The notes beneath the pieces were generated by a model. The model saw nothing but the letters and a program-made list of their open reading frames with translations, ran no database searches and had not been told where the DNA came from. Below are positions 1-64,000 of a stretch of 64,000 bases of DNA, piece by piece. Numbering within the stretch: the first letter of the stretch is position 1; each line of letters begins with the position of its first letter. This stretch comes from Candidatus Omnitrophota bacterium (GTDB lineage Bacteria; Omnitrophota; Gorgyraeia; DTHP01). The DNA is taken from NCBI GenBank assembly GCA_023819145.1, contig JAMWCW010000001.1, forward strand, positions 66,400 through 130,399, given 5' to 3'. Both the position numbers and the translations under genes were made by a program.

Positions 1-286
1 ATTAAGAAACCCGATGAAGTCTGGGAGTATGTATTTAACTGGAGTAAAGCGCGGGGCAAAATAACCCTTCAAGATAACCTTACGATGGGTCTTCCTTAGC
101 AATTCTTTCTTGTGAATTTTCTGTTGTTCCAGCCAGCACACATCCTTGACGATAGCCGATAATTGTGGTATCTTTAAAGAGGAAGCAATTGCAAGAATAA
201 AAATCTTGAATTGTTTTGTAAAAGTATACCCTGTTTGGGCGATTTTAAGCCGGTTATAAAATCTTTTTCTTAAAAATGGCTTAGCG

Positions 287-1210
287 GTGATGAAATTTAG
301 AAGAATGAAAATGGGGCTTGTTTTATATTTTGCTGTGGTATGGTCTTTTCTATCCGGTAGCTATCTTATCTTACCTCAAAAGAGCCAAATTATCTACGAT
401 AGGCTAAGTGCACGTAGAGTAAAAAGTGACTCTCGTTCAGATTACAATCTTACTTATTGTGCTCCTCAGTATTTTATTGATGGGATTAAAGAATTTATCC
501 CACCCTCTTATTACCCTATTGCTTGGCGGTTATATGAACATTTACGAACAGGTTATAGGGGGGAGCTGCTTTCTTCCGATTTAAGAACTGCATTTATCCA
601 ACTATTTAAGTATCATGGTATTAGGTCAATATTAGATTTGGGTTGTGGGAGGGGTAATTTTTTGTTTATGCTTCAACCTCTCGCTAAGGAAGCGGGGATA
701 GAACTGGTTGGTGTAGATTTAGAATTATCTCAAGATGTTAAAGAGAAAATGAGCAGGCTTGGTATTGAATTTTACGAGGGCGATTCCGAGGATTTAAGCG
801 AATTGGTGGGCAGGAGAAAATTTGACATTATTGTTGCGGCAGGAGTATTGGGGCAAGCTCAAATTTCTCTTTCTAAAGAAAATCTATCGCAGGCCCAAAA
901 GCAAAGCACGCATATTGCTCTTGCGGCAGTAGATGCATTAAGTAGTAATCCTTACGCAGTGTTTATTACCGCTTCAATATTCTCTTTTTTGTTTTTAGAA
1001 CGCAGTAAATTGGAAGAGATGGGTATTAGAATCGTTTATTGGAATAATGAAGAGATGAGGGTGAGAGAAGAGACGAGCTGGGATTCCATAGATGACCGCA
1101 TACGTGTTTGGTATGGGGAGAGATATTACGGGGAAGATTGTCCAAGTATTGGATTCTACAACCTATGGAACCAAAGCGCCAATGTTGCGGTTATGCAAAA
1201 ACGAAGATAG
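287..1210 (+). CDS. Class I SAM-dependent methyltransferase
   Basis: Motif I LDLGCGRGNF is the Gly-rich SAM-binding loop of Rossmann-fold methyltransferases, with acidic residues after beta2 (VGVDLE). N-terminus has a hydrophobic stretch then SARRVKS. Confidence 0.55.
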   Translation: MMKFRRMKMGLVLYFAVVWSFLSGSYLILPQKSQIIYDRLSARRVKSDSRSDYNLTYCAPQYFIDGIKEFIPPSYYPIAWRLYEHLRTGYRGELLSSDLRTAFIQLFKYHGIRSILDLGCGRGNFLFMLQPLAKEAGIELVGVDLELSQDVKEKMSRLGIEFYEGDSEDLSELVGRRKFDIIVAAGVLGQAQISLSKENLSQAQKQSTHIALAAVDALSSNPYAVFITASIFSFLFLERSKLEEMGIRIVYWNNEEMRVREETSWDSIDDRIRVWYGERYYGEDCPSIGFYNLWNQSANVAVMQKRR

Positions 1211-1361
1211 AATCTAAAGGGAATTATTCTCTAAAAAAACATCTTAAATAGATTATGGCGTAGTTGCAGGGTTTTACTTAAAAAAAGTCTTCCCGACTAA
1301 CTGAGTTGTTGATAGTTCGTCTTTCTTAATTTTTGTTAAGATTAGAGGGGGGATTCTAACT

Positions 1362-2210
1362 TTATTTTTTGCCACGCTCGGCAAGGATTTTATCCCAGAC
1401 CTCTCTTTGATATTGAGTGAAAAGTTCGTAAAGTCTTGACTCTAAAACTTTTCTTTCCCCTTCTTCGCTCCATAGTCTATAACTTTCCGAACAGAGCTTA
1501 AAAGCAATCATTAAAAGCTCATATTTATAACCTAATACTTCTCTTAAACGCTGCTCCTCTTTTTTTAGAGATTCTTCTAATTTTTCGTAGTCAATATTTA
1601 TCGCTTCATAATCAATTAAATAACCATCCTCGCCGGTTTTAGGATTATAATTTTCTCCTTCAATCCAGTGTTTACCTACGCGTCCATCATCTGCTTGTAC
1701 TGTATCCCGCGTATAGTCTATACCCCAGCTTTTGAGCTTAGGTAAAAACGGGGGGAGGGGCCTATATTTTTCTGCTTCTCCTGTCCAGGGATTCTGTACC
1801 CATCCGGAAGGAGGAGAGTCTTCCCTTCCTTCTGCATATTGATAGATATAGCAACCATCTTGGTAAAGGGTAAGAATATAAGGGACGTTTCTTGCTGGCA
1901 CTTCTCCCGTTAAGAACCAGTATTCATTCAAAAGAGCGCAAATAAGATGAATTTTATCTCCCCCTTTTGACTTGGCAATTAACAATAAAGGAGGACTAAA
2001 TTTTACTCCTTTAAGTTCTTCTATCTCAATAAAATCAACCTGCCCAACGCGCCAATTATTTGCTGCTTCGCGTATTTCTTCGGTGGTGATAAACGAGGGA
2101 TGAGTTTTTATTCTGCGTAGAGAAGAATAAGAGAGAGGTTCTATAAAGATAAAAAGAGCGTTAAATAATAGACTAAGCAAAGATAAGAGTAATAAAATTC
2201 TTGTTCTCAT
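1362..2210 (-). CDS. Hypothetical protein with N-terminal hydrophobic helix plus RR leader (MRTRILLLLSLL...SSLRRIKTHPS)
   Basis: Long ORF on minus strand. Likely start is the internal Met (MRTRILL) giving a TM/signal helix followed by SLRRIKTHP. No recognisable catalytic motif. Confidence 0.4.
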   Translation of the reverse strand: MRTRILLLLSLLSLLFNALFIFIEPLSYSSLRRIKTHPSFITTEEIREAANNWRVGQVDFIEIEELKGVKFSPPLLLIAKSKGGDKIHLICALLNEYWFLTGEVPARNVPYILTLYQDGCYIYQYAEGREDSPPSGWVQNPWTGEAEKYRPLPPFLPKLKSWGIDYTRDTVQADDGRVGKHWIEGENYNPKTGEDGYLIDYEAINIDYEKLEESLKKEEQRLREVLGYKYELLMIAFKLCSESYRLWSEEGERKVLESRLYELFTQYQREVWDKILAERGKK

Positions 2211-2263
2211 TTTTCTTCCCTGAGAAAATATAACACCTAATTTACCTAGCGTCAAGGGACACT

Positions 2264-2292
2264 TGACGATTTGCAAAAAGCGTGTTATATTT
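2264..2292 (+). promoter_or_regulatory. Sigma70-like promoter TTGACG-N17-TATATT; first of two identical 29-nt copies
   Basis: cTTGACGatttgcaaaaagcgtgtTATATt. Identical 29-mer recurs at 3915-3943. The palindrome CGTCAAGggacaCTTGACG overlaps the -35. Confidence 0.5.
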
Positions 2293-2399
2293 TAAACGAA
2301 ACTAAAATTCCTTTATCTAAGGATGCGGTAACTAATCTTTCCTTTAAGCTTAAATTTAGAACCCCTATAATTAAATACATAAAGAAGGTGTTTATACAA

Positions 2400-3785
2400 A
2401 TGTTATTGGTGAGGTTATTTTTGCTATTTGTTTTTGGTTTAGATGTATTATTTAATTTTTCTTCTTATTTATCTTGCCATAATTTTCTCTACGCATTACG
2501 CAGAAGTAAGCAAAGTAATATTTTTAGCTTAGGAATTGGTTCAAAGAAGACTATCGATGATTTGGGAGATATTTATGGCAAGGTTGTTTTAGTGAGGGTA
2601 GATTTTAATGTGCCTATTAAAGATGGACTTGTTTTAGACACCTATCGCTTAGAAAGAGCAAAAGAGACAATAGAAAATTTAACTAAGCGTGGTGCGAAGG
2701 TAGTTTTGATGTTTCATTTAGGCCGACCCAAAGGAAAGATTGTTCAAGAATATAGGATAGAACCGGTAATTGCTAAGTTTAGTGAAATGTTAGGCAAAGA
2801 GATTAAAATAGGTCCAGATGCCGTAGTAGGTGATGAATTAAGGGAGTTGGTTAGCAAGATGAATCCGGGGGAGGTAATTTCTTTACAGAATTTGCGTTTT
2901 CATTCCGGAGAAGAAAAACAAGATGAAGCCTTTGCGGAGGCAATTCTTAATTACACGAGGGCAGAGATTTACGTAAATGATGGGTCTGCCAATATGCACG
3001 GTAGCGACCAAGTGTCTGAAACTATCTTACCTCTCTTAATGCAGAGAAGAGGGCTTCCGACGGTTTTAGGAAAATTGGTGGTAGAAGAGTTTGGAATTCT
3101 GGAAAATTTTGTTAAGGGTGGTATAGATTTAGCCTTGTTTGGCGGTTCAAAATTTGAAAAGATTGAATCTATAAAGAATTTAGTGTCTAGTGGAAGAGTA
3201 AAAACTGTTTTTCTCTCGGGAGCAATGGCACACTTGTTCCTTAAAGCCAAAGGATTTGAATTAGGAAAGTCTAAAATTGACACAGAACTCGTGAGTGAAG
3301 CAGAAGAGATACTTGCTTTAGCCGAAAAGCGTGGCGTACGCATTGTGCTTCCTGTGGATGTGCGTTTAGATGATGGAAGTTTATTAGTTATTGCTGATAA
3401 AAAAGGAAATAAAATTGCTGATATACCGCCAGAAAGAGCCATTTGGGATATTGGAATTATTACTTTAAAAATGCTCAAAGACATGATGGAGATGATTCCT
3501 TCTTCAGGAAGAATAATTAGTAACGGCACCGCAGGATGGTTAGAAAAAGGTTTTCCTTTTGACTGGGGAACAAATGATATAAATAGAATGTTGATAAATC
3601 ATCCTGCAGAAAAATTAATTTTAGGAGGAGAAGGAGCTTTTGCTGCTTTGAATATGTTGGCTGAATATCAGGGAACACCTGAGCAGTTTAATATGACCAT
3701 TCTTACTGCAGGAGGAGCAGCACTTGCTTATCTAGCAGAAAGAGCGGATGAGCTTACGCCTTTTAATTATATTGATACGAAGTGA
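2400..3785 (+). CDS. pgk: Phosphoglycerate kinase-like protein with ~95-aa N-terminal extension (TM helix plus ALRRSKQSN)
   Basis: VLVRVDFNVP...GAKVVLMFHLGRPKG matches the PGK N-domain signature (RVDFNVP / HLGRP). C-terminal GGGA-like TAGGAALAYL. RBS AGAAGGTG 10 nt before the ATG at 2400. The six-frame ORF start at 2271 lies inside the promoter, so 2400 is preferred. Confidence 0.65.
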   Translation: MLLVRLFLLFVFGLDVLFNFSSYLSCHNFLYALRRSKQSNIFSLGIGSKKTIDDLGDIYGKVVLVRVDFNVPIKDGLVLDTYRLERAKETIENLTKRGAKVVLMFHLGRPKGKIVQEYRIEPVIAKFSEMLGKEIKIGPDAVVGDELRELVSKMNPGEVISLQNLRFHSGEEKQDEAFAEAILNYTRAEIYVNDGSANMHGSDQVSETILPLLMQRRGLPTVLGKLVVEEFGILENFVKGGIDLALFGGSKFEKIESIKNLVSSGRVKTVFLSGAMAHLFLKAKGFELGKSKIDTELVSEAEEILALAEKRGVRIVLPVDVRLDDGSLLVIADKKGNKIADIPPERAIWDIGIITLKMLKDMMEMIPSSGRIISNGTAGWLEKGFPFDWGTNDINRMLINHPAEKLILGGEGAFAALNMLAEYQGTPEQFNMTILTAGGAALAYLAERADELTPFNYIDTK

Positions 3786-3915
3786 TAATGAGTCGTAATC
3801 CGTAAACCGTAATCGGTAATTTGTAATAAAAAATAACGAACTCAACGAAATAACCAACTAAACGAAAATAACGAAATTAACGAACACAACGAACAAAATA
3901 TCATCAACGCAGCCC

Positions 3916-3944
3916 TTGACGATTTGCAAAAAGCGTGTTATATC
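3916..3944 (+). promoter_or_regulatory. Second copy of the identical TTGACG-N17-TATATc promoter
   Basis: cttgacgatttgcaaaaagcgtgttatat is identical to 2263-2291. Lies upstream of the small ORF at 4016 and of the GAPDH-fusion gene. Confidence 0.5.
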
Positions 3945-4015
3945 TTAATGTAGAAGAGAGGTACTTTATAAAACTTAAATTTCAATATCATAAATTAACT
4001 TTCTAGAATAAAAAG

Positions 4016-4201
4016 ATGAGAGATTTTAATTATTTCTTTCTATTGGAAAGTGAAAAAATAGTTTCTCATTCTAAAGGGTATCAAGCCCTGATTAAAGCAT
4101 TGGAGCATGGTTTTGAAGGATTAGACAAGGAAATAGCCAAGAGGTTAATAAATTCCTATTTATATTTAAATGAAAGGAGGGAATGTAATGAAAGGTTCTA
4201 A
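4016..4201 (+). CDS. Small hypothetical ORF (61 aa) between the promoter and the GAPDH-like gene
   Basis: ORF only; weak RBS; overlaps the start of the next gene. Could be a leader peptide or spurious. Confidence 0.2.
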   Translation: MRDFNYFFLLESEKIVSHSKGYQALIKALEHGFEGLDKEIAKRLINSYLYLNERRECNERF

Positions 4202-6611
4202 AATAAAATTTTTCTTAGTTTCTTTTTTGGTGCTTTCTTTTAGTTTTGGTTTTTCTTTTTCCGGTGATTCTTCTTTTTTATTGAGAAGACTCAGAAGTGT
4301 TCCTGTAGGTTATTTACCATCTTCAGGGATAGAAGTGGTAGATGCATTAGATGGTATGGTGAAGGTAGAGATGATTTTGCCTCAAACTTTTGAAGAGAAT
4401 CCGGCGTTAGTTCCGACATTATCGGCTTTTTTTCGTGCTTTAAGCTATAACCGCGATATAGAAATCTCAGCGATTGTATCTCCTGTTTCTGCGGAAGAGT
4501 TGGCTAGAGCCATTCAGTCAAATTATGCGTTAGGTCCGTGGAGAGGGGTTAATGTAAGTGCTGAAGGAAACACCTTAATTATAAGAGGAATGGATACAGA
4601 GGTAAGAATACCTGTTTCTACAAGTTCTACAAGATCCACCGGCGGAGCCGATGTTTCTATCTGTCTAGGAGATGTCTCCCGTGCTCCTTCGATTCTTTCC
4701 GGGAAAAGAGCGCTTTATTTTCCTGTAGGAAGCATAACAACGCAAGAAGGAATAACTGCTTTACCTGGTTCTATTGGAGAATGGGATAGTGCGGTGGTTA
4801 ATGTTTCGGAACTTACAGGTTTAGCAATAGCTTTACAAGCTCTGAGAGAAGAATTAGGAGGTTTTGGGATGGTGGGTAGAATAGATGTATTTTGTCCGGA
4901 AGGGGATATGACTATTGTGCCTTCGGCAAAAGAAGCCGATGTTTCTGATTACCTTTCTTCTTTAGGGATAACCTCCCCGGGAATGAGAGTAACTCTTCAT
5001 ACCACAAAAATATCCGGAGATATCAAAGGAGCAAGACTGGTAGGAATAGTAATTACTTTTCCCAGTAAAGTTACCAAAGAAGATTTAATAAAAATATTTG
5101 AAGCGCATCCTTTATTAGGAGTTGCTCCTGAAAAAGATTCTACTTCGGCAATGTTTACCAACCCCTATGAGACAAAACTTTTTTATCTCAATACCGGTAA
5201 GACTGTGGTAGACGAGCTAAAAGATGGTTCTACCATGATAACTCTGCGTGGTTGGGTAGGGGATTATTCTTACGCAGGAATGATGATTTCTGCCATCACT
5301 GAGGTGGGACAGCGTTTGTCGGAGTTAGGTATTCTTTCTACCCAGAAGGCAAGTGTAATCTATCCGGCAGTAGAGCATCCTAAAGTTCAAGTTCTTGCTC
5401 AACCGAAGAGAGTTATGGTCAATGGGGGAGGAGGGAGAATTGGAGTAAATATTTTGAGAAGTCTTATCGGAGATCCTAATTTTGATGTGGTGGCGGTTAA
5501 CGGAGTGCGTAGTGCCGAAGCCTTGCGTCAGGGATTACTTTATGACGAAATACTAGGTCCTACGCGGGCGGTAATAGAAACCGGCAAGCAGAAGTTATTG
5601 GACGGGAGAGAGATAGAGTTTGTGACTATAAATGGCCATAAAATATATGTGTTTAATGCCCGTGAAGATGAAGAAGTGCGTCAACTTCCGTTAGGTGATT
5701 TGGGGATTGAGTATGTTTTAGAAGCAAGTGGCAATTATACTCAAACAAAGGATTTTGAACCTTTCTTTCAAGCAGGAGCTAAATATGGCTTTATCAGCGC
5801 TCCCGCAAAAGATAAAACTACTCCAGAGATTGTTCCCGGTGTAAATCCTGAAACTTTTGTAGCGATGGCAAGAGAAGGACTATCTCAAGTGGTTTCTTTT
5901 GGTTCATGTACTACAAATAATGCTGCTCCTGCCATAAGAGCAGTGCTTGATCTTTTAGAAGCAAGAGGATTGCAAGTAGAAGAGCAATTAGAAAAAGTCA
6001 CTTTAGAGACAGTTCATGCAGTAACCCAGACCCAAGCACATCTTTTACCAATTCAAATCAGAGACCCAAATAAAGAGCCTGAGAGAGCAAGAGCAGGAGC
6101 ACTTAATATTGTAGTTTCTAGTACTGGTGCAGCTAAAGTTATTCCTAAAATCATTGAAGAAATTGACAAAATGGAGGGAATAGCTTTGCGCGTGGGCAAT
6201 CCTAATGGTTCGGAATCGCAGATTTCTTTCTATTTAGATGGTAAATCGCCCGTGACCAAGGAAGAAATAGTTGCTTATTTACAAGAAAGAGCGAGAACTG
6301 ACCTCTTTAATATTTTAAGAGTAAATACTGGAGAAAAATTAGATTCCCTAGCGATAAACGGTTCAGATATTACTTCCATTGTGGAAGCTTCAACGGTGAA
6401 AGTTACTCCTCGTTATAATGATAAAGGAGAATATGTTGGCGATATGATCGTGCTTAATACTTGGTATGATAACGAATGGAGTTATACTCAACAGTACTTA
6501 AGGGGAATTATTATGTTTACCCTATTACTGGAGAACCCTGGTTTAACCCCCGAAGAACTCTTGGTGCGTAGTGACAGATTGGGTGTACATGCCTATGCTC
6601 CTATCCCATAG
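4188..6611 (+). CDS. gap: Glyceraldehyde-3-phosphate dehydrogenase fused to a ~370-aa N-terminal domain of unknown function, with TM plus LLRRLRSVP leader
   Basis: C-terminal half carries MVNGGGGRIGVNILRSL (NAD-binding GxGxxG), the catalytic SCTTNNAAP (SCTTNCLAP signature with Cys) and TVHAVTQTQ (His176 region). RBS AAAGGAGGG 7 nt before the ATG at 4188. Confidence 0.65.
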   Translation: MKGSKIKFFLVSFLVLSFSFGFSFSGDSSFLLRRLRSVPVGYLPSSGIEVVDALDGMVKVEMILPQTFEENPALVPTLSAFFRALSYNRDIEISAIVSPVSAEELARAIQSNYALGPWRGVNVSAEGNTLIIRGMDTEVRIPVSTSSTRSTGGADVSICLGDVSRAPSILSGKRALYFPVGSITTQEGITALPGSIGEWDSAVVNVSELTGLAIALQALREELGGFGMVGRIDVFCPEGDMTIVPSAKEADVSDYLSSLGITSPGMRVTLHTTKISGDIKGARLVGIVITFPSKVTKEDLIKIFEAHPLLGVAPEKDSTSAMFTNPYETKLFYLNTGKTVVDELKDGSTMITLRGWVGDYSYAGMMISAITEVGQRLSELGILSTQKASVIYPAVEHPKVQVLAQPKRVMVNGGGGRIGVNILRSLIGDPNFDVVAVNGVRSAEALRQGLLYDEILGPTRAVIETGKQKLLDGREIEFVTINGHKIYVFNAREDEEVRQLPLGDLGIEYVLEASGNYTQTKDFEPFFQAGAKYGFISAPAKDKTTPEIVPGVNPETFVAMAREGLSQVVSFGSCTTNNAAPAIRAVLDLLEARGLQVEEQLEKVTLETVHAVTQTQAHLLPIQIRDPNKEPERARAGALNIVVSSTGAAKVIPKIIEEIDKMEGIALRVGNPNGSESQISFYLDGKSPVTKEEIVAYLQERARTDLFNILRVNTGEKLDSLAINGSDITSIVEASTVKVTPRYNDKGEYVGDMIVLNTWYDNEWSYTQQYLRGIIMFTLLLENPGLTPEELLVRSDRLGVHAYAPIP

Positions 6612-6644
6612 AAAATAAGATTTATTCTCGCAAAAGGAGGAATT

Positions 6645-8798
6645 ATGCGGATAAGCAATTTAGTAAGAGTTATTTTTATTTTCTTTTCTGTTCAATTTTC
6701 TCTCTTTTCTGGTGAACTCCGGAATGGAGTAATCTTAATTTCTCGTCGGGCTAAGAATCAAGAATTTTTAATAGTGTCTCCCTTTCAAAAATTACTCTCT
6801 CTTTTAGGAAACGGATTACAAACTGGTCTTAACTTTGATGAAGGGATAGAACTTTTTCGCCAGATAGAGAGATTGCGCTTGTCTGTGGAGGAAACAGAAG
6901 ATTTTTATTCTTTTATAGCGAATAATCTTGTTGATTTTTTGGTAGTTTCAGAAAGGTCAGGAATTAGAATTGACCTTCTTGATATTCGCGACCTTTTCTC
7001 GGCAGCACAGAACTATGCTTTGGGGATAAGAAGAGATGAGTTGGGATTAAATAGGGGAGGAAGGGCTCTTTTAAATAAGATGTTAAGTGTTAAAGATATA
7101 AAAATCATTGGTGAACAGCTTTTAGAAGCACTTGACTCCTCTTTTAACAATGGCAGGATTGATAAAGCTAATTACCTGAAATATAGAGAGCGTCTTGAAA
7201 TTATTACTCTGATGGCTGGACTCTGGGCAACTTCACCAGTGAGTTCTAAGAGTATGCTTAGAGCTTTAGAAGGAGGAAATACCGCCATTATGGCCGCAAA
7301 TACCCAGATGTCGGTAAGTATTCCCGGACTTATGCTTGCTTCTTTAGAATTTGGAGCTCCCCTTATGTTTGAATCGGCAATGAGTGAAGTCAACCTGCAA
7401 GACCCAAATGACCCTGCGAAAATAGCTATTGGTTATATCGGTAGAAATCCCCAGGAATTTGCGGAAGTAGTAAGATACTATGCCTTTCTTTTAGGTTACG
7501 ACCTGCCTTATGCCATTCATGCTGACCACACCACAGTAAGTAAAGATACAGCGGAGGCAATTGACTATGCTAAAAGACTTAATCAAGCACAATTATCTGC
7601 AGGATATACCTCTTTTGCTATTGATCCTTCATCTCTTCCCGCAGTGAGAGAAGATACCCAGTTAAAAACGCTCAATGCCATGGAGGTGGAAGAGTTCTTG
7701 AGGCTTGGTTTTGATGAAAGTTTAGCAAAAACTTTAGCCGCGCGAGAATTTAAAAAATTAAAAGAACTCTCTTCTATTGAAGGAATAGACGAGAGAAAGA
7801 TCAATATTCTGATGGACTATATTGAGTCACAGATTCTAGTTGCAGTTTTGAATAAAATGGGGTATGAAGATTTGATGAGCATTCCACGTATGCCTGGAAC
7901 TATTGCCCGTGCCATTGTAGAGAACGGTCCGTTTACTTCCTTGGAAGAGCTAAAAGAAATTGATGGGCTGGGTGATGATGATATTTTCTATATTGAGGGA
8001 ATAGACAATGCGGTTCTTTTGTTTGATTATTTAAAGGCTTACTTAGATTTAAAGCGGATTATTGAGATAAATATAGAATTAGCAAAATTTATTCCTGAAG
8101 AGTTTGGTTTAGAGGTGGAAGTTGGTCATATTGGAAGAGTTGATCCACTGACGGGAGAGGCGGTGATGACTACTCCTTTAGAAGCGGTAGTTTTGATTGA
8201 AGCATTACAAAGATTTGGGATAAAACCACAGCTTTTGGCGGTAAATAATGGAACAAAACACGGAATTGTCTTCATTGGGGGTAAAGAGGTTCCTACGACT
8301 GTAGATGTAAAAAGAACCGATGAAATAGCGAGCGCTATAAGACCTTTAGGAGTTTCCCTTGCTCAGCACGGAACTACTGGTACGCCTTTTGAGGTTATAA
8401 AAGATCAACTTGCGGGAAATATCCTTAAAGCCAATGTAGGAACCGAGTGGCGGAGAACTGTTTTAAGAAGCATGCCTTTGGATTTATTCTATAGAATGGT
8501 AGAGTGGACAGTGGAAGAAGAAAAAAGGAAAGCTCCAGAGAAATTTTCTGGACTTCTTCCGGTAAGAAGTTATACACGTGAACAACTGCTAAGTTCAGAG
8601 TGTCCTTACTATGCTTTAATTATTGATCCTATAAAACGGGCAATAGGAGTTTTTAGAGCTGAAATTGATAATATTTCTGGTGAGGATTTGGATTTAATTG
8701 TAGAAACAACCCGCGAAGTAGCAAGAGAGTATTTTACTGCTTTTAATGCTCTAGAGAAAGTTTGGAAGATTGTAAAGTATTTGGGTTGGGGATGGTGA
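6645..8798 (+). CDS. Class II fructose/tagatose-bisphosphate aldolase-like protein with inserted tandem helix-hairpin-helix motifs and N-terminal TM plus ISRRAKNQ leader
   Basis: AIHADHTT (DH metal-binding motif), EVEVGHIGRVD (EaElG-like) and SLAQHGTTGTP...ILKANVGTEWRR (LHGgSG...KiNidT-like) fit the class II aldolase TIM barrel. SIEGIDERKINIL and IPRMPGTIARAIVENGPFTSLEELKEIDGLG are HhH-like. Confidence 0.5.
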   Translation: MRISNLVRVIFIFFSVQFSLFSGELRNGVILISRRAKNQEFLIVSPFQKLLSLLGNGLQTGLNFDEGIELFRQIERLRLSVEETEDFYSFIANNLVDFLVVSERSGIRIDLLDIRDLFSAAQNYALGIRRDELGLNRGGRALLNKMLSVKDIKIIGEQLLEALDSSFNNGRIDKANYLKYRERLEIITLMAGLWATSPVSSKSMLRALEGGNTAIMAANTQMSVSIPGLMLASLEFGAPLMFESAMSEVNLQDPNDPAKIAIGYIGRNPQEFAEVVRYYAFLLGYDLPYAIHADHTTVSKDTAEAIDYAKRLNQAQLSAGYTSFAIDPSSLPAVREDTQLKTLNAMEVEEFLRLGFDESLAKTLAAREFKKLKELSSIEGIDERKINILMDYIESQILVAVLNKMGYEDLMSIPRMPGTIARAIVENGPFTSLEELKEIDGLGDDDIFYIEGIDNAVLLFDYLKAYLDLKRIIEINIELAKFIPEEFGLEVEVGHIGRVDPLTGEAVMTTPLEAVVLIEALQRFGIKPQLLAVNNGTKHGIVFIGGKEVPTTVDVKRTDEIASAIRPLGVSLAQHGTTGTPFEVIKDQLAGNILKANVGTEWRRTVLRSMPLDLFYRMVEWTVEEEKRKAPEKFSGLLPVRSYTREQLLSSECPYYALIIDPIKRAIGVFRAEIDNISGEDLDLIVETTREVAREYFTAFNALEKVWKIVKYLGWGW

Positions 8799-8868
8799 GA
8801 TCTTATAATTCTTCTTAGTAATTGAAGTTGTCTAAAAATTATTTGCTACTAAAGGAGGGATTGTAGAG

Positions 8869-10407
8869 ATGAGAAAAATATTTTTAGTTCTTTCTTTTTG
8901 TTTATTGTTTTTTCTATTTTGTCCTTTAAATTATAATTCTCAAGAATATTTTTCTTTCCGTAGAATTCATCGTAATCTTTTAATCACTGACCCACAACTT
9001 TTAGATGAGGCATATTTGTTGAATATCCTCCATATTGGGGGTGGATTGGGTTCCATTGTAGTCGATGCTCGTAGCGGAGAGCATATTGCGAGATTGAGTA
9101 TCTCTGGGAAAAGAATTATTAGTCGTGATGGTTTTAGCGTGCAGGATATTTTAAAAGGGATAGAAGAAGGGCGATTCGTTACTGTTACTCATCAAGAATT
9201 AGTTCAGAGGGCTCTTGAACATAGAGAGAATTGTGTGCTTGTCTTTACAGGTGGTGGAGATTCTGCGGGTATAAATGCAGTAATCAGTTCTGCAGTCCAA
9301 GGATTAAAGAAATTGAAACCAGAAATGACTGTTTTGGGTTTAAGAAACGCAGGAGCCAGTCTGGTGGTTTCTCCGGAAGAATTTCCCGAACATCTTGTTC
9401 TGATAGATGAATTATACGCTGAAGATGTTGCGGAACAGGGCAGTACTTTTTTGGGCTCTTCAAGGTATAATCCTTTTAAGAAAGCAGAAGATATGGCAAA
9501 GACTCTGGAAAACATAAAGGGTTTTGGAGCGTGGATTTCTACAGGAGGAGATGATAATCTTAAGGTTGCCCAGAGATTATCCCAGGAAAATCCGGAAATG
9601 GTGGTTTTGGCTACTGCCAAAACCATCGATGGTGATGTGATGGTTAATGGAAGAGGAGTGCAATGTTTGGGATTTGATTCAGCAGCGAAGATGTATCGGG
9701 ACGAAATTTATTCTATTGCCCAGAGTGCCAAAGCTCATGGAGAGAAAGAACAACCGCTGGTAATTGTGGTTGAGGTGTTTGGAAGGGATTCCGGAAGGTT
9801 GGCTTTTGAATCGGCGCGCCCCGATGACTTTTCCGGATTGAATGCGGAGGAAATTCGGAGACAAGTTGACCTTGCAGGAACGATAATGATCGTTGTTCCT
9901 GAGGAGAAACATGCTGACGGGACTCAAGCGACCATTGATGAATTAGTAAAAAGGGCAGAGGAAATTATTGCCCGCGAAAATGCAGTGGTAATAGTTGTTG
10001 CTGAAGGTTATCGGCCAGGAGATATGCCGGATATTGTAAAAACTTCTTCTAAAACAGATGCCTACGGACACGTTCAACTTGCCGGCATTGGTTCCGCGCT
10101 TGTTCCGGTTTTAGAAAAAAGAATTCCTAAAGCAAAAGTAAGAACCTCTCTTCTTAACTATGAAGGAAGGGGAACGCTTCCCAGCGAATACGATGTTACA
10201 TTGGGTTATAAGATTGGTTGGGAAATGGCTGAACTAATAGCCCAAGGAGTGACGGGTGGAAGGTTTGTAGGATATTTCAATGAAATGGATGCCCGTTTTG
10301 AACTGCCGGTGGTGCTGGAATTGGTGAATATCTCTAACCAGAATACCTTAGAGCTTTATCCCCGTCAAATATTAGAGAGGAATAGGGTTTTGGTGCTTGA
10401 TAGGTAA
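8869..10407 (+). CDS. pfp: Phosphofructokinase-family protein, predicted PPi-dependent, with ~115-aa N-terminal extension (TM plus FSFRRIHRN)
   Basis: VLVFTGGGDSAGINAV (GGDxxGxNA), ISTGGDDNLKVA (GGDD rather than GGDG) and AKTIDGDV (K-TIDxD) are PFK active-site motifs. Asp at the 104-equivalent and Lys at the 124-equivalent follow the published rule for PPi-PFK. RBS AAGGAGGG. Confidence 0.6.
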   Translation: MRKIFLVLSFCLLFFLFCPLNYNSQEYFSFRRIHRNLLITDPQLLDEAYLLNILHIGGGLGSIVVDARSGEHIARLSISGKRIISRDGFSVQDILKGIEEGRFVTVTHQELVQRALEHRENCVLVFTGGGDSAGINAVISSAVQGLKKLKPEMTVLGLRNAGASLVVSPEEFPEHLVLIDELYAEDVAEQGSTFLGSSRYNPFKKAEDMAKTLENIKGFGAWISTGGDDNLKVAQRLSQENPEMVVLATAKTIDGDVMVNGRGVQCLGFDSAAKMYRDEIYSIAQSAKAHGEKEQPLVIVVEVFGRDSGRLAFESARPDDFSGLNAEEIRRQVDLAGTIMIVVPEEKHADGTQATIDELVKRAEEIIARENAVVIVVAEGYRPGDMPDIVKTSSKTDAYGHVQLAGIGSALVPVLEKRIPKAKVRTSLLNYEGRGTLPSEYDVTLGYKIGWEMAELIAQGVTGGRFVGYFNEMDARFELPVVLELVNISNQNTLELYPRQILERNRVLVLDR

Positions 10408-10461
10408 AGAGATAACTTATTTTATTTGGCATTTTTAAAACAAATAGGTTTCTGAGTATTT

Positions 10462-11253
10462 GTGCGATATTTAATAATAAGAAAAATAGTAATTATTTTA
10501 TTTTTTTTGGCTCTTTCTCAGACAATAGTATTTTCTCCGGTGTATGCTCGCAGAGTGAAGTGGTTTGGGGGTGAGTTATCACTTCTTCAAGAAAATAATT
10601 TTTTTGTAGGGCTGGAAGATAGTTTGAAAGAGTTTGTTATTAAATTCGAGGATGCCAGAGTAATAAAATCTATCTCTCAGCCAGAGCCATTAGAAGGGGA
10701 TGCCCCTTTTGATTCCGGAGAAAAGATAGTTACCTATAAAATTGAGGTTTTGACAGATAAAGGGGTTAGCAGTTTAGTAGTGAAATTGGTAAGTAGCAGA
10801 GAAGCAAAAAATTTCTTAACTGCTTCTTTAAGGGGTGTTTCTCCAGGTCCAGCGATTTTTGTAGAACAGGGGTGGGAGAACAGAAATGGCGTTAGCGAAG
10901 GTTATTTAATCTATCGGTTCTTTGAAGGAGTGAAGTTAAGCGAAATTTGTAATCAGGAACAGGCAATTGATATCCTAAAGAATAATCTTTGGATTATTGA
11001 AGAATTAGGTATTAAACTTGCGAATTTAAAGAAAGCAGGGGTAAAATATAGAGATTTTTTATATTATAATACGCTTATTGATTTAGAAAAGAGAGCTCTT
11101 GTGATTGTTGATTACGGTGATAGGCATTGCGCTGATCCCTTTATTCAGGTAAGAGATTGGTGGTTGCCTTTGATGTTCAATACTGAACCCGAGATATTAG
11201 AGAAAGTTATTAGTTTATTTGTAGAAGTTTATCAGAGAGAATTAAATAATTAA
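10462..11253 (+). CDS. Hypothetical protein with TM plus YARRVKW leader; possible small kinase-like fold
   Basis: GTG start with weak RBS. IVDYGDRHCADPF and VVKLVSS are faintly reminiscent of a kinase-like fold but not diagnostic. Confidence 0.35.
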   Translation: MRYLIIRKIVIILFFLALSQTIVFSPVYARRVKWFGGELSLLQENNFFVGLEDSLKEFVIKFEDARVIKSISQPEPLEGDAPFDSGEKIVTYKIEVLTDKGVSSLVVKLVSSREAKNFLTASLRGVSPGPAIFVEQGWENRNGVSEGYLIYRFFEGVKLSEICNQEQAIDILKNNLWIIEELGIKLANLKKAGVKYRDFLYYNTLIDLEKRALVIVDYGDRHCADPFIQVRDWWLPLMFNTEPEILEKVISLFVEVYQRELNN

Positions 11254-11325
11254 TGAGATTTGCTACTCTTAAAGAAATTATCTTGCGGCGAGAAATGATC
11301 ACAATTTTAAGGGGGAGGAAGTGAT

Positions 11326-13551
11326 ATGGGTATGAGGAAAATATTCATATTTTGTTTTATTCTCATAAAATTTGCCATCTTTTCATTTTCTTTTAATTTT
11401 TCCTCTTTAGAAATTATTGCGCATCGCAGAACTAAAATTTCTCCTTTAGTAGCAAATCATGAGTCTGTAAGGAAAGTTTTAGTAGATATTTTCTACAGAG
11501 CAGCAGGATTTCAAGGGGCTTTGCGCAGCGGAACAGCACAAGAACGGCGAGATATTTTAAACCAACCTGAGGTAAAGCGCGCTGTTTCTTTGCTCCAATA
11601 TGGTTTGAGTTTAGGAAGTACAACTTTAAGAAATCAAGTGGCTTATCTTGCTGAACGTTTAGGGATAAGCGCGAATCCCGCAGTAAATATTGGAATCTAT
11701 CAGGGAGAAGCCGAAATTTTTGATATTCTGGGAAATATCTTTATGCCTGAGGGAGATGGTTTAGTCTTTTATCAAAAAGGAACTGATAATCCCGAAACTC
11801 TTTTTAAGCCTTTTTTGGCTCGCTATGGAGCCAAAATATTTGAATTTGACCCTTACTTCGTAGAGCGCAATTCTACTCCCTCCTATTCTACAGAATTAAG
11901 CGGTTTTGAAGCGCTGATTTCTTTAGCTATTCAAGAGGGACAAAATCCGCGTTTTATCTATCTTAGCGGAAAAGGTTTAACCGAAGCGCAAGCAAGAAGA
12001 ATTTATGCTTTGGCAGAAACTTACAATCTTATAATTATTGAGGATATTACCAACGCAAACCCTACAGATTATCTACTTTCTGCAAACGATTCTCAAGGGA
12101 GAGTAATTTCCATCGGAAATTTTGACAAGTATTTAGGGGCTGCAAATCCTTTAAGTTATGCCATTGCGGGAGAAGAGATTATGCGTCTTATGGAAATTGC
12201 TATTGGCGGGATAAGTCTTCATCCCAATGCTTTTATTCAGCCGATAGTCTCGGAAATTTTAGCCCAAAACGGTATACCTTTCTCGGTAAATGTTTCCTAT
12301 AAACCCATCACTCTTTCTGAGAGTGTAAAAGCAATTCTTGCTTCAACAGGTGCAGACCAGCGCTTAAAACCCTCCATCATTAGAGAAATTCTTAAAGGGG
12401 CAGTTTCGGATATGGTGCGTATGGGAGGAGGGGTTCCTGCCGAGGAGTTCTTCCCTTATGTGGAAATTGCCCAGATTATAGAAAATATGAGCCCTGAGGA
12501 ATGGGAAAAGGTAATGGCTGGGGACCCGGCGATTAATTTAGAGTTGCGCAGTGTTTTTTGCCGGTGGCTTGAAGAAAGAGGAATAAAAGCTGACCCCCGT
12601 CAGGTTTTGGTAACCAATGGGAGCCAGCAGGGTTTGGATTTATTGGGAAGATGGGTGGGAAAAGAAGGAGTTGTTTTTGCCGAATCTCCTACCTATGTAG
12701 GAATGATTACGGGAGTTGCTCCTTACGGAGGCCTTCCTTATGGTAGAAATATTCGGCATTGGGATTTACGCACACTCACTGGATTAGAGAATTTAGAGAA
12801 AGAAATTGAAGAGAACTATCGAGGTAAAAAAATTGTTTTATATGTTACACCAAACTTTGGTAATCCTCCTTCAGGGAATATGTGGACGATTAGCGAAAGA
12901 AGGAATCTTCTGGCTTTTGCCCAGAGGATGCGCTTAAAGGGATACGATTTGCATATTGTAGAAGATGATCCTTATGGAGAACTAAATTATACTGGTCAAA
13001 GAATTGTAGATATCAAAGAGTTGGATACAAACGGAACAGTAATTTATTTCAACTCCAATTCCAAAGTCTTTTCTCCGGGAATGCGTGTGGGGTACATTGT
13101 GGCTGATGAGAAAATAATTCATGAATTTGCTTCTCTTATGGATGAAGTAGGTTCTTTTGTTCCTACACTCCCCCAACTTATTATTACTAAGTTTATCGAG
13201 ACAGGAGCGATGGATAGACATATTGAATTTTTGATTGGTGAATATTCAAAACGTGCACGGGCAATGGAAGAAGCTTTAGAGGAATTTATGCCTGAAGGTG
13301 TAACCTGGACAAAACCTGAGGGAGGGTTATTTATTACTTTAACTGTTCCCTGGGATATAGATTTTATGGCCATGCTTGAGGAGGCCAAAAATTACGCGAT
13401 TCCCTTTAACTTTGTTCCGGGTATCGCCTTTAGTGTGGATGGCTCAAGTGCTCATAAAATTCGTCTTTGCTTTTCCACAGAGTCTGAAGAAAGAATAACC
13501 TTAGGTATTAAGGCTTTTGCGGAGTTGATAAAAAAACACCTTGGCCAATAG
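11326..13551 (+). CDS. PLP-dependent class I/II aminotransferase fused to ~400-aa N-terminal domain, TM plus AHRRTKISP leader
   Basis: C-terminal half has VLVTNGSQQGLDLL, DDPYGEL and NSNSKVFSPGMRVGYIV (the SxSKxxxxxGxRxG Lys-PLP motif of fold-type I aminotransferases). RBS GGGGGAGG. Confidence 0.6.
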   Translation: MGMRKIFIFCFILIKFAIFSFSFNFSSLEIIAHRRTKISPLVANHESVRKVLVDIFYRAAGFQGALRSGTAQERRDILNQPEVKRAVSLLQYGLSLGSTTLRNQVAYLAERLGISANPAVNIGIYQGEAEIFDILGNIFMPEGDGLVFYQKGTDNPETLFKPFLARYGAKIFEFDPYFVERNSTPSYSTELSGFEALISLAIQEGQNPRFIYLSGKGLTEAQARRIYALAETYNLIIIEDITNANPTDYLLSANDSQGRVISIGNFDKYLGAANPLSYAIAGEEIMRLMEIAIGGISLHPNAFIQPIVSEILAQNGIPFSVNVSYKPITLSESVKAILASTGADQRLKPSIIREILKGAVSDMVRMGGGVPAEEFFPYVEIAQIIENMSPEEWEKVMAGDPAINLELRSVFCRWLEERGIKADPRQVLVTNGSQQGLDLLGRWVGKEGVVFAESPTYVGMITGVAPYGGLPYGRNIRHWDLRTLTGLENLEKEIEENYRGKKIVLYVTPNFGNPPSGNMWTISERRNLLAFAQRMRLKGYDLHIVEDDPYGELNYTGQRIVDIKELDTNGTVIYFNSNSKVFSPGMRVGYIVADEKIIHEFASLMDEVGSFVPTLPQLIITKFIETGAMDRHIEFLIGEYSKRARAMEEALEEFMPEGVTWTKPEGGLFITLTVPWDIDFMAMLEEAKNYAIPFNFVPGIAFSVDGSSAHKIRLCFSTESEERITLGIKAFAELIKKHLGQ

Positions 13552-13608
13552 ATTTTTTTGTAATATTTATATCTCCCTTTGGTTATAGATAATAGGGGGG
13601 CGAGAAAG

Positions 13609-14769
13609 ATGAAGAAATACTTAAGAATTAGAGGGATATTTATTTTAGTAGTATTTGTAGTATTTTTATTTACGCTTTTGATTCCTGTAAAACATTCCTT
13701 GGCTTATCCCAGGAGTTATCCTTATTTAGTTTCTAATTCATTACCAGCTTTTTCCGCGCGAGGGTTTAATGAAGCGCTCTTAGCGCGAGTTTTGCGCGAG
13801 ATTATCATTATCTATAAATTCTTGGCTCAAATCGAAAGGGTTCTTAATGAAAGAGGAGAAAATGATTTTCCATCTTTAGGTAGGGTCATCGGAGACAGAC
13901 CTCAGGAGAGAGAAAATTCCCAAAATACTCCCCCCAAAAGAAGTAATTTAAGGGAAGAACCTGCGGGTAACCGTCATCTAGACCCAGAAAATCCTTCGGC
14001 AAAACTACCAGAAGGGTCATCTTCGTCACCTGCTGGTTCTCTAGGAAAGATAAAGATTGCGATTATTGATATTGACTCTAAGCACGCCGCAGAAGTAAAG
14101 GCGGTAATGGAAGAGACAATTCGGCGTAAGAATCCCGGGGCAAAAGTAGAAATTCGTACCATTATTCTTCCTGGCAAATGGCAAAGGGATGGTTCTAAAG
14201 CGGTGGCTACCAGTGATATTTTAGACGCTTTTGCAGAAGCCAAAGCTTGGGGCGCAAAGGTAATCAATATGAGTATTGGTGCACAAGGAGGTGTAGACGG
14301 TATAGTGCTTAGTGCCTTACGCGACCTTTCTGAAAGTGGCATTCTGGTAGTAGCGGCATCAGGTAATGAAGGTAGTTATGATGCTTGGGGGCAAGCTGGC
14401 CGATATGTCTTATCAGTGGGGGTAAGAGGTGCACCTTATTCCAATACCGCTGATTTATATGTCGATTGGGGAGAGCTTCCACCTGGATTAGAAGGCACAT
14501 CTTTTGCTGCTCCGATTATTGCTGCGGAAGCGGCTTTAGCCTGGTTAGAAAACCCTTCCCTTAACTTGGCAAGTTTGCCTTCTCAATTAGGTTCACGGGA
14601 CACAGTTTATGCCCGGAGTAATCCTCCGCAAAGAAGTTCGCAGGGGTTTCACACTTCGGCAATAGAGTTTGTAAGGCCACCTGTTGTTTTTTATACGCCG
14701 GTGGAAGAAATGCCTTTTTACGAACAGAGTTTTTATTCGCCTGTTGGCTGTTTTCCGTCTTTTTGGTAA
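13609..14769 (+). CDS. Subtilisin-like serine peptidase (S8 family) with N-terminal TM helix
   Basis: VVAASGNEGS (Asn oxyanion region), GTSFAAPIIAAEAALAW (GTSxAAP Ser motif) and AKVINMSIG. RBS AGGGGGG before the ATG at 13609; the six-frame ORF extends to 13579. Confidence 0.6.
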   Translation: MKKYLRIRGIFILVVFVVFLFTLLIPVKHSLAYPRSYPYLVSNSLPAFSARGFNEALLARVLREIIIIYKFLAQIERVLNERGENDFPSLGRVIGDRPQERENSQNTPPKRSNLREEPAGNRHLDPENPSAKLPEGSSSSPAGSLGKIKIAIIDIDSKHAAEVKAVMEETIRRKNPGAKVEIRTIILPGKWQRDGSKAVATSDILDAFAEAKAWGAKVINMSIGAQGGVDGIVLSALRDLSESGILVVAASGNEGSYDAWGQAGRYVLSVGVRGAPYSNTADLYVDWGELPPGLEGTSFAAPIIAAEAALAWLENPSLNLASLPSQLGSRDTVYARSNPPQRSSQGFHTSAIEFVRPPVVFYTPVEEMPFYEQSFYSPVGCFPSFW

Positions 14770-14876
14770 TTTTTGTTTGTTTTCTTCTAAATAAAGGGGA
14801 CACTTACTACCGACTCTTCATTGGTTGTAAGAAAGTAAAAGATATTAAACTTGAATTCCGAGGAGGTATTATATAA

Positions 14877-16064
14877 ATGAAAAATAGTAGAGGAAAGATT
14901 TATGTTATGTTTTTGGGTTTGTTATTTTTCTTTCTTAACTCATTATTATATTTAGACTTATCTGCGGGATGCTCTTTCCGGCGAATCAAAACTCAACCTG
15001 CCAAAGAATCTGCGCTGGTGCTTTTTTTCCACGAATTAGGTAGAGAAGATATTTTTTTAGTGGGAGGAAAAGGGGCAAATTTGGGAGAACTTTCGCATAT
15101 TGCCGGGATAAGCGTTCCCGAGGGGTTTGTAGTTACCACCACCGCTTTTCAAAAATTTTTAGATGCCAACCCTGGATTACAAGATAAAATTATCAGGATT
15201 ATAAATAGTATAGATTGGGATACCCCTTCCAGTATAAACTCTGCTGCGGAAAAGATAAAAGAAGCGGTTTTGCGTGCGAACATGCCGCGAGAGATTATTG
15301 AGATGATTAAAGCAGGTTATGGCCATTTAGAAGAGATCTCCGGAATAAAGGATGTGCCCTGTGCTGTAAGAAGTTCGGGAGTTGCTGAGGATTCTCCTAA
15401 CTTTTCTTGGGCAGGTCAATTCCGCACTGAATTAAATCAGAGGGGAATATATCAGGTTTTAGAGGCGGTTAAATTAATCTGGGCAGAGTTGTATAATCCT
15501 GATGCCCTTACCTATGGACATCAGAATGGTATCGACCCGCGCAAATTTTCTATGGGAGTGGTAATTCAGCGGATGATAAATTCAGAGAAATCAGGAGTGG
15601 CTTTTGGACTGGAGTCCGATACAGGTTTTCGTGCCAATCCCGGAGGAATGGAAGGAGTTTTTTATATTGAAGGGGTTTATGGTTTAGGTGAAGGGATGGT
15701 GCAAAATATTCAAGAACCTGATGGATTTTTGGTAGTAAAGATGCCTAATGGTGAATTTAAAATTATTGAACGCATTTTCGGTTCCAAAAGAGAACAGATA
15801 GTTTATCGGTCTGGAATGAGTGGGACAGAGAAAACTTCGGTTCCCGAAGAATGGCGTCAGAGATGGGTTTTTTCAGAAGCAGAGGTGTTAGAGATTGCTC
15901 GTGCAGTTTTTGCCTTAAATAGCCACTATAATCATCCCCAGGATGTAGAATTTGCCTGGGAAGGAGGAAAACTATACATATTACAATCACGCAATGAGAC
16001 AGTTCATGCAGATAAACCAGTAGATTTAATTGAATGGAGAAAGTTTAGAATTAACCTTAAATGA
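14877..16064 (+). CDS. PEP-utilizing dikinase (PpsA/PPDK family) N-terminal nucleotide-binding domain protein, TM plus SFRRIKTQP leader
   Basis: FLVGGKGANLGELSHIAGISVPEGFVVTTTAFQKF is the PPDK_N / PEP synthase ATP-grasp signature. RBS AGGAGG 10 nt upstream. Confidence 0.65.
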   Translation: MKNSRGKIYVMFLGLLFFFLNSLLYLDLSAGCSFRRIKTQPAKESALVLFFHELGREDIFLVGGKGANLGELSHIAGISVPEGFVVTTTAFQKFLDANPGLQDKIIRIINSIDWDTPSSINSAAEKIKEAVLRANMPREIIEMIKAGYGHLEEISGIKDVPCAVRSSGVAEDSPNFSWAGQFRTELNQRGIYQVLEAVKLIWAELYNPDALTYGHQNGIDPRKFSMGVVIQRMINSEKSGVAFGLESDTGFRANPGGMEGVFYIEGVYGLGEGMVQNIQEPDGFLVVKMPNGEFKIIERIFGSKREQIVYRSGMSGTEKTSVPEEWRQRWVFSEAEVLEIARAVFALNSHYNHPQDVEFAWEGGKLYILQSRNETVHADKPVDLIEWRKFRINLK

Positions 16065-16083
16065 AAAAAGGGGGAGATAAATA

Positions 16084-18471
16084 ATGAAGTGGTTACATGT
16101 TAAAATTTTTTGGAGTATTGCCTTTTTAATTATTGCCAGCCTACTTTATGTTGATAATCTTTTTATGTTTTCTTCTTTAGATTTTATTACAAGAAGAGTA
16201 TTAACTCCTTCTTATACAGATTCTCCTTCGGTTGAGGTTCCCTCCGGTTCTCCTAAAATAATTGCCCGTGGAGAAGGGGTAGGTGCTAAAGGAGCGGGGG
16301 TAGGACGAGTGGTTATCATTGATGAAAATAGTTCCATCCCTATTCGTGAGCAGGCAATGCGTGTGCGCGAAGGAGATGTACTTGTTGCTTATCGCACCGA
16401 TCCTTCTTTGGTGGATGCCATGCGCCGAGCAGGTTTGGTGATTACTGAAATTGGAGGGAAAAATTCTCATGCTGCGATTGTCGCTAGAGAATTTAATTTA
16501 AATGCGGTTATTGGTGTGCCCAATGCTACGCGTATTTTTGCTCAAGGGCAGGTAGTTACTGTTGATGCTGAGCATGGAGTCATTTATGCTGGAGCTTTGC
16601 CGCTTGAAGAAGATAGTGTTTCCTATCGCGTGAGTGAACTTCCGTCTACGAGCCCTGTAAAGATAGGGATACTTTCCTTTGATACTGCTCGGGTGAGAGC
16701 GATGTTTCCTTTGGGTTTGTATTCTGATTTTTACGGTATAGGGCTGATGCGTGCAGAGTTTGCTTTACAAAATATTGGCATCCATCCGTTAGCAATATTG
16801 GATTTTGATAGAGGTACGCTTAGAGATGCAAGGCTACAAACAGAAATTACGCAAAAAATCAAAGGCTATGCGAGTGCGCGAGACTATTACATCTCAAAAC
16901 TTTCTTCTGCAATATTTTCCAATTCGCTTATTCTACATGAGGGGCAAAAGGTTATTTACCGCACCACTGATTTTAAAACCAACGAATATGAAGATATGTT
17001 AGGAGGGGATGTTTACGAGCATAAAGAGCCCAACCCCATGATGGGCAATCGCGGTTTACAGCGAATGATTAGTCCTGAATACCGGGAAGCATTTGATATG
17101 GAACTCGAAGCATTTTTACTTGCCTGGAAAGATAATCCGGGAAAGATTTCTATCATGGTTCCTATGGTACGCACTCCCCAAGACCTTCTGACTTTTCGTC
17201 AAATTCTTGAGGGAAAAATAAGGAGTATGGGGCTCTCGGGTATGCCTGAGGTAGTAATGATGTATGAATTGCCCGCGAATGTTTTTCAGATAGAGGAATT
17301 TATTCACGCCGGTATAAATGGTATTTCCATTGGTTCAAATGACCTGACACAATTTATTCTGGCAGTAGACAGGGACAGTGGTTTATTTAGAGAAGGAGGT
17401 AGAGAAGAATATGATGCCGTAAATAGAGCAGTATTGCGTGCTATCGGCATCGGTATAACTTCTTCTAAAGCCCGCGGTGTAAAAACAGGTATTTGTGGGC
17501 AAGCGCCATCAGACCATCCAGATGTTTATCCTGCAATTCTTACTGCTTTAGGAATAGATTCTATAAGTGTTACTCCCGATGTGTTTCATAAAGTGGTAGA
17601 AGCAGTAGCCCAAGCACAACAAAATCCTTCTTTTGGGATGAGATACCTTTCGGGTTTAGATTTATTTTTAGGCTACGATACCCAGACTAATCCCAAACGA
17701 GAATTAAAGAAGATAATTAGTTCTGATGATATACTTCGGAGTATTGGCATTCATCCTTTAGCCTTACTTGCCTTTGACCGGGGAAGTAGTTTATTGAGTG
17801 ATACGGCGATAAGTAGGCAGATTGTTTCTTTTGCCGGAGAAGAAACTGCAGAACGGGCTTACTTTGACCGTGTATATAGGGCGGTAAAGAATGCTTTACT
17901 TATGGATGGAGAGGTAGTTTATAGAACAGGAAGTTTGCTCAGTACCGATTATAAAACGCTTGTGGGAGGAGATATTTTTGAAAAAGAAGAAGCAAATCCC
18001 TTATTGGGTGCGTTTGGAATGTACCGCCTGCTCAGATATGGTTCAGAAGATGGCGCTTTGAGTATGCGTGATATTTTTAACATAGAGATGGATGCAGTTT
18101 TAAAAGCTGTGCGGGATACCGGTAAAGTTATTCATTTAGAGTTAGATATGGTGCGCACTTTTGGAGAATTACAGGAGGCAGTTTCTGTGATTAATGAGGC
18201 AATACGCCGTACAGGGATTTCTCCAGATAAGGTGAAAATTGGTCTAAATGTTTCTACTCCGGCAAATGTTCTGCTTATTTCTGATTTTATTAACCAAGGG
18301 AGATTAAGTTTTGTGAGTATCGACGAAAAAAGGTTAGCCTGTTATCTTTTGGGGGTGGATTCCTTGAGTATGGTTAGCCCCGAGGCTATTGAACGAGCCC
18401 TATATATACCTCGTCAACTGGTTTATACAGCATTAGCTCAAAAGGGAATCCCTTTAGTTAACTCCCCCTAA
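16084..18471 (+). CDS. PEP-utilizing dikinase central phospho-His domain plus TIM-barrel domain followed by a degenerate second TIM-barrel copy; TM plus ITRRVLTPS leader
   Basis: TEIGGKNSHAAIVAREFNLNAVIGV (PEP-utilizers mobile His domain); MVPMVRTPQDL and GSNDLTQFILAVDRDS (PEP-utilizers_C). A second copy, IGIHPLALLAFDRG...LDMVRTFGEL...SIDEKRLACYLLGVD, has the NDLTQ motif degenerated. RBS GGGGGAG. Confidence 0.65.
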   Translation: MKWLHVKIFWSIAFLIIASLLYVDNLFMFSSLDFITRRVLTPSYTDSPSVEVPSGSPKIIARGEGVGAKGAGVGRVVIIDENSSIPIREQAMRVREGDVLVAYRTDPSLVDAMRRAGLVITEIGGKNSHAAIVAREFNLNAVIGVPNATRIFAQGQVVTVDAEHGVIYAGALPLEEDSVSYRVSELPSTSPVKIGILSFDTARVRAMFPLGLYSDFYGIGLMRAEFALQNIGIHPLAILDFDRGTLRDARLQTEITQKIKGYASARDYYISKLSSAIFSNSLILHEGQKVIYRTTDFKTNEYEDMLGGDVYEHKEPNPMMGNRGLQRMISPEYREAFDMELEAFLLAWKDNPGKISIMVPMVRTPQDLLTFRQILEGKIRSMGLSGMPEVVMMYELPANVFQIEEFIHAGINGISIGSNDLTQFILAVDRDSGLFREGGREEYDAVNRAVLRAIGIGITSSKARGVKTGICGQAPSDHPDVYPAILTALGIDSISVTPDVFHKVVEAVAQAQQNPSFGMRYLSGLDLFLGYDTQTNPKRELKKIISSDDILRSIGIHPLALLAFDRGSSLLSDTAISRQIVSFAGEETAERAYFDRVYRAVKNALLMDGEVVYRTGSLLSTDYKTLVGGDIFEKEEANPLLGAFGMYRLLRYGSEDGALSMRDIFNIEMDAVLKAVRDTGKVIHLELDMVRTFGELQEAVSVINEAIRRTGISPDKVKIGLNVSTPANVLLISDFINQGRLSFVSIDEKRLACYLLGVDSLSMVSPEAIERALYIPRQLVYTALAQKGIPLVNSP

Positions 18472-18486
18472 CCGGGAAAAACCGAC

Positions 18487-18580
18487 CCCACCTCGTAGGT
18501 GTCCTTTTCACTGTATTGTAAGTTGTTTTTATATGGATACTTATGTGGGACGATTTTGGCCACCTACGAGGTGGGCACGG
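18487..18580. repeat. REP-like inverted-repeat doublet (REPIN-like), copy A
   Basis: ccccacctcgtaggtgtcc ... (~55 nt) ... ggccacctacgaggtgggcacgg. The arms are reverse complements and contain the GTAG tetranucleotide typical of REPs. Same arms recur at 29475-29566 and 30283-30377. Confidence 0.6.
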
Positions 18581-18948
18581 TTAGTTTTGGTTTGGGTGTG
18601 GGTTGAGGAAAGTAGATTTTGGGTTGAGGAGTTAGATTAAGGAAAAATAAAAAACAGAATAGAATGTTTTGAGGTGTAAAGAAAGTTTACCCCCACAATG
18701 ATAGAAGATGTCAGTGTAAGTAGATATTTATCAGTAACTTATGGATAGATGCTCTTAGAATGTAATTTTAATTTACTTTCTTATTTGCCTTATGAAAAAA
18801 GGAGGAAGATAAATTTTCTTGTTTTATAGTCGGAAAAATCTGTCTTTGGTGATTATCTAATATTCTGGCATAAATTTTGCTTACTCTAGTAACAGAAAAA
18901 ATGTCAGAATTAAAAATTGAAATAAGAAAATTTTTACCATCTCTGCCA

Positions 18949-18977
18949 TTGACGATAAGAGAAAGATGTGATATAAT
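18949..18977 (+). promoter_or_regulatory. Sigma70-like promoter TTGACG-N17-TATAAT upstream of the YD-repeat gene
   Basis: cattgacgataagagaaagatgtgatataat; canonical spacing. Confidence 0.45.
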
Positions 18978-19001
18978 TTATATAGAGAATAATAATAAAT
19001 A

Positions 19002-22000
19002 ATGAATAAAATAATAAAAATGATAAATATGGAAAAGAAGAGAAAATATATTCTTATCTTTTTGGGACTATTTTTGCTTATTAGTGCCTATGTAGAGGCA
19101 AAGGTGCGTACTCAAGTAATTCGCAATAGCCCCGTCCCGGAAAGAAATGTGGGAATTATTCCTGAGGCGCGTTCGGTAGAAGACTGGGCACGGGTGAGAA
19201 CTCAGGTTATAAAAGAAACAGAAAGGAGAAACCGTCAAATAGAGACCAGCCAGAATCTTCCCGATAAAATGGAAGATAGCCGGAGAGAGACAGAAGAGGA
19301 ACGCCTCAAATCCGCTTACAAAATAGAAAAAGATGCTCGGGAGATGAAACAAAAAATAGAGCAGGCTTCTCCCAATGAGGTGGTAGGAGAAAATCCCGAT
19401 GGGACAAAATGGTATCAATACTCAGGAAGATTTGACATCTTCAAGAACTGGATAAAAAACAAACTCAAAGAACTTGGCCTCTTGGATAAATGGAAGGGTG
19501 AAAGTTTTGAGGAATTAGTTCAAAAATATGGTAAAACCAATTTTGACCTCACCTTCAACAAAAAATCTTGGTCTTATTTTGGTAAGCGCTCCTCGACTCT
19601 GCAAACCACAGAATTTCAATTTAGTTTAACCAATCCCGAAGATAATTTTGAAAAATATATTCAGACGCGCTCGCGTCAATTAATCTGGGATAGCGCCAAT
19701 AATCGCGAGGCAGAAATTGTGCAACATACTATAACCGATGAGATAGAATGGGCAGGTAAGTTCTATGGCACGCCGGGAAAAACCGAACAAGGAAGGCAGA
19801 TGCTTTCTTCTCGCCAGAGAACTTGGGATGAGACCAGGGGAACTTATTCTGAGGTAAACCAGAGAAATGTCTATGAAGGGAATTTCCATATGCCCATTAA
19901 GACCATCCGCAAGGTCTTTGAATCGGGCTACGATACTAAAGGCAATTACTATGAACGCCGATACGAGATGACCCGTGAGAATATTGAATGGGCGTGGGTT
20001 GTTTCAAGTGACCCAATTTCTGGCGGAAGTTATGAAACAAAGAGCTTTGACCAGACGATGATTGATTATTCCACGCCTGATAAAAAGACAATTTCCCACC
20101 ATGAGTTTACTTATACTGATGATGGAGTTCCGGAAAGTCAATTGATTGTTAGCCGAGAAGTTGGTTTAGGGCTAAATCATATTTCAGTAAGTTTAGAAAG
20201 ATATCTTGACTACTACAAAGATGGTTCTTTGCGCCAAGGACTGAGTCTTGATCTCACTGGTGATTTTCCTGACGTATATACCGCCGTAAAAGAAGGAAGA
20301 ACTTTACAGAATTTAATCAATAATAAAGAAACAAAGTCGCAAATCGAAGCACAGTTGGGACGCAGTTTAAACTTGAACAATCCTCAAGATTTAAAAATCT
20401 ATACCGCTTATCTGAGGGAAGGATTGGGGGAAACAGCAAGAAAAATCAGTTTGAGTTTTGCCGAGAAGAAACACAATGACAAAGCATTCCTTGCCTGGGA
20501 AAAAGAGACAGTTGCCATTGAAGGAAAAGATGAAAATGGGAGCCTGATTAGTTCTAGCAGTGAAATAGAAAAAACTTATACCCAGTTCTTACCCTTTGGT
20601 CAACCCACAGAGATTGAGCAACTGATAAGAAGCGAAGCCACACCAAATGTAGAAACAAAATTAAAGATTTCTTTAAAATACAACAAGTATTGTCAGGTAA
20701 CTGAACAGAGAACCGAAACGCGAGAAACAAGCCTTGATGGCAAACTTAATAAACACACGATAAGCATAAAAGATAAAATTGTTTACAATGGTTTAGGACA
20801 GGAAATTTCCTATCGTGAGCGAGAAGAAGAATATGATATAGATGGAAAGCGCATTGGCAATCGTGAAACTTTAGTAAAAAATATTACCTATAATGAAGAT
20901 GGCTTGCAGACCGGTTACGAGATGCAGAGCATAACCAGAGGAATTGATACTCATGATGGAAGTATTTTTGAGATAATTACTGAAACAAAAGTGCGCGATA
21001 TCCGATATAATGAATTGGATATGCGTATATCCTGGAAGGAGATAAGTATAGATTTAAGCAGAAGCCCGGGATTAATTAGTGAGAGAATGTATCAGGTAAA
21101 GGCAATAGATGAATTTGGAAGAATTACGGAGATAGATATAAAAGAACACACTTATGGCACTGCTTCCGATGGAACCTCTCTAAATACTGAACGCACCATT
21201 AACCGCAAGATAAAATACAACTCTTTAGGTCAGGAAGAAGAGGCAATTGAGGAGGTAATTGAGAAGGCAAAGACCACTATCTCAACCATTAAATATGCCT
21301 ATGACCAGTATGGGAGAATTTCGCGCGAAGAAAGAAAAGTGCATGTAACGGGGAAAGATGGAGATAGCGAATTGGACTATACTTATACTCTATTGCGCTA
21401 TGGATTTGAGTACAATGATGCAGGACTTCTACAGAGATATAAGGCTAAAATCCGGAATGAATCTACAGCCGATATAGAAATAACTCAGGAGGTAGAGATT
21501 GGCTATGACAGTCTGGGAAGAGTAGATTATCAGAAGACTCAAGTCTGGGAAGATACGCGAAGCGGAGATAAGGCCTTACACAAATACACACTTACCGTAA
21601 GGGAAAACATTACCTATAATGAATTAGGATTAGAGACAGCTTATACTGAAACAGAGGAGGAATTTGATGAAGATGGAAAACGCATTGGCAATCGTAAGGT
21701 TAAGGTAAGTAACATTACTTATAATGAAGATGGTTTGCAGACTGGTTATGACATGGCGGTAATAGTAGAAGGGACTGATACCCATGACGGAAGTAGTTTT
21801 GAAACCTTTACCGAGATTAAAGTGCGCGATATTCGTTACAACAATTTAGGCATCCGCATTAGTTGGAGAGAAACCACCATAGATACAAGTAGGAGTCCAG
21901 GATTAACTACCGAAAGAAAATACGCGGTTACAGAGATAGATAGGTTTGGTAGACCTATAGAGCTTATAATCAATGAGCATGCTTATGGCTCTGCTTCTGA

Positions 22001-23138
22001 CGGGACAAGTTTAGATACCTTCCGCAAGATTACACGCCAGATAACCTACAATTCTTTAGGTCAGGAAGAGGAAATTACTGAAACCGTAGAAGAAGGGGCA
22101 AAGAAAACCACTTCCAAGATTAAGTACGAATACGATGAATGTGGCAGGATTAAATATGAAGAAAGAAATATTCATGTAGAGGGCGAAGAAGAGGGGGTTG
22201 AGTTGGATTATATTTCTACAATAAGGCGTTATGGATTTAAATACAATGATGCAGGGCTTGTACAGGGCTATACGGCAGAAATCTGGAACGAGTCCAGTCC
22301 CGACTTAGAAATAAAGCAGGAGGTAGAATTTGGCTATGACAGTCTGGGAAGAATAGACTATCAACGAAGCGAAACCTGGGAAAAGGGAATAAGTAAAAAG
22401 CGCGATAAACATGGTGAACCTACAGGCGAGGAAGAAGAGGTTGAACGGCATACAATTTCTGAGAAATATGATATCCAATATAATGAATTGGGCTTGGAAA
22501 CTTATTATAAAACCGATAGAAAAGAATACGAGGATGGAGAGTTAATCCGCGATGTTACCGAGACCACTTCGGGAATAAGGTATGATAGTAAGGGAAGAAT
22601 GACTGAATACACCACCCATAGAACTGGTCAAGAGAGATTCCTTGAAGACAGTGGAGAATATGGGGAATTAAAGAGTGTAAATATTACTACCCATATTTAC
22701 AACATTACCTATGTTGATGGTCTGGATTTAAGAAAATCCTGGAGAGAAGAAATTTCTGGTTATATAGGGGGACAGGAATTTAAGGCAAGCACCCGTCAAT
22801 ATGAAATCTTAGAATTTGACCGCTTTGGAGAAGTGGTAGATATAAATATTGAAGGAGATGGAGTGGAGGAGGAAAATTCTGCTCCTCAGATTGATACGCG
22901 GGGAACAACTTCTGGCCCAGAAGTTAATCAGACCACCAGACCTTACTCTCCGACAGGTTCAATAAAGACAACAAGTGTTCGTCGGGGACCAGTAAGAGGT
23001 TTAGGAGTGCGCGGAAAAAGTAGAACTTATGCAAAAAGACCTTCCGGAATAAGTCTTTTGAGTAGTGAATCCAGTCAGCGTAAGAAATTAGAAGAGGAAG
23101 CAGAATATATTACGCCAGATAAAGAAGAAGAAAAATAG
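19002..23138 (+). CDS. Large secreted YD/RHS-repeat protein (1378 aa) with internal tandem duplication
   Basis: N-terminal signal-like helix. Many YD-type repeats (ITYNEDGLQTGY, IRYDSKGRMTEY, YGFEYNDAGLLQRY, IGYDSLGRVDYQ, KYEYDECGRIKYE). No recognisable RHS core or toxin tip. Low-complexity basic/Ser-rich C-terminus. Confidence 0.55.
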   Translation: MNKIIKMINMEKKRKYILIFLGLFLLISAYVEAKVRTQVIRNSPVPERNVGIIPEARSVEDWARVRTQVIKETERRNRQIETSQNLPDKMEDSRRETEEERLKSAYKIEKDAREMKQKIEQASPNEVVGENPDGTKWYQYSGRFDIFKNWIKNKLKELGLLDKWKGESFEELVQKYGKTNFDLTFNKKSWSYFGKRSSTLQTTEFQFSLTNPEDNFEKYIQTRSRQLIWDSANNREAEIVQHTITDEIEWAGKFYGTPGKTEQGRQMLSSRQRTWDETRGTYSEVNQRNVYEGNFHMPIKTIRKVFESGYDTKGNYYERRYEMTRENIEWAWVVSSDPISGGSYETKSFDQTMIDYSTPDKKTISHHEFTYTDDGVPESQLIVSREVGLGLNHISVSLERYLDYYKDGSLRQGLSLDLTGDFPDVYTAVKEGRTLQNLINNKETKSQIEAQLGRSLNLNNPQDLKIYTAYLREGLGETARKISLSFAEKKHNDKAFLAWEKETVAIEGKDENGSLISSSSEIEKTYTQFLPFGQPTEIEQLIRSEATPNVETKLKISLKYNKYCQVTEQRTETRETSLDGKLNKHTISIKDKIVYNGLGQEISYREREEEYDIDGKRIGNRETLVKNITYNEDGLQTGYEMQSITRGIDTHDGSIFEIITETKVRDIRYNELDMRISWKEISIDLSRSPGLISERMYQVKAIDEFGRITEIDIKEHTYGTASDGTSLNTERTINRKIKYNSLGQEEEAIEEVIEKAKTTISTIKYAYDQYGRISREERKVHVTGKDGDSELDYTYTLLRYGFEYNDAGLLQRYKAKIRNESTADIEITQEVEIGYDSLGRVDYQKTQVWEDTRSGDKALHKYTLTVRENITYNELGLETAYTETEEEFDEDGKRIGNRKVKVSNITYNEDGLQTGYDMAVIVEGTDTHDGSSFETFTEIKVRDIRYNNLGIRISWRETTIDTSRSPGLTTERKYAVTEIDRFGRPIELIINEHAYGSASDGTSLDTFRKITRQITYNSLGQEEEITETVEEGAKKTTSKIKYEYDECGRIKYEERNIHVEGEEEGVELDYISTIRRYGFKYNDAGLVQGYTAEIWNESSPDLEIKQEVEFGYDSLGRIDYQRSETWEKGISKKRDKHGEPTGEEEEVERHTISEKYDIQYNELGLETYYKTDRKEYEDGELIRDVTETTSGIRYDSKGRMTEYTTHRTGQERFLEDSGEYGELKSVNITTHIYNITYVDGLDLRKSWREEISGYIGGQEFKASTRQYEILEFDRFGEVVDINIEGDGVEEENSAPQIDTRGTTSGPEVNQTTRPYSPTGSIKTTSVRRGPVRGLGVRGKSRTYAKRPSGISLLSSESSQRKKLEEEAEYITPDKEEEK
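20810..22460 (+). repeat. Two tandem ~830-bp (~277-aa) repeat units inside the YD-repeat gene
   Basis: gatggaaagcgcattggcaatcgt at 20841 recurs as gatggaaaacgcattggcaatcgt at 21671. The protein segments align colinearly at roughly two-thirds identity by eye. Confidence 0.6.
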
Positions 23139-23395
23139 AAAAAAAATTACGGAGGATAACAAAAATCTTTCATTTTAAGTAATTGTAATTAAATAGTTTA
23201 AAAATTAATTTTATAAGCATGTAACTTAAGTTTACAATTATTAAACATTTTAGGGAGGAGAAAAAAGAGAGATAAAAAATGTAAATTTAATTATATTAAT
23301 TACTTATAAATGACGATGATTTTAGAGGAAAATTGGCATTAAACTTGCTTATATAAAGATGAAAAATTAAAATTTTGAAAAAAGGAGGGTAAAAA

Positions 23396-26300
23396 ATGAA
23401 AAAGACAAGATTTTTACTAAACCGGGCCGGGGGAATTTTAATACTTTTCTTAATTTTGGCTTTTACAAAGCCGGGAGAGGGATTATTTTTTACTGGTGAT
23501 GACCCTACTCAATACCATATGAGTACTGGATGCGGGATGTATGGTAATGGTTGTAATGCTTTTGGGGATCAAGAACGGCAAACTCCAGGCTTACTGAGGC
23601 AAATGAGTTCGTCACCGGCGTCTATTCAATTTAAGGACGGAATTCCAGTGACAGGGGATTCAGTGAGGTGGTCTCTTTTCGATCTGGATAATGATGGTAA
23701 TGTTGATTGTTATATAGATGAAAGTGGAAATAGATATTTAAAAACTATAACCTCAGATGGCATAATAACAGGTTATATTTTAGCAAAAAATCTTGAAAAT
23801 GGAGATTTAGATGTTCAAGTATATGGATATACTCAAACTTCAGGTTATTTTCCTATAATTCCTATAGAACCACTTGATCACACAGAACAGAATACTCAGG
23901 TAGTTGAAACACAATACCGTTTAGTGGCACATTTTAAAGTAGACCAAGCCGCTGGGCTTAATTCTTTAATAAAAGCTATTTTAGATGATACTCGCCTGCA
24001 ATCATTCCTTCAAAAATTTGATCCCAATATGAATAGTATGCTTAATGTGGGTGGCCAACAACTGAAGTTAGTTGAAAGTTTTACATATAACGATACAGAC
24101 TCTGAATGGAATAAAAATGACCAGGAGGAAAAATATTACTCCTCTATAAATGGATATTTAAAAAGGGAGGTAATTTCTGGAAAGGAATATTATTATGTCT
24201 ATAATTCCGACTATACCTTAGCTGCGCGCTATACAAAAGATACTAGTGGTGATATCACAAGCTTGACATTTATTACTCCTTCTGGAGGAGCTTTTGAGCG
24301 AGGTAAGTTAATTAGTGGGACTGAATATGAATTATCCGGGGCTTCCTTGGGGTATCTGAAGGGCTTATCGGAACTCTCGCTAAATATAAATAATATAGGT
24401 TCTTTAATGGAAAAATCTGCAATAATAGCGGGAACCTCATGGCTTAAGTTAGGCGAAAACCACTATTTTCAGCTTAAAAAAGGAACAATTGAGCAGGTAG
24501 TAACTGTAACTGTAGCAGACGATGGAAAATCTTCTTCTTTAACTTTGCAAAGGCTCAAATTGGAAGATGATAAATTGGTAGTAGTAAATGGTCAGTCAAT
24601 AACTGTTTCCAACGCGCTTTTAACTGGCAAGTTGCCAAGCGGATACTTAGATTCCTCAATTACTTCCCCTAAAGTCTTAGACCTTATTTTAAAAGGAGCC
24701 TCCATAGATTACACTCATCAGAGAATTTATTTTGATTATACAGGAAAGACTTATGCTTATGATGTTACTGGAGAAGGCTTACAGTATTATTATGTTTATT
24801 ATATGGGCGGAGGAAATACATTACCATTATTACAAATTTATGGTCCTGATACTAATATAACAACTGAAAACCCTGATTTAACTTTAACTGTGCCACAAGA
24901 ATTAAAAATCACTAATTTTACTTTTAATGTTAAAGGAACTAGCGCTACATTATCTTTCCAAGCAGATGGTAAAGAATACACATATAACCTTCCTACTAGT
25001 AAAAATGGTTCTTTTACCTTGAGTATTGATCCCCAAGCCACTGGTGCAGGGGTAATTGCACCTACTATTAAAATACTACCACCCGCATTAAGCGAGGAGC
25101 AAAAAAGATGGATTGCTAGTATTTTGGGTCTAGAAGACGATCCGGGTGGTCGAACAGCCGTACAACAATTGGATAATTTATTGGGAGATTCCCAAAATTA
25201 TTTTGTAACTGGTAATTATTTTGGGATTCAATCAGGAGAGAGTATTTTTATATTTAATACTTCCTCACTAAGTGCAGGTAGTAGATATCTTAAATTTGAT
25301 GGTAAAAATCTAATAATTAATGAGGGTACTACAACTATAACTATAGGAGATTTCGCTAAAGTTTTAAAGAGTCTAGGATTCTCTGCTTGGCTGGATGCTT
25401 TTAAATCTATGGAGGAAGATTCTCTGAGGACCCTTTTTGGACTAAATCCGAGCAATTCAGCCAATTTCACACTTGCCTTTGAGAAGATTATTACTGAGGC
25501 GCAGAAAGAGTTTTATAATTTCTCGTTTGAGAAAGACACAAGTGGTAGTAATTATTCGCCTAGGGGATATGCTAAGGCTATGTTGGATAATTCCCGATCT
25601 GTTGTTGTTGTTGAGTTTTATATTAGTGATGGGGATAGTTTCACCAAAGTTTTAGGATTTGATAGACCTACATTACTGCAAATATTAGATAGATCAGAAA
25701 CCTTTGAAGGCTTGTATGAAAAAGCTAAGGGATTTGTCAGGAATATTAGTTATGTAAAAAGGTTAGATGGAACTTATGTTTGGGTATGTAGTATAGGTAA
25801 TAAGTTTGTTCAATTTTATTCTATTGGAGGAGGAAGTGAATGGTGGGCATTGGCTGTTGATGCTACTGGTGATGTTACTGTATATGATAGCGGATGGGAG
25901 ATAAAATATACAATTGCTAAAATAGAGTTAGAATCGTCACCATCACCAAGCGTTGATTTAGTAAAAAGCCTAATTTTTGATGAGCAAACATTGCATCTTC
26001 TTCGGTTAAGTATAGAGCAAAGAGGAGACGGTGGTGTAACAGGTGTAACAATCCAAAGAAACAAAATAGAAGTGTGGGAACTGAAAAAAGCTTCGGCGAA
26101 TAGTAATGCGTTAAAGAGGATAGAAAAATTTACTTTGCTTGGAGAGGAATCTGTGGTAGCAGGAAGGGCGACCCCACTTGATCCAGAGCCAGTTATTGAA
26201 TTCGGCAGTAGAAAAATAAAGGAAATCCAATTTACCAATTTTGCGGGGATGGTAACCTTCGCTCGAGGAATTAGTTTTAAGACTCAGGGTGATAAAAGTT

Positions 26301-29300
26301 ATCTGATTTTAGGAGGAAAAATTTATGAGCTTTCTTTAGCAGAAGATGGATCAATCTTTACAATTAGCCAAACTCCTATTATTACGATTGAGCAACAAAC
26401 TTGGGAAGCAATAAGAACACTTATTGCTTACGAGCGGACAAATACTGGAAGTGTAACTGGCCCGAGTGCAATTGGCTGGGCTGATATTAGTATAGTAATA
26501 GAAAAAGAGGACAAAGTGTACTTTGAGGTGCCAGTGAAATCAATTGATGAGGGAAGATATGTATTGAGATTTGATAGTAAGGGACAATTAATTAAGAGAG
26601 ATGGTGCAGTATTGAGTTTTACTCCCACAGATTCAGATGAATCCCAAAAAGCAGAAAGCTTTAAAACATTTTTGCAAAATAATGTAGGCAATCTTCCTTT
26701 ATCTGCAGCAGGCAAAGCCTATGAGAGATTTTGTTCACAGTTGGCAATTGCTGGTGTGGCTAAAGTAGATTGGGAGATATTTCTTCGTAGCTGGAATGAA
26801 GGGGCAAAAACTCTTGAAGGCTTTAGTGACCCCGGATGGGGTGGGGGACTTAGTAGGAGCGAACTTATCGCGGCATTGGAGCTTAGTGATGAGCAGAAAC
26901 AACAGCAGTTGCGTAGAATTGAGGCTACAGATATAAATGGGTTTAATAAATATCTTTATATTGATGACAAGGGAAATATAGTTTATGTAGAAGAACTACC
27001 TGATCCCTCGAAAGGAAAATATAAAGGATATTTATTAAGGTATCAGTGGAATGATTCTGCTAATCCTCCGGAAGCGAATATTTCTGGAGTATTGGTAGGA
27101 GCTATGCAGCGTTCAACTTCACAAAATGTTTTATCACAAAATGTTTTATATGGAATAGTAGCAGAGGTTGATAATGGTGGGGGTTATGTAAAATTGAATG
27201 ATAAAGGATTTGAATTAAATTTAAATATTATATTTAAAGGTAATAACAAGGGGTATGAGAATCTTTTTGATTTTGAAACATACAAAATCGAAATCAAGGT
27301 TAGTAGAGTGGATAATACATTGACGCAGGTAGAAACAACGAATTGGGCTAATTCTAATGCGCAAAGATGGTATACGAGCTCTACCATTACTACAGTAGTA
27401 GGGCTACTGGAGGATGGGAAATTTGAAAAAAAGCGAGAAGAAAGGGTATTAAAAAATAATGAGGGGGAGCAAGAAACAATCACTTTTCCTGAATTTGATG
27501 GAAAAGGCAACCCCACTAAAAAACAGGTGCATTCTTTGAGGAAAGTCGATATTGAGGGTTGGGAATGGAGAGAGGATAATTATACAGAGACAGGAACTCT
27601 TAACAGTAATCAACAATGGGTGAGGAAAGGTTATGAACCTAATACTCAAAGGACAATTAAGCTAAGTAGAGGAAATGGGGATTATCTACAGCAGGAGTAC
27701 TCTATAGATGGAAATGGAAAAGCAATCAGATGTGTTATTGAGGAAAAAAGAGGTTCGGTAACTGCCAAAGTAGAAGAAGAAGTAGTAGGTGAAGGGGATT
27801 TATTATTCTTAGGAGAGAATACACAACTTACCTTGAATATTAATGGAGATAGGATAGATCCCAAAACAGGACAAACGGTAAGTGTAAGTGGCAATAATGT
27901 AGTAAGGTCTGTTTATGTATTTAAGGACGAAGAGGTGGCAGCACTTAAACAGCAGGGCTTAACCATAAGGGCTGGTATTCCTTATATCCTTGATAAATAT
28001 GAAGATGGTTCGTTTAGAATATATACCGCATTTGTAGAACAAACATATCTTGATGCACAAGGAAAACCTAAAGCGTATTATGTGGCTGGAGAATATGTAG
28101 GAACCCTTGGTTCAAAAAAAGCCAGTGACGGTGCCAGTGGCGGAGGCGGTGGAGGAGGTGGAGGAGGTGGAGGAGGTGGACCGGCAGGAAGTGACAAAAT
28201 TCCTCCTTCACAAATAGCTAATCAGGATACAGGAGAGATTGTTGGTGGTATGGAAGGGCAATTAGATGGTTTTGTGAAAAGAAGCTATCCTGAGAGAGTA
28301 GAGGAATTAGCTCATACTTATCGGGCAATGGGTCCGGGAATGAAGGAGAGAGCACTTTCTATAAACGATAGAGATAGTGCCAGAATATATCTATTGGGGA
28401 GATTTCTTTCCAGAGATAAAATTAAACAAGTTCTTTCGGTTCTTAAAAATAAGAATCTTTCTATTGAGGAAAAACGCGCTTTACTTAAGAAACTGGGGCT
28501 TTCGGATAAATTGCTTGACTTACTCCTTAATGGTGATGAAGAAGCATTAATTAAAGAAGCTCAAAAAATGCTCCTTAAGGATTTCGGGCTTTCTGATGAG
28601 GAGATTGAAGAATTCTTCAAGAGCAGTGATAAAAAAGGATATTTGCAGAAGAAAGGACTTTCTGATGAACGCATTGAGGCGGTAATGGAGATAACAGATT
28701 TAGAGAAGGCTCAAGAGGCAATCCTTAATCAGGAGGCAGTTTTGGAAGAGTTGCTCAGTGAGGAAGAGAAAGCACTTATGGAGGAGCTTTTTGCTTTGTT
28801 AGAGGAATATACCGGATTTATTAGTGATGAAGAGTATGCGGAATTAAGGGAGATTTTGGTAGATTTGGGGCTTTCTGAGGAGACCATAGATGATTTAATA
28901 GGTAAAAATGCGGATGAGTTTATGAATAGTCAGTTGCGGAATTGGGCAATGATGGATGAGAAAAATATTCTTGAATTGGCAAGGATGCTTTTCTTTGATG
29001 AAGACTTAAAGTTAGATAAATGGACTGCGGAGTTTATTGTAAAAGGTGATGAGTTTATGGTAAATGAGCTCTTAAGTAAAATTAGACAAGCAGTAAAAGA
29101 GTATCTTGAAGAGTATTGGGGTAAAGAGGTCAGTGAAGAAGAAGTTAAAGGTTTGGATGAGGCGACTAGAGAGAAAATTGCCGATGCTTTACTGCAAGCG
29201 ATAGGTAGAGGAGGACTTACGCTGGAAAATGCTTCTAAAAAAGTAAAGGAAATTCTTGCAGAGATTATCCCTTTGAAGGAAGCGAAAGAGGAGAAGAGCC

Positions 29301-29443
29301 CTATTCAGCCAGCACCTTCTCCGGAACCGTTACAGCCACAATCTCTTGCTGCGGTAAGTATTCAGGGTAACTGGAGGAGCAAAAATAATGATGATGATAT
29401 TCCGCGGTTGTTAAGAGAAAAAAATGAACTCAGAAGCAGATAG
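23396..29443 (+). CDS. Giant secreted protein (2015 aa) with poly-Gly linker and C-terminal acidic helical GLSDEE-type repeats
   Basis: Signal-like N-terminus, DxDxDG-like FDLDNDGNVD, a run of 14 Gly, then repeated LGLSDExIEE / GLSEETIDDL motifs. RBS AAAGGAGGG. No catalytic motif recognised. Confidence 0.5.
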   Translation: MKKTRFLLNRAGGILILFLILAFTKPGEGLFFTGDDPTQYHMSTGCGMYGNGCNAFGDQERQTPGLLRQMSSSPASIQFKDGIPVTGDSVRWSLFDLDNDGNVDCYIDESGNRYLKTITSDGIITGYILAKNLENGDLDVQVYGYTQTSGYFPIIPIEPLDHTEQNTQVVETQYRLVAHFKVDQAAGLNSLIKAILDDTRLQSFLQKFDPNMNSMLNVGGQQLKLVESFTYNDTDSEWNKNDQEEKYYSSINGYLKREVISGKEYYYVYNSDYTLAARYTKDTSGDITSLTFITPSGGAFERGKLISGTEYELSGASLGYLKGLSELSLNINNIGSLMEKSAIIAGTSWLKLGENHYFQLKKGTIEQVVTVTVADDGKSSSLTLQRLKLEDDKLVVVNGQSITVSNALLTGKLPSGYLDSSITSPKVLDLILKGASIDYTHQRIYFDYTGKTYAYDVTGEGLQYYYVYYMGGGNTLPLLQIYGPDTNITTENPDLTLTVPQELKITNFTFNVKGTSATLSFQADGKEYTYNLPTSKNGSFTLSIDPQATGAGVIAPTIKILPPALSEEQKRWIASILGLEDDPGGRTAVQQLDNLLGDSQNYFVTGNYFGIQSGESIFIFNTSSLSAGSRYLKFDGKNLIINEGTTTITIGDFAKVLKSLGFSAWLDAFKSMEEDSLRTLFGLNPSNSANFTLAFEKIITEAQKEFYNFSFEKDTSGSNYSPRGYAKAMLDNSRSVVVVEFYISDGDSFTKVLGFDRPTLLQILDRSETFEGLYEKAKGFVRNISYVKRLDGTYVWVCSIGNKFVQFYSIGGGSEWWALAVDATGDVTVYDSGWEIKYTIAKIELESSPSPSVDLVKSLIFDEQTLHLLRLSIEQRGDGGVTGVTIQRNKIEVWELKKASANSNALKRIEKFTLLGEESVVAGRATPLDPEPVIEFGSRKIKEIQFTNFAGMVTFARGISFKTQGDKSYLILGGKIYELSLAEDGSIFTISQTPIITIEQQTWEAIRTLIAYERTNTGSVTGPSAIGWADISIVIEKEDKVYFEVPVKSIDEGRYVLRFDSKGQLIKRDGAVLSFTPTDSDESQKAESFKTFLQNNVGNLPLSAAGKAYERFCSQLAIAGVAKVDWEIFLRSWNEGAKTLEGFSDPGWGGGLSRSELIAALELSDEQKQQQLRRIEATDINGFNKYLYIDDKGNIVYVEELPDPSKGKYKGYLLRYQWNDSANPPEANISGVLVGAMQRSTSQNVLSQNVLYGIVAEVDNGGGYVKLNDKGFELNLNIIFKGNNKGYENLFDFETYKIEIKVSRVDNTLTQVETTNWANSNAQRWYTSSTITTVVGLLEDGKFEKKREERVLKNNEGEQETITFPEFDGKGNPTKKQVHSLRKVDIEGWEWREDNYTETGTLNSNQQWVRKGYEPNTQRTIKLSRGNGDYLQQEYSIDGNGKAIRCVIEEKRGSVTAKVEEEVVGEGDLLFLGENTQLTLNINGDRIDPKTGQTVSVSGNNVVRSVYVFKDEEVAALKQQGLTIRAGIPYILDKYEDGSFRIYTAFVEQTYLDAQGKPKAYYVAGEYVGTLGSKKASDGASGGGGGGGGGGGGGGPAGSDKIPPSQIANQDTGEIVGGMEGQLDGFVKRSYPERVEELAHTYRAMGPGMKERALSINDRDSARIYLLGRFLSRDKIKQVLSVLKNKNLSIEEKRALLKKLGLSDKLLDLLLNGDEEALIKEAQKMLLKDFGLSDEEIEEFFKSSDKKGYLQKKGLSDERIEAVMEITDLEKAQEAILNQEAVLEELLSEEEKALMEELFALLEEYTGFISDEEYAELREILVDLGLSEETIDDLIGKNADEFMNSQLRNWAMMDEKNILELARMLFFDEDLKLDKWTAEFIVKGDEFMVNELLSKIRQAVKEYLEEYWGKEVSEEEVKGLDEATREKIADALLQAIGRGGLTLENASKKVKEILAEIIPLKEAKEEKSPIQPAPSPEPLQPQSLAAVSIQGNWRSKNNDDDIPRLLREKNELRSR
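28138..28180 (+). repeat. (GGA/GGT)n simple sequence repeat encoding a poly-Gly tract
   Basis: ggcggaggcggtggaggaggtggaggaggtggaggaggtgga. Confidence 0.7.
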
Positions 29444-29474
29444 GTTAAACAAAAGTAATTAACCCCAAACCCCT

Positions 29475-29566
29475 GCCCACCGCGTAGGTGGGCATTTTTT
29501 CTTGACATAAGCTTATAAATTTGCTATATTTATTATAGAGTTTAAGGGACACCTACGCGGTGGGAT
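29475..29566. repeat. REP-like inverted-repeat doublet, copy B, with embedded promoter for the RAYT gene
   Basis: gcccaccgcgtaggtgggc ... ggacacctacgcggtggga. TTGACA-N17-TATATT (29502-29530) sits in the loop. Confidence 0.6.
29502..29530 (+). promoter_or_regulatory. Sigma70-like promoter TTGACA-N17-TATATT inside REP doublet B
   Basis: cttgacataagcttataaatttgctatatt. Confidence 0.45.
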
Positions 29567-29622
29567 AGGTTTTATTAATTATAGGAGAGTATAAAGAAGT
29601 TAACGAGAGTTAAGGAGAAAAA

Positions 29623-30276
29623 ATGAGAAAGAATTTTCTGGCAGTAGGAGAAATTTATCACGTGTTGAATAAAAGTATTGCGGGTTTTCAGATTTTTAAC
29701 GATGAAGATGAATATCAGCGAATGGCTGGGCTTTTTGCCTATTATCAAAAAGAGAATCCTCCAGTTAAGTTCTCTAAGTATTTAAATTCCAATAAAAAAG
29801 GTTCTGAGGGGGAGAATACAGGAAATAAATTAGTGGAAATTATCGCCTATTGTCTTATGCCTACCCATCTTCATCTCTTATTGAGACAGATGAAAGAAGA
29901 AGGGATTTCTCTTTTTATGGGAAATGTTTTAAATAGCTACACCCGCTATTTTAATACCCGACATAAGCGCAAAGGACCTCTCTGGGAGGGTAGATTTAAA
30001 AGAATTCAAGTAAAAACCGAGGAAAATTTATTGCACCTTACCCGCTATATCCATCTTAATCCGGTTACAGCGTATCTGGTGAACAAGCCCGAGGATTGGC
30101 TTTTTTCTTCTTATCGAGAGTATTTAGGTCAGGTTGATGGTAAGGAGAAAATTTGCAATTTTGAAGATTCTTTAGAGATAGGCCCTGACTATAAAGAATT
30201 TGTGGAAGATAGAATTTCTTACCAGAGAGAACTTGCTCAGATTAAAGATTTAATAGTTGAAAACCTCTCCACCTAA
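29623..30276 (+). CDS. REP-associated tyrosine transposase (RAYT; IS200/IS605-family Y1 HuH transposase)
   Basis: AYCLMPTHLHLLL (HuH motif), catalytic Tyr region NSYTRYFN, and GPLWEGRFKRI...YIHLNPV...WLFSSYREY fit the Y1_Tnp / RAYT fold. Flanked on both sides by REP doublets. Confidence 0.7.
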   Translation: MRKNFLAVGEIYHVLNKSIAGFQIFNDEDEYQRMAGLFAYYQKENPPVKFSKYLNSNKKGSEGENTGNKLVEIIAYCLMPTHLHLLLRQMKEEGISLFMGNVLNSYTRYFNTRHKRKGPLWEGRFKRIQVKTEENLLHLTRYIHLNPVTAYLVNKPEDWLFSSYREYLGQVDGKEKICNFEDSLEIGPDYKEFVEDRISYQRELAQIKDLIVENLST

Positions 30277-30282
30277 ACCTTA

Positions 30283-30377
30283 GACCACCTCGTAGGTGTC
30301 CTAAATCGATGATTATAAGTGTAAGAAATTATGTAGCTTATGATGAAGGAAATAGACCACCTACGAGGTGGGTACGG
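30283..30377. repeat. REP-like inverted-repeat doublet, copy C
   Basis: gaccacctcgtaggtgtcc ... gaccacctacgaggtgggtacgg, immediately after the RAYT stop codon. Confidence 0.6.
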
Positions 30378-30439
30378 TTTATAACGGTAGGAAAAGGAAG
30401 GAAGAAGAGGAAAGGTAAGTGAGAGGAGGAAAGAGGGAG

Positions 30440-30838
30440 ATGAAAAAAAGAATTCTGTTTTTGGGGATGGTTGGAGTATTATTGAGTTTTGTTTCTTGTG
30501 GAAAGGCAAAAGAGGAAGTTTACGAATCAGAGACAAAGGCAAGCGAAGAGGTGAAAATAGCTATGGTAGAGGAGGGAGAAATGGCCCAGAAACCTGAACT
30601 AAAATATGTGGAAGGAGAGCTTTTAGTAAAGTTTAAACCCGAAGTTTCTGCAGAAGAGATAATTACGATCCTCAAAGACGAATATCAATGCGAGATTATT
30701 GATATTATAAAAGGATTAGATGTTTACAGGATAAAAATGCCCAAAGGAAAAACTGTCCCCGAGATGGTGGAGTTATTGAGTAAAGATGAACGGGTGAAAT
30801 ACGCCGAACCTAACTATATCTATCGCTTACAGATGTAG
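30440..30838 (+). CDS. Lipoprotein with subtilisin-propeptide (inhibitor I9)-like domain
   Basis: Signal plus lipobox-like LLSFVSC. ELLVKFKPEVSAEEI...VYRIKMPKG...VKYAEPNYIYRL matches the I9 propeptide pattern ending in veYvEPdy. Confidence 0.45.
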   Translation: MKKRILFLGMVGVLLSFVSCGKAKEEVYESETKASEEVKIAMVEEGEMAQKPELKYVEGELLVKFKPEVSAEEIITILKDEYQCEIIDIIKGLDVYRIKMPKGKTVPEMVELLSKDERVKYAEPNYIYRLQM

Positions 30839-30847
30839 AGGTAAAAC

Positions 30848-31612
30848 ATGAGACGCAGTATAATCGCGAGAGATAAAGCGGAATTAGTGCGCAAAATGAG
30901 GCTAAAATATTTATTTTCTTTTGGCGTAATCAGCGGGTTTGTTTTTTACTCTGGCTTGGCTTTCGCAGAGGAAAAAGCAGAAAAGCTTGAGGATTACAGC
31001 AAGTACGGTTATACCCTTAAATATAAAGACCCCAAGGTCTATACTACGCAACCGGGAGAAAAAGAATCTCCCTACCATCAGAAAGAACCCCAGCTTCCTC
31101 CCGCTTTAGAAGGCAGAACCAAATCGCCCCAATGGTCTAAACCAGAAAAGTTGCAAGAGGTTAAACCGGAAGAACTCTACATGCCTCCCTTGGAAGCAAT
31201 TTTAGGCTCATTACCACCTCCTCGCGAAGAGGAAAGCGTAGAAGAAAAGATTTTAACTAAAGAAGGGGAGATTTCCTTAGAGGCTTGGGGAGAAAAAGTA
31301 GAGTTAATGATTGAGGAAGTTCTGGGGAAAGAAGCTGAGGTGAAATTGGTAAGAGAAGGATTTTCTTTTACTACGCCGGTTACTCCCGTAGAGGAAGAAG
31401 AAGAAAAAGAAGTCCAAGAAAAACCTTCTACCTCCCTTTTCTCTGATACTTGGGAGATGCTTATCCAAGAAGGAAGGGTTACCCTTAAACCTTTAGGGAA
31501 AGTCTCACCCGAAGATTTAGAGAAAATTGCTGCTTATTTAGTAGACCTCTTAGGAAGGGGCGGAGAAATAACTAAGATAAGTCCGGAAGGAATTGAGGTT
31601 GAACTAAAATAG
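30848..31612 (+). CDS. Hypothetical Glu/Pro-rich secreted or membrane protein
   Basis: N-terminal hydrophobic helix; low-complexity acidic sequence; no motif recognised. Confidence 0.3.
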   Translation: MRRSIIARDKAELVRKMRLKYLFSFGVISGFVFYSGLAFAEEKAEKLEDYSKYGYTLKYKDPKVYTTQPGEKESPYHQKEPQLPPALEGRTKSPQWSKPEKLQEVKPEELYMPPLEAILGSLPPPREEESVEEKILTKEGEISLEAWGEKVELMIEEVLGKEAEVKLVREGFSFTTPVTPVEEEEEKEVQEKPSTSLFSDTWEMLIQEGRVTLKPLGKVSPEDLEKIAAYLVDLLGRGGEITKISPEGIEVELK

Positions 31613-31680
31613 ATACTGTATCAAACCATATCAAGAAACTTTCTCGCTTATTTATTCCCAAATCTCACGAGAAAAGATAA

Positions 31681-31712
31681 ACCGTATCAGAGCCGTGATA
31701 CGGTATTTAATT
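31681..31712 (+). terminator. Possible rho-independent terminator hairpin
   Basis: accgtatca-gagccg-tgatacggt stem-loop followed by atttaattt. Confidence 0.3.
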
Positions 31713-31922
31713 TCCTAAATTACCGAGCCACTCTCCATAAAGCAAGGGTATCAACTGTATCATAATTCTTTAAAAACCCTTGCCAAAATCCCTGCCGAAA
31801 AAGATAAGAAAAAAATATAACCAAAATGATTTTTTTTCTTGACAAAAGTTCTTAATTATGATAAGGTTAAAACCCTGATACTGTTTGATATAGTTAAACC
31901 CCCTTTAAAACAGGAGGGAGAA

Positions 31923-34109
31923 ATGAAGAAAGGTTTATTAAGGAAAGGAACCTTCATCGGGTTTCTTTTTTTATTGTTCTGGACAAGTAAGGTGAAGGGA
32001 GAAAAACAGGAAAGGAGTTTGGATAGTATAGAGCTAAAAGAACGGAATGAAGGGATACGGTTGATTATCTTGACCGACCAACCAGTAGAATATTCAGTGT
32101 ATGAAACCGACCTTCCTCCACGGCTGATTGTTGACCTCATCGGTACAGATATTTATGCCCATTCTAGAGTACCTTCTCATCTTGTGGTAGATAAATCACA
32201 ACTTAGGGCGGTGAACTTGCGTTGGTATGGCAAGCCTCCAGAAAAAGAAGGAGAACGGGCAAAAGTAGATTTGATAGAGTTTTTGCTAAAGAAAAAAGTT
32301 AAATATAAAGTGCTTAAACAAAATAACCGGATTATCGTAGATTTGGATTTACCGGGTTTTGTGCCTACGAAAGAGATAACGGAGGAGAAAGAAGTAAAAA
32401 CCCCTTTAGTAAATTTAGAACCCAGATTTCTGGAAGAAACCGAGGGTTGGGAAAAATGGATGGACATTGCCCTTGCCAATTACAAACCACTCCATATCGC
32501 TTATGAACAGGTGGAACTGGCACAGATAAAGGTGCGCGAAGCAAGAAGAATGCTTTTCCCGATTACGGTGATTAAGGCTGGACGCACCCGCGGTGATACT
32601 TCCGTAAGGGATGTCAGTTTTACGGAACAATCCTTTGGGATTCAGATGGAACAACCCATTAGCCAGGGAGGAGAACTGCGTTATAAATTGGAACAGGCTC
32701 TGGTTAATATGGATATTGCTCAGCGCGAGTATGAGCGGATAAAGGCAGATTATATGCTGGAAGTGAAACGCGCCTATTACAATTTACTGATTTATATTAT
32801 GAATGCAAAAATTTATGAAGATATTTTTAAGGAAGCAAATGATTTTTTGGAAATGGCCAAAAACCACTATGAAAAGAAATTAATTACCCAGTTGGAATTC
32901 CTCAATGTCCAGTCCCTCTATAGCCAGATTAAATACCAGCTGGTGGCTGCCCAGAAAGACCGCACCTTGGCAGAGCTTACTTTCAAACAAGTGCTAAACT
33001 TAGACCCCACGGTTACGCTGGAGCTTGAAGGCTGGTTAAAATTTGAAAAGCTTAATTTACACTTAGAACGGTGCAAGGAAATTGCTTTTAAGAAGAGGCC
33101 AGAGTTATCCATTAATGAGTTGATTGTCCGCTTTAATGAGTTAGGACAGAAAGCAGCAGATTCCAAAGAGAAACTTAAAGTTAGTCTAAGCGGATATTTG
33201 GGCACTACGGGAAGTGCCTATGATACTGAAGAGTTAAAGATGAAATCTGACTGGTTTCTAGGGCTTAAACTGAGCAAGGCATTTGGAGGGAATACCTTAA
33301 ATACCTCCCTGGTCAAGGAAGAGACGGTTCCTCGGCTTTCTCTTTCCCAGGAAAAAACCGGGAGTATAAGCGCCTCTGCAGAGTTTAATCTCTTAGATGG
33401 ACTTAGTCGTTTATCAGAGAAAAAAGGAGCCAGCGTAGAATATCTGCGCGCGGTGAATGAATTGTGGGAGGTGAAAAAGACTGTGGAATCAGAAGTGGTC
33501 AGTTCTTTTAACGAGTATCAGAAAGCCCTTTATCAATTAGATAATGTCTGGGAACGTATCCAGTTTCAGAAGAAGCGCGTGGATGTGACGGAGGCGCGCT
33601 GGAAACTGAATGAGGCAGGTATTTCTGATGTGCTGGAAGCAAAGATTGCCCTTGCTTCGGAAAAAGCATATTACAATAATCTCTTAGCCAATTACTATGG
33701 GGCGTTGAGCACGCTTACAAAAGCGTGCGGTCTGTATAAATATGCGGAGTTGATTCAAGGAGCTTCTCCGGAAATATTCTGGCATCGGGTAGCGGGAACA
33801 GAGGAACTTGATTATACCCAACTGCATAAGGAAGTTTTTCTTCCTAAGGGCGAGAAAATAGTCAAAATTGAGGACCTTCCCGGAGGGAAAATTATTGCGG
33901 TAAATAACGAAAGTGGTTTTGCCATCATTAATCTCGGTCAGGACCAGGGTGTAAGAGAAGGAGCAGAGTTGTGGGTGTATCGCCGGAAGGAAAAGGTGGG
34001 AGTATTAAAAGTCAGTAAGACCAAAAATGCTACTTCTTCTTGTAGGATTGCCCGTGCGGAAGCAGGAGAGAAAATTAGATTAGGGGATGAAGTAAAGGTA
34101 ATACCTTAG
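31923..34109 (+). CDS. TolC-family outer membrane efflux protein with extra C-terminal beta-rich domain
   Basis: Signal peptide MKKGLLRKGTFIGFLFLLFWTS after RBS GGAGGGAG. Long amphipathic coiled-coil repeats typical of OEP/TolC. Followed by MFP and RND genes. C-terminal ~75 aa (GFAIINLGQDQGVREGAELWVY...) is shared with ORF 42350. Confidence 0.5.
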   Translation: MKKGLLRKGTFIGFLFLLFWTSKVKGEKQERSLDSIELKERNEGIRLIILTDQPVEYSVYETDLPPRLIVDLIGTDIYAHSRVPSHLVVDKSQLRAVNLRWYGKPPEKEGERAKVDLIEFLLKKKVKYKVLKQNNRIIVDLDLPGFVPTKEITEEKEVKTPLVNLEPRFLEETEGWEKWMDIALANYKPLHIAYEQVELAQIKVREARRMLFPITVIKAGRTRGDTSVRDVSFTEQSFGIQMEQPISQGGELRYKLEQALVNMDIAQREYERIKADYMLEVKRAYYNLLIYIMNAKIYEDIFKEANDFLEMAKNHYEKKLITQLEFLNVQSLYSQIKYQLVAAQKDRTLAELTFKQVLNLDPTVTLELEGWLKFEKLNLHLERCKEIAFKKRPELSINELIVRFNELGQKAADSKEKLKVSLSGYLGTTGSAYDTEELKMKSDWFLGLKLSKAFGGNTLNTSLVKEETVPRLSLSQEKTGSISASAEFNLLDGLSRLSEKKGASVEYLRAVNELWEVKKTVESEVVSSFNEYQKALYQLDNVWERIQFQKKRVDVTEARWKLNEAGISDVLEAKIALASEKAYYNNLLANYYGALSTLTKACGLYKYAELIQGASPEIFWHRVAGTEELDYTQLHKEVFLPKGEKIVKIEDLPGGKIIAVNNESGFAIINLGQDQGVREGAELWVYRRKEKVGVLKVSKTKNATSSCRIARAEAGEKIRLGDEVKVIP

Positions 34110-34142
34110 GTAAAATCAAAAATTAGCAAAAGGAGGAGAAAA

Positions 34143-35411
34143 ATGGCAAAAATGTCTCCTAAGAATTTAAGGATTGTAATTTTGATACTTATGGTGGTGT
34201 TAGTGATGGTTTTAGCGAAGAAATTAGCCAAGCCACCTCCGCAACCCCCAAAAGGGAGGACTACTGCTACTAAGGTTAGTCCCAAACTTACGCGGGGCGC
34301 AGAAGTGAAAAAGGAAGAAAAAAAGAAGAAAAAAGAGGAAAAAGCACCTCAGATTCCTTCTGCCTTGGAACAATTGCTGATGGGCACGGGTGAGGCAGAG
34401 AAAATTCCCGTTAAAGTTTATAAAATCTCCCGCACCGATTTTCAGGATGAACTGCCCATTGTGGGAACAGTAAGGAGTATTCCGGAGATAGACCTGAAGT
34501 TTGAGATAAATGGCAGAGTGGCAGAAATCCGGTTTAAGGAAGGAGAGCGGGTGAAAAAAGGAGAGCTTATTGCCCGGTTAGACCAAAAAGATGCCCAGTT
34601 AGAACTCTCTTGGGCAGAGGCAAAATATAATGCGGCGTTAGCAGAGGCAGAAGCAGTAAAGAAACGTGCAGAGACTATTGAGAAATTGTATGAAGTAGGG
34701 GCAATTGTAGAAGCACGGGTGGAAGAAGCAAGAGCAGAAGTCAAAGCCTCAGAAGAAAGAGCCAAAGTAGCAAAGGCAGAAGTAGAATCGGCTAAATCAA
34801 GACTGGAAAAGACTAATCTCTATGCTTCTCAAAATGGGATTATGGGCCCCCGGGACCTAGATGTAGGAGAGTTTGTTACCCCCAATGAACGTTTGGGAAC
34901 GCTTTTTAGTGAAGAGAATACTTTTATTGAAGTGGGGGTGATTGAAAAAGATATAGGTAAAGTTCAGACGGGTCAGAGGGTCATTGTAAATGTTGACGCT
35001 TATCCCTATACTGATTTCTATGGAGTAGTAGAAAATATCTTTCCTAACTTAGAAGCACGTACCCGCACCTTGAATGTACGCATCAGACTTATAGAAACCA
35101 AAACGACGCTTCTTCCAGGAATGTTTGCCCGGACAAGGATTGTGGTCTATACGAAAAAGAATGCCTTGGTTGTTCCCAGCACCGCACTGTCAGTAGAAGG
35201 GAGAAGATATTTTGTTCCCGTTGTTAAGGATAATCGGGTAAGGAATAAAGAAGTGTTTACCGAGTATGCCACGTTAGACTATGCAGTGATTGCCCGTGGA
35301 TTGGAAGAAGGGGAATTGGTTATTGTTGAGACGCCGGGATTAAAGAAATTAAAAGACGGAACTCCTGTGGAGATTACCGAGACCCAAGAGAAATTGGCCT
35401 CGGGTAAATAG
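34143..35411 (+). CDS. Efflux RND periplasmic adaptor (membrane fusion protein, HlyD/AcrA family)
   Basis: N-terminal TM, Lys/Glu-rich linker, long Ala/Glu coiled-coil hairpin, beta-barrel region; sits between the TolC-like and RND genes. Confidence 0.65.
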   Translation: MAKMSPKNLRIVILILMVVLVMVLAKKLAKPPPQPPKGRTTATKVSPKLTRGAEVKKEEKKKKKEEKAPQIPSALEQLLMGTGEAEKIPVKVYKISRTDFQDELPIVGTVRSIPEIDLKFEINGRVAEIRFKEGERVKKGELIARLDQKDAQLELSWAEAKYNAALAEAEAVKKRAETIEKLYEVGAIVEARVEEARAEVKASEERAKVAKAEVESAKSRLEKTNLYASQNGIMGPRDLDVGEFVTPNERLGTLFSEENTFIEVGVIEKDIGKVQTGQRVIVNVDAYPYTDFYGVVENIFPNLEARTRTLNVRIRLIETKTTLLPGMFARTRIVVYTKKNALVVPSTALSVEGRRYFVPVVKDNRVRNKEVFTEYATLDYAVIARGLEEGELVIVETPGLKKLKDGTPVEITETQEKLASGK

Positions 35412-35484
35412 TATTTTTGGTTAAATAGTTAAATTGGTTAGATGGGTAAATAGTTAAAAGGTTAAATAGTCAATTAGTTGATTT
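35402..35484. repeat. Two tandem ~41-bp units carrying four (G)GGTAAATAG motifs
   Basis: gggtaaatagtatttttggttaaatagttaaattggttagat / gggtaaatagttaaaaggttaaatagtcaattagttgattta. Confidence 0.5.
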
Positions 35485-35495
35485 AATTTGCGAAG

Positions 35496-38400
35496 ATGAG
35501 ATTACCTGAGTTTTCAGTAAGAAAGCCGGTTACGGTAACCATGATTTTTCTGGGAGTGGCGCTTTTAGGATACATTTCCTGGACAAGACTTCCCCAAGCA
35601 CTTTTTCCTGCCATTACTTATCCCCAGATTACAGTAGTTACCGTTTACGAAAACGCTGCTCCCGAAGAGGTAGAGATTCTTATCACCAAAGTTATTGAAG
35701 AGGTGGTAGGTACTGTACCTAATCTTAAACGCATTTCTTCTATCTCCAAAGAGGGTCTTTCCACAATTATTCTAGAATTTAACTGGGGAACCAATATGGA
35801 TTTGGCTTCTTTGGCAGTGCGGGAGAAAATTGATTTAATTAAAGAAAGACTTCCCTTAGGCGCGCAAGACCCGATTGTAATGAAATATAATCCTTTTGAA
35901 CTTCCGGTAGTGATTCTTTCGGTTACCGGACCAATCAGCCCTCTGGAATTACGCGAGGTCTGCCGTAAGGTAATCAAAGATGAAATAGAAAAAATTGAGG
36001 GTGTTGCCTCCGCAAACATTACCGGAGGATGGGAAAGGGAAATCATCGTGGAAGTTGACCAAGGAAGACTTTCCGCAAACGGAATTCCTATTTTGCGCAT
36101 TGTTAATGCCTTGAAGGAAACAAATTTTTCTTTTCCTGCAGGGACAATAAAGGAGACATTTTTTGAGTATCTGATTCGCACCATGGGAGAATTCGAAAGG
36201 GTTAATGAAGTAAAGAGTGTGGTAATCGAAGCAATGGAACCCAACCCACCAAAGACTCGTTACGAAATGTTCTTGCAGGAAAGAGAGAAGAAAGAAAAAG
36301 ATAGACGCCTGATTTCTCTTTCCGATTTAGCCACGGTAAGAGATGCTTGGAAGGAACAAACCTCCATCTCCCGCTACAACGGCAAAGACAATGTGACGGT
36401 TTCGGTAATGAAACAGGCGGATGCCAATGTTGTGCTTACCGCACGTAAGGTAAGAGAGGTTTTGGAGAAGATTAAAGATAGAATTCCTAAACAATTGAAT
36501 GTAGAAGTTATCTATGACCAGTCGGAATTTATCCGCGCTTCCATCCAGGATTTAAAGACAAATGCCTGGCAGGGAGGCGTGCTTGCCTTTTTAGTACTTT
36601 TGTTATTCTTGCGCGAGTTCCGTAGTTCTTTGATTATCAGTCTCTCCATACCTGTTTCCATTATGGCTGCGCTGTGCATGATGTATTTTCAGGGCATAAG
36701 TATCAATATGATGTCCCTAGGAGGATTGGCTTTAGGAGTGGGAATGATTGTAGATAATTCCATCGTTGTTTTGGAAAACATTTATCGTTATCGCAAACAG
36801 TATGGCAAAGGATTTAGGGAAGCAGTTATTTTGGGAGCAACCGAGATGGGCTCGGCAATTACCGGTTCGACATTGACTACCGTTGTCGTTTTTGTTCCCC
36901 TAATCTATGTGGTGGGAATTGCCGGGCAACTTTTCCGAGAAATGGCTTTGACCATTACCTACTCTTTGCTTATTTCTTTGGTTGTTGCTTTGACGCTTGT
37001 TCCTCGTCTGGCAGCAATAGGTAGCGAAAAAAAAGAGATAGAGATTAGTAAAGAGGTAAGGAAAAAAGAGCCAAAATTCTTCTTAAAGATCGGTAATGCC
37101 TATGCAAGACTAATTGCTATTTTTTTAAAATTTCGTTTTATAGGTCTTTTTCTCATTGGACTTGTTTTTATTTTGAGTATTGGGATGCTTGCTAAATCGG
37201 ACCGAGAATTGTTGCCCAAAATTGATGAGAGGCAGTTTGTTCTGAAATTAGAGATGCAGACCGGAACAAAATTAGAAGTAACCGACCGAATATGCCGAGA
37301 GGTGGAGAAAGCACTTTTAAGTATTCCCGATATAGAAGGCGTAAGTTTGGCTATCGGTTCTACACGTGAGGAAAGAACCGGTGAAGTGGTGGAGACGATG
37401 GGTTCGCACCAAGCACGCTTTGTTGTGAATTTAAAGAAAGTGAATCGCCGGGACCCTGGTTATCGCTCGACGCAAGAGATAATTAATGTTTTCCAGGAGG
37501 AATTGGCGCATGCAAATTTGGAAGGAGCGCGTCTGGAGTATATTTTGCAAGAAAGTGTGTTCAAGATGGCTTTTCAGGCAGGTAAACCCATAAGTTTAGA
37601 AATAAAAGGGCATGATTTAAAAACTCTGGAAGCAATTTCCAAAGATATGGAGAAAATGTTGCAAGGAATTTCTGGGGTTTATGGAGTTACTTCCTCACTC
37701 GCTCCTCCCCATCCTGAAACAAAAGTCAATGTTTTAAAAGATAAGGCAGCTTACTATAATCTCTCGGTAAACGATATCGCTATGTCTGCCCAAGTGGCTA
37801 TCAAAGGACATGTCGCCACCAAGTTTAAAGAAATGGGGCAGGAATATGATATAAGAGTGCGATTGAGGGAAGAGGACAGGAATGAGATGAATAAACTAAG
37901 GCAGATATTGATTCATTCTAATGCGCTTGATGTGGATATTCCGCTTTCTGATGTTGCCTATATTGTTTCCGGAACCGGTCCAAGTCAGATTGAAAGATTA
38001 GACCAGCAGAGAGTAATCGTCCTTTCTGCTAATATTTATAAACGTGGATTTGATAAAGTGGCGAAGGACATTGAATCTGCTTTATCCCGCTACAGGATAC
38101 CCGAGGGATTTACTATAAAGTTGGGAGGCGAGCGTAAGGATATGGAAGAATCTTTTAAATCATTGCGTTTTGCCCTTATCCTTTCACTTATTCTCAACTA
38201 TATGGTTATGGCTTCGGAATTCGAATCTTTATGGCAACCGTTTATTATTATGTTCAATCTTCCTCTATCAATAATCGGTGTTGCCTTGGCAATATTTTTC
38301 ACCCGTACCACTTTAAATTCGGTGGTGATTTTAGGAACGATTATGTTGGGAGGAATTGTGGTTAATAATGGAATTGTTTTAATCGAGACGATAAACAGCC

Positions 38401-39026
38401 TCCGTAAGGAAGGGATGGTTGTAGAGAAGGCTTTAATCCAGGCAGGATTACAGAGGGTGCGTCCGATTATGATGACCTCGTTGACTACAATATTGGGACT
38501 ACTTCCGCTTGCTTTGGGTTTAGGAGAGGGAGCTGAATTGCGTGCGCCGATGGCAATTACGGTTATTGGAGGGCTATTATCCGGAACATTCTTGACCCTT
38601 TTGGTGATTCCAGCTCTCTATTTAATCGTGTTTAGATTCTTTGCCCTCTTTAGAAAGAAGGAGGTTTTAGTAGAGATTGAGCCGCCGGAAATAATTCACG
38701 AAGGCGTAAAGCCCATTCCTGTAGAAATAACCCCGGAGGTAAAAATACTACCTGAGAAAGAAACAGTTCCTCAAATTTCCGGCATTCCTTTTGCCGAAGA
38801 GAAACTTCCTTTAGTGGAAGAGGAGAAACTCGGCGGATTGAACGAACGTCAGAAAAAGTTTTTAGCAGAGTTAAAGACAAAAATTCGTCTTACACGCAAA
38901 GATTATATTAAATTATTTAATGTTTCTATGCCCACTGCTGCACGGGATATTAAGATTTTGGTAGAAAAAGGTTTTATCCGTGCTAAAGGTCCTGCAGGAC
39001 CGGGGAGATGGTATGAACTGACATAA
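35496..39026 (+). CDS. RND efflux permease (HAE1/AcrB family) with C-terminal winged-HTH extension
   Basis: 12-TM RND architecture with two large periplasmic loops and conserved GxS/TxMxxGG-type segments. The ~60-aa C-terminal tail LNERQKKFLAELK...ITRKDYIKLFNVSMPTAARDIKILVEKGFIRAKGPAGPGRWYEL is wHTH-like. Confidence 0.8.
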   Translation: MRLPEFSVRKPVTVTMIFLGVALLGYISWTRLPQALFPAITYPQITVVTVYENAAPEEVEILITKVIEEVVGTVPNLKRISSISKEGLSTIILEFNWGTNMDLASLAVREKIDLIKERLPLGAQDPIVMKYNPFELPVVILSVTGPISPLELREVCRKVIKDEIEKIEGVASANITGGWEREIIVEVDQGRLSANGIPILRIVNALKETNFSFPAGTIKETFFEYLIRTMGEFERVNEVKSVVIEAMEPNPPKTRYEMFLQEREKKEKDRRLISLSDLATVRDAWKEQTSISRYNGKDNVTVSVMKQADANVVLTARKVREVLEKIKDRIPKQLNVEVIYDQSEFIRASIQDLKTNAWQGGVLAFLVLLLFLREFRSSLIISLSIPVSIMAALCMMYFQGISINMMSLGGLALGVGMIVDNSIVVLENIYRYRKQYGKGFREAVILGATEMGSAITGSTLTTVVVFVPLIYVVGIAGQLFREMALTITYSLLISLVVALTLVPRLAAIGSEKKEIEISKEVRKKEPKFFLKIGNAYARLIAIFLKFRFIGLFLIGLVFILSIGMLAKSDRELLPKIDERQFVLKLEMQTGTKLEVTDRICREVEKALLSIPDIEGVSLAIGSTREERTGEVVETMGSHQARFVVNLKKVNRRDPGYRSTQEIINVFQEELAHANLEGARLEYILQESVFKMAFQAGKPISLEIKGHDLKTLEAISKDMEKMLQGISGVYGVTSSLAPPHPETKVNVLKDKAAYYNLSVNDIAMSAQVAIKGHVATKFKEMGQEYDIRVRLREEDRNEMNKLRQILIHSNALDVDIPLSDVAYIVSGTGPSQIERLDQQRVIVLSANIYKRGFDKVAKDIESALSRYRIPEGFTIKLGGERKDMEESFKSLRFALILSLILNYMVMASEFESLWQPFIIMFNLPLSIIGVALAIFFTRTTLNSVVILGTIMLGGIVVNNGIVLIETINSLRKEGMVVEKALIQAGLQRVRPIMMTSLTTILGLLPLALGLGEGAELRAPMAITVIGGLLSGTFLTLLVIPALYLIVFRFFALFRKKEVLVEIEPPEIIHEGVKPIPVEITPEVKILPEKETVPQISGIPFAEEKLPLVEEEKLGGLNERQKKFLAELKTKIRLTRKDYIKLFNVSMPTAARDIKILVEKGFIRAKGPAGPGRWYELT

Positions 39027-39196
39027 ATTCGAAGCACGAAATCCGAAGCTTGAAACAGGAAATTTAAAACTAGAAACTCTCGTTCCTTTGGGGCGATGTA
39101 ATTTGTAAATCGTAAACCGTAATTCAGGAAAACGAACCCGAAGAACAGAACTGACTGAACGAGCTAACGAACCAAAGGGAGTTAACATTAAGTAAA

Positions 39197-42100
39197 ATGA
39201 ATCTGCCAAAATTATCCATTCATCGGCCAGTTACTTTTACCATGGTTTTCTGGGGAATAATTCTTGTAGGCATAGTTTCCCTACAGCGTTTGCCTGTAGA
39301 GATGATGCCCAATGTAGCTTTTGAAGATATCTCCATAATTATTCAGATTCGAGGAGGAATTCCTCCTTCTGATGTAGAGATGCTGGTTACTAAGCCAGTG
39401 GAAGAGGCGGTTGGTGGTGTGAGTCACTTAAGGGAAATTATTTCTATCTCTGAGGAGGGAGAGTCGCGGGTGGTTTTAAGGTTTGAGCCCGGAACCAATA
39501 TGGATTTTGCCGCATTAGAGGTGAGAGAAAAATTTTCACGTATTGTTGATAAACTTCCCCGAGAAATTGAAAAGCCAGTGATTGCAAAATATCAAAAGAC
39601 TGATGTTCCAATAGTTATTCTTGCCGTTACCGGAATAGGTTATACTCCGGAAATTTTAAGACGCTTGGTAGATGAGAAGATAAAAGAGCGTTTTCAGCGT
39701 TTGGAAGGGGTGGCTAATGTGGAAGTAGTGGGAGGGAGAGAAAGGAAAATTCTCATTGAGGCAAGACAAGATGACTTACAGAGATACGGGATTCCCTTAG
39801 GCCGTGTGCTTAATATTTTAAATTTGAACAATCTTAATCTTCTGGCGGGAGAGATAAAGAGGGAAAGAGATAAATTTCTTATTCGCACGATGGGACAATA
39901 TGAAAATATTTCTGATATTGAGAATTTGGGAGTGGGGGTTTCTCATCAGGGTTCAGTAATCAGACTTAGAGATGTTGCTTTTGTGAAGGACTCTTTTCTT
40001 GAACCCATAGATTTGGCACGTGTGGATATCCAGCCGGTAGTTTCTTTGTATCTCCAGAAAGAATCAACTGCTAATACCGTTAAGGTAGTTGAATCGATAA
40101 AAAAAGAAATTGAAGAAACCCGCTTCATTATTCCTAAGGATATTGTAATGAAACTGACTTACAATCAAGCGGAGGCAATTCGTGATGCTATTTCTGCGGT
40201 AAAGAGTTCACTTTTCTGGGGAGGTATTTTGGCGATTATAGTACTTTTCTTTTTCTTGTGGGATTTGAAATCAACTTTAATTATTGGTATTTCTATTCCG
40301 GTTTCTGTCATCGCTACTTTTGCTTTTATGTTTTTTGCTAAACTTACTTTGAATGTTATGACTTTGAGTGGGCTTGCTTTAGGCATAGGGATGTTGGTGG
40401 ATAATTCTGTCGTGGTTTTGGATAATATTTTTAAAAAAAGAGAAGTCGGCCTTTCGCAGAAAAAGGCTGCAGAAGAGGGCAGTTCTGAAGTAACTTTGGC
40501 GATAACTGCTTCTACCCTTACCACGATCGTAGTTTTTTTGCCGATTGTTTTTGTAAATAAAGAGATTAGACTTCTGTATGTAGGGCTTTCCTTAACGGTG
40601 GTTTTTTCCCTGCTTGCCTCGTTGTTTGTGGCAATATCTTTTATACCGCTTTTGGGTTCGCGTTTAGTGATGCGTTCATACGGAAGGAAGATAGAAAATG
40701 TTCCCCGTGCGAGGAGATATTTTATAAAAATAAAGAAATTTTATCGAAACGCTTTAGCTAAAGCTCTCCATTTTCGTTATGCAATAGTGCTCGTTGCCTT
40801 CCTGCTTTTTATTTTTGCTCTCAAGATGGGGAAAAATTTAAAAACCGAGTTTATCGGAGTAACAGAACAAAATGAATTCACCATCCATGTGCAATTACCG
40901 GTGGGAGCGAAATTGGATGTTTCGGATAAGTGCGTAGAGCAGATAGAAAGGGTAGCCAAGGAGCTTCCTGAAGTCAGAACAATTTCTTCGCGCATTGAGC
41001 GCTGGTCTTCAAAAATATATGTAAGACTCTATCCTTTAGCCCAACGTGCAAGGTCTACCCAGGAGATTATTAATGAACTCCGTCCCAGAACTGAGGAGAT
41101 TGAACGTTACTATGATGCCTTCATCTATTTTGAAGAACCTCAGGAAGTAGGGACACGGGAAGTTTTTTTAGATGTGTTTGGTTATGATTATGAAGTATTG
41201 AAGAATCTTGCCATTGCTATGGCAAGTAAACTCCAGACAGTAAAAGGAATGACCGATGTCAAGATAAGAATGCGCGAAGGACGGCCAGAACTGCGATTAT
41301 TTATTGATAAAGAAAAAGCAGCTTCATTTGGGTTAAATATCGAAGATATTTCTACCACCATTCATGGACAGATGCGTGGTTTGCGTGCTACCTATTACCA
41401 TACGGAAGCAAAAGAGGTGGAAATAGTAGTGCGTCTTCATGAAGACGACCGTCGGCGGTTTAAAGATTTACATCGTCTTATTCTTACCTCTCGCGATGGA
41501 AATAGTGTTTATCTTAACCAGATTGCGAATTTTCGTTTTGATATCGGTCCGAGTGAAATCTGGCGCAAGAATAAACAGAGGATGGTTCAGGTGAGTGGAA
41601 GCAGAGGTTCTATGTCTTTGAAAGAAGCGGGTGAGAAAATTAAAGAGGCCTTAAAGAGCGTGGAATTTCCCAAAGACTATTTTTATCGCTTTGGTGGTGA
41701 TTATGAGAAAATGTTGAAAAATCAGAAAGAATTTACTTTTGCTATATTTTTAACTTTATTTTTGGTATACTTAGTAATGGCTTGTTTATTTGAGTCATAT
41801 GCTCAACCGTTAATTATTATGATGACAGTTCCTTTGGCAGCGATTGGTGTGGTTTCTATAATGCGAATTACGGATACTTCTATAAATATTGGCGCGCTGA
41901 TTGGATTTATGATGTTAGGGGGAATTGTGGTGAACAACGCCATAGTTTTAATTGATTTTATTAATTTAAAATTGCAAAATAAGAAGCATAAAAGGTATAA
42001 TTTACTCAAAGCTTTGATTTTTGCGGGAGAGGATAGGTTGCGTCCGATACTTATGACTACCATTACTACTTTATTGGGACTTACGCCGATGGCCCTTGAC

Positions 42101-42295
42101 CGTTCGGAGTCCGCAAGTCTCTGGTCTCCTCTAGCGATTACCGTTATGGGAGGTTTGACAAGTTCTACTTTTTTGACCCTTTTTATTATTCCCAGCTTAT
42201 TCTTGATTTTTGAAGACATAAAGAAATTTATATTGGCAGTTGTAATTGAAAGAAAGCCTTTGCTGAGTCTGAAACTTCTGCGAAGGACTACATAA
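39197..42295 (+). CDS. RND efflux permease (HAE1/AcrB family), second paralog
   Basis: Same architecture as the previous gene, no C-terminal HTH tail. Confidence 0.8.
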   Translation: MNLPKLSIHRPVTFTMVFWGIILVGIVSLQRLPVEMMPNVAFEDISIIIQIRGGIPPSDVEMLVTKPVEEAVGGVSHLREIISISEEGESRVVLRFEPGTNMDFAALEVREKFSRIVDKLPREIEKPVIAKYQKTDVPIVILAVTGIGYTPEILRRLVDEKIKERFQRLEGVANVEVVGGRERKILIEARQDDLQRYGIPLGRVLNILNLNNLNLLAGEIKRERDKFLIRTMGQYENISDIENLGVGVSHQGSVIRLRDVAFVKDSFLEPIDLARVDIQPVVSLYLQKESTANTVKVVESIKKEIEETRFIIPKDIVMKLTYNQAEAIRDAISAVKSSLFWGGILAIIVLFFFLWDLKSTLIIGISIPVSVIATFAFMFFAKLTLNVMTLSGLALGIGMLVDNSVVVLDNIFKKREVGLSQKKAAEEGSSEVTLAITASTLTTIVVFLPIVFVNKEIRLLYVGLSLTVVFSLLASLFVAISFIPLLGSRLVMRSYGRKIENVPRARRYFIKIKKFYRNALAKALHFRYAIVLVAFLLFIFALKMGKNLKTEFIGVTEQNEFTIHVQLPVGAKLDVSDKCVEQIERVAKELPEVRTISSRIERWSSKIYVRLYPLAQRARSTQEIINELRPRTEEIERYYDAFIYFEEPQEVGTREVFLDVFGYDYEVLKNLAIAMASKLQTVKGMTDVKIRMREGRPELRLFIDKEKAASFGLNIEDISTTIHGQMRGLRATYYHTEAKEVEIVVRLHEDDRRRFKDLHRLILTSRDGNSVYLNQIANFRFDIGPSEIWRKNKQRMVQVSGSRGSMSLKEAGEKIKEALKSVEFPKDYFYRFGGDYEKMLKNQKEFTFAIFLTLFLVYLVMACLFESYAQPLIIMMTVPLAAIGVVSIMRITDTSINIGALIGFMMLGGIVVNNAIVLIDFINLKLQNKKHKRYNLLKALIFAGEDRLRPILMTTITTLLGLTPMALDRSESASLWSPLAITVMGGLTSSTFLTLFIIPSLFLIFEDIKKFILAVVIERKPLLSLKLLRRTT

Positions 42296-42349
42296 TAAAT
42301 AACAATAGTTTAAATATATAACAATTTAGCAGTTTAACAATTTAAGACG

Positions 42350-43564
42350 ATGAGGCAAATTTTTCGCACACTCTTAACTGCGGTGTTTGTGCTTTTACTT
42401 TTTGTAATGGCTATTGCCTTATTTTATCTTGCTTCGGAAAAAAGAAAAATTACCAATCAATATAATAAAGACCGTGAATTGTGGACCATTAGAAATAACG
42501 CCTTACGGGAGAGCCTTAAGAAGAGTGAGGAAGATATCTTGAATTTAAAGAAAGAGTTGGAAGGTTTAAATGTTGAGTTAAAAAAGGCTAACGATGAATT
42601 AAGTGCATTGAGGTTGAGTTATGAAAATTTGAACAAAGAAAATCTTTCGCTCAATCAGAAAATCAATGTTTATTCGAGAGAAAGGGAAGGGCTTCTGCAA
42701 AAAATTGCACGTCTAGAACAGGATTTACGCATGGTTCAAAACACAAAAGCCCCACAAGAGGAATCTTGGGCGACTCTTTTGAAAGAAAAGGTTGATTTAC
42801 AGATGCGCATAAATGAGGTAGAAGAAAAACTTAAAAATAACCGTTTATTGATTACCCAATTGGAGACAGAACGGAGGAAGTTGGGAGAGCGTTTAAGCGG
42901 GGTTCAACTGGATAAGATTGGCATAGAGAAGAATCTTGGAAGTGGTGGGACTACCAAATCAACTTCTCCCCGTGATATATTGAAGGCAAATTTAGAAAAA
43001 GAAAATATGGAGCAGAAGTTAGCAGACTTGGCAATAGAGAAGGATAATTTGGAAGAGCGGATTATTTCCTTAAAAGAAGAAGTAGATAAAGCCGATGCAG
43101 AGAGAGATGTCCTTAATACCCAGATAGAACGTATAAATCAATTATTGGAAGAGAAGTTAAGCCAGATAAATAAAGTAAGAGAAGAATTGGAAAGTGCGCT
43201 TAAGGAAGCAAAACGCATAGCTCTTGCAGGAACTTCTCCTGTAGAACTCCCTCCGGTGGTAGTAAAGAAAGGAATAGCAGAAGGGACTCAGAAATTACCT
43301 CCGCCACCACGCATTCCTCCTCCCAGAACCGAACAGGCGAATATAGTTTTAGTTAACGAAAAATACAATTTCGTGATTATAAATGTGGGTAAAAGCGAAG
43401 GGGTTGTAGAAGGTATGCTTTTTGACCTCTATGAAAATAAAGAGAACATTGGGCAGATAAAGATAAAAGAAGTCAGAGAAAGACTTTCTGCAGGTGAGAT
43501 TGTAGAATTGAAAAAAGGTAAGAGCATAAAATCTGAAACCACTCTGGCAATATACTCTCCTTGA
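42350..43564 (+). CDS. Membrane-anchored coiled-coil protein with C-terminal beta-rich domain
   Basis: N-terminal TM, ~250 aa of heptad-like coiled coil, Pro-rich linker, then NFVIINVGKSEGVVEGMLFDLY...GQIKIKEV...GEIVE domain shared with the TolC-like C-terminus. Confidence 0.4.
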   Translation: MRQIFRTLLTAVFVLLLFVMAIALFYLASEKRKITNQYNKDRELWTIRNNALRESLKKSEEDILNLKKELEGLNVELKKANDELSALRLSYENLNKENLSLNQKINVYSREREGLLQKIARLEQDLRMVQNTKAPQEESWATLLKEKVDLQMRINEVEEKLKNNRLLITQLETERRKLGERLSGVQLDKIGIEKNLGSGGTTKSTSPRDILKANLEKENMEQKLADLAIEKDNLEERIISLKEEVDKADAERDVLNTQIERINQLLEEKLSQINKVREELESALKEAKRIALAGTSPVELPPVVVKKGIAEGTQKLPPPPRIPPPRTEQANIVLVNEKYNFVIINVGKSEGVVEGMLFDLYENKENIGQIKIKEVRERLSAGEIVELKKGKSIKSETTLAIYSP

Positions 43565-43824
43565 TATTCTCTTCTGTAACCCGAAATAATGCAAAGAGTT
43601 ATATTTTCTTGCTATTATACGCGTTTTTAATCTAATAAAATTTTTGCAATCAATTTCTTCATCTACCGTTATAAATTTGGAGCACAATTACAATAATTAC
43701 TTGACAAATATAGAAATTTCAAGATAATCCCTTTTAAGGAAGGGATAATTTATTAGAATAAGCTGTTGTAAAGAATAGTAATACTGTTTCCACCAGATGT
43801 TTTCTTTTGGTTTAGTAAAGGGAG

Positions 43825-44865
43825 GTGATTATTTTGCAGAAGACATATGAGGTTTTATTGCCGGTAGTTATTTTCTTTTTTATCTTTATTCTTGGTTACA
43901 TCGTCAGGAAGTTAATCTTAAATAGATTGACCAAGTGGACAGAAAAGACCAGAACCAGCATCGATGATATTATCGTTTCTTCTATTAAAGGGCCGTTTAT
44001 TATCTGGTGCATTATGTTGGCAGTTTATTCAGCGTTCAAATTTTCTCATTTCTCAGACGAGGTAGTAACTTTTATCGGTAAGGCGCTTCTTTCTTTAGGG
44101 ATTTTATCAGTAACGCTGGTTATCGCAGGTATTGCGACGCGGATAATTAAGCAATATTCTTCAGAAAAAGAAGGAGGATTACCTCTTCCTTCACTTACAG
44201 AGAATATTGTGCGGATAGTAATCTTAGGGATAGGCATACTTGTAATATTGAACAATCTTGGGATATCGATTACCCCGCTTCTTACTGCTTTGGGTATTGG
44301 GGGGCTCGCAGTTGCTTTAGCGCTTCAGGACACACTTTCCAATCTCTTTGCGGGATTTTACATTTCTTTTACTCACCAGATTAGCGTTGGAGATTTTGTA
44401 AAATTGGAATCAGGTGATGAGGGTTATGTCTTAGATATTGGCTGGCGTGCCACAAGAATAAGAATGCTACCCAATAATGTAATTATTATTCCCAATAGTA
44501 AACTGGCGCAGTCTATAATTACCAATTATTATCTTCCGGATAAAGAAATGGCAGTGTTAGTTCCTGTAGGTGTGCATTATAGTAGCGACTTAGATAAGGT
44601 AGAAGAGATAACTATTGAAGTAGCCAAGGAGGTAATGCGTGAAGTAGAGGGAGGGGTTCCAGAGTTTGAACCTTTTATAAGGTATCATACTTTTAATGAT
44701 TTCAGTATAAATTTCAATGTAATCTTAAGAACAAAAGAGGTTGTAAATCAGCATTTAATTAGACATGAATTTATTAAAAGATTGCACAAACGATATAAAA
44801 AAGAGAAAATTGTAATTCCCTATCCCATAAGGGCAATAAATTACGAACAGGAAAAAACAGGGTAA
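43825..44865 (+). CDS. Small-conductance mechanosensitive channel (MscS family)
   Basis: LTALGIGGLAVALALQDTLSNLFAGFYISF is the MscS TM3 pore signature, plus the C-terminal beta domain. Start is ambiguous: GTG at 43825 or TTG at 43834 after GGAGG. Confidence 0.7.
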   Translation: MIILQKTYEVLLPVVIFFFIFILGYIVRKLILNRLTKWTEKTRTSIDDIIVSSIKGPFIIWCIMLAVYSAFKFSHFSDEVVTFIGKALLSLGILSVTLVIAGIATRIIKQYSSEKEGGLPLPSLTENIVRIVILGIGILVILNNLGISITPLLTALGIGGLAVALALQDTLSNLFAGFYISFTHQISVGDFVKLESGDEGYVLDIGWRATRIRMLPNNVIIIPNSKLAQSIITNYYLPDKEMAVLVPVGVHYSSDLDKVEEITIEVAKEVMREVEGGVPEFEPFIRYHTFNDFSINFNVILRTKEVVNQHLIRHEFIKRLHKRYKKEKIVIPYPIRAINYEQEKTG

Positions 44866-44882
44866 TAAGGAAAGAAAACATT

Positions 44883-46358
44883 ATGTGGACAAAAGAGAGT
44901 TTAGAAGAGTTGATTAAGACGCGACTGGAAGATTATCTTTTGATTGTAGTTTCTAATCGTGAACCCTATGTGCATACTCTGAAAAAAGGAAAAGTTGTTT
45001 GTCAGAAAGGTGCCGGAGGAGTGATCACTGCTTTAGACCCCGTCATGCGGACATGTAAAGGAATCTGGATTGCCCAAGCCTCTGGTGAAGCCGATAGGAA
45101 AGTAGCCGATAGAGAAGGGAAAGTTAAAGTTCCTCCCGAAGAACCTTTGTATGAATTAAAAAGAGTCTGGTTAAGCAAGGAAGAAGATGAGGGATATTAT
45201 TATGGTTTTTCTAATGAAGCCCTCTGGCCCCTTTGCCATATGGCTTTTATCCGACCTATCTTTAGAGAATCAGATTGGGAGTATTACAAGAAAGTTAATG
45301 AGAAATTTGCCAAAGCAGTACTTGAAGAGACAAAGGGTAAAAAAGCATTTGTTTGGATTCAGGATTATCATCTGGCACTTTTACCTAAATATCTTAAAGA
45401 GGCGCAGTCTAACATTATTACAGCACACTTCTGGCATATCCCTTGGCCCGGTCCTGATGTTTTTAGAATTGCTCCTCACCGTCAGGAGATATTAGAGGGA
45501 CTGCTTGCCAATGACCTCCTCGGTTTCCATATTCGTTATAATTGCGATAATTTCTTGGGTTGTGTAGATAGAGAGCTGGAAGCAAAGATTGACCGTGAAA
45601 GATATTCGGTAATTAAAGGTGGACACGAAACCCTTATAAGACCTTATCCCATAAGCGTAGATTTTCTTGATATTGCCCGAAAAGCTGATTTCCAAGAAGT
45701 GCAGGAACTAATAGGACAACTGCGGGAAGAATTTTCACTTAATTATGAGTTTGTCTGTTTGGGACTTGATCGGATAGATTATACAAAAGGGATTCCTGAA
45801 AGATTACAAGCGGTGGGAAGATTTCTGGATAAATATCCCCAGTATCGGGAAAGGTTTGTCTTTATACAAATGGGAGAAATTTCCCGTTTGCATATTCCCC
45901 AATATAAGCTCCTGAATGATGAACTTAATGCTTTGGTAGAGAAGATAAACTGGAAATATGCTACTGAATATTGGTCACCTATCGTTTTAGTAAGAAGACA
46001 TTTAAGCTATCCGGAACTGCTCGCTTTTTATCGTTTAGGTAACCTCTGTATTGTTTCCTCCTTGCATGATGGGATGAATTTAGTTTCTAAGGAATTTGTA
46101 TCCGCAAGAGTTGATTTGGATGGGGTTTTACTCTTAAGTCAATTTACGGGAGCAGCCAGAGAACTTACAGATAGTATTTTAATCAATCCCTACGATACCG
46201 AAGAATTTGCCGATAAAATCTATCAAGCAGTTAATTTATCTCGGGAGGAGAGAGAAAAAAGAATGTTAAAGATGCGTAAAATTGTAGAGTTTAATAATAT
46301 CTATCGCTGGGCAGGGAAAGTGATTTCTGAACTTTTAAAATTTGAGTTTAAGGAATGA
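44883..46358 (+). CDS. otsA: Alpha,alpha-trehalose-phosphate synthase (GT20)
   Basis: FWHIPWPGPDVFRIAPHRQEILEGLLANDLLGFHIRYNCDNFL matches the OtsA FLHIPFP...GFHTYDY region. The C-terminal GT-B half is present. Confidence 0.7.
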   Translation: MWTKESLEELIKTRLEDYLLIVVSNREPYVHTLKKGKVVCQKGAGGVITALDPVMRTCKGIWIAQASGEADRKVADREGKVKVPPEEPLYELKRVWLSKEEDEGYYYGFSNEALWPLCHMAFIRPIFRESDWEYYKKVNEKFAKAVLEETKGKKAFVWIQDYHLALLPKYLKEAQSNIITAHFWHIPWPGPDVFRIAPHRQEILEGLLANDLLGFHIRYNCDNFLGCVDRELEAKIDRERYSVIKGGHETLIRPYPISVDFLDIARKADFQEVQELIGQLREEFSLNYEFVCLGLDRIDYTKGIPERLQAVGRFLDKYPQYRERFVFIQMGEISRLHIPQYKLLNDELNALVEKINWKYATEYWSPIVLVRRHLSYPELLAFYRLGNLCIVSSLHDGMNLVSKEFVSARVDLDGVLLLSQFTGAARELTDSILINPYDTEEFADKIYQAVNLSREEREKRMLKMRKIVEFNNIYRWAGKVISELLKFEFKE

Positions 46359-47131
46359 AACATTTGGTTAGACACTGGGAAGAGATAAGAGGGATAATAA
46401 AGGACAAAAAGGTTTTTATTTTTCTTGACTACGACGGCACGCTTGCTCCTATTGTAAATACTCCTCAAGAAGCAAAATTGTCTTTGGAAATCAGGGCATC
46501 GCTCCTTAAATTAGTTAAAAAATCCAATTTTAGTCTGGCGGTTATTAGCGGAAGAGAATTGAGGGAAATAAAACAGAGAGTGAATATAAAAGGAATAGTT
46601 TATGCCGGGAATCACGGATTAGAGATAGAAGGGAAGGGAGTAAATTTTAAAGGTTTGGTTTCAGATGATTACCGAAAACTCTTGAAAGAGATTAAGCGGC
46701 GTTTATTAAAAATATTTGCCTCTTTTAAAGGGGTAATAGTTGAAGATAAAGGATTGAGTATAAGTATCCATTATCGCCTTGCAGAGAAGAGTAGAATACC
46801 TTTAATAAAGAAAGAAATTGAGCGGGTTGTAAAGCGATTAAAGGCAAGAAGGAATGTAGAGTTAAAAGAAGGGAAGATGGTTAAAGAGATAATGCCAAAG
46901 GTTAAATGGGATAAAGGCAAGGCAGTTAAGTGGATTCTTGCTAATAAAAAGGGTAATTACTTTCCGATTTATATTGGCGATGATAAAACCGACGAAGATG
47001 CTTTTCGGGTAGTTAGAAAAAAGGGAATTTCTATTTATGTAGGAAAGCCCAAAAGGAGTTTTGCGGAGTATTTTCTATACGATACCCAAGAAGTAAATAA
47101 ATTTTTGAATAAACTTTTATGGTTGAACTAA
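46355..47131 (+). CDS. otsB: Trehalose-6-phosphate phosphatase (HAD family)
   Basis: FLDYDGTLAPIV (HAD motif I, typical of T6PP) and GDDKTDEDAF (motif IV). 4-nt overlap with otsA. Confidence 0.65.
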   Translation: MKHLVRHWEEIRGIIKDKKVFIFLDYDGTLAPIVNTPQEAKLSLEIRASLLKLVKKSNFSLAVISGRELREIKQRVNIKGIVYAGNHGLEIEGKGVNFKGLVSDDYRKLLKEIKRRLLKIFASFKGVIVEDKGLSISIHYRLAEKSRIPLIKKEIERVVKRLKARRNVELKEGKMVKEIMPKVKWDKGKAVKWILANKKGNYFPIYIGDDKTDEDAFRVVRKKGISIYVGKPKRSFAEYFLYDTQEVNKFLNKLLWLN

Positions 47132-47790
47132 CGAGAGCAAAAGAACCATTTAGATTCTATACACGTTTGCATCTGACGGAACTTACTGGTTTTAGGGCGG
47201 TGAACCTTTCACAATTATTAGAGTTGATTAAAGAAATCCCAGGTTCTGCTATCTATCATCATACCCATAGATTCCTGCAACAACATCTTTATCTCTCTCC
47301 CGAACCACCTAATGATTTTGCATACTGGGTGAGAGAATTTCTGGGAGAGGATGAATTAGGAGAAAAACTTGCGAGCATCGATACCTTAGAATTTTCTACC
47401 ATCCGTGCTTTAAGAGAGAAGATAATAGAAATGGTTGAAGTTTATCTTAAGGAGAAACCACGTGCAAGATTGAAGTTTGCTAATGAGGGAGAAGAATTTC
47501 ATTTTGTTAAATCCGTAAGTTTCATCCTCCCTACTCCTTACATTGCCTATGACCTTAAAGAATTTGTAGAAATTATAAAGAAAATTACTATAGATTCCAT
47601 ATACTTTCATATTTTTGAAGCACGTTTACGTCTGGAGAAGGGCAGAAACGATTTTTCTTACTGGATAGAGACCTCGTTGGGAGATAGAGAATTAGCTGAA
47701 GAGATTTCTCAATTTGATCCTTATACAAGGACTCTTGAAGAATTAAGAAAAACTCTCATAAGGATAATTGAAAAGAGAATTAAAATTTAG
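47119..47790 (+). CDS. Hypothetical protein
   Basis: ORF overlapping otsB by 13 nt; no motif recognised. Confidence 0.35.
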   Translation: MVELTRAKEPFRFYTRLHLTELTGFRAVNLSQLLELIKEIPGSAIYHHTHRFLQQHLYLSPEPPNDFAYWVREFLGEDELGEKLASIDTLEFSTIRALREKIIEMVEVYLKEKPRARLKFANEGEEFHFVKSVSFILPTPYIAYDLKEFVEIIKKITIDSIYFHIFEARLRLEKGRNDFSYWIETSLGDRELAEEISQFDPYTRTLEELRKTLIRIIEKRIKI

Positions 47791-47807
47791 AGTTTAGTAT
47801 TTTATAA

Positions 47808-49025
47808 ATGGCAATGGAAAAATTAGAAGCATATATTCCTATTGTGGGAGAATCGGTAATCAATGACCTGCGTCTTCTTGCCAAAAGTCTTAAAGGGAGA
47901 GTTATCCAGAACATAAATTCTACTGCTGTTGGAGGAGGAGTAGCAGAAATTTTAACGCGGATGGTACCTCTTTTGAAGGAGCTCGGCATAGATGCACGAT
48001 GGGATTTAATAAAAGGAGGAGAAGATTTTTTTACCGTAACCAAGAAATTTCACAATGTCTTGCATGGAAGAAAAGAAGAGGTTACCGACAGAGATTTTGA
48101 GATTTTCCTTAAGACAAGTGAAGAAAACATTAAAGAGGTTAATATTGATGGAGACATTATCTTTATTCACGACCCTCAGCCAATTGCCTTGGTAGAGAAG
48201 AAAGGAAATAATAAGTGGCTTTGGCGTTGTCATATTGATGTCTCGCGCCCTGACCTTAAAGTCTGGGATTTTTTAAAAAGATATATTGTAAATTATGACG
48301 CCTGTATTTTTTCTGCTCCTGCTTTTTCCCAGCCTTTGCCTATACGACAATTTCTCATTGCACCCTCTATTGATCCTTTAAGCGATAAAAATAAGGATTT
48401 GCCTCAAGAAATAATTGATTCGGTTCTGAGAAAATATAACATTCCTCAGGATAAGCCGATAATTACCCAGATTTCTCGTTTCGACCGTTTAAAAGACCCT
48501 TTGGGAGTTATTGAGGCATATAGACTGGTTAAAAAATATAATGAGTGTAGACTTATTTTAGCCGGAGGTTTGGCTACCGATGATCCGGAAGGATTGAAAG
48601 TTTATGATGAGCTAAAAGAAAAAGCAGGCAAAGACCCATGTATCCATATTTTGCTTTTGCCTCATTCGGATATCACGGTGAACGCTCTACAAAGGGCTTC
48701 TGACATAATTATTCAAAAATCTCTCCGGGAAGGATTTGGTTTAACAGTAGCCGAGGCGCTTTGGAAAGCAAAGCCAACAGTTGCTTCAGCGGTAGGAGGT
48801 ATTCCTTTACAGATTAAACATAAATATTCTGGTCTTTTGTGCCATTCTGTAGAAGGTGCAGCTTTTGCTCTGAAACAACTATTGAATAGTCCTGATTATG
48901 CAAAGAAACTGGGAGAAAATGGGAAGGAGCATATAAGACAGAATTTTCTTTTGACTCGTCATCTACGCGACTATATGTTGCTTTTTCTTTCGCTTTATCA
49001 TCAGGAAGACATCGTTTATCTTTAA
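47808..49025 (+). CDS. GT4-family glycosyltransferase (possibly a trehalose or other compatible-solute synthase)
   Basis: C-terminal EGFGLTVAEALWKAKPTVASAVGGIP is the GT4/GT-B E-x7-E region. Confidence 0.55.
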   Translation: MAMEKLEAYIPIVGESVINDLRLLAKSLKGRVIQNINSTAVGGGVAEILTRMVPLLKELGIDARWDLIKGGEDFFTVTKKFHNVLHGRKEEVTDRDFEIFLKTSEENIKEVNIDGDIIFIHDPQPIALVEKKGNNKWLWRCHIDVSRPDLKVWDFLKRYIVNYDACIFSAPAFSQPLPIRQFLIAPSIDPLSDKNKDLPQEIIDSVLRKYNIPQDKPIITQISRFDRLKDPLGVIEAYRLVKKYNECRLILAGGLATDDPEGLKVYDELKEKAGKDPCIHILLLPHSDITVNALQRASDIIIQKSLREGFGLTVAEALWKAKPTVASAVGGIPLQIKHKYSGLLCHSVEGAAFALKQLLNSPDYAKKLGENGKEHIRQNFLLTRHLRDYMLLFLSLYHQEDIVYL

Positions 49026-49206
49026 AAATTACACTCATCGGTAAAAAATCGGTTTTTTCGTAATTGTTTAGCAAAGTTTATTAGGCAATAACCAATAGGA
49101 CTAAGCTAACATGCTAAACAAACGAACGTACTTATAAAATTTATAATTTTTCTTGACATATACATAAAATTATTGATAATTAATACTGCCCAAGAAAGGA
49201 GGAGAG

Positions 49207-49659
49207 ATGAAGAATTGTATAATGCTGATAGTGGTAGCTGGTTTTTTATTCTCAGGTTGTGCCACCTCTTCTAAACAAATGGATTTAGAAACGCAGAGAT
49301 TACGGACCCAGATTGGAACACTTGAACAACAGCTTAAAGATAGTGAGAAAGAAATCGAAATTTTGGAGATCCAGTTAGAAAGAGAGAGACAGACGCGAAG
49401 AAATTTAGAAAGGCAGATATTAGCGGAGAAGTCAAAGTTAGCGGATTTTCAGACTTTACCCCGACCTTCGGTGAGAAATATTCAAGAGGCATTACGCAAA
49501 GCAGGTTTTTATGATGGGGCGGTGGATGGGAAATTGGGCCCTAAGACCAAAGAGGCGATTAAGAATTTTCAGAGAAGTAGAGGATTGCAAGTAGATGGCA
49601 TCGTAGGGAAAGCAACTTGGAGAGAATTAGCAAAATATTTAACTGATAAACAGAAATAA
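49207..49659 (+). CDS. Lipoprotein with coiled-coil segment and C-terminal peptidoglycan-binding (PG_binding_1-like) domain
   Basis: Lipobox-like FLFSGC. LRKAGFYDGAVDGKLGPKTKEAIKNFQRSRGLQVDGIVGKATWREL matches the PGRP-type PG-binding repeat. Confidence 0.5.
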   Translation: MKNCIMLIVVAGFLFSGCATSSKQMDLETQRLRTQIGTLEQQLKDSEKEIEILEIQLERERQTRRNLERQILAEKSKLADFQTLPRPSVRNIQEALRKAGFYDGAVDGKLGPKTKEAIKNFQRSRGLQVDGIVGKATWRELAKYLTDKQK

Positions 49660-49744
49660 CCCCCTGTTATTCCTTTCTATCATCCTTCCATTTTAATTGC
49701 TAAGAGCACTCTCTTTTGTTATATTATTTTTCGCAAAAAGGCAA

Positions 49745-50758
49745 ATGAAAACTAAGCTCTTCAAGATAAACCCTCGTAAGATAGAAATTGATAAAATTAG
49801 AAAAGCAGCCCAGATAATAAAAAAAGGAGGTCTGGTTGCTTTTCCTACAGAGACTGTTTATGGTTTGGGTGCGGATGCTTTTAATAAGCAAGCGATAACC
49901 AAAATTTTTAGAGTAAAGAAACGTCCTTTTAATGACCCGCTGATCGTGCATATTGCAGATAAAAAAGATGTTTTTAAAGTTGCTGATAAAATAGATAAAA
50001 CAGTCTGTAAGATTATAGAGCAATTCTGGCCGGGGCCATTAACGGTAATTTTAAAGAAAGCCAAAGATATTCCCAAAATAGCCACTGCAAACTTAGAGAC
50101 AATAGCTATAAGAATGCCTGCTCATTCAGTTGCTTTGAGTTTGATAAAAGAAGCAAAGACTCCTCTAGTTGCTCCCAGCGCTAATCTCTTTGGAAAGCTT
50201 TCACCTACAACAGCAGAAGATGTTTTGGAAGATTTGAGAGGGAAAATAGACTTAGTCCTTGATGCGGGAAAAACGGTTGTGGGGATAGAGTCCACTATTT
50301 TAGACCTCACGCGGCGACCTTTTTCCGTATTACGTTTCGGAGGAGTTTCTTTAGAAGAACTTAAAAGAGTAATTCCTGAATTTAGGTTGTATAAAGAAAA
50401 AGAGATTCTTGCTCCGGGGATGTTTATACGCCATTATTCCCCTCGGGCAAAGTTGATTGTGGTAGAGGAAGGCAAAGGACAAATAGGGAAGGTTAAGAAA
50501 ATGGTTTATAAATTTTTGCGGGAAAGGAAGAAAGTAGGGATAATGGCGAAGGCAGAACACCGGTCTCAATATCGCAACTTTAAAGTAAAATTTCTGGGAA
50601 GAGGCAATGATTTTTCTTCCTGCGCAAGCAATCTTTTTGCTCTATTGCGTGAGTTTGATAGAGAGAAATTTGAGATAATTATTGCCGAAGGCGTTAAAGA
50701 AAAGGGTTTGGGCAGGGCAATTATGGAGAGATTAAGAAAGGCTCAAGGAGATGGTTAA
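49745..50758 (+). CDS. tsaC: L-threonylcarbamoyladenylate synthase (Sua5/TsaC; YrdC plus Sua5 domains)
   Basis: GGLVAFPTETVYGLGADAFN is the YrdC signature. ~335-aa length with a C-terminal Sua5 domain. Confidence 0.7.
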   Translation: MKTKLFKINPRKIEIDKIRKAAQIIKKGGLVAFPTETVYGLGADAFNKQAITKIFRVKKRPFNDPLIVHIADKKDVFKVADKIDKTVCKIIEQFWPGPLTVILKKAKDIPKIATANLETIAIRMPAHSVALSLIKEAKTPLVAPSANLFGKLSPTTAEDVLEDLRGKIDLVLDAGKTVVGIESTILDLTRRPFSVLRFGGVSLEELKRVIPEFRLYKEKEILAPGMFIRHYSPRAKLIVVEEGKGQIGKVKKMVYKFLRERKKVGIMAKAEHRSQYRNFKVKFLGRGNDFSSCASNLFALLREFDREKFEIIIAEGVKEKGLGRAIMERLRKAQGDG

Positions 50759-51431
50759 TCTTTTTTTATTTTTAACGATTTTTTTCTTTAGTACCGATAT
50801 TAATGCCGAAGATTTTTCCTTAGCAAGAGAAAGAATGGTTAAAGAGCAGATTGAAATAAGAGGAATAAAAAACCCTCGACTTTTGGAGGTAATGCGTAAA
50901 GTAGAAAGACACCTTTTTGTTCCTTCTTCCTATAGAATGTTTGCTTATGAAGATAGCCCCCTTCCCATCGGTTTTGGACAAACTATTTCTCAGCCGTATA
51001 TTGTGGCTTTAATGACAGAATTATTGGATTTAAAGGGTACGGAAAAGGTCTTAGAAATTGGGACTGGATCCGGTTATCAGGCAGCAATTTTAGCAGAGCT
51101 CGCCAAAGAAGTTTACACCATAGAAATCATCAAACCCTTGGCAGAGAAAGCAGAGGAGTTGCTTAAAGATTTGGGTTACGCTAATATCTTTGTAAAATAT
51201 GGAGACGGATTTTTAGGTTGGCCAGATAAAGCCCCTTTTGAGGCAATAATTGTAACCTGTGCACCTCCAGAGATTCCTCCTCCTCTAATTGAGCAGTTAG
51301 TGGAAGGAGGAAGATTGGTTATTCCCGTTGGAGAAGACTGGCAGATTTTAAAGCGCGTAGAAAAGAGAGAAGGGAAGGTTTTTATAAAGGATATTATCCC
51401 GGTGATTTTTGTTCCCATGATGAGAGATTGA
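50751..51431 (+). CDS. pcm: Protein-L-isoaspartate O-methyltransferase
   Basis: RMVKEQIEIRGI...VLEIGTGSGYQAAILAEL...GGRLVIPVG matches the PCMT family. Confidence 0.7.
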   Translation: MVNLFLFLTIFFFSTDINAEDFSLARERMVKEQIEIRGIKNPRLLEVMRKVERHLFVPSSYRMFAYEDSPLPIGFGQTISQPYIVALMTELLDLKGTEKVLEIGTGSGYQAAILAELAKEVYTIEIIKPLAEKAEELLKDLGYANIFVKYGDGFLGWPDKAPFEAIIVTCAPPEIPPPLIEQLVEGGRLVIPVGEDWQILKRVEKREGKVFIKDIIPVIFVPMMRD

Positions 51432-53686
51432 TGAAAAAGAAATTGATTCTTTCTTTAATGGTGTTGGGTTTAAGCGGAATAATAGCCGAAGTTTTACTTT
51501 TGCGGGAACTTTTGATAATTTTTTATGGTAATGAGTTAACCATTGGAATAATTCTAGCTAACTGGTTAATTCTTGAGGCGATAGGAGCATACTTACTGGG
51601 TAAGAACATAGAGCATATTTTGCGAAAATTAGAAGGCTTTGTGGGGTTGGAGGTTATTTTTTCTCTCTCTTTTCCTTGGGCTATTTATCTTACGCGCATT
51701 ATCAGAGATGTTTTTGGAATTGTTCCGGGTGTTGGGCTGGGTTTGGGTCCAGTTTTTTTGTTTTCTTTTTTGGTACTTTTCCCTGTTAGCGTGTCTCACG
51801 GAGCGCTTTTTACCTTCGGGTGTAGAATTTTTTCTCTGCATGTGCAGCCGGAAGCGAAAGGAATCGGGAGAGTTTATGTTTATGAAACGATAGGAACTAT
51901 TCTTGGCGGTTTGATTTTTACCTATTTTTTAATTCCTTATCTACATTCTTTTCAGATTGCGTTCAGTATAACTTTAATAAATTTTTTGCTCTGTGTTTTA
52001 CTATTAGGAAAATTCTGGGATAAAGGTAGGACTTTAACGAGTAAAACTTTAGGGTTAGTTGTTGCCATTTTATGTTTTATCAATATTATCTTATTTACAG
52101 GAGAGGTGGAAAAGATTCATCGTTATTCTATCCGCAGACAATGGAAGGAGTATGAAGTTAAATATTATCAAAATACATTCTTTGGTAATATAGTGGTGGC
52201 AGAAAAGGAAAATGCGCTTACTTTCTTTTTTAACGGTTTACCTCTGGTTGACTTATCATCTCCGGATGTTTATTCGGTGGAGGAGTTTGCACATTTTTCT
52301 CTGCTTTCTCACGAGGCACCAAGGGATGTTCTGGTTATTGGTAAAGGAGCAGGAGGATTAATTAATGAGTTACTTAAACATTCAGTCAAAAGTATTGATT
52401 ACGTAGAGATTGACCCCCTATTTTTAAAGGCTCTTAAGAAATTTTCTAATTCGCTTATTGCAGAAGAACTTAATAATCCTCGAGTAAATATTATCTCTCT
52501 CGATGGCAGATTTTTTATTAAGAGAACAGATAAAAAATATGATTTGATTCTTGTGGGTATTATTAATCCCTGGGACTTACAGAGCAATCGTTATTTTACC
52601 CAAGAATTTTTCTCTTTGGCAAAGCGGAGTTTAAAAGATAAAGGTATTTTAGCCTTTCGTCTTCCCAGCTTGCCCCGGGCGATTTTAAATTTGAAAGAAC
52701 TCAGGGAACTCAATGGTTCAATTCTCTTTGCCTTAGAGAAGGTATATAGATGCACAAGAGTAATTCCCGGTGATGGGAATAATCTTTTTCTTGCTTCGAC
52801 GAGTAAAGAGATTACGTTGATTGATTCTAAATTGTTTATAGAGAGGATGAAGGATAGAAGAATTGCCACTTCGTTGCTTATCCCTCCCTATGTTGAATAT
52901 AGATTAGAGCCATGGTGGTATAATAATTTCTTTAATTCTCTTAAGGATGCTCCTCTTAATCTTAACAAGGACTTTAAACCCATAGCTACATTTTATAGCC
53001 TTGCCTACTGGAATGCGCTTTTTTCACCCTATTTATTAGGAATTTCACGGGGAATAGATAAAACAATTCTTTTTACGGGAATCTTTCTTCTTTGTTCTTT
53101 TGTGGTGGTATTACTATCCAGAAGAATTCGTTTAAGCATTCCCTATTCTGTTTTAACTACTGGTTTTTCGGGAATGCTTTTTAATTTAGTCTTGATTTTC
53201 GTCTTTCAGATAGTCTACGGATATGTCTTTCACTGGATAGGTTTTTTAATCACTTCTTTCATGGGAGGTGTAGCGTTTGGAGGTTTTCTTATGACAGAAA
53301 ATTTAGAAAAGATTAAAAGAGACCGTTTCTGGTTTCTGAATACAGAACTATCTCTTATCTTATTTTCAATAATCCTTCCTTTTATTTTCTTTATTATCCA
53401 CAATTTTTCAAATAATCCATTTGTTTTTCTTCTTACCGCTTTCCTTGCGGGGATATTTATCGGAGTGCAGTTTCCTTTAGCTAATAAGATCTATCTGAAT
53501 AATTGTCCTGATTTGAGTAAGACCGCTGGTTTACTTTATGGTGCGGATTTAGTAGGAGGTTGGTTTGCAGGAATATGTGGGGGGATTTTAATCTTACCTC
53601 TTTTGGGAGTTTATGGGACCTTTATGGTAATTTTTATACTTAAATTAGCTAGCTTCACTATATTCTTCTTTAGCCGGAGGTTTTGA
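51428..53686 (+). CDS. Polytopic membrane protein fused to a spermidine-synthase-like domain
   Basis: Multiple TM helices at both ends. Central DVLVIGKGAGGLINELLKH...VEIDP matches the aminopropyltransferase Rossmann motif. Confidence 0.55.
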   Translation: MMKKKLILSLMVLGLSGIIAEVLLLRELLIIFYGNELTIGIILANWLILEAIGAYLLGKNIEHILRKLEGFVGLEVIFSLSFPWAIYLTRIIRDVFGIVPGVGLGLGPVFLFSFLVLFPVSVSHGALFTFGCRIFSLHVQPEAKGIGRVYVYETIGTILGGLIFTYFLIPYLHSFQIAFSITLINFLLCVLLLGKFWDKGRTLTSKTLGLVVAILCFINIILFTGEVEKIHRYSIRRQWKEYEVKYYQNTFFGNIVVAEKENALTFFFNGLPLVDLSSPDVYSVEEFAHFSLLSHEAPRDVLVIGKGAGGLINELLKHSVKSIDYVEIDPLFLKALKKFSNSLIAEELNNPRVNIISLDGRFFIKRTDKKYDLILVGIINPWDLQSNRYFTQEFFSLAKRSLKDKGILAFRLPSLPRAILNLKELRELNGSILFALEKVYRCTRVIPGDGNNLFLASTSKEITLIDSKLFIERMKDRRIATSLLIPPYVEYRLEPWWYNNFFNSLKDAPLNLNKDFKPIATFYSLAYWNALFSPYLLGISRGIDKTILFTGIFLLCSFVVVLLSRRIRLSIPYSVLTTGFSGMLFNLVLIFVFQIVYGYVFHWIGFLITSFMGGVAFGGFLMTENLEKIKRDRFWFLNTELSLILFSIILPFIFFIIHNFSNNPFVFLLTAFLAGIFIGVQFPLANKIYLNNCPDLSKTAGLLYGADLVGGWFAGICGGILILPLLGVYGTFMVIFILKLASFTIFFFSRRF

Positions 53687-53687
53687 T

Positions 53688-54602
53688 TTGTTTAGAAAAA
53701 AAATAAAACTTTTTTCTTTAATCATCTTCTTTTCAGCGGTTATTTATTTTTCATACCTTACCTATACTAAAATCGAGCGCATAATAAGAGAAAAAGAACT
53801 GTTTAGAAAAAGGGAACTCGCCTGGACAGAACTAAGAAAAGATTTAGGAAATAAATTGAAAGAGTTCAAAGGAAAGGTAGGGATATTGATCAAAGATTTA
53901 GAGACAAACTGGGTAATTTCTTTTAATGAGGAACTTTCTTTTCCTGCAGCAAGTTTGATAAAAGTGCCCATTATGCTTGCCTGTTTTTCTGCGGTTGAAG
54001 AAGGAAGAATGAAATTTGAAGATACTGTAAAATTAAAAAATTCTGATAAAACTTCCGGCTCGGGAATATTAAAAAACTTACCCGCGGGAAAAATCTTTAA
54101 TATTGAACGCCTCGTTGAACTTATGATTACCGTGAGTGATAATACAGCTACTAATATACTGATAGAGAAATTAGGTTTTGAATACTTAAACAATTATTTT
54201 AATAAAATTGGGTTAAGAAACACTACTCTTGTACGGAGGATGATGGATTTTCGCGAGCGTAAAAAAGGAGTAGATAACTTTACTACCGCAAAAGATATGG
54301 CTTGTGTTTTTGAAAAGATTTATCGTAAACAGAAGGTAAAGGCAAATTTTGCCGATAAATCTCTTGGTTTTCTGGAGGCGCAGAAATATCGTGATCGCAT
54401 TCCTTCAAAACTACCTCCCGAAATAAAAGTAGCGCATAAAACAGGGTTAGAACGAGGTGTATGTCATGATACAGGGATAGTTTTTGGACCTAAAGGAGAT
54501 TTTCTTATTGTAGTTTTGACAGAAGGTGCAGAGGCAAAGAATGCTAAGGAATTTATTGCCGATGTCTCTTTTCGTGTCTACAGCTATTACCTTAAATTTT
54601 AG
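53688..54602 (+). CDS. Class A beta-lactamase-family serine hydrolase
   Basis: ASLIKVPI (S-x-x-K), VSDNTATN (SDN loop), AHKTGL (KTG). TTG start after a GGAGG RBS. Confidence 0.6.
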   Translation: MFRKKIKLFSLIIFFSAVIYFSYLTYTKIERIIREKELFRKRELAWTELRKDLGNKLKEFKGKVGILIKDLETNWVISFNEELSFPAASLIKVPIMLACFSAVEEGRMKFEDTVKLKNSDKTSGSGILKNLPAGKIFNIERLVELMITVSDNTATNILIEKLGFEYLNNYFNKIGLRNTTLVRRMMDFRERKKGVDNFTTAKDMACVFEKIYRKQKVKANFADKSLGFLEAQKYRDRIPSKLPPEIKVAHKTGLERGVCHDTGIVFGPKGDFLIVVLTEGAEAKNAKEFIADVSFRVYSYYLKF

Positions 54603-54697
54603 AATTTAAATATGGAAAATAAAACTTGACAAAAACAATTGAATAAAATAAAATAATTTTATAAAATCCTTTAAAATTATAAAAGGAGGGAAGAATA

Positions 54698-55969
54698 ATG
54701 GAGAGAAAATTTATTTTTCTTTTAATTTTATGTTTTTTTATAATTGGTTGCGGAAAGAAAGAGACAAGAGAATCTATACCCACCATTAAAGTAGCCTTTT
54801 GGGGTACTCCTGAAGAGGTAGAGATTATAGAGAATATCATTCTACCTTGGCAAAAGGAGCATCCGCAAATAAAAGTAGAATTACAACACTCCCCTTTTGC
54901 CGGTTATGTGAATAAGATTCTAACACGGATTGCTGGTGGCGCTCCACCTGATGTGATATGTGCCGAGGCAAATCTTTTTGTAAGTTTATGGAATAAAGGG
55001 ATATTTTTAAATCTTAGTCCTTTTCTCGAGAAAGAAATAGGCTTTTCTATAAAAGATTTCTTTCCCGAAGTAGTCAATCGTTTTACTGTGGAGGGGAAGG
55101 TCTATGGTATTCCTCGGGACACCGCTCCCTTTGCTTGCGTTTATTACAACAAGAAGATTTTTGACGAGAAGAATGTTTCCTATCCTACTGATGATTGGAG
55201 TTGGCAGGATTTATTAGAAAAAGCAAAAGCCCTTACTGAATATGATGAACAAGGGAGAGCCCTCTGTTATGGTTTTTACGGCTGGGCTTGGCAGAATTTT
55301 ATCTATTCTAACGGAGGTGCTCTTGTAGATAATGTAGAAAAACCTACTCTTTGTCTTCTGGACCGTCCTGAATCTATTGAGGGTTTAGAATTTTATGTCG
55401 ATTTAATTCATAAGTATAAAGTTTCTCCTACACCTACTGCTCTCATAAACTTGGGGATGGGGGTCCAGATGATGTTTATGACCGGAAGGCTAGCAATGTT
55501 TTCTTCAGGAATCTGGGAGACCCCTATTTTAAGAAAAGCAAAAGATTTTGATTGGGATGTGGTAATGTTTCCCAAAGGGCCAAAAGGCATCAGGGGGTTT
55601 GGAACAGGAGGGAGTGCCTATGGAATTTTGAAAACAACGAAATATCCTAAAGAAGCTTGGGAGGTAGTAAAGGCACTTACTAATGAAAGAGCCCAGACAA
55701 TTCTCGCAGATTCCGGACTCGCTCAGCCGGCGAATCGGAAAATAGCAGAGAGTGAACATTTTGCTTTGGATGAGAAGTTACCAAAGAATAAGAAAATGCT
55801 TAACGAAGCAGTAAAATATATTTCTTACGAACCTTTTCATGGCCGTTGGAGGGAGATTAATGAGTTGTATATTGTGCCTGAACTTGATATGGTTTTTAAT
55901 GGACAGAAGAGTGTACGGGAAGCGATTGCTAAGATTGTTCCCGATATAAATAAGTTATTGAAACAATAA
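54698..55969 (+). CDS. ABC transporter sugar-binding lipoprotein (solute-binding protein family 1)
   Basis: Lipobox IIGC; size and pattern fit SBP_bac_1. No cognate permease genes nearby. Confidence 0.55.
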   Translation: MERKFIFLLILCFFIIGCGKKETRESIPTIKVAFWGTPEEVEIIENIILPWQKEHPQIKVELQHSPFAGYVNKILTRIAGGAPPDVICAEANLFVSLWNKGIFLNLSPFLEKEIGFSIKDFFPEVVNRFTVEGKVYGIPRDTAPFACVYYNKKIFDEKNVSYPTDDWSWQDLLEKAKALTEYDEQGRALCYGFYGWAWQNFIYSNGGALVDNVEKPTLCLLDRPESIEGLEFYVDLIHKYKVSPTPTALINLGMGVQMMFMTGRLAMFSSGIWETPILRKAKDFDWDVVMFPKGPKGIRGFGTGGSAYGILKTTKYPKEAWEVVKALTNERAQTILADSGLAQPANRKIAESEHFALDEKLPKNKKMLNEAVKYISYEPFHGRWREINELYIVPELDMVFNGQKSVREAIAKIVPDINKLLKQ

Positions 55970-55987
55970 AAAAGAGGAGGTGGGAAA

Positions 55988-57190
55988 ATGGCGGAAGAAA
56001 TTTTTGGTGAAGAAATAATGAGCGACCGTGAAAGGAAGAACTGGGTAATTCTGGATTTGATTCGGCGTAAGGGACCAATTACCCGAACCGAAATTTCTAA
56101 GGAAACACAGCTTAATATAGTGACAGTTTCCAACTATATTAATAGTTATATTCAAAAAGGATTGGTTTTAGAAGGGGGGCTTGATGTTTCCAGCGGTGGT
56201 CGAAGACCGGTGATGGTAGAGCTTAATCCCAAGGCGGGATTTGTTGTTGGTGTCGGTCTTGACCTTTTTAATATTATAGGGCTTACTACTGATCTTCAGG
56301 CAAATGTCTTGGTTAAGGTAAAGAAACCTCGTCCTGTTGGTTCCGAGGATATGGTTATAGACAATATCGTAGATTTGGTAGATGAGTTAATGAAGAAATC
56401 TGAATTGGAACCCTCCAAGATTAAGGGTTTAGGAGTAGGCATTCCCGGAATAATAGACCGCCGAGTAGGGACAATTCGCTGGCCAAATCAGATGGGAAGT
56501 ATTTATATTTCTACTTTGAAGAGTCTATTGGAACAGAAATTTGGCATTCCTACCTTTATCGAGAATGATGCCACTGTTGCCGCCTGCGGAGAAAGAGAAC
56601 TGGAATTGGAAACAGGAGTCCAGAATCTTATATTTATGTATTCGGGAGTAGGTTCGGGGATTATTATTAATGGTCAGGTTTACCGTGGAGCAAGTGGATG
56701 TGCGGGAGAACTGGGGATTGCTAATTTTACCGAAGATGAGAAACATAAATGGGGTGGTATGGCACGTTGGGAAGCAGATTTGGGCTTAACAACGCGGGCA
56801 ATAGAAGCGATTAAGAAAGGAGAAAAGACACGGATTTTTGATCTGGCCAATGGAGATGTAAATAAGATTACCATGAAAACCGTGGTGGAAGCAGCCAAAG
56901 AAGGCGATGCATTAGCTGATAAATTGGTAGAAGAGGCGGGTATAGAACTGGGTATACGTATTGCCTACTTGGTTAACTTTCTCAATCCTGAAGTAGTGGT
57001 AATCGGAGGAGGGATTGAACGTGCGGGGGCAGTGCTTCTCGATGCTATAAAACGCACGGTGAGAGCAAGAGCGTTTGAAGAAATGGCAAATGTTGTGCGT
57101 ATTGTCCCTACCCAGTTGGGAGAAGATTCGGTTGCTATGGGTGCAGTAAGTTTGGTAATTCAAGAAATCTTTACCCATGTGATGCTTTAA
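55988..57190 (+). CDS. ROK-family transcriptional regulator (N-terminal wHTH plus ROK sugar-kinase-like domain)
   Basis: ILDLIRRKGPITRTEISKETQLNIVTVSNYIN (HTH); GVGIPGIIDRRVGTI and the Cys/His-rich CAGELG region are typical of ROK. Confidence 0.65.
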   Translation: MAEEIFGEEIMSDRERKNWVILDLIRRKGPITRTEISKETQLNIVTVSNYINSYIQKGLVLEGGLDVSSGGRRPVMVELNPKAGFVVGVGLDLFNIIGLTTDLQANVLVKVKKPRPVGSEDMVIDNIVDLVDELMKKSELEPSKIKGLGVGIPGIIDRRVGTIRWPNQMGSIYISTLKSLLEQKFGIPTFIENDATVAACGERELELETGVQNLIFMYSGVGSGIIINGQVYRGASGCAGELGIANFTEDEKHKWGGMARWEADLGLTTRAIEAIKKGEKTRIFDLANGDVNKITMKTVVEAAKEGDALADKLVEEAGIELGIRIAYLVNFLNPEVVVIGGGIERAGAVLLDAIKRTVRARAFEEMANVVRIVPTQLGEDSVAMGAVSLVIQEIFTHVML

Positions 57191-57230
57191 ATTCTAAAAG
57201 AATAAAGACACATAGAGAAGAAACAAAAGA

Positions 57231-57425
57231 ATGGAATGTACCCAAAAGAAAAATTTGGATTTTTGCACTTGCACTTACGAACCCTGTCCTCGTAAAGGCA
57301 AGTGCTGTGAATGTATAATCTATCATCGAAACAAGGGGCAACTTCCCGGATGTCTTTTCCCACCCCAGGCAGAGAAATCTTACGACCGTTCTCTGAAAGC
57401 ATTCATCTCTGCGTTTAAGAAATAG
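57231..57425 (+). CDS. Small Cys-rich protein (64 aa)
   Basis: CTCTYEPCPRKGKCCECIIYHRNKGQLPGC has 8 Cys in 30 residues, a probable metal-binding module. Confidence 0.3.
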   Translation: MECTQKKNLDFCTCTYEPCPRKGKCCECIIYHRNKGQLPGCLFPPQAEKSYDRSLKAFISAFKK

Positions 57426-57434
57426 AGGGGAATT

Positions 57435-57854
57435 ATGGAAAGCAAAGATAATGGTTTAATTGAAATGGAACTTTTTAGAATCCAGATAGATGAAAATAGA
57501 GGAGAACAGGTGATTGTTCTCAAGGAAAAAAATGGCACACGCACTATGCCCATTGTTATTGGCATTGTGGAAGCTACAGCCATAAAGATGAAAATCGGTG
57601 GTTTTTCGCCTCCTCGTCCTTTGACGCACGATTTACTTAATAATACTATTAAGGAACTGGATGCCCATTTAGAACGGATTGTGGTAGAAAAACTTGAGGA
57701 TAATATTTTTTATGCTAAGCTTGTAATCCGAGATTATGTGGGTAATTTTAGAGAAGTTGATGCCCGTCCATCCGACTCTATTGCTTTAGCCCTCCGTGCC
57801 AATGCTCCTATCTTTGTACGCAACGAAGTTTTAGAAAAATTGAAGCTTACATGA
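57435..57854 (+). CDS. Bifunctional nuclease family protein (BFN/DUF151)
   Basis: MPIVIGIVEATAI...PRPLTHDL...VDARPSDSIALALRANAPIFV matches the BFN domain. Confidence 0.55.
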   Translation: MESKDNGLIEMELFRIQIDENRGEQVIVLKEKNGTRTMPIVIGIVEATAIKMKIGGFSPPRPLTHDLLNNTIKELDAHLERIVVEKLEDNIFYAKLVIRDYVGNFREVDARPSDSIALALRANAPIFVRNEVLEKLKLT

Positions 57855-58897
57855 ACACCTTTGAATTTCAAGCTACAGGTATTGGGAGTTTAGGACACGT
57901 TAATTACCAGGAAGCGGTTTCTTTTGTATTAGACCTTTTTCCCGAAATTCCTTTTTGGGTTCAGCTTCCCCAGCGCTGTTTCCGAGAGAATATGTATGTT
58001 CAATTTAGTGAAGGTATTCCTGGTATTGTAGTTAAGGAAGAAGAGAGGAAGGTCTATGTTGATACACGGAAAATAACTGAAGAGGACTTGTCCAATATCT
58101 ACGAGCATTATCTTGGAGGCAAGAATGATTTTTTTGGGATAAGCAAAGAATACGCGGAGGGATTTTATGAGTTTATTGAACAGCTAAGAGCAAAAAAGAT
58201 TTCTTGCTCTTTCCTAAAAGGTCAGATTATCGGACCGATTAGTTTTATGCTTACGGTCACCGACGATTCTAAAAAACCGCTTATCTATCAGGAACAAATT
58301 GCAGACTCAATTCTTAAAATTCTTACAATGAAAGCCAGATGGCAAGTAAGAAGATTAAAAGAGATTGCTCAAAGGGTAATTATTTTCGTTGATGAGCCGT
58401 ATTTAGTTTCTCTCGGTTCAGGTTATGTGAATTTAGACTTTCGGGATGTTTTGAAGAATCTTGATGAAATGATTGAGGGTATTCGGCAGGAAAATGCCTT
58501 GGTGGGGATTCACTGCTGTGGGAATACCGATTGGGGATTGTTAACTCAGACAAAAACTGATATCATAAGTTTCGATGCTTATAATTTTAGCGAATCAATT
58601 TTAGTGTATTCTGAAGCGATAAATATTTTTATGAAACGAGGGGGGGTAATTGCTTGGGGAATAGTTCCTACGGACTCTGACGTGGAAAAACTCAGCTCTA
58701 AGGAGTTATTTAAGAAATTTATGGAAACAGTAGAAATACTTGTTTCCAAGGGATTAAATAGAGAGTTGATTTATAAGCAGTCAATAATTACTCCCGGCTG
58801 TGGTTTAGGAAGCTTTTCCTCAGAGAAAGGAGAGGTTGTTCTCCGCGCTACTTGTGAATTATCTCGTAAGTTAAGAAAAGAATTGTTTTTCAGGTAG
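57851..58897 (+). CDS. UroD/MetE-superfamily protein (cobalamin-independent methionine synthase-like or methyltransferase-like)
   Basis: IIFVDEPYLVS and GIHCCGNTDW resemble the MetE C-terminal barrel and Zn site. Weak assignment. Confidence 0.35.
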   Translation: MNTFEFQATGIGSLGHVNYQEAVSFVLDLFPEIPFWVQLPQRCFRENMYVQFSEGIPGIVVKEEERKVYVDTRKITEEDLSNIYEHYLGGKNDFFGISKEYAEGFYEFIEQLRAKKISCSFLKGQIIGPISFMLTVTDDSKKPLIYQEQIADSILKILTMKARWQVRRLKEIAQRVIIFVDEPYLVSLGSGYVNLDFRDVLKNLDEMIEGIRQENALVGIHCCGNTDWGLLTQTKTDIISFDAYNFSESILVYSEAINIFMKRGGVIAWGIVPTDSDVEKLSSKELFKKFMETVEILVSKGLNRELIYKQSIITPGCGLGSFSSEKGEVVLRATCELSRKLRKELFFR

Positions 58898-58899
58898 TT

Positions 58900-60069
58900 A
58901 TGAAATTTAATAAGCCTCTTACGCGCAGAAACTTCATAAAAAAAACCTGCCTCTTTTGCTTAAGTTTGGGGTTTTCCGGTCTCATAAAGTCTCTCCTCAA
59001 AGAAAAATTTGTCTTTGGAGATATCCTGCTTCGTCAGGGAATGCGGGAGGCAATGTTTTATGATGTTATAGATACGGAGACGGTGCAGTGTCATTTATGT
59101 CCACGTAATTGCACATTGACAAACGGTCAGCGCAGTTTCTGTCGTGTAAGGGAACCCGAGAAGGGTAAACTTTATAGTTTAGTTTATGGGCTTGCTTGTG
59201 CGGTGCATGTTGACCCGATAGAGAAAAAACCCATATTTCATATGCTTCCCGGAACGAGTTCCTTTTCTATAGCTACGGTAGGTTGCAATCTCCGTTGTAA
59301 GTTCTGTCAGAACTGGACAATTTCGCAGGTTAAGCCAGAGGAAGTTGACTACCTATATTTACCGCCACTGGAGGTTATTAAAATGGCTGAGGAAAAAAAA
59401 TGTGCATCCATTGCCTATACTTATACAGAACCAACTATCTTCTATGAGTATATGCTTGATACCGCAAAACTCGCTAAAGAAAAAAATATAAAAAATATTT
59501 ATGTCACCGCTGGCTATATTAATCCCCAGCCCGCAAGACTTTTAGCTAAATATATTGATGCGGCAAACATTGACCTTAAGGCATATGATGATGAGTATCT
59601 CCAAAATATCTGTGCCCAGAGACTCGAGCCTCTTCTTGAAGCAATAAAGTTGTTTAAGGATTTAGGAGGCTGGGTAGAGATTACTAACTTAATTCTTCCC
59701 ACATTGAATGACAAAATGGAAAAAATTCGCCAAATGTGCTACTGGATAAAGAAGAATTTAGGTGCGGATACCCCTATACATTTTTCAAGATTTTCTCCAA
59801 TGTATAAGATGGTTCATTTACCTTCTACACCAGTTTCTACCTTGGAGGAGGCAAGAAGGGTAGCCATGGAGGTTGGGCTTAACTATGTTTATATCGGAAA
59901 TGCTCCCGGACATCCCGGAGAACATACCTACTGTCCGGGATGTAAAAAAATACTTATCGAAAGAAAAGGATTTTTTCTAACCCAATATAATTTAAATAAA
60001 AATAGATGTAAATATTGCAAGTGCGAGATTGCCGGAATCTGGCCTGAAAAATATTCTTTAGTTGATTAG
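58900..60069 (+). CDS. Radical SAM enzyme of the PFL-activase-like AmmeMemoRadiSam type with N-terminal twin-arginine (Tat) signal
   Basis: CNLRCKFCQNW (CxxxCxxC); N-terminal CHLCPRNC...FCRVRE cluster; HVDPIEKKPIFHMLPG; Tat motif TRRNFIKK followed by a hydrophobic stretch. Confidence 0.55.
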   Translation: MKFNKPLTRRNFIKKTCLFCLSLGFSGLIKSLLKEKFVFGDILLRQGMREAMFYDVIDTETVQCHLCPRNCTLTNGQRSFCRVREPEKGKLYSLVYGLACAVHVDPIEKKPIFHMLPGTSSFSIATVGCNLRCKFCQNWTISQVKPEEVDYLYLPPLEVIKMAEEKKCASIAYTYTEPTIFYEYMLDTAKLAKEKNIKNIYVTAGYINPQPARLLAKYIDAANIDLKAYDDEYLQNICAQRLEPLLEAIKLFKDLGGWVEITNLILPTLNDKMEKIRQMCYWIKKNLGADTPIHFSRFSPMYKMVHLPSTPVSTLEEARRVAMEVGLNYVYIGNAPGHPGEHTYCPGCKKILIERKGFFLTQYNLNKNRCKYCKCEIAGIWPEKYSLVD

Positions 60070-60161
60070 AGGTTCATCCCTTGACGCTCTCCTAAGAATA
60101 TGCTATCTTTTATATTAGAGAGATTAAATTACTTTTTAAATTAAAATAAAAAGGTGTTTTT

Positions 60162-61886
60162 ATGATGAATAAGAAAAAATTATGTATCACAATTGTATTT
60201 TTAACTTTATTCTTATCAGCTGGAGATATCTGTTTTGCCCGTCGAATACCCTCATATTTTAGTCTTTCGCAAATTCTTAACGCGGCGTATGTTCGAGGAT
60301 ATCTTACCCCAGAAGAGATAACTGCCCTGTATCGAAGATCTTCCGGAAAGGCAGATTTAACAGATATGCAAGGTGAGGTCAAACTTGCCATCTTACTTGA
60401 TGGGAGGTCTCTTCCTGTCAGGGTTTATGGCGGATATATCGATGTGGGACAAGACAGATTCGTTATTCAGATTAAAGGGGAAGAAGAAACAGGTTTATAT
60501 AATGAAATTATTTTCCAAGAAGGAAATGCAGGAAAACCTTTTGTTATAAATCTAAGGACCGGCGGGACCATCAGCATGGAAGAGAAAGACGAAAAAAGAG
60601 GAACAGCAAGAGATGGGCTTAAATCAGAATTACCATATATCCAGGTTGGTTCTACGAGGTGGGATTCCAGCCAGATTGGCGGAGAAGAACTGCTTACCTT
60701 AGTAAATTGTGTTTCACGGGTATTGGATTTAGGTATGGTTCCTTTGATTACGCATGGGACTGATACGATGGAGATCACCGCATTTATTCTCAGTCTTTTG
60801 TTTCCTAATAGATTTATGGTTATGACCGGTGCTTTTGATGCTGCCAACACTCCCGGAGGAGACGCTCCTATTAATTTTAGGTCTTCCCAGCAATTAGCCG
60901 AAAGTGGTAATGTTCCAGCACATCTCTATGTAGTGATGAACAATAAAATTCATTTGGGCTCACGGCTGGTGAAAGTAGGGACGTCTAAAGAATATGGATT
61001 TTTAAGTTATGGTGGCCATATTGGAGAAATAGATGAAAACGGTGTGATTCGGTTTAATAACTCTTTTCTGGTTGAAGAAAAGAGTTTTTCCTCCACTATA
61101 CTTGACCCCACAAAATACGGAATTTCTGATACGGTGTTATTTTATAGTAACGCTTACTTACCACTTATTGCTATCAAGACACTAACCACACAATTAATCA
61201 CCAAAAAGGAATCTGGTGGAAGACCGGGTTTAGTTATAGAAGGAAGTCTCCCCCCAGGAAGCGAACCTTTCTTGGATATGCTTTTTCAGAGAGGTATTCC
61301 CGTATTTGTAGAGGATGTTAATCAGGAAATTACAGGCGTTTTTAAAATCCCCGATTGGCTTAGTCCTTTGCAGGCTTGGGCAAAACTCAGTTTATTGCTC
61401 AATCAATTTGAGAACGAGGTGATACCAGATTTAATGCTTTTAGATATAGCTGGAGAAAAGGTTTATCACGATTATCTGTGGATAAAAAAGGCAGAAGAAG
61501 TGTCTCGACCTTACAGTGAAAGGATTCCTCGTCAGAAAATCAGCGGAAATTTCTATTCTAATGCAGGGAGAGCAGTGAGTTTTGTTTTGACCTTTCCTGG
61601 CTCAATGTCAAAAGCAGTTTTGAAATCAGAGATAGATAGACTTTTGGCAACACCTGCCCAAGAAAAGATTCTTGTAATTGAAGGCGCAGGAAATGGTAAT
61701 GTTGACTTGCAGTTAAACGATTTGCTAAGCTTTGCGCTGAATAAAGGTATTAAAGTTGTAGTAATTGCCCGTCCAGTTACAGGCAGAGCAGATCTAAGCT
61801 ATGATGTAGCACTTAAATTAGATTCCCGCTGTATACATGCGGATGGTTTGGGTAGGGACTATTTGTTGAGCTTACTTGAGCCATAG
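60162..61886 (+). CDS. Secreted L-asparaginase-family protein (574 aa) with hydrophobic plus FARRIPS leader
   Basis: RTGGTISME (TGGTIA Thr motif), LITHGTDTMEITAF (hGTDTm), ILVIEGAGNGN near the C-terminus. Confidence 0.5.
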   Translation: MMNKKKLCITIVFLTLFLSAGDICFARRIPSYFSLSQILNAAYVRGYLTPEEITALYRRSSGKADLTDMQGEVKLAILLDGRSLPVRVYGGYIDVGQDRFVIQIKGEEETGLYNEIIFQEGNAGKPFVINLRTGGTISMEEKDEKRGTARDGLKSELPYIQVGSTRWDSSQIGGEELLTLVNCVSRVLDLGMVPLITHGTDTMEITAFILSLLFPNRFMVMTGAFDAANTPGGDAPINFRSSQQLAESGNVPAHLYVVMNNKIHLGSRLVKVGTSKEYGFLSYGGHIGEIDENGVIRFNNSFLVEEKSFSSTILDPTKYGISDTVLFYSNAYLPLIAIKTLTTQLITKKESGGRPGLVIEGSLPPGSEPFLDMLFQRGIPVFVEDVNQEITGVFKIPDWLSPLQAWAKLSLLLNQFENEVIPDLMLLDIAGEKVYHDYLWIKKAEEVSRPYSERIPRQKISGNFYSNAGRAVSFVLTFPGSMSKAVLKSEIDRLLATPAQEKILVIEGAGNGNVDLQLNDLLSFALNKGIKVVVIARPVTGRADLSYDVALKLDSRCIHADGLGRDYLLSLLEP

Positions 61887-62010
61887 GGAATTAAAATCCT
61901 TCTAATTACTTTTTCATTGCTTATTATCCCACGGAGTGAACCTCTGATTCTTTTCTAGATTTTAGATAAATTTGTACGGAATTAGTAGAGAACTATTAAA
62001 TTTAATTTCC

Positions 62011-62039
62011 TTGACAAGCAGTCAGATAAGTTCTAAAAT
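62011..62039 (+). promoter_or_regulatory. Sigma70-like promoter TTGACA-N17-TAAAAT
   Basis: ccttgacaagcagtcagataagttctaaaat. Confidence 0.4.
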
Positions 62040-62051
62040 ATTCCCCAATTA

Positions 62052-62069
62052 TTGTGAAAAAAATCACAA
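62052..62069. promoter_or_regulatory. CRP/FNR-family (HcpR-type) binding palindrome TTGTGA-N6-TCACAA
   Basis: ttgtgaaaaaaatcacaa is a perfect 18-bp palindrome ~10 nt upstream of the asrA-like start codon and just downstream of the predicted -10. Confidence 0.55.
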
Positions 62070-62078
62070 ATTTATAAA

Positions 62079-63134
62079 ATGCCTCTATACTATTTCCCCA
62101 GAGCCAAGTGTTTAGAATTCTTATCTCTTTTAGAGAAAGAATATGAGCTTTATCTCCCTTCGGTAATAGAAGGTAAAGGTATATCTTGCGAATTCGGTTA
62201 CAATTTACCGATAACCGATTTCACACTGGTGAAATACTCATCTTCTAAAGAATCCGATTTATTCTTTAATTCTTATCGAACCGTAGAGCCTTTAAAAACA
62301 TTTTTTACTTTTCCTAAAGAAAAACTTGTTTCTAAGAAAGAAAAATTTGCCATTTTGGGAGTTAAAAATTGCGATTTATTCTCTTTAAAAATTCAGGATT
62401 ATGTTTTTTTAGAAGGAATAGTTTCTGACCCTTTCTACCGAGCGAGGAGAGAAAACTCTTTAATTATCTCTGGAGATTGCACTGCTTTTAAAGAAGTATG
62501 TTTCTGTTTGTCTTTGGAAATAAATCCCTATCCTGGGGATGGTTTTGATATAAACCTCTCTCCTTTAGAAGACGGTTTTTTGGTAGAGGCGGGTTCTTTA
62601 AAAGGTGAAGAGATAATTAAGAAAGGTAAAGGCATTTTTTCCTTAGCGCAAAATGAACAGATTGCCAAACGGATTGAAAACAGAGAGGCTTTTAAGAAGA
62701 GTTTGGATAAACATATTCAATTCCATAATATTCCTAAAAAAGAGGTTCTGCAAAAAATAGTCAAAGATGGATTTAGTTCTTCTTTATGGCAGGAAGAAGC
62801 TCTCCGTTGTGTAGAATGTGGAGGATGTAATTTATCTTGTCCCACTTGTCACTGTTTTTTACTGGCTGAAGATAGATTTGGTAATGCGCACGAAAAGGTG
62901 CGCCTCTGGGATGCCTGTCTTTATGCCAATTTTGCTAGGGTAGCAGGGGGAGCTAACCCTTTGCGTTATCGTTATCAACGTTTGCGTAATCGCTATTTGA
63001 AAAAATTTGATTTTTTCCCGGAGAATATTTCTTTGTTTGCCTGTTCTGGCTGTGGAAGGTGTATTGAGGTTTGTCCGGCAAAGATTGACATCAGGAAAAA
63101 TCTAAAAGAATTAAGTGTAAGGTGTAAAGTATAA
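62079..63134 (+). CDS. 4Fe-4S cluster protein, AsrA (anaerobic sulfite reductase subunit A) / sulfhydrogenase beta-like
   Basis: CVECGGCNLSCPTCHC and CSGCGRCIEVCP are ferredoxin-type Cys motifs. ~350-aa size and an FNR-like partner gene immediately downstream. Confidence 0.5.
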   Translation: MPLYYFPRAKCLEFLSLLEKEYELYLPSVIEGKGISCEFGYNLPITDFTLVKYSSSKESDLFFNSYRTVEPLKTFFTFPKEKLVSKKEKFAILGVKNCDLFSLKIQDYVFLEGIVSDPFYRARRENSLIISGDCTAFKEVCFCLSLEINPYPGDGFDINLSPLEDGFLVEAGSLKGEEIIKKGKGIFSLAQNEQIAKRIENREAFKKSLDKHIQFHNIPKKEVLQKIVKDGFSSSLWQEEALRCVECGGCNLSCPTCHCFLLAEDRFGNAHEKVRLWDACLYANFARVAGGANPLRYRYQRLRNRYLKKFDFFPENISLFACSGCGRCIEVCPAKIDIRKNLKELSVRCKV

Positions 63135-63202
63135 AGTATGTATGATTTTTTTTGAATAAGCGGGAATTTATATCCTGTATATTTCATATTGAATAATACT
63201 AA

Positions 63203-64000
63203 GATGGATAATCCTTATCAACCTCTAAAAGCAACTTTAGAAACGATAATCACGGAAACGCCGAATATTAAAACTTTTGTGATGAAACCGGAAAAAGATT
63301 TTTCTTTTAAAACAGGGCAGTTTATTGAAGTTTCTTTTCCTGGTTTTGGAGAGGGACCTTTTACTCCCTCCTCTGACCCAGAGGTTAAGAATAGATTAGA
63401 AGTAACAATTATGAATGTCGGGAGACTTACTTCTAAACTCCATAGCCTTAGTGGGGGAGAGGTATTGGGGATACGTGGACCATATGGCAAAGGTTATCCT
63501 TTGGATAAATTTGTGGATAAGGACGTTTTAATAGTTGGTGGAGGAGTGGGACTTGCTCCTTTACGCTCTCTGCTTTTTGCCCTTTTTTCTGATATTAAGA
63601 GGTATAATAAAGTCATCTTGCGTTACGGAGCCCGTTCTCCCCAAGATATTGTTTATAAAAATTCTCTTCCCGAATGGGGCAAAAGAGAAAAAGTAGATGT
63701 TTTGGTTACTGTAGATGTCGGAGATAATAGTTGGAAAGGGAATGTGGGTTTGGTCACTTCTATCCTCAAAGATTTGCCTTTGGAGATAAGTAGGGCGGTA
63801 GCGGTTGTTTGTGGGCCACCGATAATGATGAAGTTTGTTACCTTGAAATTAGTGGATTTGGGTTTTGGTGCTCAGGATATCTATCTTTCAATGGAAAAGA
63901 ATATGTCCTGTGGTTTGGGAAAATGTGGGCATTGTCGACTGGGAAAATACTATGTCTGTCGCGATGGTCCGGTGTTTACCTATCAAGAGATGAAGGATAT
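63203..64000 (+). CDS. FAD/NAD(P)-binding oxidoreductase with C-terminal 2Fe-2S motif, AsrB / HydG / PyrK-like (3' partial at window end)
   Basis: FKTGQFIEVSFPG (FAD-binding), VGGGVGLAPLRSLL (NAD-binding GxGxxP), C-terminal CGLGKCGHCRLGKYYVC. Translated by eye; not in the ORF track because it runs off the window. Confidence 0.5.

What the first reader, a model, noticed from the sequence alone, without database searches (positions are those of the whole stretch)
18487..30377. REP doublets (REPINs) plus a RAYT transposase bracketing an island with two giant surface-protein genes
Three inverted-repeat doublets with the same 15-20-nt arms (CCACC[T/G]CGTAGGTG / CACCTACG[A/C]GGTGG, GTAG-containing) and non-conserved ~55-nt loops occur at 18487-18580, 29475-29566 and 30283-30377. 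The latter two immediately flank a Y1 HuH transposase with RAYT motifs (HLHLL, YTRYF). This is the classic RAYT/REPIN arrangement. Here it delimits an ~11 kb segment carrying the YD-repeat protein and the 2015-aa protein, suggesting a recombination-prone or horizontally acquired island. Doublet B contains a canonical promoter driving the RAYT.
Basis: partly seen in the sequence, partly recalled or inferred. Interest (0 to 1): 0.6.

Follow-up and report, generated by a model that had tools for sequence, protein, structure and literature searches.

The report
Tyrosine nuclease gene with hairpin repeats
A single-copy, apparently domesticated "transposase" gene in an Omnitrophota genome is flanked by copies of a short DNA hairpin that it probably recognises; this is a non-canonical member of the known REP/RAYT type of system, and it does not mark a foreign gene island.

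Summary
Three inverted doublets with arms CCACC[T/G]CGTAGGTG lie at 18480-18582, 29467-29572 and 30276-30379. The arm-to-arm offset is 73 nt in each, and chance expectation is 0.14 matches against 6 found. Two doublets flank a 217-aa Y1 HuH gene.

- The protein is RAYT/TnpA-REP-like (HuH H82/H84, Tyr142 in RYIHLNP), but it scores below NCBI's RAYT cut-off. Its motifs fit best the "REP-less" subclass 2.1 / group 1.
- The repeat unit is a mini-hairpin (CCACC-TCGTA-GGTGG) with an AACC head 4-5 nt upstream. It is not a canonical GTAG-footed REP.
- The same hairpin flanks homologs (52-72% identity) in 8 of 9 other lineages examined, in MAGs labelled Omnitrophota, Hippea, Scalindua, Brocadiaceae and Tritonobacter.
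- The doublet loops are diverged copies of one sequence that carries the gene's promoter, so the doublet behaves as a REPIN-like unit.
- Copy number looks low: one dispersed doublet in 64 kb.
- The "island" idea fails. Both giant genes, the nuclease gene and the downstream operon are syntenic in related lineages.
- No YD/Rhs repeats were found, and "YTRYF" is not the catalytic tyrosine motif.

Verdict: a new, atypical member of a known kind, of modest interest.

The parts
18480..18582 (.). Doublet A. Layout: AACC(18480-83)-N4-CCACCTCGTAGGTG(18488-18501), a 59-nt loop, then CCACCTACGAGGTGG(18560-74)-N4-GGTT(18579-82). It starts 9 nt after the stop codon of the PEP-synthase C-terminal ORF. It is the only copy in the window that is not next to the nuclease gene.
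   Evidence: CM hits of 25.9 and 36.1 bits. ssDNA fold -22.6/-25.1 kcal/mol, z -4.7/-6.4. The loop is homologous to loops B (inverted) and C.
29467..29572 (.). Doublet B, lying between the 2015-aa gene and the nuclease gene. The left hairpin TGCCCACCGCGTAGGTGGGCA plus a T-run (29474-29500) looks like an intrinsic terminator. The right arm is at 29549-29563, and the outer stem is AAACC(29467-71)/GGTTT(29568-72).
   Evidence: terminator-like, 8 pairs. (z -4.8/-4.2). CM hits of 33.6 and 27.1 bits. The loop is colinear with the upstream region of the ortholog in L010 (z 6.9).
29502..29530 (+). Promoter-like site TTGACA-17 nt-TATATT with a TG extension, inside the loop of doublet B. It lies 93 nt upstream of the nuclease ATG; an AAGGAG ribosome-binding site precedes the ATG.
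   Evidence: 11 of 12 matches. The same hairpin / T-run / TTGACA arrangement occurs upstream of the orthologs in L010 and L014, and a TTTACA site occurs in L009.
29623..30276 (+). RAYT/TnpA-REP-like Y1 HuH nuclease gene, 217 aa. Key residues are HuH H82-L-H84, W121, catalytic Y142 in RYIHLNP, N146 and an SSY tail motif.
   Evidence: Pfam Y1_Tnp 33.9 bits. NCBIfam REP_Tyr_transpos 67.5 bits against a cut-off of 80. Best PDB match is 4er8 TnpA-REP, E=3e-4. Residues are invariant in 31 homologs. P0001 is 100% identical and labelled Candidatus Omnitrophota MAG.
30276..30379 (.). Doublet C. Layout: AACC(30276-79, overlapping the TAA stop of the nuclease gene)-N5-CCACCTCGTAGGTG(30285-98), a 59-nt loop, then CCACCTACGAGGTGG(30357-71)-N4-GGTT(30376-79). 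It lies upstream of the Fervidolysin-Npro-like ORF.
   Evidence: CM hits of 32.5 and 31.0 bits. Fold z -6.3/-5.6. The loop is homologous to B in inverted orientation (z 5.6) and to A (z 4.5).

Best explanation
This is a REPtron/TIRtron-type locus. It consists of a single-copy, vertically inherited (domesticated) Y1 HuH single-strand DNA nuclease of the RAYT/TnpA-REP class, together with its cognate repeat. The repeat unit is a short hairpin, 5'-AACC-N4-5-CCACC-TCGTA-GGTGG-3'. The top five stem pairs and the asymmetric loop are sequence-conserved, and the lower stem is kept by compensatory changes. In this genome the units occur as ~103-nt inverted doublets that fold into one long hairpin when single-stranded. 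All three doublets descend from one ancestral doublet whose loop carries the nuclease gene's promoter, so the doublet was copied as a unit, as a REPIN would be. Inferred mechanism, by analogy with E. coli TnpA-REP and IS608 TnpA: the protein binds the folded hairpin on single-stranded DNA, reads the loop and upper stem, cleaves nearby through Tyr142 with the HuH-bound metal, and can rejoin strands. The conserved AACC head is the best candidate for a guide or cleavage site. This would occasionally copy or rearrange units. Secondary roles are inferred from position. The left hairpin of doublet B plus its T-run would terminate the upstream giant gene. The loop promoter would drive the nuclease gene. 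Doublets A and C, which start 9 nt after one stop codon and on top of another, would act as terminators or 3' stabilisers. What is shown: repeat anatomy, hairpin covariation, protein class and catalytic residues, repeat-gene association across lineages, shared ancestry of the loops, and synteny. What is inferred: binding, cleavage, mobilisation and the transcriptional roles.
For: Repeat significance and geometry. The unit hairpin shows covariation: pair 16-28 changes CG to AU in 4 copies, pairs 13-31 and 14-30 use UA, CG and GC, and 0 of 500 shuffles and no slid control reach the observed score. An AACC head occurs in 31 of 71 units against 4.0 +/- 1.9 expected, and in all six window arms. It is retained even where the hairpin sequence has changed (L032 and L019). 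Protein class. The same hairpin lies on both sides of homologs in L009, L010, L012, L014, L017, L034 and, partly, L019; L032 has a different cognate hairpin in the same positions. There are 24 hairpins within +/-400 bp of 8 genes, against 6 in the other 159 kb. Loop homology. Long ssDNA hairpins with z -4.2 to -6.4. Conserved synteny of the gene at 65-72% identity, and the identical protein P0099 in the same context in the six places shown out of 24 contigs read. No paralog in the window and none in viral contigs. Biochemistry of the reference enzyme: PMC3479197 and PMC8266576.
Against: No biochemical evidence exists for this clade. The protein is below the curated RAYT threshold. The E. coli GTAG-contacting residues other than W are not conserved (alignment, residue list). 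The structure model is poor (pLDDT 54) and the fold search is non-significant. Only one dispersed doublet occurs in 64 kb, and the loops are only ~50-58% identical, so any mobilisation is rare or ancient. No insertion polymorphism was seen. The source genome outside the window could not be searched. Inverted doublets of this geometry are rare in public data: 9 stretches among GTDB species genomes (spacer 50-70 nt) and 4 among metagenome contigs (spacer 55-63 nt).
Confidence: 0.6

Rival explanations
1. The hairpins are mainly operator or regulatory sites for a domesticated nuclease with a host DNA-metabolism role. The protein binds hairpins that bracket its own promoter and terminator (autoregulation), and the few dispersed copies are by-products rather than a maintained repeat population.
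For: Hairpins are ~50-fold concentrated at the gene. The promoter is sandwiched between two hairpins in the window, L010 and L009. Homologs sit among DNA-metabolism genes: dprA-X-topA-xerC in L032, ligA-X in L019 and nadC-X-uvrB in L012. Bertels et al. report only ~12 occurrences of the flanking 16-mer for group 1 (PMC5581495).
Against: Dispersed copies and tandem or inverted clusters far from any nuclease gene exist in several genomes (L002, L004, L006-L008, L028, L031, L034). Doublets A and C are whole-unit copies of B, which needs a copying process. No regulatory data exist.
Confidence: 0.2
2. It is an autonomous IS200/IS605-like insertion sequence: a transposase gene bounded by left- and right-end subterminal hairpins on one strand.
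For: In L010, L014, L017 and L034 the flanking hairpins are in the same orientation on the coding strand, like IS608 ends. The protein hits Pfam Y1_Tnp. The top-ranked fold hits, although non-significant, are IS200/ISDra2 TnpA structures.
Against: The gene occupies the same slot (giant genes / X / Fervidolysin-Npro / OEP-RND) in lineages only 65-72% identical. There is one copy per locus and no paralog in the window. No tnpB is adjacent. The Tyr motif is Y-x3-NP (class 2), not the Y-x3-Q of IS200 (Table 1 of PMC6006769). Units without a gene are dispersed. None were found in viral contigs.
Confidence: 0.07
3. One reading: REPIN doublets A and B delimit an ~11-kb recombination-prone or horizontally acquired island that carries the two giant surface-protein genes.
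For: The doublets do bracket the two giant genes. The middle of the 2015-aa protein has no counterpart in relatives. The number of giant genes differs between lineages: one seen in L010, whose contig starts 306 nt upstream of that gene; three in L014. The order of the S8-peptidase and PEP-synthase genes upstream differs from relatives.
Against: The 1378-aa protein is 76% identical over 800 aa to the protein in the corresponding position of L014/L016. The 2015-aa protein shares its N- and C-termini (41% and 62-63%) with the next gene there. GC is 0.32-0.41 inside against 0.36-0.44 outside, with no sharp boundary. Hairpins also follow the PEP-synthase/S8 block in relatives (L029, L031), so the position of A is an old intergenic site. 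Doublet B is simply the 5' flank of the nuclease gene.
Confidence: 0.05
4. The hairpins are ordinary intrinsic terminators or mRNA-stabilising stem-loops, and their association with the nuclease gene is incidental.
For: All three doublets start at or within 23 nt of a stop codon on the coding strand. Several arms score as terminator-like, with a T-run after the left arm of B.
Against: An identical 15-nt core including the loop sequence is conserved next to homologs that are only 52-72% identical, in genomes with 35-55% GC. Terminators do not conserve loop sequence across lineages. Units occur on both sides of the gene, in both orientations and in tandem arrays.
Confidence: 0.04

Closest known systems
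REPtron of Escherichia coli: TnpA-REP/RAYT (YafM, PDB 4ER8) with REP/BIME/REPIN repeats (TnpA-Y1 subclass 2.2, Bertels group 2)
   Same: Both have a single-copy Y1 HuH gene with the HuH motif, a conserved W and a Y-x3-NP tyrosine motif. In both, the gene is flanked on both sides by inverted pairs of its own palindromic repeat, further copies lie in intergenic regions, and the gene is inherited vertically. 4ER8 is the best PDB match.
   Different: The match is weak: 23.6 bits to 4er8, and below the NCBIfam RAYT cut-off. The protein is longer (217 vs 165 aa) and has a variable insert at residues ~50-70. The repeat is a 5-7-bp mini-hairpin with a conserved loop and an AACC head 4-5 nt from the foot, rather than a long bulged stem with GTAG at its 5' foot. 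Copy number appears far lower. The same repeat core is shared by MAGs labelled as different phyla, whereas canonical REPs differ between related species.
TnpA-Y1 subclass 2.1 (Quentin et al. 2018) = RAYT group 1 (Bertels et al. 2017), probably the TIRYT/TIRtron of Di Nocera et al. 2013
   Same: It is the best motif match: Y[IV]HLNP, W[EQ], a tail with conserved SS, and a length of about 220-240 aa (against Table 1). Shared behaviour includes low copy number, a housekeeping-like distribution and modest counts of flanking repeats. Di Nocera describes flanking inverted repeats that are partly self-complementary and sometimes occur as dimers or clusters.
   Different: The HuH motif is T-H-x-H, invariant in this clade, not N-H-x-H. 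No Bac_DnaA_C/HTH C-terminal domain was detected. The GGGGWSAS motif is absent from the flanks. Quentin et al. found no REP-like sequences for subclass 2.1, whereas here a structured, covarying hairpin family is obvious. Placement by phylogeny was not done.
REPINs of Pseudomonas fluorescens (Bertels and Rainey 2011)
   Same: Both consist of two inverted REP units at a fixed distance that form a long hairpin. In both, the doublet rather than the single REP is the copied unit, and a cognate RAYT is flanked by them.
   Different: Only three copies were seen, with loops ~50-58% identical (old copies), rather than hundreds of near-identical copies. The loop is long (59 nt) and derives from the nuclease promoter region. 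In sister lineages the same units stand as singles, direct pairs or tandem arrays.
IS200/IS605 insertion sequences (IS608, ISDra2)
   Same: They share the Y1 HuH fold family and recognition of subterminal DNA hairpins on single strands. They also have a conserved tetranucleotide 5' of the hairpin that serves as a guide or cleavage determinant, which is the model for the proposed role of AACC.
   Different: Here the Tyr motif is Y-x3-NP rather than Y-x3-Q. There is no tnpB, the gene sits at a fixed chromosomal position, it is single-copy, and the same hairpin occurs at both ends and elsewhere without a gene.

Membership tests
RAYT / TnpA-REP (class 2 TnpA-Y1) | HuH metal-binding motif | tested here: met
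   H82-L-H84 aligns with H59-M-H61 of 4er8 and is invariant in 31 homologs.
RAYT / TnpA-REP (class 2 TnpA-Y1) | Catalytic Tyr in a Y-x3-N-P motif (the class 2 signature in PMC6006769) | tested here: met
   Y142-I-H-L-N146-P aligns with Y115...N119-P of 4er8. Y142 is invariant; N146 and P147 are nearly invariant.
RAYT / TnpA-REP (class 2 TnpA-Y1) | Scores above the curated NCBIfam equivalog model NF047646 (REP-associated tyrosine transposase) | tested here: not met
   67.5 bits against a cut-off of 80, and only residues 68-162 are matched. Pfam Y1_Tnp is passed (33.9 vs 23 bits).
RAYT / TnpA-REP (class 2 TnpA-Y1) | Gene flanked by its cognate palindromic repeat (REPtron layout) | tested here: met
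   In the window, doublets B and C flank the gene. The same hairpin lies on both sides in L009, L010, L012, L014, L017 and L034. L019 has the core hairpin upstream and a loop variant downstream. L032 has a different hairpin on both sides.
RAYT / TnpA-REP (class 2 TnpA-Y1) | Single copy, vertically inherited, fixed chromosomal position | tested here: met
   The same gene slot is used in L010 (72% id) and L014-16 (65% id). P0099 is in an identical context in the six places shown out of 24 contigs read. No paralog occurs in the window. The whole source genome was not available.
RAYT / TnpA-REP (class 2 TnpA-Y1) | Cleaves and rejoins single-stranded cognate REP DNA | not testable with these tools
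   Needs biochemistry.
Canonical REP sequence | 5' GT[AG]G tetranucleotide at the foot of the hairpin | tested here: not met
   GTAG spans loop positions 3-5 and the first base of the 3' stem (CCACC-TC[GTA-G]GTGG). The conserved 5' element is AACC, 4-5 nt from the core.
Canonical REP sequence | Palindrome able to form a stem-loop, supported by compensatory change | tested here: met
   79% of cells are paired against 34-53% for slid controls, with compensatory changes at pairs 16-28, 14-30 and 13-31.
Canonical REP sequence | High copy number (usually more than 100 per genome), dispersed in intergenic DNA | tested here: inconclusive
   Three doublets occur in 64 kb, and only one is away from the gene. 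In related loci there is about 1 unit per 26 kb away from the gene. The source genome is not in the searchable collections.
REPIN | Two REPs in inverted orientation at a fixed distance, folding into one long hairpin | tested here: met
   The offset is 73 nt in all three. The ssDNA folds have a ~15-bp arm stem plus a 5-bp outer stem, z -4.2 to -6.4.
REPIN | The doublet including its spacer is the replicated unit | tested here: met
   The loops of A, B, C and the L004 doublet are homologous (z 3.4-5.6). A and C are inverted relative to B.
REPIN | A population of many similar copies within the genome | tested here: inconclusive
   Only 3 copies were seen, and their loops are diverged. Doublets with a 55-63-nt spacer are rare in public metagenome contigs (4 stretches). 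Among the 9 stretches with a 50-70-nt spacer in species genomes, 2 have the 73-nt offset.
TnpA-Y1 subclass 2.1 / RAYT group 1 / TIRYT | Motif set Y[IV]HLNP, W[EQ], SS tail, median length ~238 aa | tested here: met
   YIHLNP, W121-E, S162-S163-Y and 217 aa, compared with Table 1 of PMC6006769.
TnpA-Y1 subclass 2.1 / RAYT group 1 / TIRYT | HuH written N-H-[VYF]-H | tested here: not met
   P-T-H-x-H, with T81 invariant in all 31 sequences.
TnpA-Y1 subclass 2.1 / RAYT group 1 / TIRYT | C-terminal HTH-like domain (Bac_DnaA_C, HTH_23 or HTH_28 similarity) | tested here: not met
   The only Pfam hit is Y1_Tnp at E<=1e-3. Quentin et al. note that subgroup 2.1.2 is heterogeneous, so this feature is not decisive.
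TnpA-Y1 subclass 2.1 / RAYT group 1 / TIRYT | Flanking terminal inverted repeats with the motif GGGGWSAS | tested here: not met
   There is no match within the flanks of the gene. The nearest is at 30753, inside the next ORF, and the window-wide count is at chance level.
TnpA-Y1 subclass 2.1 / RAYT group 1 / TIRYT | Phylogenetic placement among reference members | not tested
   Reference sequence sets were not available in the tools.
IS200/IS605 insertion sequence | Y-x3-Q tyrosine motif; multiple near-identical copies; variable location; often tnpB | tested here: not met
   The Tyr motif is Y-x3-NP. The location is syntenic. There is no paralog in the window, and no tnpB-like neighbour in any locus.

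The most novel reading that the evidence does not exclude
A very large clade of subclass-2.1-like Y1 nucleases (more than 5,700 database proteins at E<1e-5), a subclass reported as REP-less, has its own cognate repeat family spanning several phyla. That family would be defined by an AACC head plus a 15-nt hairpin whose loop, not its foot, is sequence-conserved. In this Omnitrophota genome the mobilised unit would be a doublet that carries the nuclease gene's own promoter, that is, a promoter-bearing REPIN. This would give the largest RAYT group a candidate DNA substrate and a recognition mode different from the GTAG-foot model.
Probability: 0.3. Interest if true: 0.55.

Novelty: new member of a known kind. 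Interest (0 to 1): 0.35.

Why it matters
REP/RAYT systems have been studied almost entirely in Proteobacteria, and the largest RAYT-like group (group 1 / subclass 2.1) has no agreed DNA partner. This locus and its relatives offer a compact, testable candidate substrate: AACC-N4-CCACC-TCGTA-GGTGG. It is conserved beside proteins that have diverged to 52-72% identity, which makes in-vitro cleavage tests straightforward. For annotating this genome, the practical message is more modest. The three repeats are REP-like elements with likely terminator and promoter roles. The "transposase" is a fixed chromosomal gene, and the giant surface-protein genes are resident genes with variable cores, not a mobile island.

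Tried and rejected
(1) Finding the source genome for a whole-genome repeat census. The exact-protein look-up failed with the stop codon included. The GTDB species-genome scan and the metagenome scan did not return the source contig. P0001 shows only that the source is an Omnitrophota MAG with a 221-kb contig. A census was therefore impossible, and density was estimated from the window and related loci only.
(2) Structure. The AlphaFold model from a 31-sequence alignment had mean pLDDT 54. Foldseek against the PDB gave no hit with E<0.4, although IS200/ISDra2 TnpA structures ranked first. This is treated as inconclusive.
(3) YD/Rhs repeats in the 1378-aa protein. There was none in Pfam even at E<=1, nor in NCBIfam.
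(4) Rfam found no family anywhere in the window.
(5) Literature and catalogue searches for the hairpin core. Full-text hits were unrelated primers. The core is absent from the REP tables of Quentin 2018 and Di Nocera 2013 and from the Nunvar 2010 text. This is weak negative evidence, because figures are not searchable.
(6) Viral contigs contain no relative of the protein.
(7) The TIRYT motif GGGGWSAS is not present in the flanks.
(8) A compositional test for an island showed no clear boundary.
(9) CRISPR, integron attC and tRNA-related readings of the repeats were considered and dismissed from the anatomy: 24-33-nt tandem periods without spacers, no associated genes, and a palindromic core.

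Full report
**1. Observation**

The three doublets are real and lie at the stated positions.
- The 14-nt arm CCACCKCGTAGGTG occurs six times in the window, as three inverted pairs: 18488/18561, 29477/29550 and 30285/30358.
- Chance expectation is 0.14 matches, and none of 100 shuffles reaches six.
- The arm-to-arm offset is 73 nt in every pair.
- An alignment with flanks shows that the elements extend outwards to a weakly conserved AAACC...GGTTT pair.
- As single strands, each ~103-nt element folds into one long hairpin: a 5-bp outer stem, an internal loop, a ~15-bp arm stem and a ~55-nt loop. Both strands fold this way, with z -4.2 to -6.4.
- A covariance model built from 70 units finds only these six arms in the 64 kb; the next hit has E=0.14.

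**2. The unit is a mini-hairpin, not a canonical REP**

Each arm is itself a small palindrome: a CCACC/GGTGG stem around an asymmetric loop T(or G)CGTA. I collected 71 distinct copies from the window and from loci in other genomes.
- The loop and the top five pairs are nearly invariant.
- The next two or three pairs are kept by compensatory change (ttt/aaa, tgt/aca, gtc/gac, ggc/gcc).
- Counted on the 70 aligned copies, pair 16-28 switches CG to AU in four copies, and pairs 13-31 and 14-30 use UA, CG and GC.
- Overall 79% of cells are paired, against 34-53% when partners are slid. No shuffle (0 of 500) reaches the observed covariation.
It is not at the 5' foot of the hairpin, which is where canonical REPs have it (definitions in PMC2817692 and PMC6006769).
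- When units are oriented by the loop, a different tetranucleotide, AACC, lies 4-5 nt 5' of the core. It occurs in 31 of 71 units, against 4.0 +/- 1.9 after shuffling the flank (maximum 12), and in all six window arms. The mirror GGTT occurs on the 3' side in only 14 units.

**3. The protein**

ORF 29623-30276 (217 aa) gives the following matches.
- It passes Pfam Y1_Tnp (33.9 bits against 23).
- It hits NCBIfam REP_Tyr_transpos at 67.5 bits, below the cut-off of 80.
- Its best solved relative is E. coli TnpA-REP (4er8, E=3e-4), ahead of the ISDra2 TnpA structures.

In that alignment H82-L-H84 matches the HuH histidines H59/H61. Y142 and N146 in RYIHLNP match the catalytic Y115 and N119 (roles from PMC3479197). 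H82, H84, W121, Y142 and S163 are invariant in 31 homologs, and N146, P147 and S162 are nearly invariant.

Against the signatures in Table 1 of Quentin et al. 2018, the protein fits class 2 (Y-x3-NP). Within class 2 it fits subclass 2.1 (= Bertels group 1) best, through Y[IV]HLNP, W[EQ], the SS tail and a length of about 220-240 aa. Three features do not fit that subclass.
- The HuH motif is T-H-x-H rather than N-H-x-H.
- No HTH-like C-terminal domain is detected.
- The GGGGWSAS motif of TIRYT flanks is absent.

The subclass assignment is therefore an inference from motifs, not a phylogenetic placement. The AlphaFold model was too poor to use (pLDDT 54), and the fold search was non-significant.

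**4. The repeat-gene association is general**

The protein is 100% identical to a protein of a Candidatus Omnitrophota MAG (P0001). It belongs to a very large family: 5,748 hits at E<1e-5, nearly all 210-240 aa. I fetched genomic context for homologs of 52-72% identity.
- The same CCACC-NCGTA-GGTGG hairpin lies on both sides of the gene in six lineages: L009 (labelled Hippea), L010 and L014-16 (Omnitrophota), L012 (unlabelled), L017 (Scalindua rubra) and L034 (Brocadiaceae).
- In L019 (Tritonobacter) it lies upstream, and a loop variant (CCACC-CCGGA-GGTGG) lies downstream.
- In L032 both flanks carry a different hairpin (CCGAC-NCCGGGA-GTCGG), still preceded by AACC-N4. This is the pattern expected if protein and repeat co-evolve around a constant head.
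- Over eight gene-centred loci there are 24 hairpins within +/-400 bp of the gene and 6 in the remaining 159 kb (the model search agrees).
- Elsewhere the units form inverted pairs, direct pairs and tandem arrays with 24-nt or 33-nt periods, resembling BIMEs (L004, L006, L007, L008, L028, L031).
- Taxon labels are those of the MAG records and could include binning errors. However, the GC contents (35-55%, and up to 67% for one unlabelled metagenome contig that holds only a doublet) and the protein divergence show that the hosts are diverse.

**5. The doublets are copies of one unit**

The loops are not unrelated.
- B against C (inverted): z 5.6.
- A against B (inverted): z 4.6.
- A against C: z 4.5.
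- B is colinear with the region upstream of the ortholog in L010: z 6.9.
- A 73-nt-offset doublet on another contig of that same MAG (L004) is also related.

Ungapped identity of B with inverted C is about 58% (34 of 59, my hand count from the loop sequences printed), while the arms are nearly identical. The whole doublet was therefore duplicated, which is REPIN-like behaviour. The arms have since been held constant while the loops drifted.

Loop B contains TTGACA-17-TATATT with a TG extension (11 of 12 matches). The same hairpin / T-run / TTGACA arrangement precedes the orthologs in L010 and L014, so the promoter claim has comparative support. In A and C the hexamers have decayed (hand reading of the loop sequences). 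In L010 the second hairpin upstream of the gene is in direct, not inverted, orientation, so the small loop has been flipped or replaced in one lineage. This remains unexplained.

**6. Copy number**

The source genome outside the window could not be reached. The window holds a single dispersed doublet, A. Related loci give about one unit per 26 kb away from the gene. Extrapolated to a genome of a few megabases, that would be of the order of a hundred units, but this is a rough inference. Inverted doublets are rare in public data: 9 stretches among 185,579 species genomes (spacer 50-70 nt) and 4 among the metagenome contigs (spacer 55-63 nt). This is far from the hundreds of near-identical REPINs found in Pseudomonas. 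It is in line with the modest repeat counts reported for group 1 (PMC5581495).

**7. The "island"**

The order downstream of the gene (Fervidolysin-Npro-like, a ~240-aa protein, OEP, RND) is conserved in L010 and L014-16, with 61-84% protein identity. Upstream, the picture is as follows.
- The 1378-aa protein is 76% identical over 800 residues to the giant protein in the corresponding position of L014/L016.
- The 2015-aa protein shares its first ~85 residues (41%) and last ~400 residues (62-63%) with the next gene there, while its middle differs.
- L014 carries an extra fn3 gene.
- GC content shows no boundary.
- In relatives, hairpins also follow the PEP-synthase/S8-peptidase block (L029, L031).

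The segment between A and B is therefore resident and ancient, with variable surface-protein cores. It is not a REPIN-bounded acquisition. Neither giant protein has YD/Rhs repeats.

**8. Mechanism**

The following are shown: the anatomy of the unit and the doublet, covariation, the class and catalytic residues of the protein, the tight and recurrent gene-repeat association, whole-unit duplication, and vertical inheritance of the gene.

The following are inferred, by analogy with E. coli TnpA-REP and the IS608/ISDra2 TnpA enzymes (PMC3479197, PMC8266576). The protein binds the folded hairpin on single-stranded DNA, reads the loop and upper stem, and uses a nearby conserved tetranucleotide (here AACC rather than GTAG) to select or guide cleavage. 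It then forms a 5'-phosphotyrosyl link through Y142 and can rejoin strands, which would occasionally copy or rearrange units. Of the residues that contact GTAG in the E. coli enzyme, only W is conserved here. This is consistent with a different recognition mode.

From their positions, the elements probably also act in transcription. The left arm of B with its T-run would be a terminator, the B loop a promoter, and A and C 3'-end structures.

The main rival, which I rate at 0.2, is that the hairpins are chiefly operators of a domesticated nuclease. The evidence for it is the ~50-fold concentration at the gene, the bracketing of the promoter, and the DNA-metabolism neighbours in other lineages. 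The active-IS, plain-terminator and island readings are unlikely, for the reasons given under rivals.

**9. Comparison and novelty**

In kind, this is a REPtron/TIRtron, which is a known type of system. It is not a classic RAYT/REPIN case, for four reasons: the curated RAYT threshold is missed, the GT[AG]G foot is absent, abundance is low or unknown, and the protein resembles the subclass reported to lack REPs.

I found no description of this hairpin, or of RAYT/REP elements in Omnitrophota, in the searchable literature or REP catalogues. That is weak negative evidence. I file it as a new, atypical member of a known kind. There is a 0.3 chance that it represents the general, previously missed DNA partner of the largest RAYT-like group, which would be of moderate interest to specialists.

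Noticed in passing
window 14877-16064 and 16084-18471: The PEP synthase-like gene is split into two ORFs in different frames: PPDK_N (395 aa) and PEP-utilizers plus PEP-utilizers_C (795 aa). The closest homologs (73% and 65% identity) are single ~1,150-aa proteins. At the junction there is a TGA stop, then GGGGGAG as a ribosome-binding site and an ATG. The second ORF starts with a hydrophobic segment, so this looks like a genuine two-gene split rather than a sequencing frameshift.
   Followed up: partly
window 13735-14760; L029, L031: An S8-peptidase-like gene lies upstream of PEP synthase in the window but downstream of it in two relatives. In those relatives it is followed directly by the same hairpin: one copy in L029 and four tandem copies with a 33-nt period at the contig end in L031. 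This indicates a local rearrangement next to an old repeat site.
   Followed up: partly
window 23396-29443 and 19002-23138; L014/L016: The 2015-aa protein has conserved N- and C-termini but a non-homologous ~1,500-aa middle compared with its positional counterpart in L014. The 1378-aa protein is 76% identical over residues 521-1320. Neither has an informative Pfam domain, apart from a sub-threshold OmpA-like hit at residues 831-905 of the 1378-aa protein.
   Followed up: partly
L032 9965-9981 and 10648-10685; L019 4215 and 10693: Some lineages carry variant cognate hairpins: CCGAC-NCCGGGA-GTCGG in L032 and CCACC-CCGGA-GGTGG in L019. They occupy the same positions beside the nuclease gene and keep the AACC-N4 lead-in, which suggests protein-repeat co-evolution around a constant head.
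   Followed up: partly
L002 5533, 6200, 6220; L008 6416 (Omnitrophota MAG BS750m-G21): A second hairpin type, CAACC-TCGTA-GGTTG (a compensatory C-G to A-T change at the second stem pair), coexists with the CCACC type in one MAG. It may be a second repeat subfamily.
   Followed up: no
L010 4199-4284 versus window 29477-29563: Upstream of the orthologous genes the promoter-bearing loop is homologous. However, the promoter-proximal hairpin is in direct orientation in L010 and inverted in the window, so the 5-nt loop is flipped within an otherwise palindromic unit. The process that does this is unknown.
   Followed up: no
L032, L019, L012: In other lineages the nuclease gene sits among DNA-metabolism genes: dprA-X-topA-xerC-like, ligA-X-...-xerC-like and nadC-X-uvrB. 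This could be chance, or a hint of a host function in single-strand DNA processing.
   Followed up: no
window hairpin core; Table 1 of PMC2817692: Canonical Haemophilus and Enterobacter REPs read GTAG-GGTGGGC...GCCCACC. They share the string GTAGG(G)TGGG with this hairpin, but their CCCACC partner lies 3' of that string rather than 5' of it, as if the element were permuted.
   Followed up: no
window 18583-19001: A 420-nt intergenic region lies between doublet A and the 1378-aa gene. It has G/T-rich short repeats (gttttggtttgggtgtgggttgagg...) and a strong promoter-like site, TTGACG-17-TATAAT, at 18949-18977. It was not examined further.
   Followed up: no

Follow-up and report, generated by a model that had tools for sequence, protein, structure and literature searches.

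A DeoR/Fic-type winged helix-turn-helix domain fused to an RND permease in Omnitrophota, and its putative role at the promoter of its own operon

Few bacterial transporters are as well studied as the RND pumps; to our knowledge all of these are regulated by separate proteins, and we know of no Mdt, Acr or Mex permease that has a C-terminal DNA-binding domain. A gene whose product is identical to a protein from a 221-kb contig of a Candidatus Omnitrophica metagenome-assembled genome (MAG) raises the question of whether a permease can carry such a domain itself, and what the domain might do there. The initial annotation of the 64-kb stretch of DNA analysed here (the window) had read the gene as an AcrB-like permease ending in a winged helix-turn-helix (wHTH) tail, a reading that our analyses uphold. 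The permease, RND1, is laid out as follows:

35496..39026, + strand: RND1 permease-linker-wHTH gene, 1176 aa, a single ORF (identical to NCBI P0002)
35496..38645, + strand: RND/HAE1-type permease core, residues 1-1050, 12-TM AcrB/MdtB fold (Pfam ACR_tran and MdtB matches)
38646..38837, + strand: spacer, putatively cytoplasmic, residues 1051-1114, rich in Pro/Glu/Lys/Val and predicted to be unstructured (composition, AF2)
38838..39023, + strand: wHTH domain, residues 1115-1176, 62 aa (Pfam HTH_DeoR, AF2, Foldseek, PDB profile search)
38928..38966, + strand: wHTH recognition helix MPTAARDIKILVE (alignment of 33 orthologous tails, AF2 helix limits)

Positions 38838-39026 hold the codons for residues 1115-1176 and the stop, the encoded peptide running from LNERQKKFLAELK to GRWYELT. 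The extension past TM12 amounts to about 125 aa (a 63-aa linker plus the 62-aa domain), so that the first estimate of roughly 110 aa was near enough, if not exact. By analogy with the established topology of AcrB, in which both termini lie inside, the tail should be cytoplasmic, and RND1 would then unite a DNA-binding domain and a membrane anchor in one polypeptide.

The most prosaic explanation for such a gene is a sequencing or assembly error that joined a small regulator gene to a permease gene. The ORF shows no internal stop or frameshift over its whole length, and more than 100 orthologues (50-86% identity) keep the fusion in frame. The best 120 homologues listed from NCBI, JGI, ENA and Logan measure 1112-1264 aa and share the C-terminal motif, with the exceptions of P0004 and P0109, the latter a partial protein of 736 aa in which the motif is nevertheless present at the end. 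Across loci from 80 GTDB species, the wHTH and the RND core lie in one ORF wherever the locus is complete, and the only deviating fused loci, both from low-coverage MAGs, are L030, with a split core, and L004, which encodes P0004 at about 3x coverage and in which a TAG stands in frame two codons ahead of the wHTH. This TAG is the one observation in favour of an artefact, against which stand over 100 assemblies, independent of one another and drawn from four sources, each with one ORF and with linkers that differ in length and sequence, and the lack of a conserved start codon or Shine-Dalgarno sequence ahead of the wHTH. We consequently give an artefact next to no credence, and the comparative data rule out a frameshift separating a small regulator gene. 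An internal start yielding a free wHTH is likewise rejected: among 78 loci TTG occurs 16 times, against a background of 15%, and Shine-Dalgarno-like 4-mers precede the domain in only 14 of the 78. The window itself has a GAGGAG sequence 12 nt ahead of TTG 38838. The fusion is genuine and conserved across the phylum, and in the literature searched we found neither a report of any RND-HTH fusion nor an account of Omnitrophota efflux systems.

Searches with the single tail sequence, against the PDB and a word-indexed protein database, gave almost nothing, and profiles were needed to place the domain. The Pfam family HTH_DeoR (PF08220, gathering score 21) matches the tail alone at 22.0 bits (E = 1.4e-4) and at 18.0 bits within the whole protein, and many orthologues have precomputed matches to PF08220, PF13412 or PF08279. 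An AF2 model of the tail, built from an alignment of 33 sequences, has a pLDDT of 90.7 and an H-H-H-E-E topology, that is, a three-helix bundle followed by a beta-hairpin wing: H1 at 1117-1129, H2 at 1134-1141, the recognition helix H3 at 1145-1157 and the wing at 1161-1175 (in domain numbering, helices 7-19, 24-31 and 35-47 and strands 51-54 and 62-65). Foldseek matches this model to AdcR, MarR, CadC and AspA with a probability of 1.00 and a TM-score of about 0.8, among them DNA-bound MarR/AspA/CadC-type domains, and the DNA-binding domains of MarR, ArsR and AspA are matched at TM 0.8. A profile search of the PDB with the tail returned Fic2 of Coxiella burnetii first (8CIL, E = 2.4e-4; 28-30% identity over the wHTH) and CRP next. 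The domain is also strongly basic, with a mean net charge of +6.5. On this evidence the tail is read as a canonical wHTH, basic and of DeoR/Fic-C-terminal type, as had originally been proposed.

This assignment applies to the domain and not to the protein. A Pfam search found no DeoR_C sugar-phosphate sensor domain in RND1, and membership of the DeoR family of regulators proper is rejected, given also that the HTH is C-terminal and sits on a transporter; for the same reasons the label "DeoR family transcriptional regulator" attached to P0008 and P0190 holds at the level of the domain only. With Fic2 the RND1 wHTH shares the signature LNxRQ...ITxxxY...S..TAxRDL..L...G......G.GR..Y, whereas GPxGPGRWYEL, the wing motif, is confined to the Omnitrophota group. 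The two also differ in setting: in Fic2 the domain is joined to a soluble enzyme by a rigid helix, in RND1 to a polytopic transporter by a disordered spacer. Putatively related C-terminal wHTHs occur in class II Fic proteins and in DIP2311-like AlbA_2/HATPase_c_4 proteins; a wHTH profile run against representatives reached distant Fic-like and AlbA_2-like proteins (E about 1e-13), and P0122 combines AlbA_2, HATPase_c_4 and an RND1-type wHTH. The Pfam family DIP2311-like_C (PF22168) gave no match to the tail in the window.

Conservation is concentrated where DNA would be read. In the alignment of orthologous tails, T37, A38, R40, D41 and L45 (domain numbering) are invariant and K43 is nearly so, and the invariant positions, among them T37, R40 and R61, fall within the recognition helix and the wing. 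Identity to orthologues averages 56% in the wHTH, as it does in the permease core, against 25% in the linker. Judged by its sequence, the wHTH is under strong purifying selection.

The gene lies within an operon, the other members of which are:

31923..34109, + strand: outer-membrane factor, OEP/TolC-like, with an N-terminal AMIN-like region, operon gene 1 (Pfam OEP, 7e-37)
34143..35411, + strand: membrane-fusion (periplasmic adaptor) protein (Pfam HlyD_D23, HlyD_3)
39197..42295, + strand: RND2, tandem paralogue of RND1, 1032 aa, without the tail (ACR_tran, 5-1005)
42350..43564, + strand: operon gene 5, with an N-terminal TM helix, a long coiled coil and a small C-terminal domain (conserved fifth gene)

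The true start of the outer-membrane factor, as read from the sequence, is the ATG at 31923, which follows an AGGAGG ribosome-binding site and opens a signal peptide. Its gene and that of the adaptor are kept in orthologous loci, and RND2 directly follows RND1 in all 80 loci long enough to show it; as first noted, this paralogue lacks the tail, terminating some 25 aa beyond TM12. No Pfam family was found for gene 5.

There is little doubt about the family of the core: ACR_tran (PF00873) matches RND1 at 792 bits (cut-off 28, E = 9e-238), residues 5-1045 aligning to model positions 3-1020 of 1021, and of the solved chains E. coli MdtB (9lyq_B, E = 4.5e-102) comes nearest. Among NCBIfam models, MdtB/MuxB and MdtC each give a match that stays under the equivalog cut-off. 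Yet the full canonical proton relay D407/D408/K940/R971 (AcrB numbering) is absent from RND1: TM4 reads VDNS where canonical pumps have VDDA, so that D407 is kept and D408 is Asn; TM10 has VVNNG in place of SAKNA or A(C/S)KNA, making K940 Asn; and R971 is kept in TM11, where RVRPIMMTS is conserved. Since canonical relay residues are replaced, RND1 is best described as a putative transporter of a divergent RND subfamily. E. coli MdtABC, a heteromeric RND pump (MdtB2C) with the adaptor MdtA, offers the nearest comparison, with its tandem paralogous permeases, adaptor and outer-membrane factor; the window operon differs in having Asn for D408 and K940 in both paralogues and in its fifth, TM-coiled-coil gene. 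We predict that the five gene products form an MdtBC-like tripartite efflux system, in which RND1 and RND2 would assemble as a heterotrimer.

The spacer, by contrast with the domains that it joins, is conserved in character only. Over 110 orthologues it is 24-125 aa long and composed of 19% P, 15% E and 12% K, and AF2 gives it no secondary structure (pLDDT 54-67); in other representatives it is as long as 383 aa or gives way to a coiled coil, as in P0156, where RND1, coiled coil and wHTH form one chain. In a rare split variant (L204, L205, L206), RND1 stops right after TM12 and the wHTH is carried by a TM and coiled-coil protein of the same cluster. Window gene 5 occupies the position of these proteins, and the two are positional equivalents, their similarity being at the level of the coiled coil only (E = 0.02). 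Homologues of the split clade are rare and lie on short contigs, and its main promoter was not recovered. Tethering of the wHTH to the membrane within the efflux cluster is thus obligatory, whichever subunit carries the domain.

A linker of this kind, long, exposed and of low complexity, should be open to proteases, and membrane-tethered factors freed by proteolysis are well established (RseA/sigma-E; eukaryotic SREBP). A protease acting, for example, under envelope or efflux stress might cut the linker to release a soluble 7-kDa wHTH that regulates distant genes. We nevertheless consider it very unlikely that this is the main role of the tail: at 25% identity the linkers contain no conserved cleavage motif or segment, a free domain has no conserved internal start, and the coiled-coil variants would be poor protease substrates.

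If the domain reads DNA, the region upstream of the operon contains a candidate site; this region, and a second regulator gene that bears on it, are:

31618..31891, strand not assigned: cluster of AACCGTATCA-type sites, candidate operator (around the operon promoter)
55988..57190, + strand: ROK-family regulator gene, rival binder of the promoter repeats (Pfam ROK, 2e-42)

Sites of the AACCGTATCA type start at 31618, 31628, 31684, 31696, 31748, 31757, 31876 and 31886, around promoter elements TTGACA (31839-31844) and TAAGGT (31862-31867). No other cluster of at least 4 hexamers per 300 bp exists within the 64 kb, and 7 of the 11 matches with at most 1 mismatch fall inside it, when 2.6 would be expected for the whole window. 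The cluster recurs at the orthologous promoter in over 30 loci, and of 36 paired AACCGTATCA sites in 1.19 Mb, 33 lie at the orthologous operon promoter. The repeats adjoin the -35, where they form 11-bp-phased direct repeats, or overlap +1, and they reach into the OEP coding region; there they are kept in different reading frames, which argues for constraint at the level of the DNA. An Rfam search of the cluster matched no known RNA. We regard the AACCGTATCA repeats as a candidate operator for a putative binder.

Other genomes, too, carry the tandem repeat ACCGTATCANNACCGTATCA. In a metagenome scan, RND-wHTH genes accompany only 1 of 80 ACCGTATCANNACCGTATCA loci among the matches listed, the others belonging to unrelated organisms of high and low GC; among those matches we found neither a nearby wHTH of the RND1-tail family nor a shared neighbouring gene. 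Exclusivity of the tandem repeat to the RND-wHTH operon is therefore ruled out. Some of the other ACCGTATCANNACCGTATCA sites adjoin tRNA genes. On L087, an Omnitrophota-like contig, the tandem motif lies in the parAB promoter region near dnaA.

The reading that we favour, to which we would give not quite an even chance, is that the RND1 wHTH is a membrane-tethered binder of double-stranded DNA that acts at the AACCGTATCA repeats of its own operon and so feeds back on pump abundance. The likeliest target would be the phased repeats around and over the operon's own promoter and first codons, where T37, R40 and K43 are predicted to contact the CCGTATCA bases. A spacer of 24 to about 390 aa, disordered or coiled-coil, would give a membrane-anchored wHTH its reach into the nucleoid. 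Each new pump subunit would bring one repressor or activator module, providing autogenous feedback, and binding would tie the operon to the membrane. Control might be exerted through copy number, through avidity (2-3 tails per trimer on paired sites) or through proteolytic release. These routes seem likelier than an allosteric one: an unstructured or coiled-coil tether is unlikely to pass the transport cycle on to the wHTH, and for that reason a tethered binder or abundance feedback is favoured over the classical ligand-sensing one-component system that the initial annotation had offered as one option. As to its other option, anti-repressor sequestration, we found nothing that points to it specifically. 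No DNA-binding domain other than the wHTH is linked to the operon throughout, and the wHTH is probably autoregulatory. A bolder version, in which the tails, at 2-3 per RND trimer, read AACCGTATCA and clamp the promoter and 5' end of the operon, and possibly further loci with repeats such as the parAB/oriC-proximal region of L087, to the inner membrane, strikes us as doubtful.

A potential alternative is that the basic wHTH binds DNA without sequence preference, the promoter repeats being bound by another protein. The domain would then tether the pump to the nucleoid (or the operon, while its transcription and translation are coupled to membrane insertion), or else fasten the chromosome to the envelope in a very small cell. 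Fic2, the closest characterised relative, lends this some weight: its wHTH mediates chromatin localisation and DNA-induced dimerisation, and its DNA binding is neither sequence-specific nor dependent on the HTH alone (PMC10628234); the domain there contributes to non-specific association with DNA and chromatin. The strong positive charge, a spacer constrained only to be long, PEVK-like or coiled-coil, and the copy of the motif near parAB are all consistent with it. However, recognition-helix residues that are invariant across a phylum are more typical of sequence-specific readers, and a purely electrostatic tether would not need a fold conserved at 56%. We consider non-specific tethering unlikely. 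Recognition helix and motif are both invariant and so offer no covariation.

The identity of the repeat binder also bears on the ROK gene. In the window this gene lies 12 kb downstream of the operon, and in about 28 orthologous loci, across clades, it is linked to the operon, in many of them immediately upstream. The ROK repressor Mlc is sequestered by the transporter PtsG, and the wHTH fold serves for protein-protein contacts in other systems, ESCRT-II being among the Foldseek matches of the tail model. The tail might consequently be a docking site that recruits a cytoplasmic partner (a ROK protein in the manner of Mlc and PtsG, a protease or a kinase), the repeats being the operator of that partner. 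This we hold to be quite improbable: the flanks retrieved for at least 8 loci with both fusion and motif contain no ROK gene, ROK adjoins sugar-transport genes, as is usual for sugar regulators, and the conserved surface of the wHTH is the canonical DNA-reading face, comprising the recognition helix and the wing arginine. Direct repeats phased at 11 bp beside a -35 would likewise suit an unlinked response regulator of the OmpR type.

Autoregulation from the membrane has parallels in logic, if not in kinship. ToxR, CadC, TcpP and BcrR likewise unite in one polypeptide a wHTH or HTH on the cytoplasmic side, a membrane anchor and a portion exposed to the periplasm, which obliges them to bind DNA at the membrane. 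In those proteins the domain is N-terminal, of the OmpR type in ToxR and CadC and of the XRE type in BcrR; it lies near the membrane, and the anchor of 1-4 helices has a sensing role. The RND1 domain is instead C-terminal, of DeoR/Fic type and separated by a 24-390-aa spacer from an anchor that is a full 12-TM transporter; lacking an N-terminal OmpR-type wHTH, RND1 is excluded from the ToxR/CadC family proper. If autoregulation is right, the logic would also be that of AcrR and MexR (TetR and MarR families), BaeSR, CpxAR and AdeRS, in which an operon-linked DNA-binding protein acts at a pump promoter, and the phased repeats resemble response-regulator boxes. Those regulators, however, are soluble proteins in their own right, equipped with ligand-binding or receiver domains, whereas the module of RND1 is covalently joined to the pump and comes without a ligand domain.

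A DNA-binding domain built into a permease would connect a membrane machine with the chromosome in a new way: the pump-borne wHTH might keep count of the pump subunits for feedback, or retain DNA at the envelope. Omnitrophota are an uncultured phylum of ultra-small cells, roughly 0.2 um in size, and a transporter that is at once its own transcription factor and a chromosome-to-envelope anchor, if that is what RND1 proves to be, would suit such cells with few regulators. The fusion has been kept across this phylum, for which it is a clean phylogenetic marker, and its split form has been re-created within the same gene cluster. At 62 aa the domain is small and easy to express, and the candidate DNA site is defined, which makes regulation in a phylum without cultivated members directly testable in vitro.

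RND1, the RND permease with a C-terminal winged helix-turn-helix (wHTH) tail, is encoded by the third gene of a conserved five-gene module that is common to divergent Omnitrophota, although in some loci the gene for the membrane-fusion protein (MFP) follows the paralogue RND2. The genes of the module in the window, and the proton-relay segments of RND1, are as follows:

31923-34109, + strand: outer-membrane factor (OEP), first gene, its true ATG behind an AGGAGG site
34143-35411, + strand: MFP, second gene
35496..39026, + strand: RND1-wHTH, a single ORF of 1176 codons
36700-36720 and 38320-38340, + strand: TM4 and TM10 proton-relay segments of RND1 (VDNS and VVNNG, likewise in RND2)
39197..42295, + strand: RND2, 1032 aa
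42350-43564, + strand: fifth gene, 404 aa, matching no Pfam family; N-terminal TM helix and long coiled coil, plus a Pro-rich stretch and a small C-terminal domain

The outer-membrane factor bears an extra N-terminal module, AMIN-like in the clade of the window and TonB_C-like in the main clade (L001, 4960-6783), a feature unusual among TolC-family proteins. An IS200-like (Y1 transposase) ORF lies at 29623-30276, 1.6 kb upstream of the operon promoter. Elsewhere in the window, a run of glycolytic and related genes at 2271-13551 (PGK, GAPDH, class II aldolase, PFK, aminotransferase) consists of ORFs bearing N-terminal extensions of 95-480 aa that lack a Pfam match. The GAPDH domains, for example, begin at residue 414 of 813; in the aldolase ORF an HHH_3 motif comes first, and the aldolase domain starts at residue 487 of 717. 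Two large ORFs at 19002-23138 (1378 aa) and 23396-29443 (2015 aa) match no Pfam family at E <= 1e-5.

Residues 5-1045 of RND1 are covered by the Pfam AcrB/AcrD/AcrF model (E 9e-238), and NCBIfam returns RND permease subfamilies, with the MdtB/MuxB and MdtC models both matching below their equivalog cut-offs. The nearest solved chain to this core is MdtB of E. coli. The proton relay of this MdtB-like core is unusual and unlike that of canonical HAE1 pumps: the equivalents of AcrB D408 and K940 are Asn in both window permeases, and those of D407 and R971 are retained. As MdtB functions as a B2C heterotrimer, RND1 and RND2 may reasonably be inferred to form a heteromeric pump whose trimers each bear one or two tails. 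The spacer between the two genes (39027-39196) is unusually long at 170 bp, most orthologues overlapping or abutting, and holds a 14-nt direct repeat (AAATTCGAAGCACG / AAATCCGAAGCTTG), two copies of AACGAACC and a terminator-like hairpin at 39080-39096.

The initial annotation described a wHTH extension at 38838-39026, and both this position and the sequence quoted for it agree exactly with residues 1115-1176 of RND1 plus the stop codon. The extension past TM12 comprises ~125 residues, close to the ~110 aa first estimated; RND2, as was also claimed, lacks it, ending ~25 residues after TM12. The initial description is accurate. NCBI contains a protein identical to RND1 (P0002), encoded by a 221-kb Candidatus Omnitrophica MAG contig. 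The best 120 homologues (50-86% identity; NCBI, JGI, ENA and Logan assemblies) are 1112-1264 aa long, with the exception of the partial P0109 (736 aa). Many carry precomputed HTH_DeoR, HTH_24 or HTH_11 matches, and their C-termini share LNxRQ..LLE.LK....ITRKEY...F.IS.PTAARDLKEL.DKG.L.A.GPLGPGRWYEL throughout. A scan of GTDB with one genome per species found 111 loci encoding the wHTH domain, of which 80 were kept. Nearly all of these are labelled Omnitrophota, the others being some TPA bins assigned to Planctomycetia/Planctomycetales, one Patescibacteria group and two named only "bacterium". In every complete locus the wHTH and an RND1-type core share one ORF, with an RND2 orthologue next. The sole deviations are found in two low-coverage MAGs: L004 has an in-frame TAG, and in L030 the core is split. 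Across orthologous loci, no conserved start codon or Shine-Dalgarno sequence was found before the wHTH that might mark a separate small regulator gene. A sequencing artefact, or two genes taken for one, is excluded by the single ORF in more than 100 homologues and this absence of a conserved start; the fusion architecture is certain and phylum-wide. The L004 TAG (~9990-10000) stands two codons 5' of the wHTH, followed by G-L(TTG)-N, in a close relative at 86% identity and ~3x coverage; it represents a sequencing error or else a natural truncation/read-through variant.

Among 110 orthologues the linker between core and wHTH varies from 24 to 125 aa (median 62) and is rich in Pro (19%), Glu (15%) and Lys (12%), plus Val/Ile/Ala; elsewhere among the representatives it extends to 383 aa with a similar composition, and in P0156 it is replaced by a 258-aa coiled coil. 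Identity to the window protein is 25% in the linker, whereas it is 56% in both the transporter core and the terminal domain, and the linker lacks secondary structure in a single-sequence AF2 model. The last 62 residues are confidently modelled as a three-helix bundle with a beta-hairpin wing (pLDDT 90.7; AF2, 33-sequence alignment). Numbered within the domain, the recognition helix (S34, T37, A38, R40, D41, L45), the helix N-termini (R8, R24) and the wing (G55, P56, G58, G60, R61, Y63) contain invariant residues, and the domain is strongly basic (mean net charge +6.5). These sequence comparisons show a wHTH under purifying selection, tethered to the membrane on a long, otherwise unconstrained spacer. 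Because the topology of AcrB is established, the domain is predicted to be cytoplasmic. Its proposed assignment to the DeoR/Fic-C-terminal type is supported: the isolated tail passes the Pfam HTH_DeoR gathering score (scored within the whole protein it is just below), and the top PDB match in a profile search is the C-terminal wHTH of Coxiella burnetii Fic2 (8CIL, E 2.4e-4), followed by CRP, Lrs14 and SlyA/MarR. Foldseek likewise places the model near the DNA-binding wHTHs of AdcR, MarR, CadC, ArsR and the centromere binder AspA (TM ~0.8). The tail probably represents a Fic/DIP2311-type wHTH, although the Pfam model DIP2311-like_C (PF22168) does not match it. RND1 has no DeoR_C domain and consequently does not belong, as a whole protein, to the DeoR-family regulators. 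Further members of this wHTH family occur in P0122 (2918 aa; two AlbA_2/HATPase_c_4 units and four wHTH copies), P0164 (1497 aa; 13 matching stretches) and P0193 (1019 aa; a ResIII plus Helicase_C helicase with six tandem copies).

A profile search of 1.84 billion representatives with the wHTH gave 203 proteins at E <= 1e-10, the top of which are RND fusions or C-terminal fragments thereof. Three other, small proteins (P0189, P0190, P0160) each join an N-terminal TM helix to a coiled coil of ~200 aa, followed by low-complexity sequence and the same wHTH, and their genes sit within the same type of efflux cluster, between RND2 and OEP:

L204, 5595-6584: TM-coiled coil-wHTH gene
L205, 577-1527: the same
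L206, 1026-1967: the same

Gene order in L204 is RND1 - RND2 - P0190 - OEP - MFP, and RND1 in all three loci ends directly after TM12, without a tail. This variant is rare (four clusters). Since the separate wHTH genes lie in the same cluster as a tail-less RND1, the wHTH is part of the efflux system and has to be anchored to the membrane through a long spacer, the carrier subunit being immaterial. This pattern of fission and fusion is the strongest argument that the wHTH contributes to the working of the machine rather than being a passenger.

A candidate target lies at the promoter of the operon:

31618, 31628, 31684, 31696, 31748, 31757, 31876, 31886: eight GTATCA/TGATAC-type sites, in the 300 bp upstream of the operon

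No other such cluster (31618-31891) exists in the 64 kb, and in nearly every orthologous locus that reaches upstream of OEP it is the densest 300-bp window. Conserved flanks across orthologous loci lengthen the motif to AACCGTATCA, for which, at <=1 mismatch, 7 of the 11 matches fall at 31624-32062 (2.6 expected for the whole window); beyond the eight upstream sites, a repeat also lies at 32053. Throughout 1.19 Mb of Omnitrophota DNA, 33 of 36 paired sites are at this operon's promoter. Two copies spaced 11 bp adjoin a TTGACA-17-TATACT promoter in the main clade, where more lie inside the first 40 OEP codons. In the clade of the window, the region of the transcription start is overlapped by a reversed pair. 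Coding-region copies in the Saelkia-like clade differ in reading frame, and thus the constraint acts on DNA, not protein. No Rfam family matches the region. The repeats, kept at orthologous promoters in L001-L083 across Omnitrophota clades, are a real conserved cis-element of the efflux operon.

A metagenome scan with the tandem repeat ACCGTATCANNACCGTATCA, which is widespread in unrelated bacteria, found RND-wHTH genes on one locus among the 80 matches listed (L084-L163). The other listed loci belong to unrelated organisms (GC 0.29-0.65) and, among these matches, include a high-GC family whose downstream block (GTCGGCTGAGCGAAAGCAGACGCCCCAAGTTGTTGAAA) is conserved, a low-GC family in which the repeat follows a tRNA gene and precedes a small membrane protein (MGKKYKLLE...), as well as inverted arrays and long 11-bp tandem arrays. 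No wHTH of the RND1-tail family was found near the unrelated loci listed, whose repeats resemble the iterons or arm-type sites of some element. On an Omnitrophota-like contig (L087, ~5605) this tandem repeat occupies the parA-parB promoter region, between parA and yidC-rnpA, preceded by the hairpin that L013 and L025 also have; lying ~3 kb from dnaA, it is near the replication origin.

Candidate binders of the promoter repeats are the tethered wHTH, a response regulator and a ROK-family regulator:

55988-57190, + strand: ROK-family regulator gene, 12 kb downstream of the operon, with an SBP gene at 54698-55969

The ROK gene is syntenic with the operon across Omnitrophota: in many main-clade loci it directly precedes the operon, in another clade it lies a few kb downstream, and it is missing from the flanks of at least 8 loci that retain the motif. 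It usually adjoins sugar-transporter genes, as sugar regulators generally do. A rival reading casts the wHTH as a protein-docking module, for example for this regulator. An OmpR-type response regulator encoded elsewhere, unlinked to the operon, would be equally compatible with 11-bp-phased direct repeats beside the -35.

In our judgement the wHTH probably binds DNA. The Fic2 HTH, its nearest characterised relative, drives chromatin localisation and DNA-induced dimerisation, sequence specificity not having been demonstrated (PMC10628234), and a non-specific nucleoid anchor is accordingly a plausible alternative for the wHTH; a proteolytically released factor is a further rival. The initial annotation envisaged coupling of efflux to signalling, yet a tether of unstructured or coiled-coil sequence speaks against the transport cycle being relayed allosterically, and makes the one-component sensor proposed there less likely than abundance feedback or tethering. 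With cells ~0.2 um across (PMC10066038), a spacer of 60-400 aa can plausibly reach the nucleoid.

Our literature search found neither an RND-HTH fusion nor Omnitrophota efflux systems described, and databases name these proteins "efflux RND transporter permease subunit" or, occasionally, "DeoR family transcriptional regulator". The logic resembles that of membrane-bound ToxR/CadC-type regulators; however, domain type, position and anchor all differ, placing the protein outside that family. Action of the wHTH at its own promoter repeats is a tentative proposal, under which binding there would exert autogenous feedback on the pump genes and might bring the operon to the membrane. The function of the RND1-wHTH fusion is framed as a well-posed, testable hypothesis.

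Follow-up and report, generated by a model that had tools for sequence, protein, structure and literature searches.

To determine which protein recognizes a perfect inverted repeat in front of an Fe-S/flavin oxidoreductase gene pair, and which operon these genes begin, we analyzed the 64-kb stretch of DNA that carries the repeat (hereafter the window) together with 82 distinct orthologous loci, 1.25 Mb of sequence in all. The repeat, TTGTGAAAAAAATCACAA, occupies positions 62052-62069 and is the sole perfect TTGTGA-N6-TCACAA in the window. The first-pass annotation had taken it for a CRP/FNR-superfamily (HcpR/Dnr-type) site controlling an AsrAB-like operon. We consider it instead, with a probability of roughly 85%, to be the operator of Rex, which would serve as the NADH-sensing repressor of a group-4 [NiFe] hydrogenase operon with an NAD(P) module; Rex binding, the response to NADH, a rex gene in the source genome and the transcription start are the parts of this reading that we infer. 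The features of the locus are as follows.

61932..61956, + strand: weak terminator-like hairpin with a T-rich tail; 5-bp stem with 3 G-C pairs, CGGAGTGAACCTCTG then ATTCTTTTCT
62011..62016, + strand: -35 hexamer TTGACA, perfect; 11/12 consensus positions together with the -10 hexamer
62034..62039, + strand: -10 hexamer TAAAAT, separated from the -35 hexamer by a 17-nt spacer
62051..62070, no strand assigned: candidate Rex operator (Rex box), aTTGTGAAAAAAATCACAAa, with the core 18-mer at 62052-62069
62079..63134, + strand: first operon gene, 351-aa Fe-S subunit (Fer4_22), similar to sulfhydrogenase beta (ShyB/HydB) and to AsrA but under all family cut-offs
63204..64000, + strand: second gene, truncated at the window end; FAD/NAD(P)-binding and 2Fe-2S subunit similar to AsrB and to sulfhydrogenase gamma (HydG/ShyC)

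The position and uniqueness of the palindrome were assessed within the window. Base composition predicts about 0.007 perfect copies per window. When up to two mismatches were allowed, 4 palindrome matches were found against 2.9 expected; the three extra matches all lie within coding regions and were counted as chance. A weight matrix built from the orthologous sites gave the window site 24.9 bits and the runner-up window position 2.4 bits. Neither the mismatch search nor the weight-matrix scan found further Rex sites in the window, including upstream of its glycolytic genes.

Conservation of the repeat was then examined across the comparison set. All 29 perfect TTGTGA-N6-TCACAA sites in the 1.25 Mb lie 0-43 nt upstream of the orthologous first gene, and all seven one-mismatch sites lie either before the orthologous gene or at an adjacent rex promoter. 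The exact position given in the annotation is confirmed. It is directly established that the site is conserved in orthologous upstream regions and that it is tied exclusively to this operon and to rex promoters. In a relative whose protein is 76% identical, TTGACA-N17-TAAAAT and the identical 18-mer stand just before the ATG, and the upstream gene there encodes an ABC-transporter ATPase, whereas the window has an asparaginase-like gene. An upstream alignment of eight relatives (55-76% protein identity) contains invariant columns only in CTTGACA and in the box.

These data bear directly on the suggestion that the palindrome is a chance or non-functional product of an A/T-rich intergenic region. 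A/T-rich spacers do yield many short inverted repeats, and the window offers no second site with which to define a regulon. Against this, the perfect motif appeared in none of 100 dinucleotide-preserving shuffles of the window, and the box is kept at the orthologous position in 29 species-level genomes despite differing upstream genes. The conservation data refute the chance reading, to which we attach almost no weight.

The 27 distinct orthologous sites define the consensus tTTGTGA-W-wwww-T-TCACAAa, in which the half-sites are invariant and the A/T-rich spacer varies (AAAAAA, TAATTT, TATTTT, AAAAAT, TAGGTT and others). The box is confined to part of the comparison set: in 46 of the 82 orthologous operons the 400 nt upstream contain no Rex-type box, and a search of these 46 loci found neither a divergent Rex-type palindrome nor any other common one. 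Control by this site is therefore lineage-patchy, which fits the taxon-specific Rex control of hydrogenases described elsewhere (PMC6391272). Four further loci (L038 at 9945, L067, L022 and L006) have spacers of 4 or 5 nt in place of 6, as in TTGTGA-TTTT-TCACAA and TTGTGA-TCAGC-TCACAA. Such variants are unexpected and awkward for the operator of a dimeric repressor, and they may be decayed sites.

The placement of the box relative to the promoter was next considered. TTGACA-N17-TAAAAT is, by consensus (11/12), the best promoter-like match of the region. The -10 hexamer proposed in the first-pass annotation, TAAAAT at 62034-62039, is confirmed and is partnered by the perfect TTGACA at 62011-62016. 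Transcription is predicted to start at about 62046, approximately 7 nt past the -10 hexamer. The box begins 12 nt after the -10 hexamer, covers about +6 to +24 of the predicted transcript with its centre near +14.5, and ends 9 nt before the ATG at 62079; it does lie between the -10 hexamer and the start codon, as had been claimed. Relative to the predicted promoter, this is repressor geometry, in which a site overlaps the promoter or lies downstream of it. The position of the box downstream of the promoter and before the start codon implies negative control, in support of the annotation's view that the site acts negatively.

The same arrangement recurs among the relatives. Thirty-five loci have either the box or a version of it with a different spacer length, and in almost all of them it is preceded by a TTGACA-like -35 hexamer and a TAnnAT -10 hexamer (8-12 of 12 positions). 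In these 35 loci the box starts 0-58 nt after the predicted -10 hexamer, with two modes: one at about 12 nt, found in the window's clade (centre near +14.5), and one at about 30-33 nt (centre near +32 to +35). In the window's clade, 0-18 nt separate the box from the start codon. No box was found at an activator position (about -41.5 or -61.5) among the loci examined; the box always lies downstream of the conserved predicted promoter. The class II activation site that the annotation had offered as an alternative is incompatible with this layout, since it would need a -10 hexamer about 20 nt downstream of the box, where in the window's clade the ATG is only 0-18 nt away. An alternative promoter at 62052-62080, with the left half of the box as its -35 hexamer, was also rejected because transcription would begin inside the ORF.

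The asparaginase-like gene upstream of the box ends with a stop codon at 61886, and the hairpin at 61932..61956 is tentatively taken, by consensus match only, to mark the end of the preceding transcription unit. This gene encodes 574 aa, with its domain starting at residue 131. Central-carbon enzymes with long Pfam-less extensions cluster in the window at 2271-16064 and 60162-61886. The window encodes a PGK of 504 aa (domain from residue 95), a GAPDH of 813 aa (domain from residue 414), a class-II aldolase-like protein of 717 aa (domain 487-617 plus HHH_3), a PFK of 512 aa and an aminotransferase of 741 aa (domain from residue 399). Two giant ORFs, 19002-23138 (1378 aa) and 23396-29443 (2015 aa), are Pfam-less at E <= 1e-5 and lie in a region of strongly positive AT skew. 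At 57851-60069 the window carries a radical SAM enzyme of the AmmeMemoRadiSam system (TIGR04337, 377 bits); the 348-aa ORF in front of it gives at best a faint match of methionine-synthase type, and the neighbourhood of the radical SAM gene yielded no AmmeMemo partner genes. A trehalose cluster at 44883-49025 comprises OtsA (GT20), OtsB (trehalose phosphatase), DUF5752 and a TreT-type trehalose synthase, in agreement with the trehalose synthesis reported for Omnitrophota MAGs (PMC8542988).

The start of the first operon gene had been called into question in the annotation, which noted no obvious Shine-Dalgarno sequence. The missing Shine-Dalgarno sequence is genuine: neither the first nor the second operon gene has one, and AGGAGG-type sites precede many other genes of the window. 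The doubt over the start codon itself is unfounded. An in-frame stop precedes ATG 62079 with no other possible start in between, and the 351-aa ORF contains no second Met codon, so that an alternative start was rejected both within the ORF and by upstream extension, which is impossible. Met1 is kept in at least 90% of 38 homologs, and its conservation, together with the lack of any other possible start, identifies ATG 62079 as correct. The 351-aa protein is 100% identical to a Candidatus Omnitrophica MAG protein.

To assign the site to a regulator, its sequence was compared with known operators. The CRP/HcpR-type family has the consensus TGTGA-N6-TCACA. Rex is a winged-helix, Rossmann-fold NADH sensor and not a CRP, FNR, HcpR or Dnr protein. 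The symmetry of the TGTGA-N6-TCACA core is common to the Omnitrophota box and to CRP/HcpR-type sites, and the motif alone cannot separate Rex from CRP/HcpR-type half-sites. PMC6391272 and PMC5317091, quoting Ravcheev et al. (2012), give the published Rex operator as an 18-20 bp palindrome, TTGTGAANNNNTTCACAA; the Rex site of S. aureus is TTGTGAAW4TTCACAA (PMC2883068). The window site TTGTGAAAAAAATCACAA fits the Rex consensus TTGTGAANNNNTTCACAA at 13 of 14 specified positions, the lone deviation being an A, not a T, before TCACAA. Rex operators are known from Firmicutes, Thermotogae and Actinobacteria, the operator of T. maritima TM0201 being one example (PMC8836258). Like these, the Omnitrophota box is an inverted repeat of 18-20 bp, TTGTGAA-N4-TTCACAA, whose centre is rich in A/T, and is situated at or downstream of a promoter. 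It differs from them in that position 7 is more often T than A and in its two preferred distances from the -10 hexamer, about 12 nt and about 30-33 nt.

The loci were further searched by tblastn and phmmer with Rex, CRP and FNR queries, phmmer being run over 2,798 ORF segments from the 82 loci. The queries were the Rex proteins of B. subtilis and T. aquaticus and, from E. coli, CRP and FNR; Pfam independently confirmed the Rex matches. In seven loci (L011, L014, L018, L037, L061, L082 and L084) a Rex homolog on the same strand immediately precedes the operon, and in L020 a Rex homolog lies 5 kb upstream of it; this adjacency of rex in relatives is a direct observation. Seven of these Rex genes were the ones recovered by phmmer from the 2,798 ORF segments (L011, L014, L018, L037, L061, L082 and L020), with that of L084 as an eighth. 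All four representative Rex ORFs submitted to Pfam contain PF06971 and PF02629 above gathering scores, and the L084 protein has the same pair. The Rex proteins keep the R-[K/R]-D recognition helix, the Gly-rich wing and the GxGxxG motif, elements that contact DNA, through Arg48 and Lys49, in the T. maritima Rex-operator structure (PMC8836258). This conservation of Rex architecture and DNA-contact residues, the presence of a box at the rex promoter, and hydrogenase or NADH-reoxidising targets are further points in which the Omnitrophota system resembles those of known Rex operators.

At the rex promoters of L011, L014, L018, L061 and L082 there are near-consensus boxes, either overlapping the promoter or next to it. 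In L011, L014 and L018, TTGTGAAAYAATTAACAA overlaps the -10 hexamer of rex; in L061 rex heads the operon, with TTGTGAAAAATAGCACAA in front of it; and in L082 the rex promoter is flanked by two boxes. The order in L084/L085 is nadA, rex, a perfect box in a 40-nt gap, and then the operon. Separate contigs of the MAG GCA_030692045.1 carry the box-bearing operon (L049) and rex (L086), and two overlapping near-boxes, TTGTGATTATTTTCACTG and CTGTGAGAGATTTCACAA, occupy the 56-nt rex-rnfC gap at L086 10625-10680 (contig JAUYCX010000035.1). These near-boxes precede a cluster of rnfC-D-G-E-A and an NqrF-like gene, an arrangement suggesting that Rex in Omnitrophota has Rnf as a second target. The two loci of this MAG indicate a Rex regulon of at least two operons and show that rex need not adjoin the box-bearing operon. 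The window resembles L049, in that its box-bearing operon has no neighbouring rex; tblastn, phmmer and Pfam searches found no rex gene in the 64-kb window. Rex is widespread in Omnitrophota, and both an autoregulation box and several operons sharing a box occur in relatives.

The assignment to Rex follows from the extended consensus, the neighbouring rex genes and the autoregulatory boxes, and the same evidence speaks against the CRP/FNR-superfamily (HcpR/Dnr-type) site of the first-pass annotation. On a reading of this kind, nitrosative, sulfite or cAMP-like signals would act through a cNMP-domain regulator of HcpR or CRP type that represses or activates the operon. Formal identity of the core with CRP/HcpR-type half-sites is compatible with such a regulator without being diagnostic of it. 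A CRP/FNR gene could also lie elsewhere in the source genome, of which 64 kb were inspected; in the window, tblastn and phmmer with the E. coli CRP and FNR queries found none. A first search of all loci gave no CRP/FNR match, and the more sensitive phmmer run over the 2,798 ORF segments of the 82 loci gave one weak cNMP-domain match, at the far end of the box-less locus L017, as against the seven Rex genes in the same loci and the eighth in L084. Boxes also occur at rex promoters; the T before TTGTGA, the T before TCACAA and the A/T-rich spacer fit Rex; and the box is found at a repressor position and never at the activator positions of -41.5 or -61.5. Flanks, spacer and gene neighbourhood all favour Rex, and we regard a CRP/FNR-type regulator as unlikely. 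Of the signals that had been suggested, redox control stands; nothing points to nitrosative or sulfite control, and the NADH/NAD+ ratio is indicated in their place.

A different possibility is that the palindrome functions as RNA, with a hairpin in the 5' leader (UUGUGA-loop-UCACAA) acting on translation or mRNA stability, either instead of a DNA operator or besides one. In every locus the predicted transcript would include the box, which in the window's clade stops 0-18 nt short of a start codon lacking a Shine-Dalgarno sequence, and a hairpin loop would accommodate the variants with 4-5 nt spacers. In a set of loci that we term group B (L011, L014, L018, L057, L058, L034, L024, L066 and others), a T-rich run, TTTTTTATTTTTT, followed by GGG, lies between promoter and box, about 10-25 nt upstream of the box, and a C-rich run (CCCCCC, CCCACC or CCCGCC) lies 1-15 nt downstream of it. 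In single-sequence folds of many group B loci, GGG pairs with CCC, so that these runs can lengthen the stem. The consensus fold does not support this pairing, and an extended GGG/CCC stem was rejected, as was a known RNA family or structured leader, Rfam giving no match above chance. The RNAalifold consensus is confined to the 7-bp core and has a covariation term of -0.06: the core pairs hardly vary, the six half-site pairs are without compensatory change, and only the outermost flanking pair shows one. The core hairpin is also weak, at -4.2 kcal/mol in the window. At the rex promoters, half-site mismatches break the pairing, and some boxes overlap the -10 hexamer and are hence partly untranscribed. 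An invariant stem sequence indicates sequence-specific recognition, and an RNA element is, in our estimation, improbable.

Having placed the site among Rex operators, we examined what it would control. The second gene encodes FAD_binding_6, NAD_binding_1 and DHODB_Fe-S_bind domains, and its product is probably an NAD(P)H-interacting module. In domain architecture, the two window genes equal those of AsrABC and of the beta and gamma subunits of Pyrococcus sulfhydrogenase (HydB/HydG, ShyB/ShyC). They differ from both in that they stay under every equivalog cut-off (127.8 against 323 for AsrA and 226.7 against 288.6 for AsrB) and in that relatives carry neither AsrC nor group-3b catalytic subunits downstream. 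The operon had been annotated as AsrAB-like, with an AsrC/siroheme or hydrogenase catalytic subunit expected to follow. Its interpretation as AsrABC fails on the sub-threshold scores of both proteins and on the lack of AsrC downstream in relatives; the hydrogenase part of the expectation is borne out in relatives.

Gene order was compared in L001-L003 (the relative at 76% identity) and in 80 further Omnitrophota loci. It reads AsrA-like, AsrB-like, ferredoxin, NuoH-like, NuoB-like small subunit, NuoC-like and [NiFe] large subunit, followed sometimes by PhoU and then by MrpD-like, MbhD/E, MnhB and NuoK-like modules. Synteny is strict wherever a locus extends far enough downstream. Both nickel-ligand motifs, RICGICSTSH and DPCYCCTER (N-terminal CxxC and C-terminal DPCxxC), are intact in the L001 large subunit, and the features of a group 4 membrane-bound [NiFe] hydrogenase of Mbh/Mrp type are present in relatives. 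This gene order and the nickel-ligand motifs of L001 show that the operon is not AsrABC. The nature of the operon is directly established in these terms: by the strict synteny of relatives, it is predicted to encode a Mrp-linked group-4 membrane-bound [NiFe] hydrogenase with an NAD(P)-binding module at its head. Because the window ends within the second gene, the hydrogenase identity in the source genome rests on synteny.

Foreign genes occur within the hydrogenase operon of relatives. In L001, an ORF of the 23S_rRNA_IVP family (14415-14762) is located between the NuoC-like and large-subunit genes, and in L084 an IS200-like Y1 transposase (16379-17272) follows the large subunit. An IS200-like Y1 transposase is also encoded in the window, at 29623-30276.

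Hydrogenases of this general kind have been described in the phylum. A group 4g Mrp-linked [NiFe] hydrogenase is reported for Omnitrophota MAGs (Ca. Saelkia and Ca. Gorgyraea), with no mention of Rex (PMC8542988). The operon studied here resembles group 4g in that paper: in relatives, its membrane-bound NiFe large subunit retains the Cys ligands, Mrp antiporter-like modules are encoded alongside, and the phylum is the same. According to the same source, ferredoxin drives other Mbh enzymes, and the hydrogenases of Omnitrophota are inferred to act in redox balancing; its seven mentions of "sulfhydrogenase" all concern group 3b, none being tied to group 4g clusters (PMC8542988). A full-text literature search found no paper linking Omnitrophota, hydrogenase and Rex.

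Rex control of hydrogenases is known from other phyla. In Caldicellulosiruptor bescii, Rex represses the ech (NiFe) and hyd (FeFe) hydrogenase operons as well as its own gene, and such control is taxon-specific (PMC6391272). The closest parallel in kind is Caldithrix abyssi, for which a rex-[FeFe] hydrogenase operon has been predicted, with a candidate Rex site upstream of rex (PMC5317091). Both cases are genome-based predictions in a poorly studied phylum, with rex linked to an NADH-dependent hydrogenase operon and a near-consensus box (PMC5317091). They differ in that the C. abyssi enzyme is an electron-bifurcating FeFe hydrogenase with rex as the first gene, whereas that of the window would be of the membrane-bound NiFe type and rex is not adjacent. 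The Omnitrophota target, a Mrp-linked group-4 hydrogenase headed by an AsrAB/HydBG-like module, likewise sets this predicted site apart from known Rex operators.

These observations fit a simple regulatory circuit. Dimeric Rex would repress a strong sigma-70-type promoter from the box at about +6 to +24 of the predicted start. When NADH rises, NADH-bound Rex would leave the DNA and the hydrogenase operon would be transcribed, and the derepressed circuit could then rid the cell of surplus reducing equivalents in the form of H2. NADH control would find its physiological logic in the AsrB-like, NAD(P)-binding subunit. A further, tentative possibility is that the AsrA/AsrB-like pair forms a dedicated NAD(P)H-input module of the Mrp-linked group-4 [NiFe] hydrogenase, in which case the complex would oxidize NAD(P)H and form H2, or run in the opposite direction, in a reaction coupled to ion translocation. 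The two-module synteny, seen in about 80 Omnitrophota genomes, and the NADH-sensing regulator are both compatible with this reading, which we consider less likely than not.

Taken together, the locus most likely represents a known control circuit, here in the little-studied Omnitrophota; since the mechanism is textbook Rex biology, its general significance is modest. The finding corrects two tempting mis-annotations, "CRP/FNR site" and "AsrAB sulfite reductase", and indicates that the Rex operator consensus extends essentially unchanged to Omnitrophota. It also proposes a specific, testable regulator and signal, Rex and the NADH/NAD+ ratio, for the main hydrogenase operon of an uncultivated phylum, which should be useful for metabolic models of Omnitrophota. 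NADH regulation would be indirect evidence that the hydrogenase, with its AsrAB/HydBG-like module, serves to dispose of excess NADH-derived reductant. If the NAD(P)H-input reading is true, Rex control would provide regulatory evidence that NADH, and not only ferredoxin, is the physiological partner of this enzyme.
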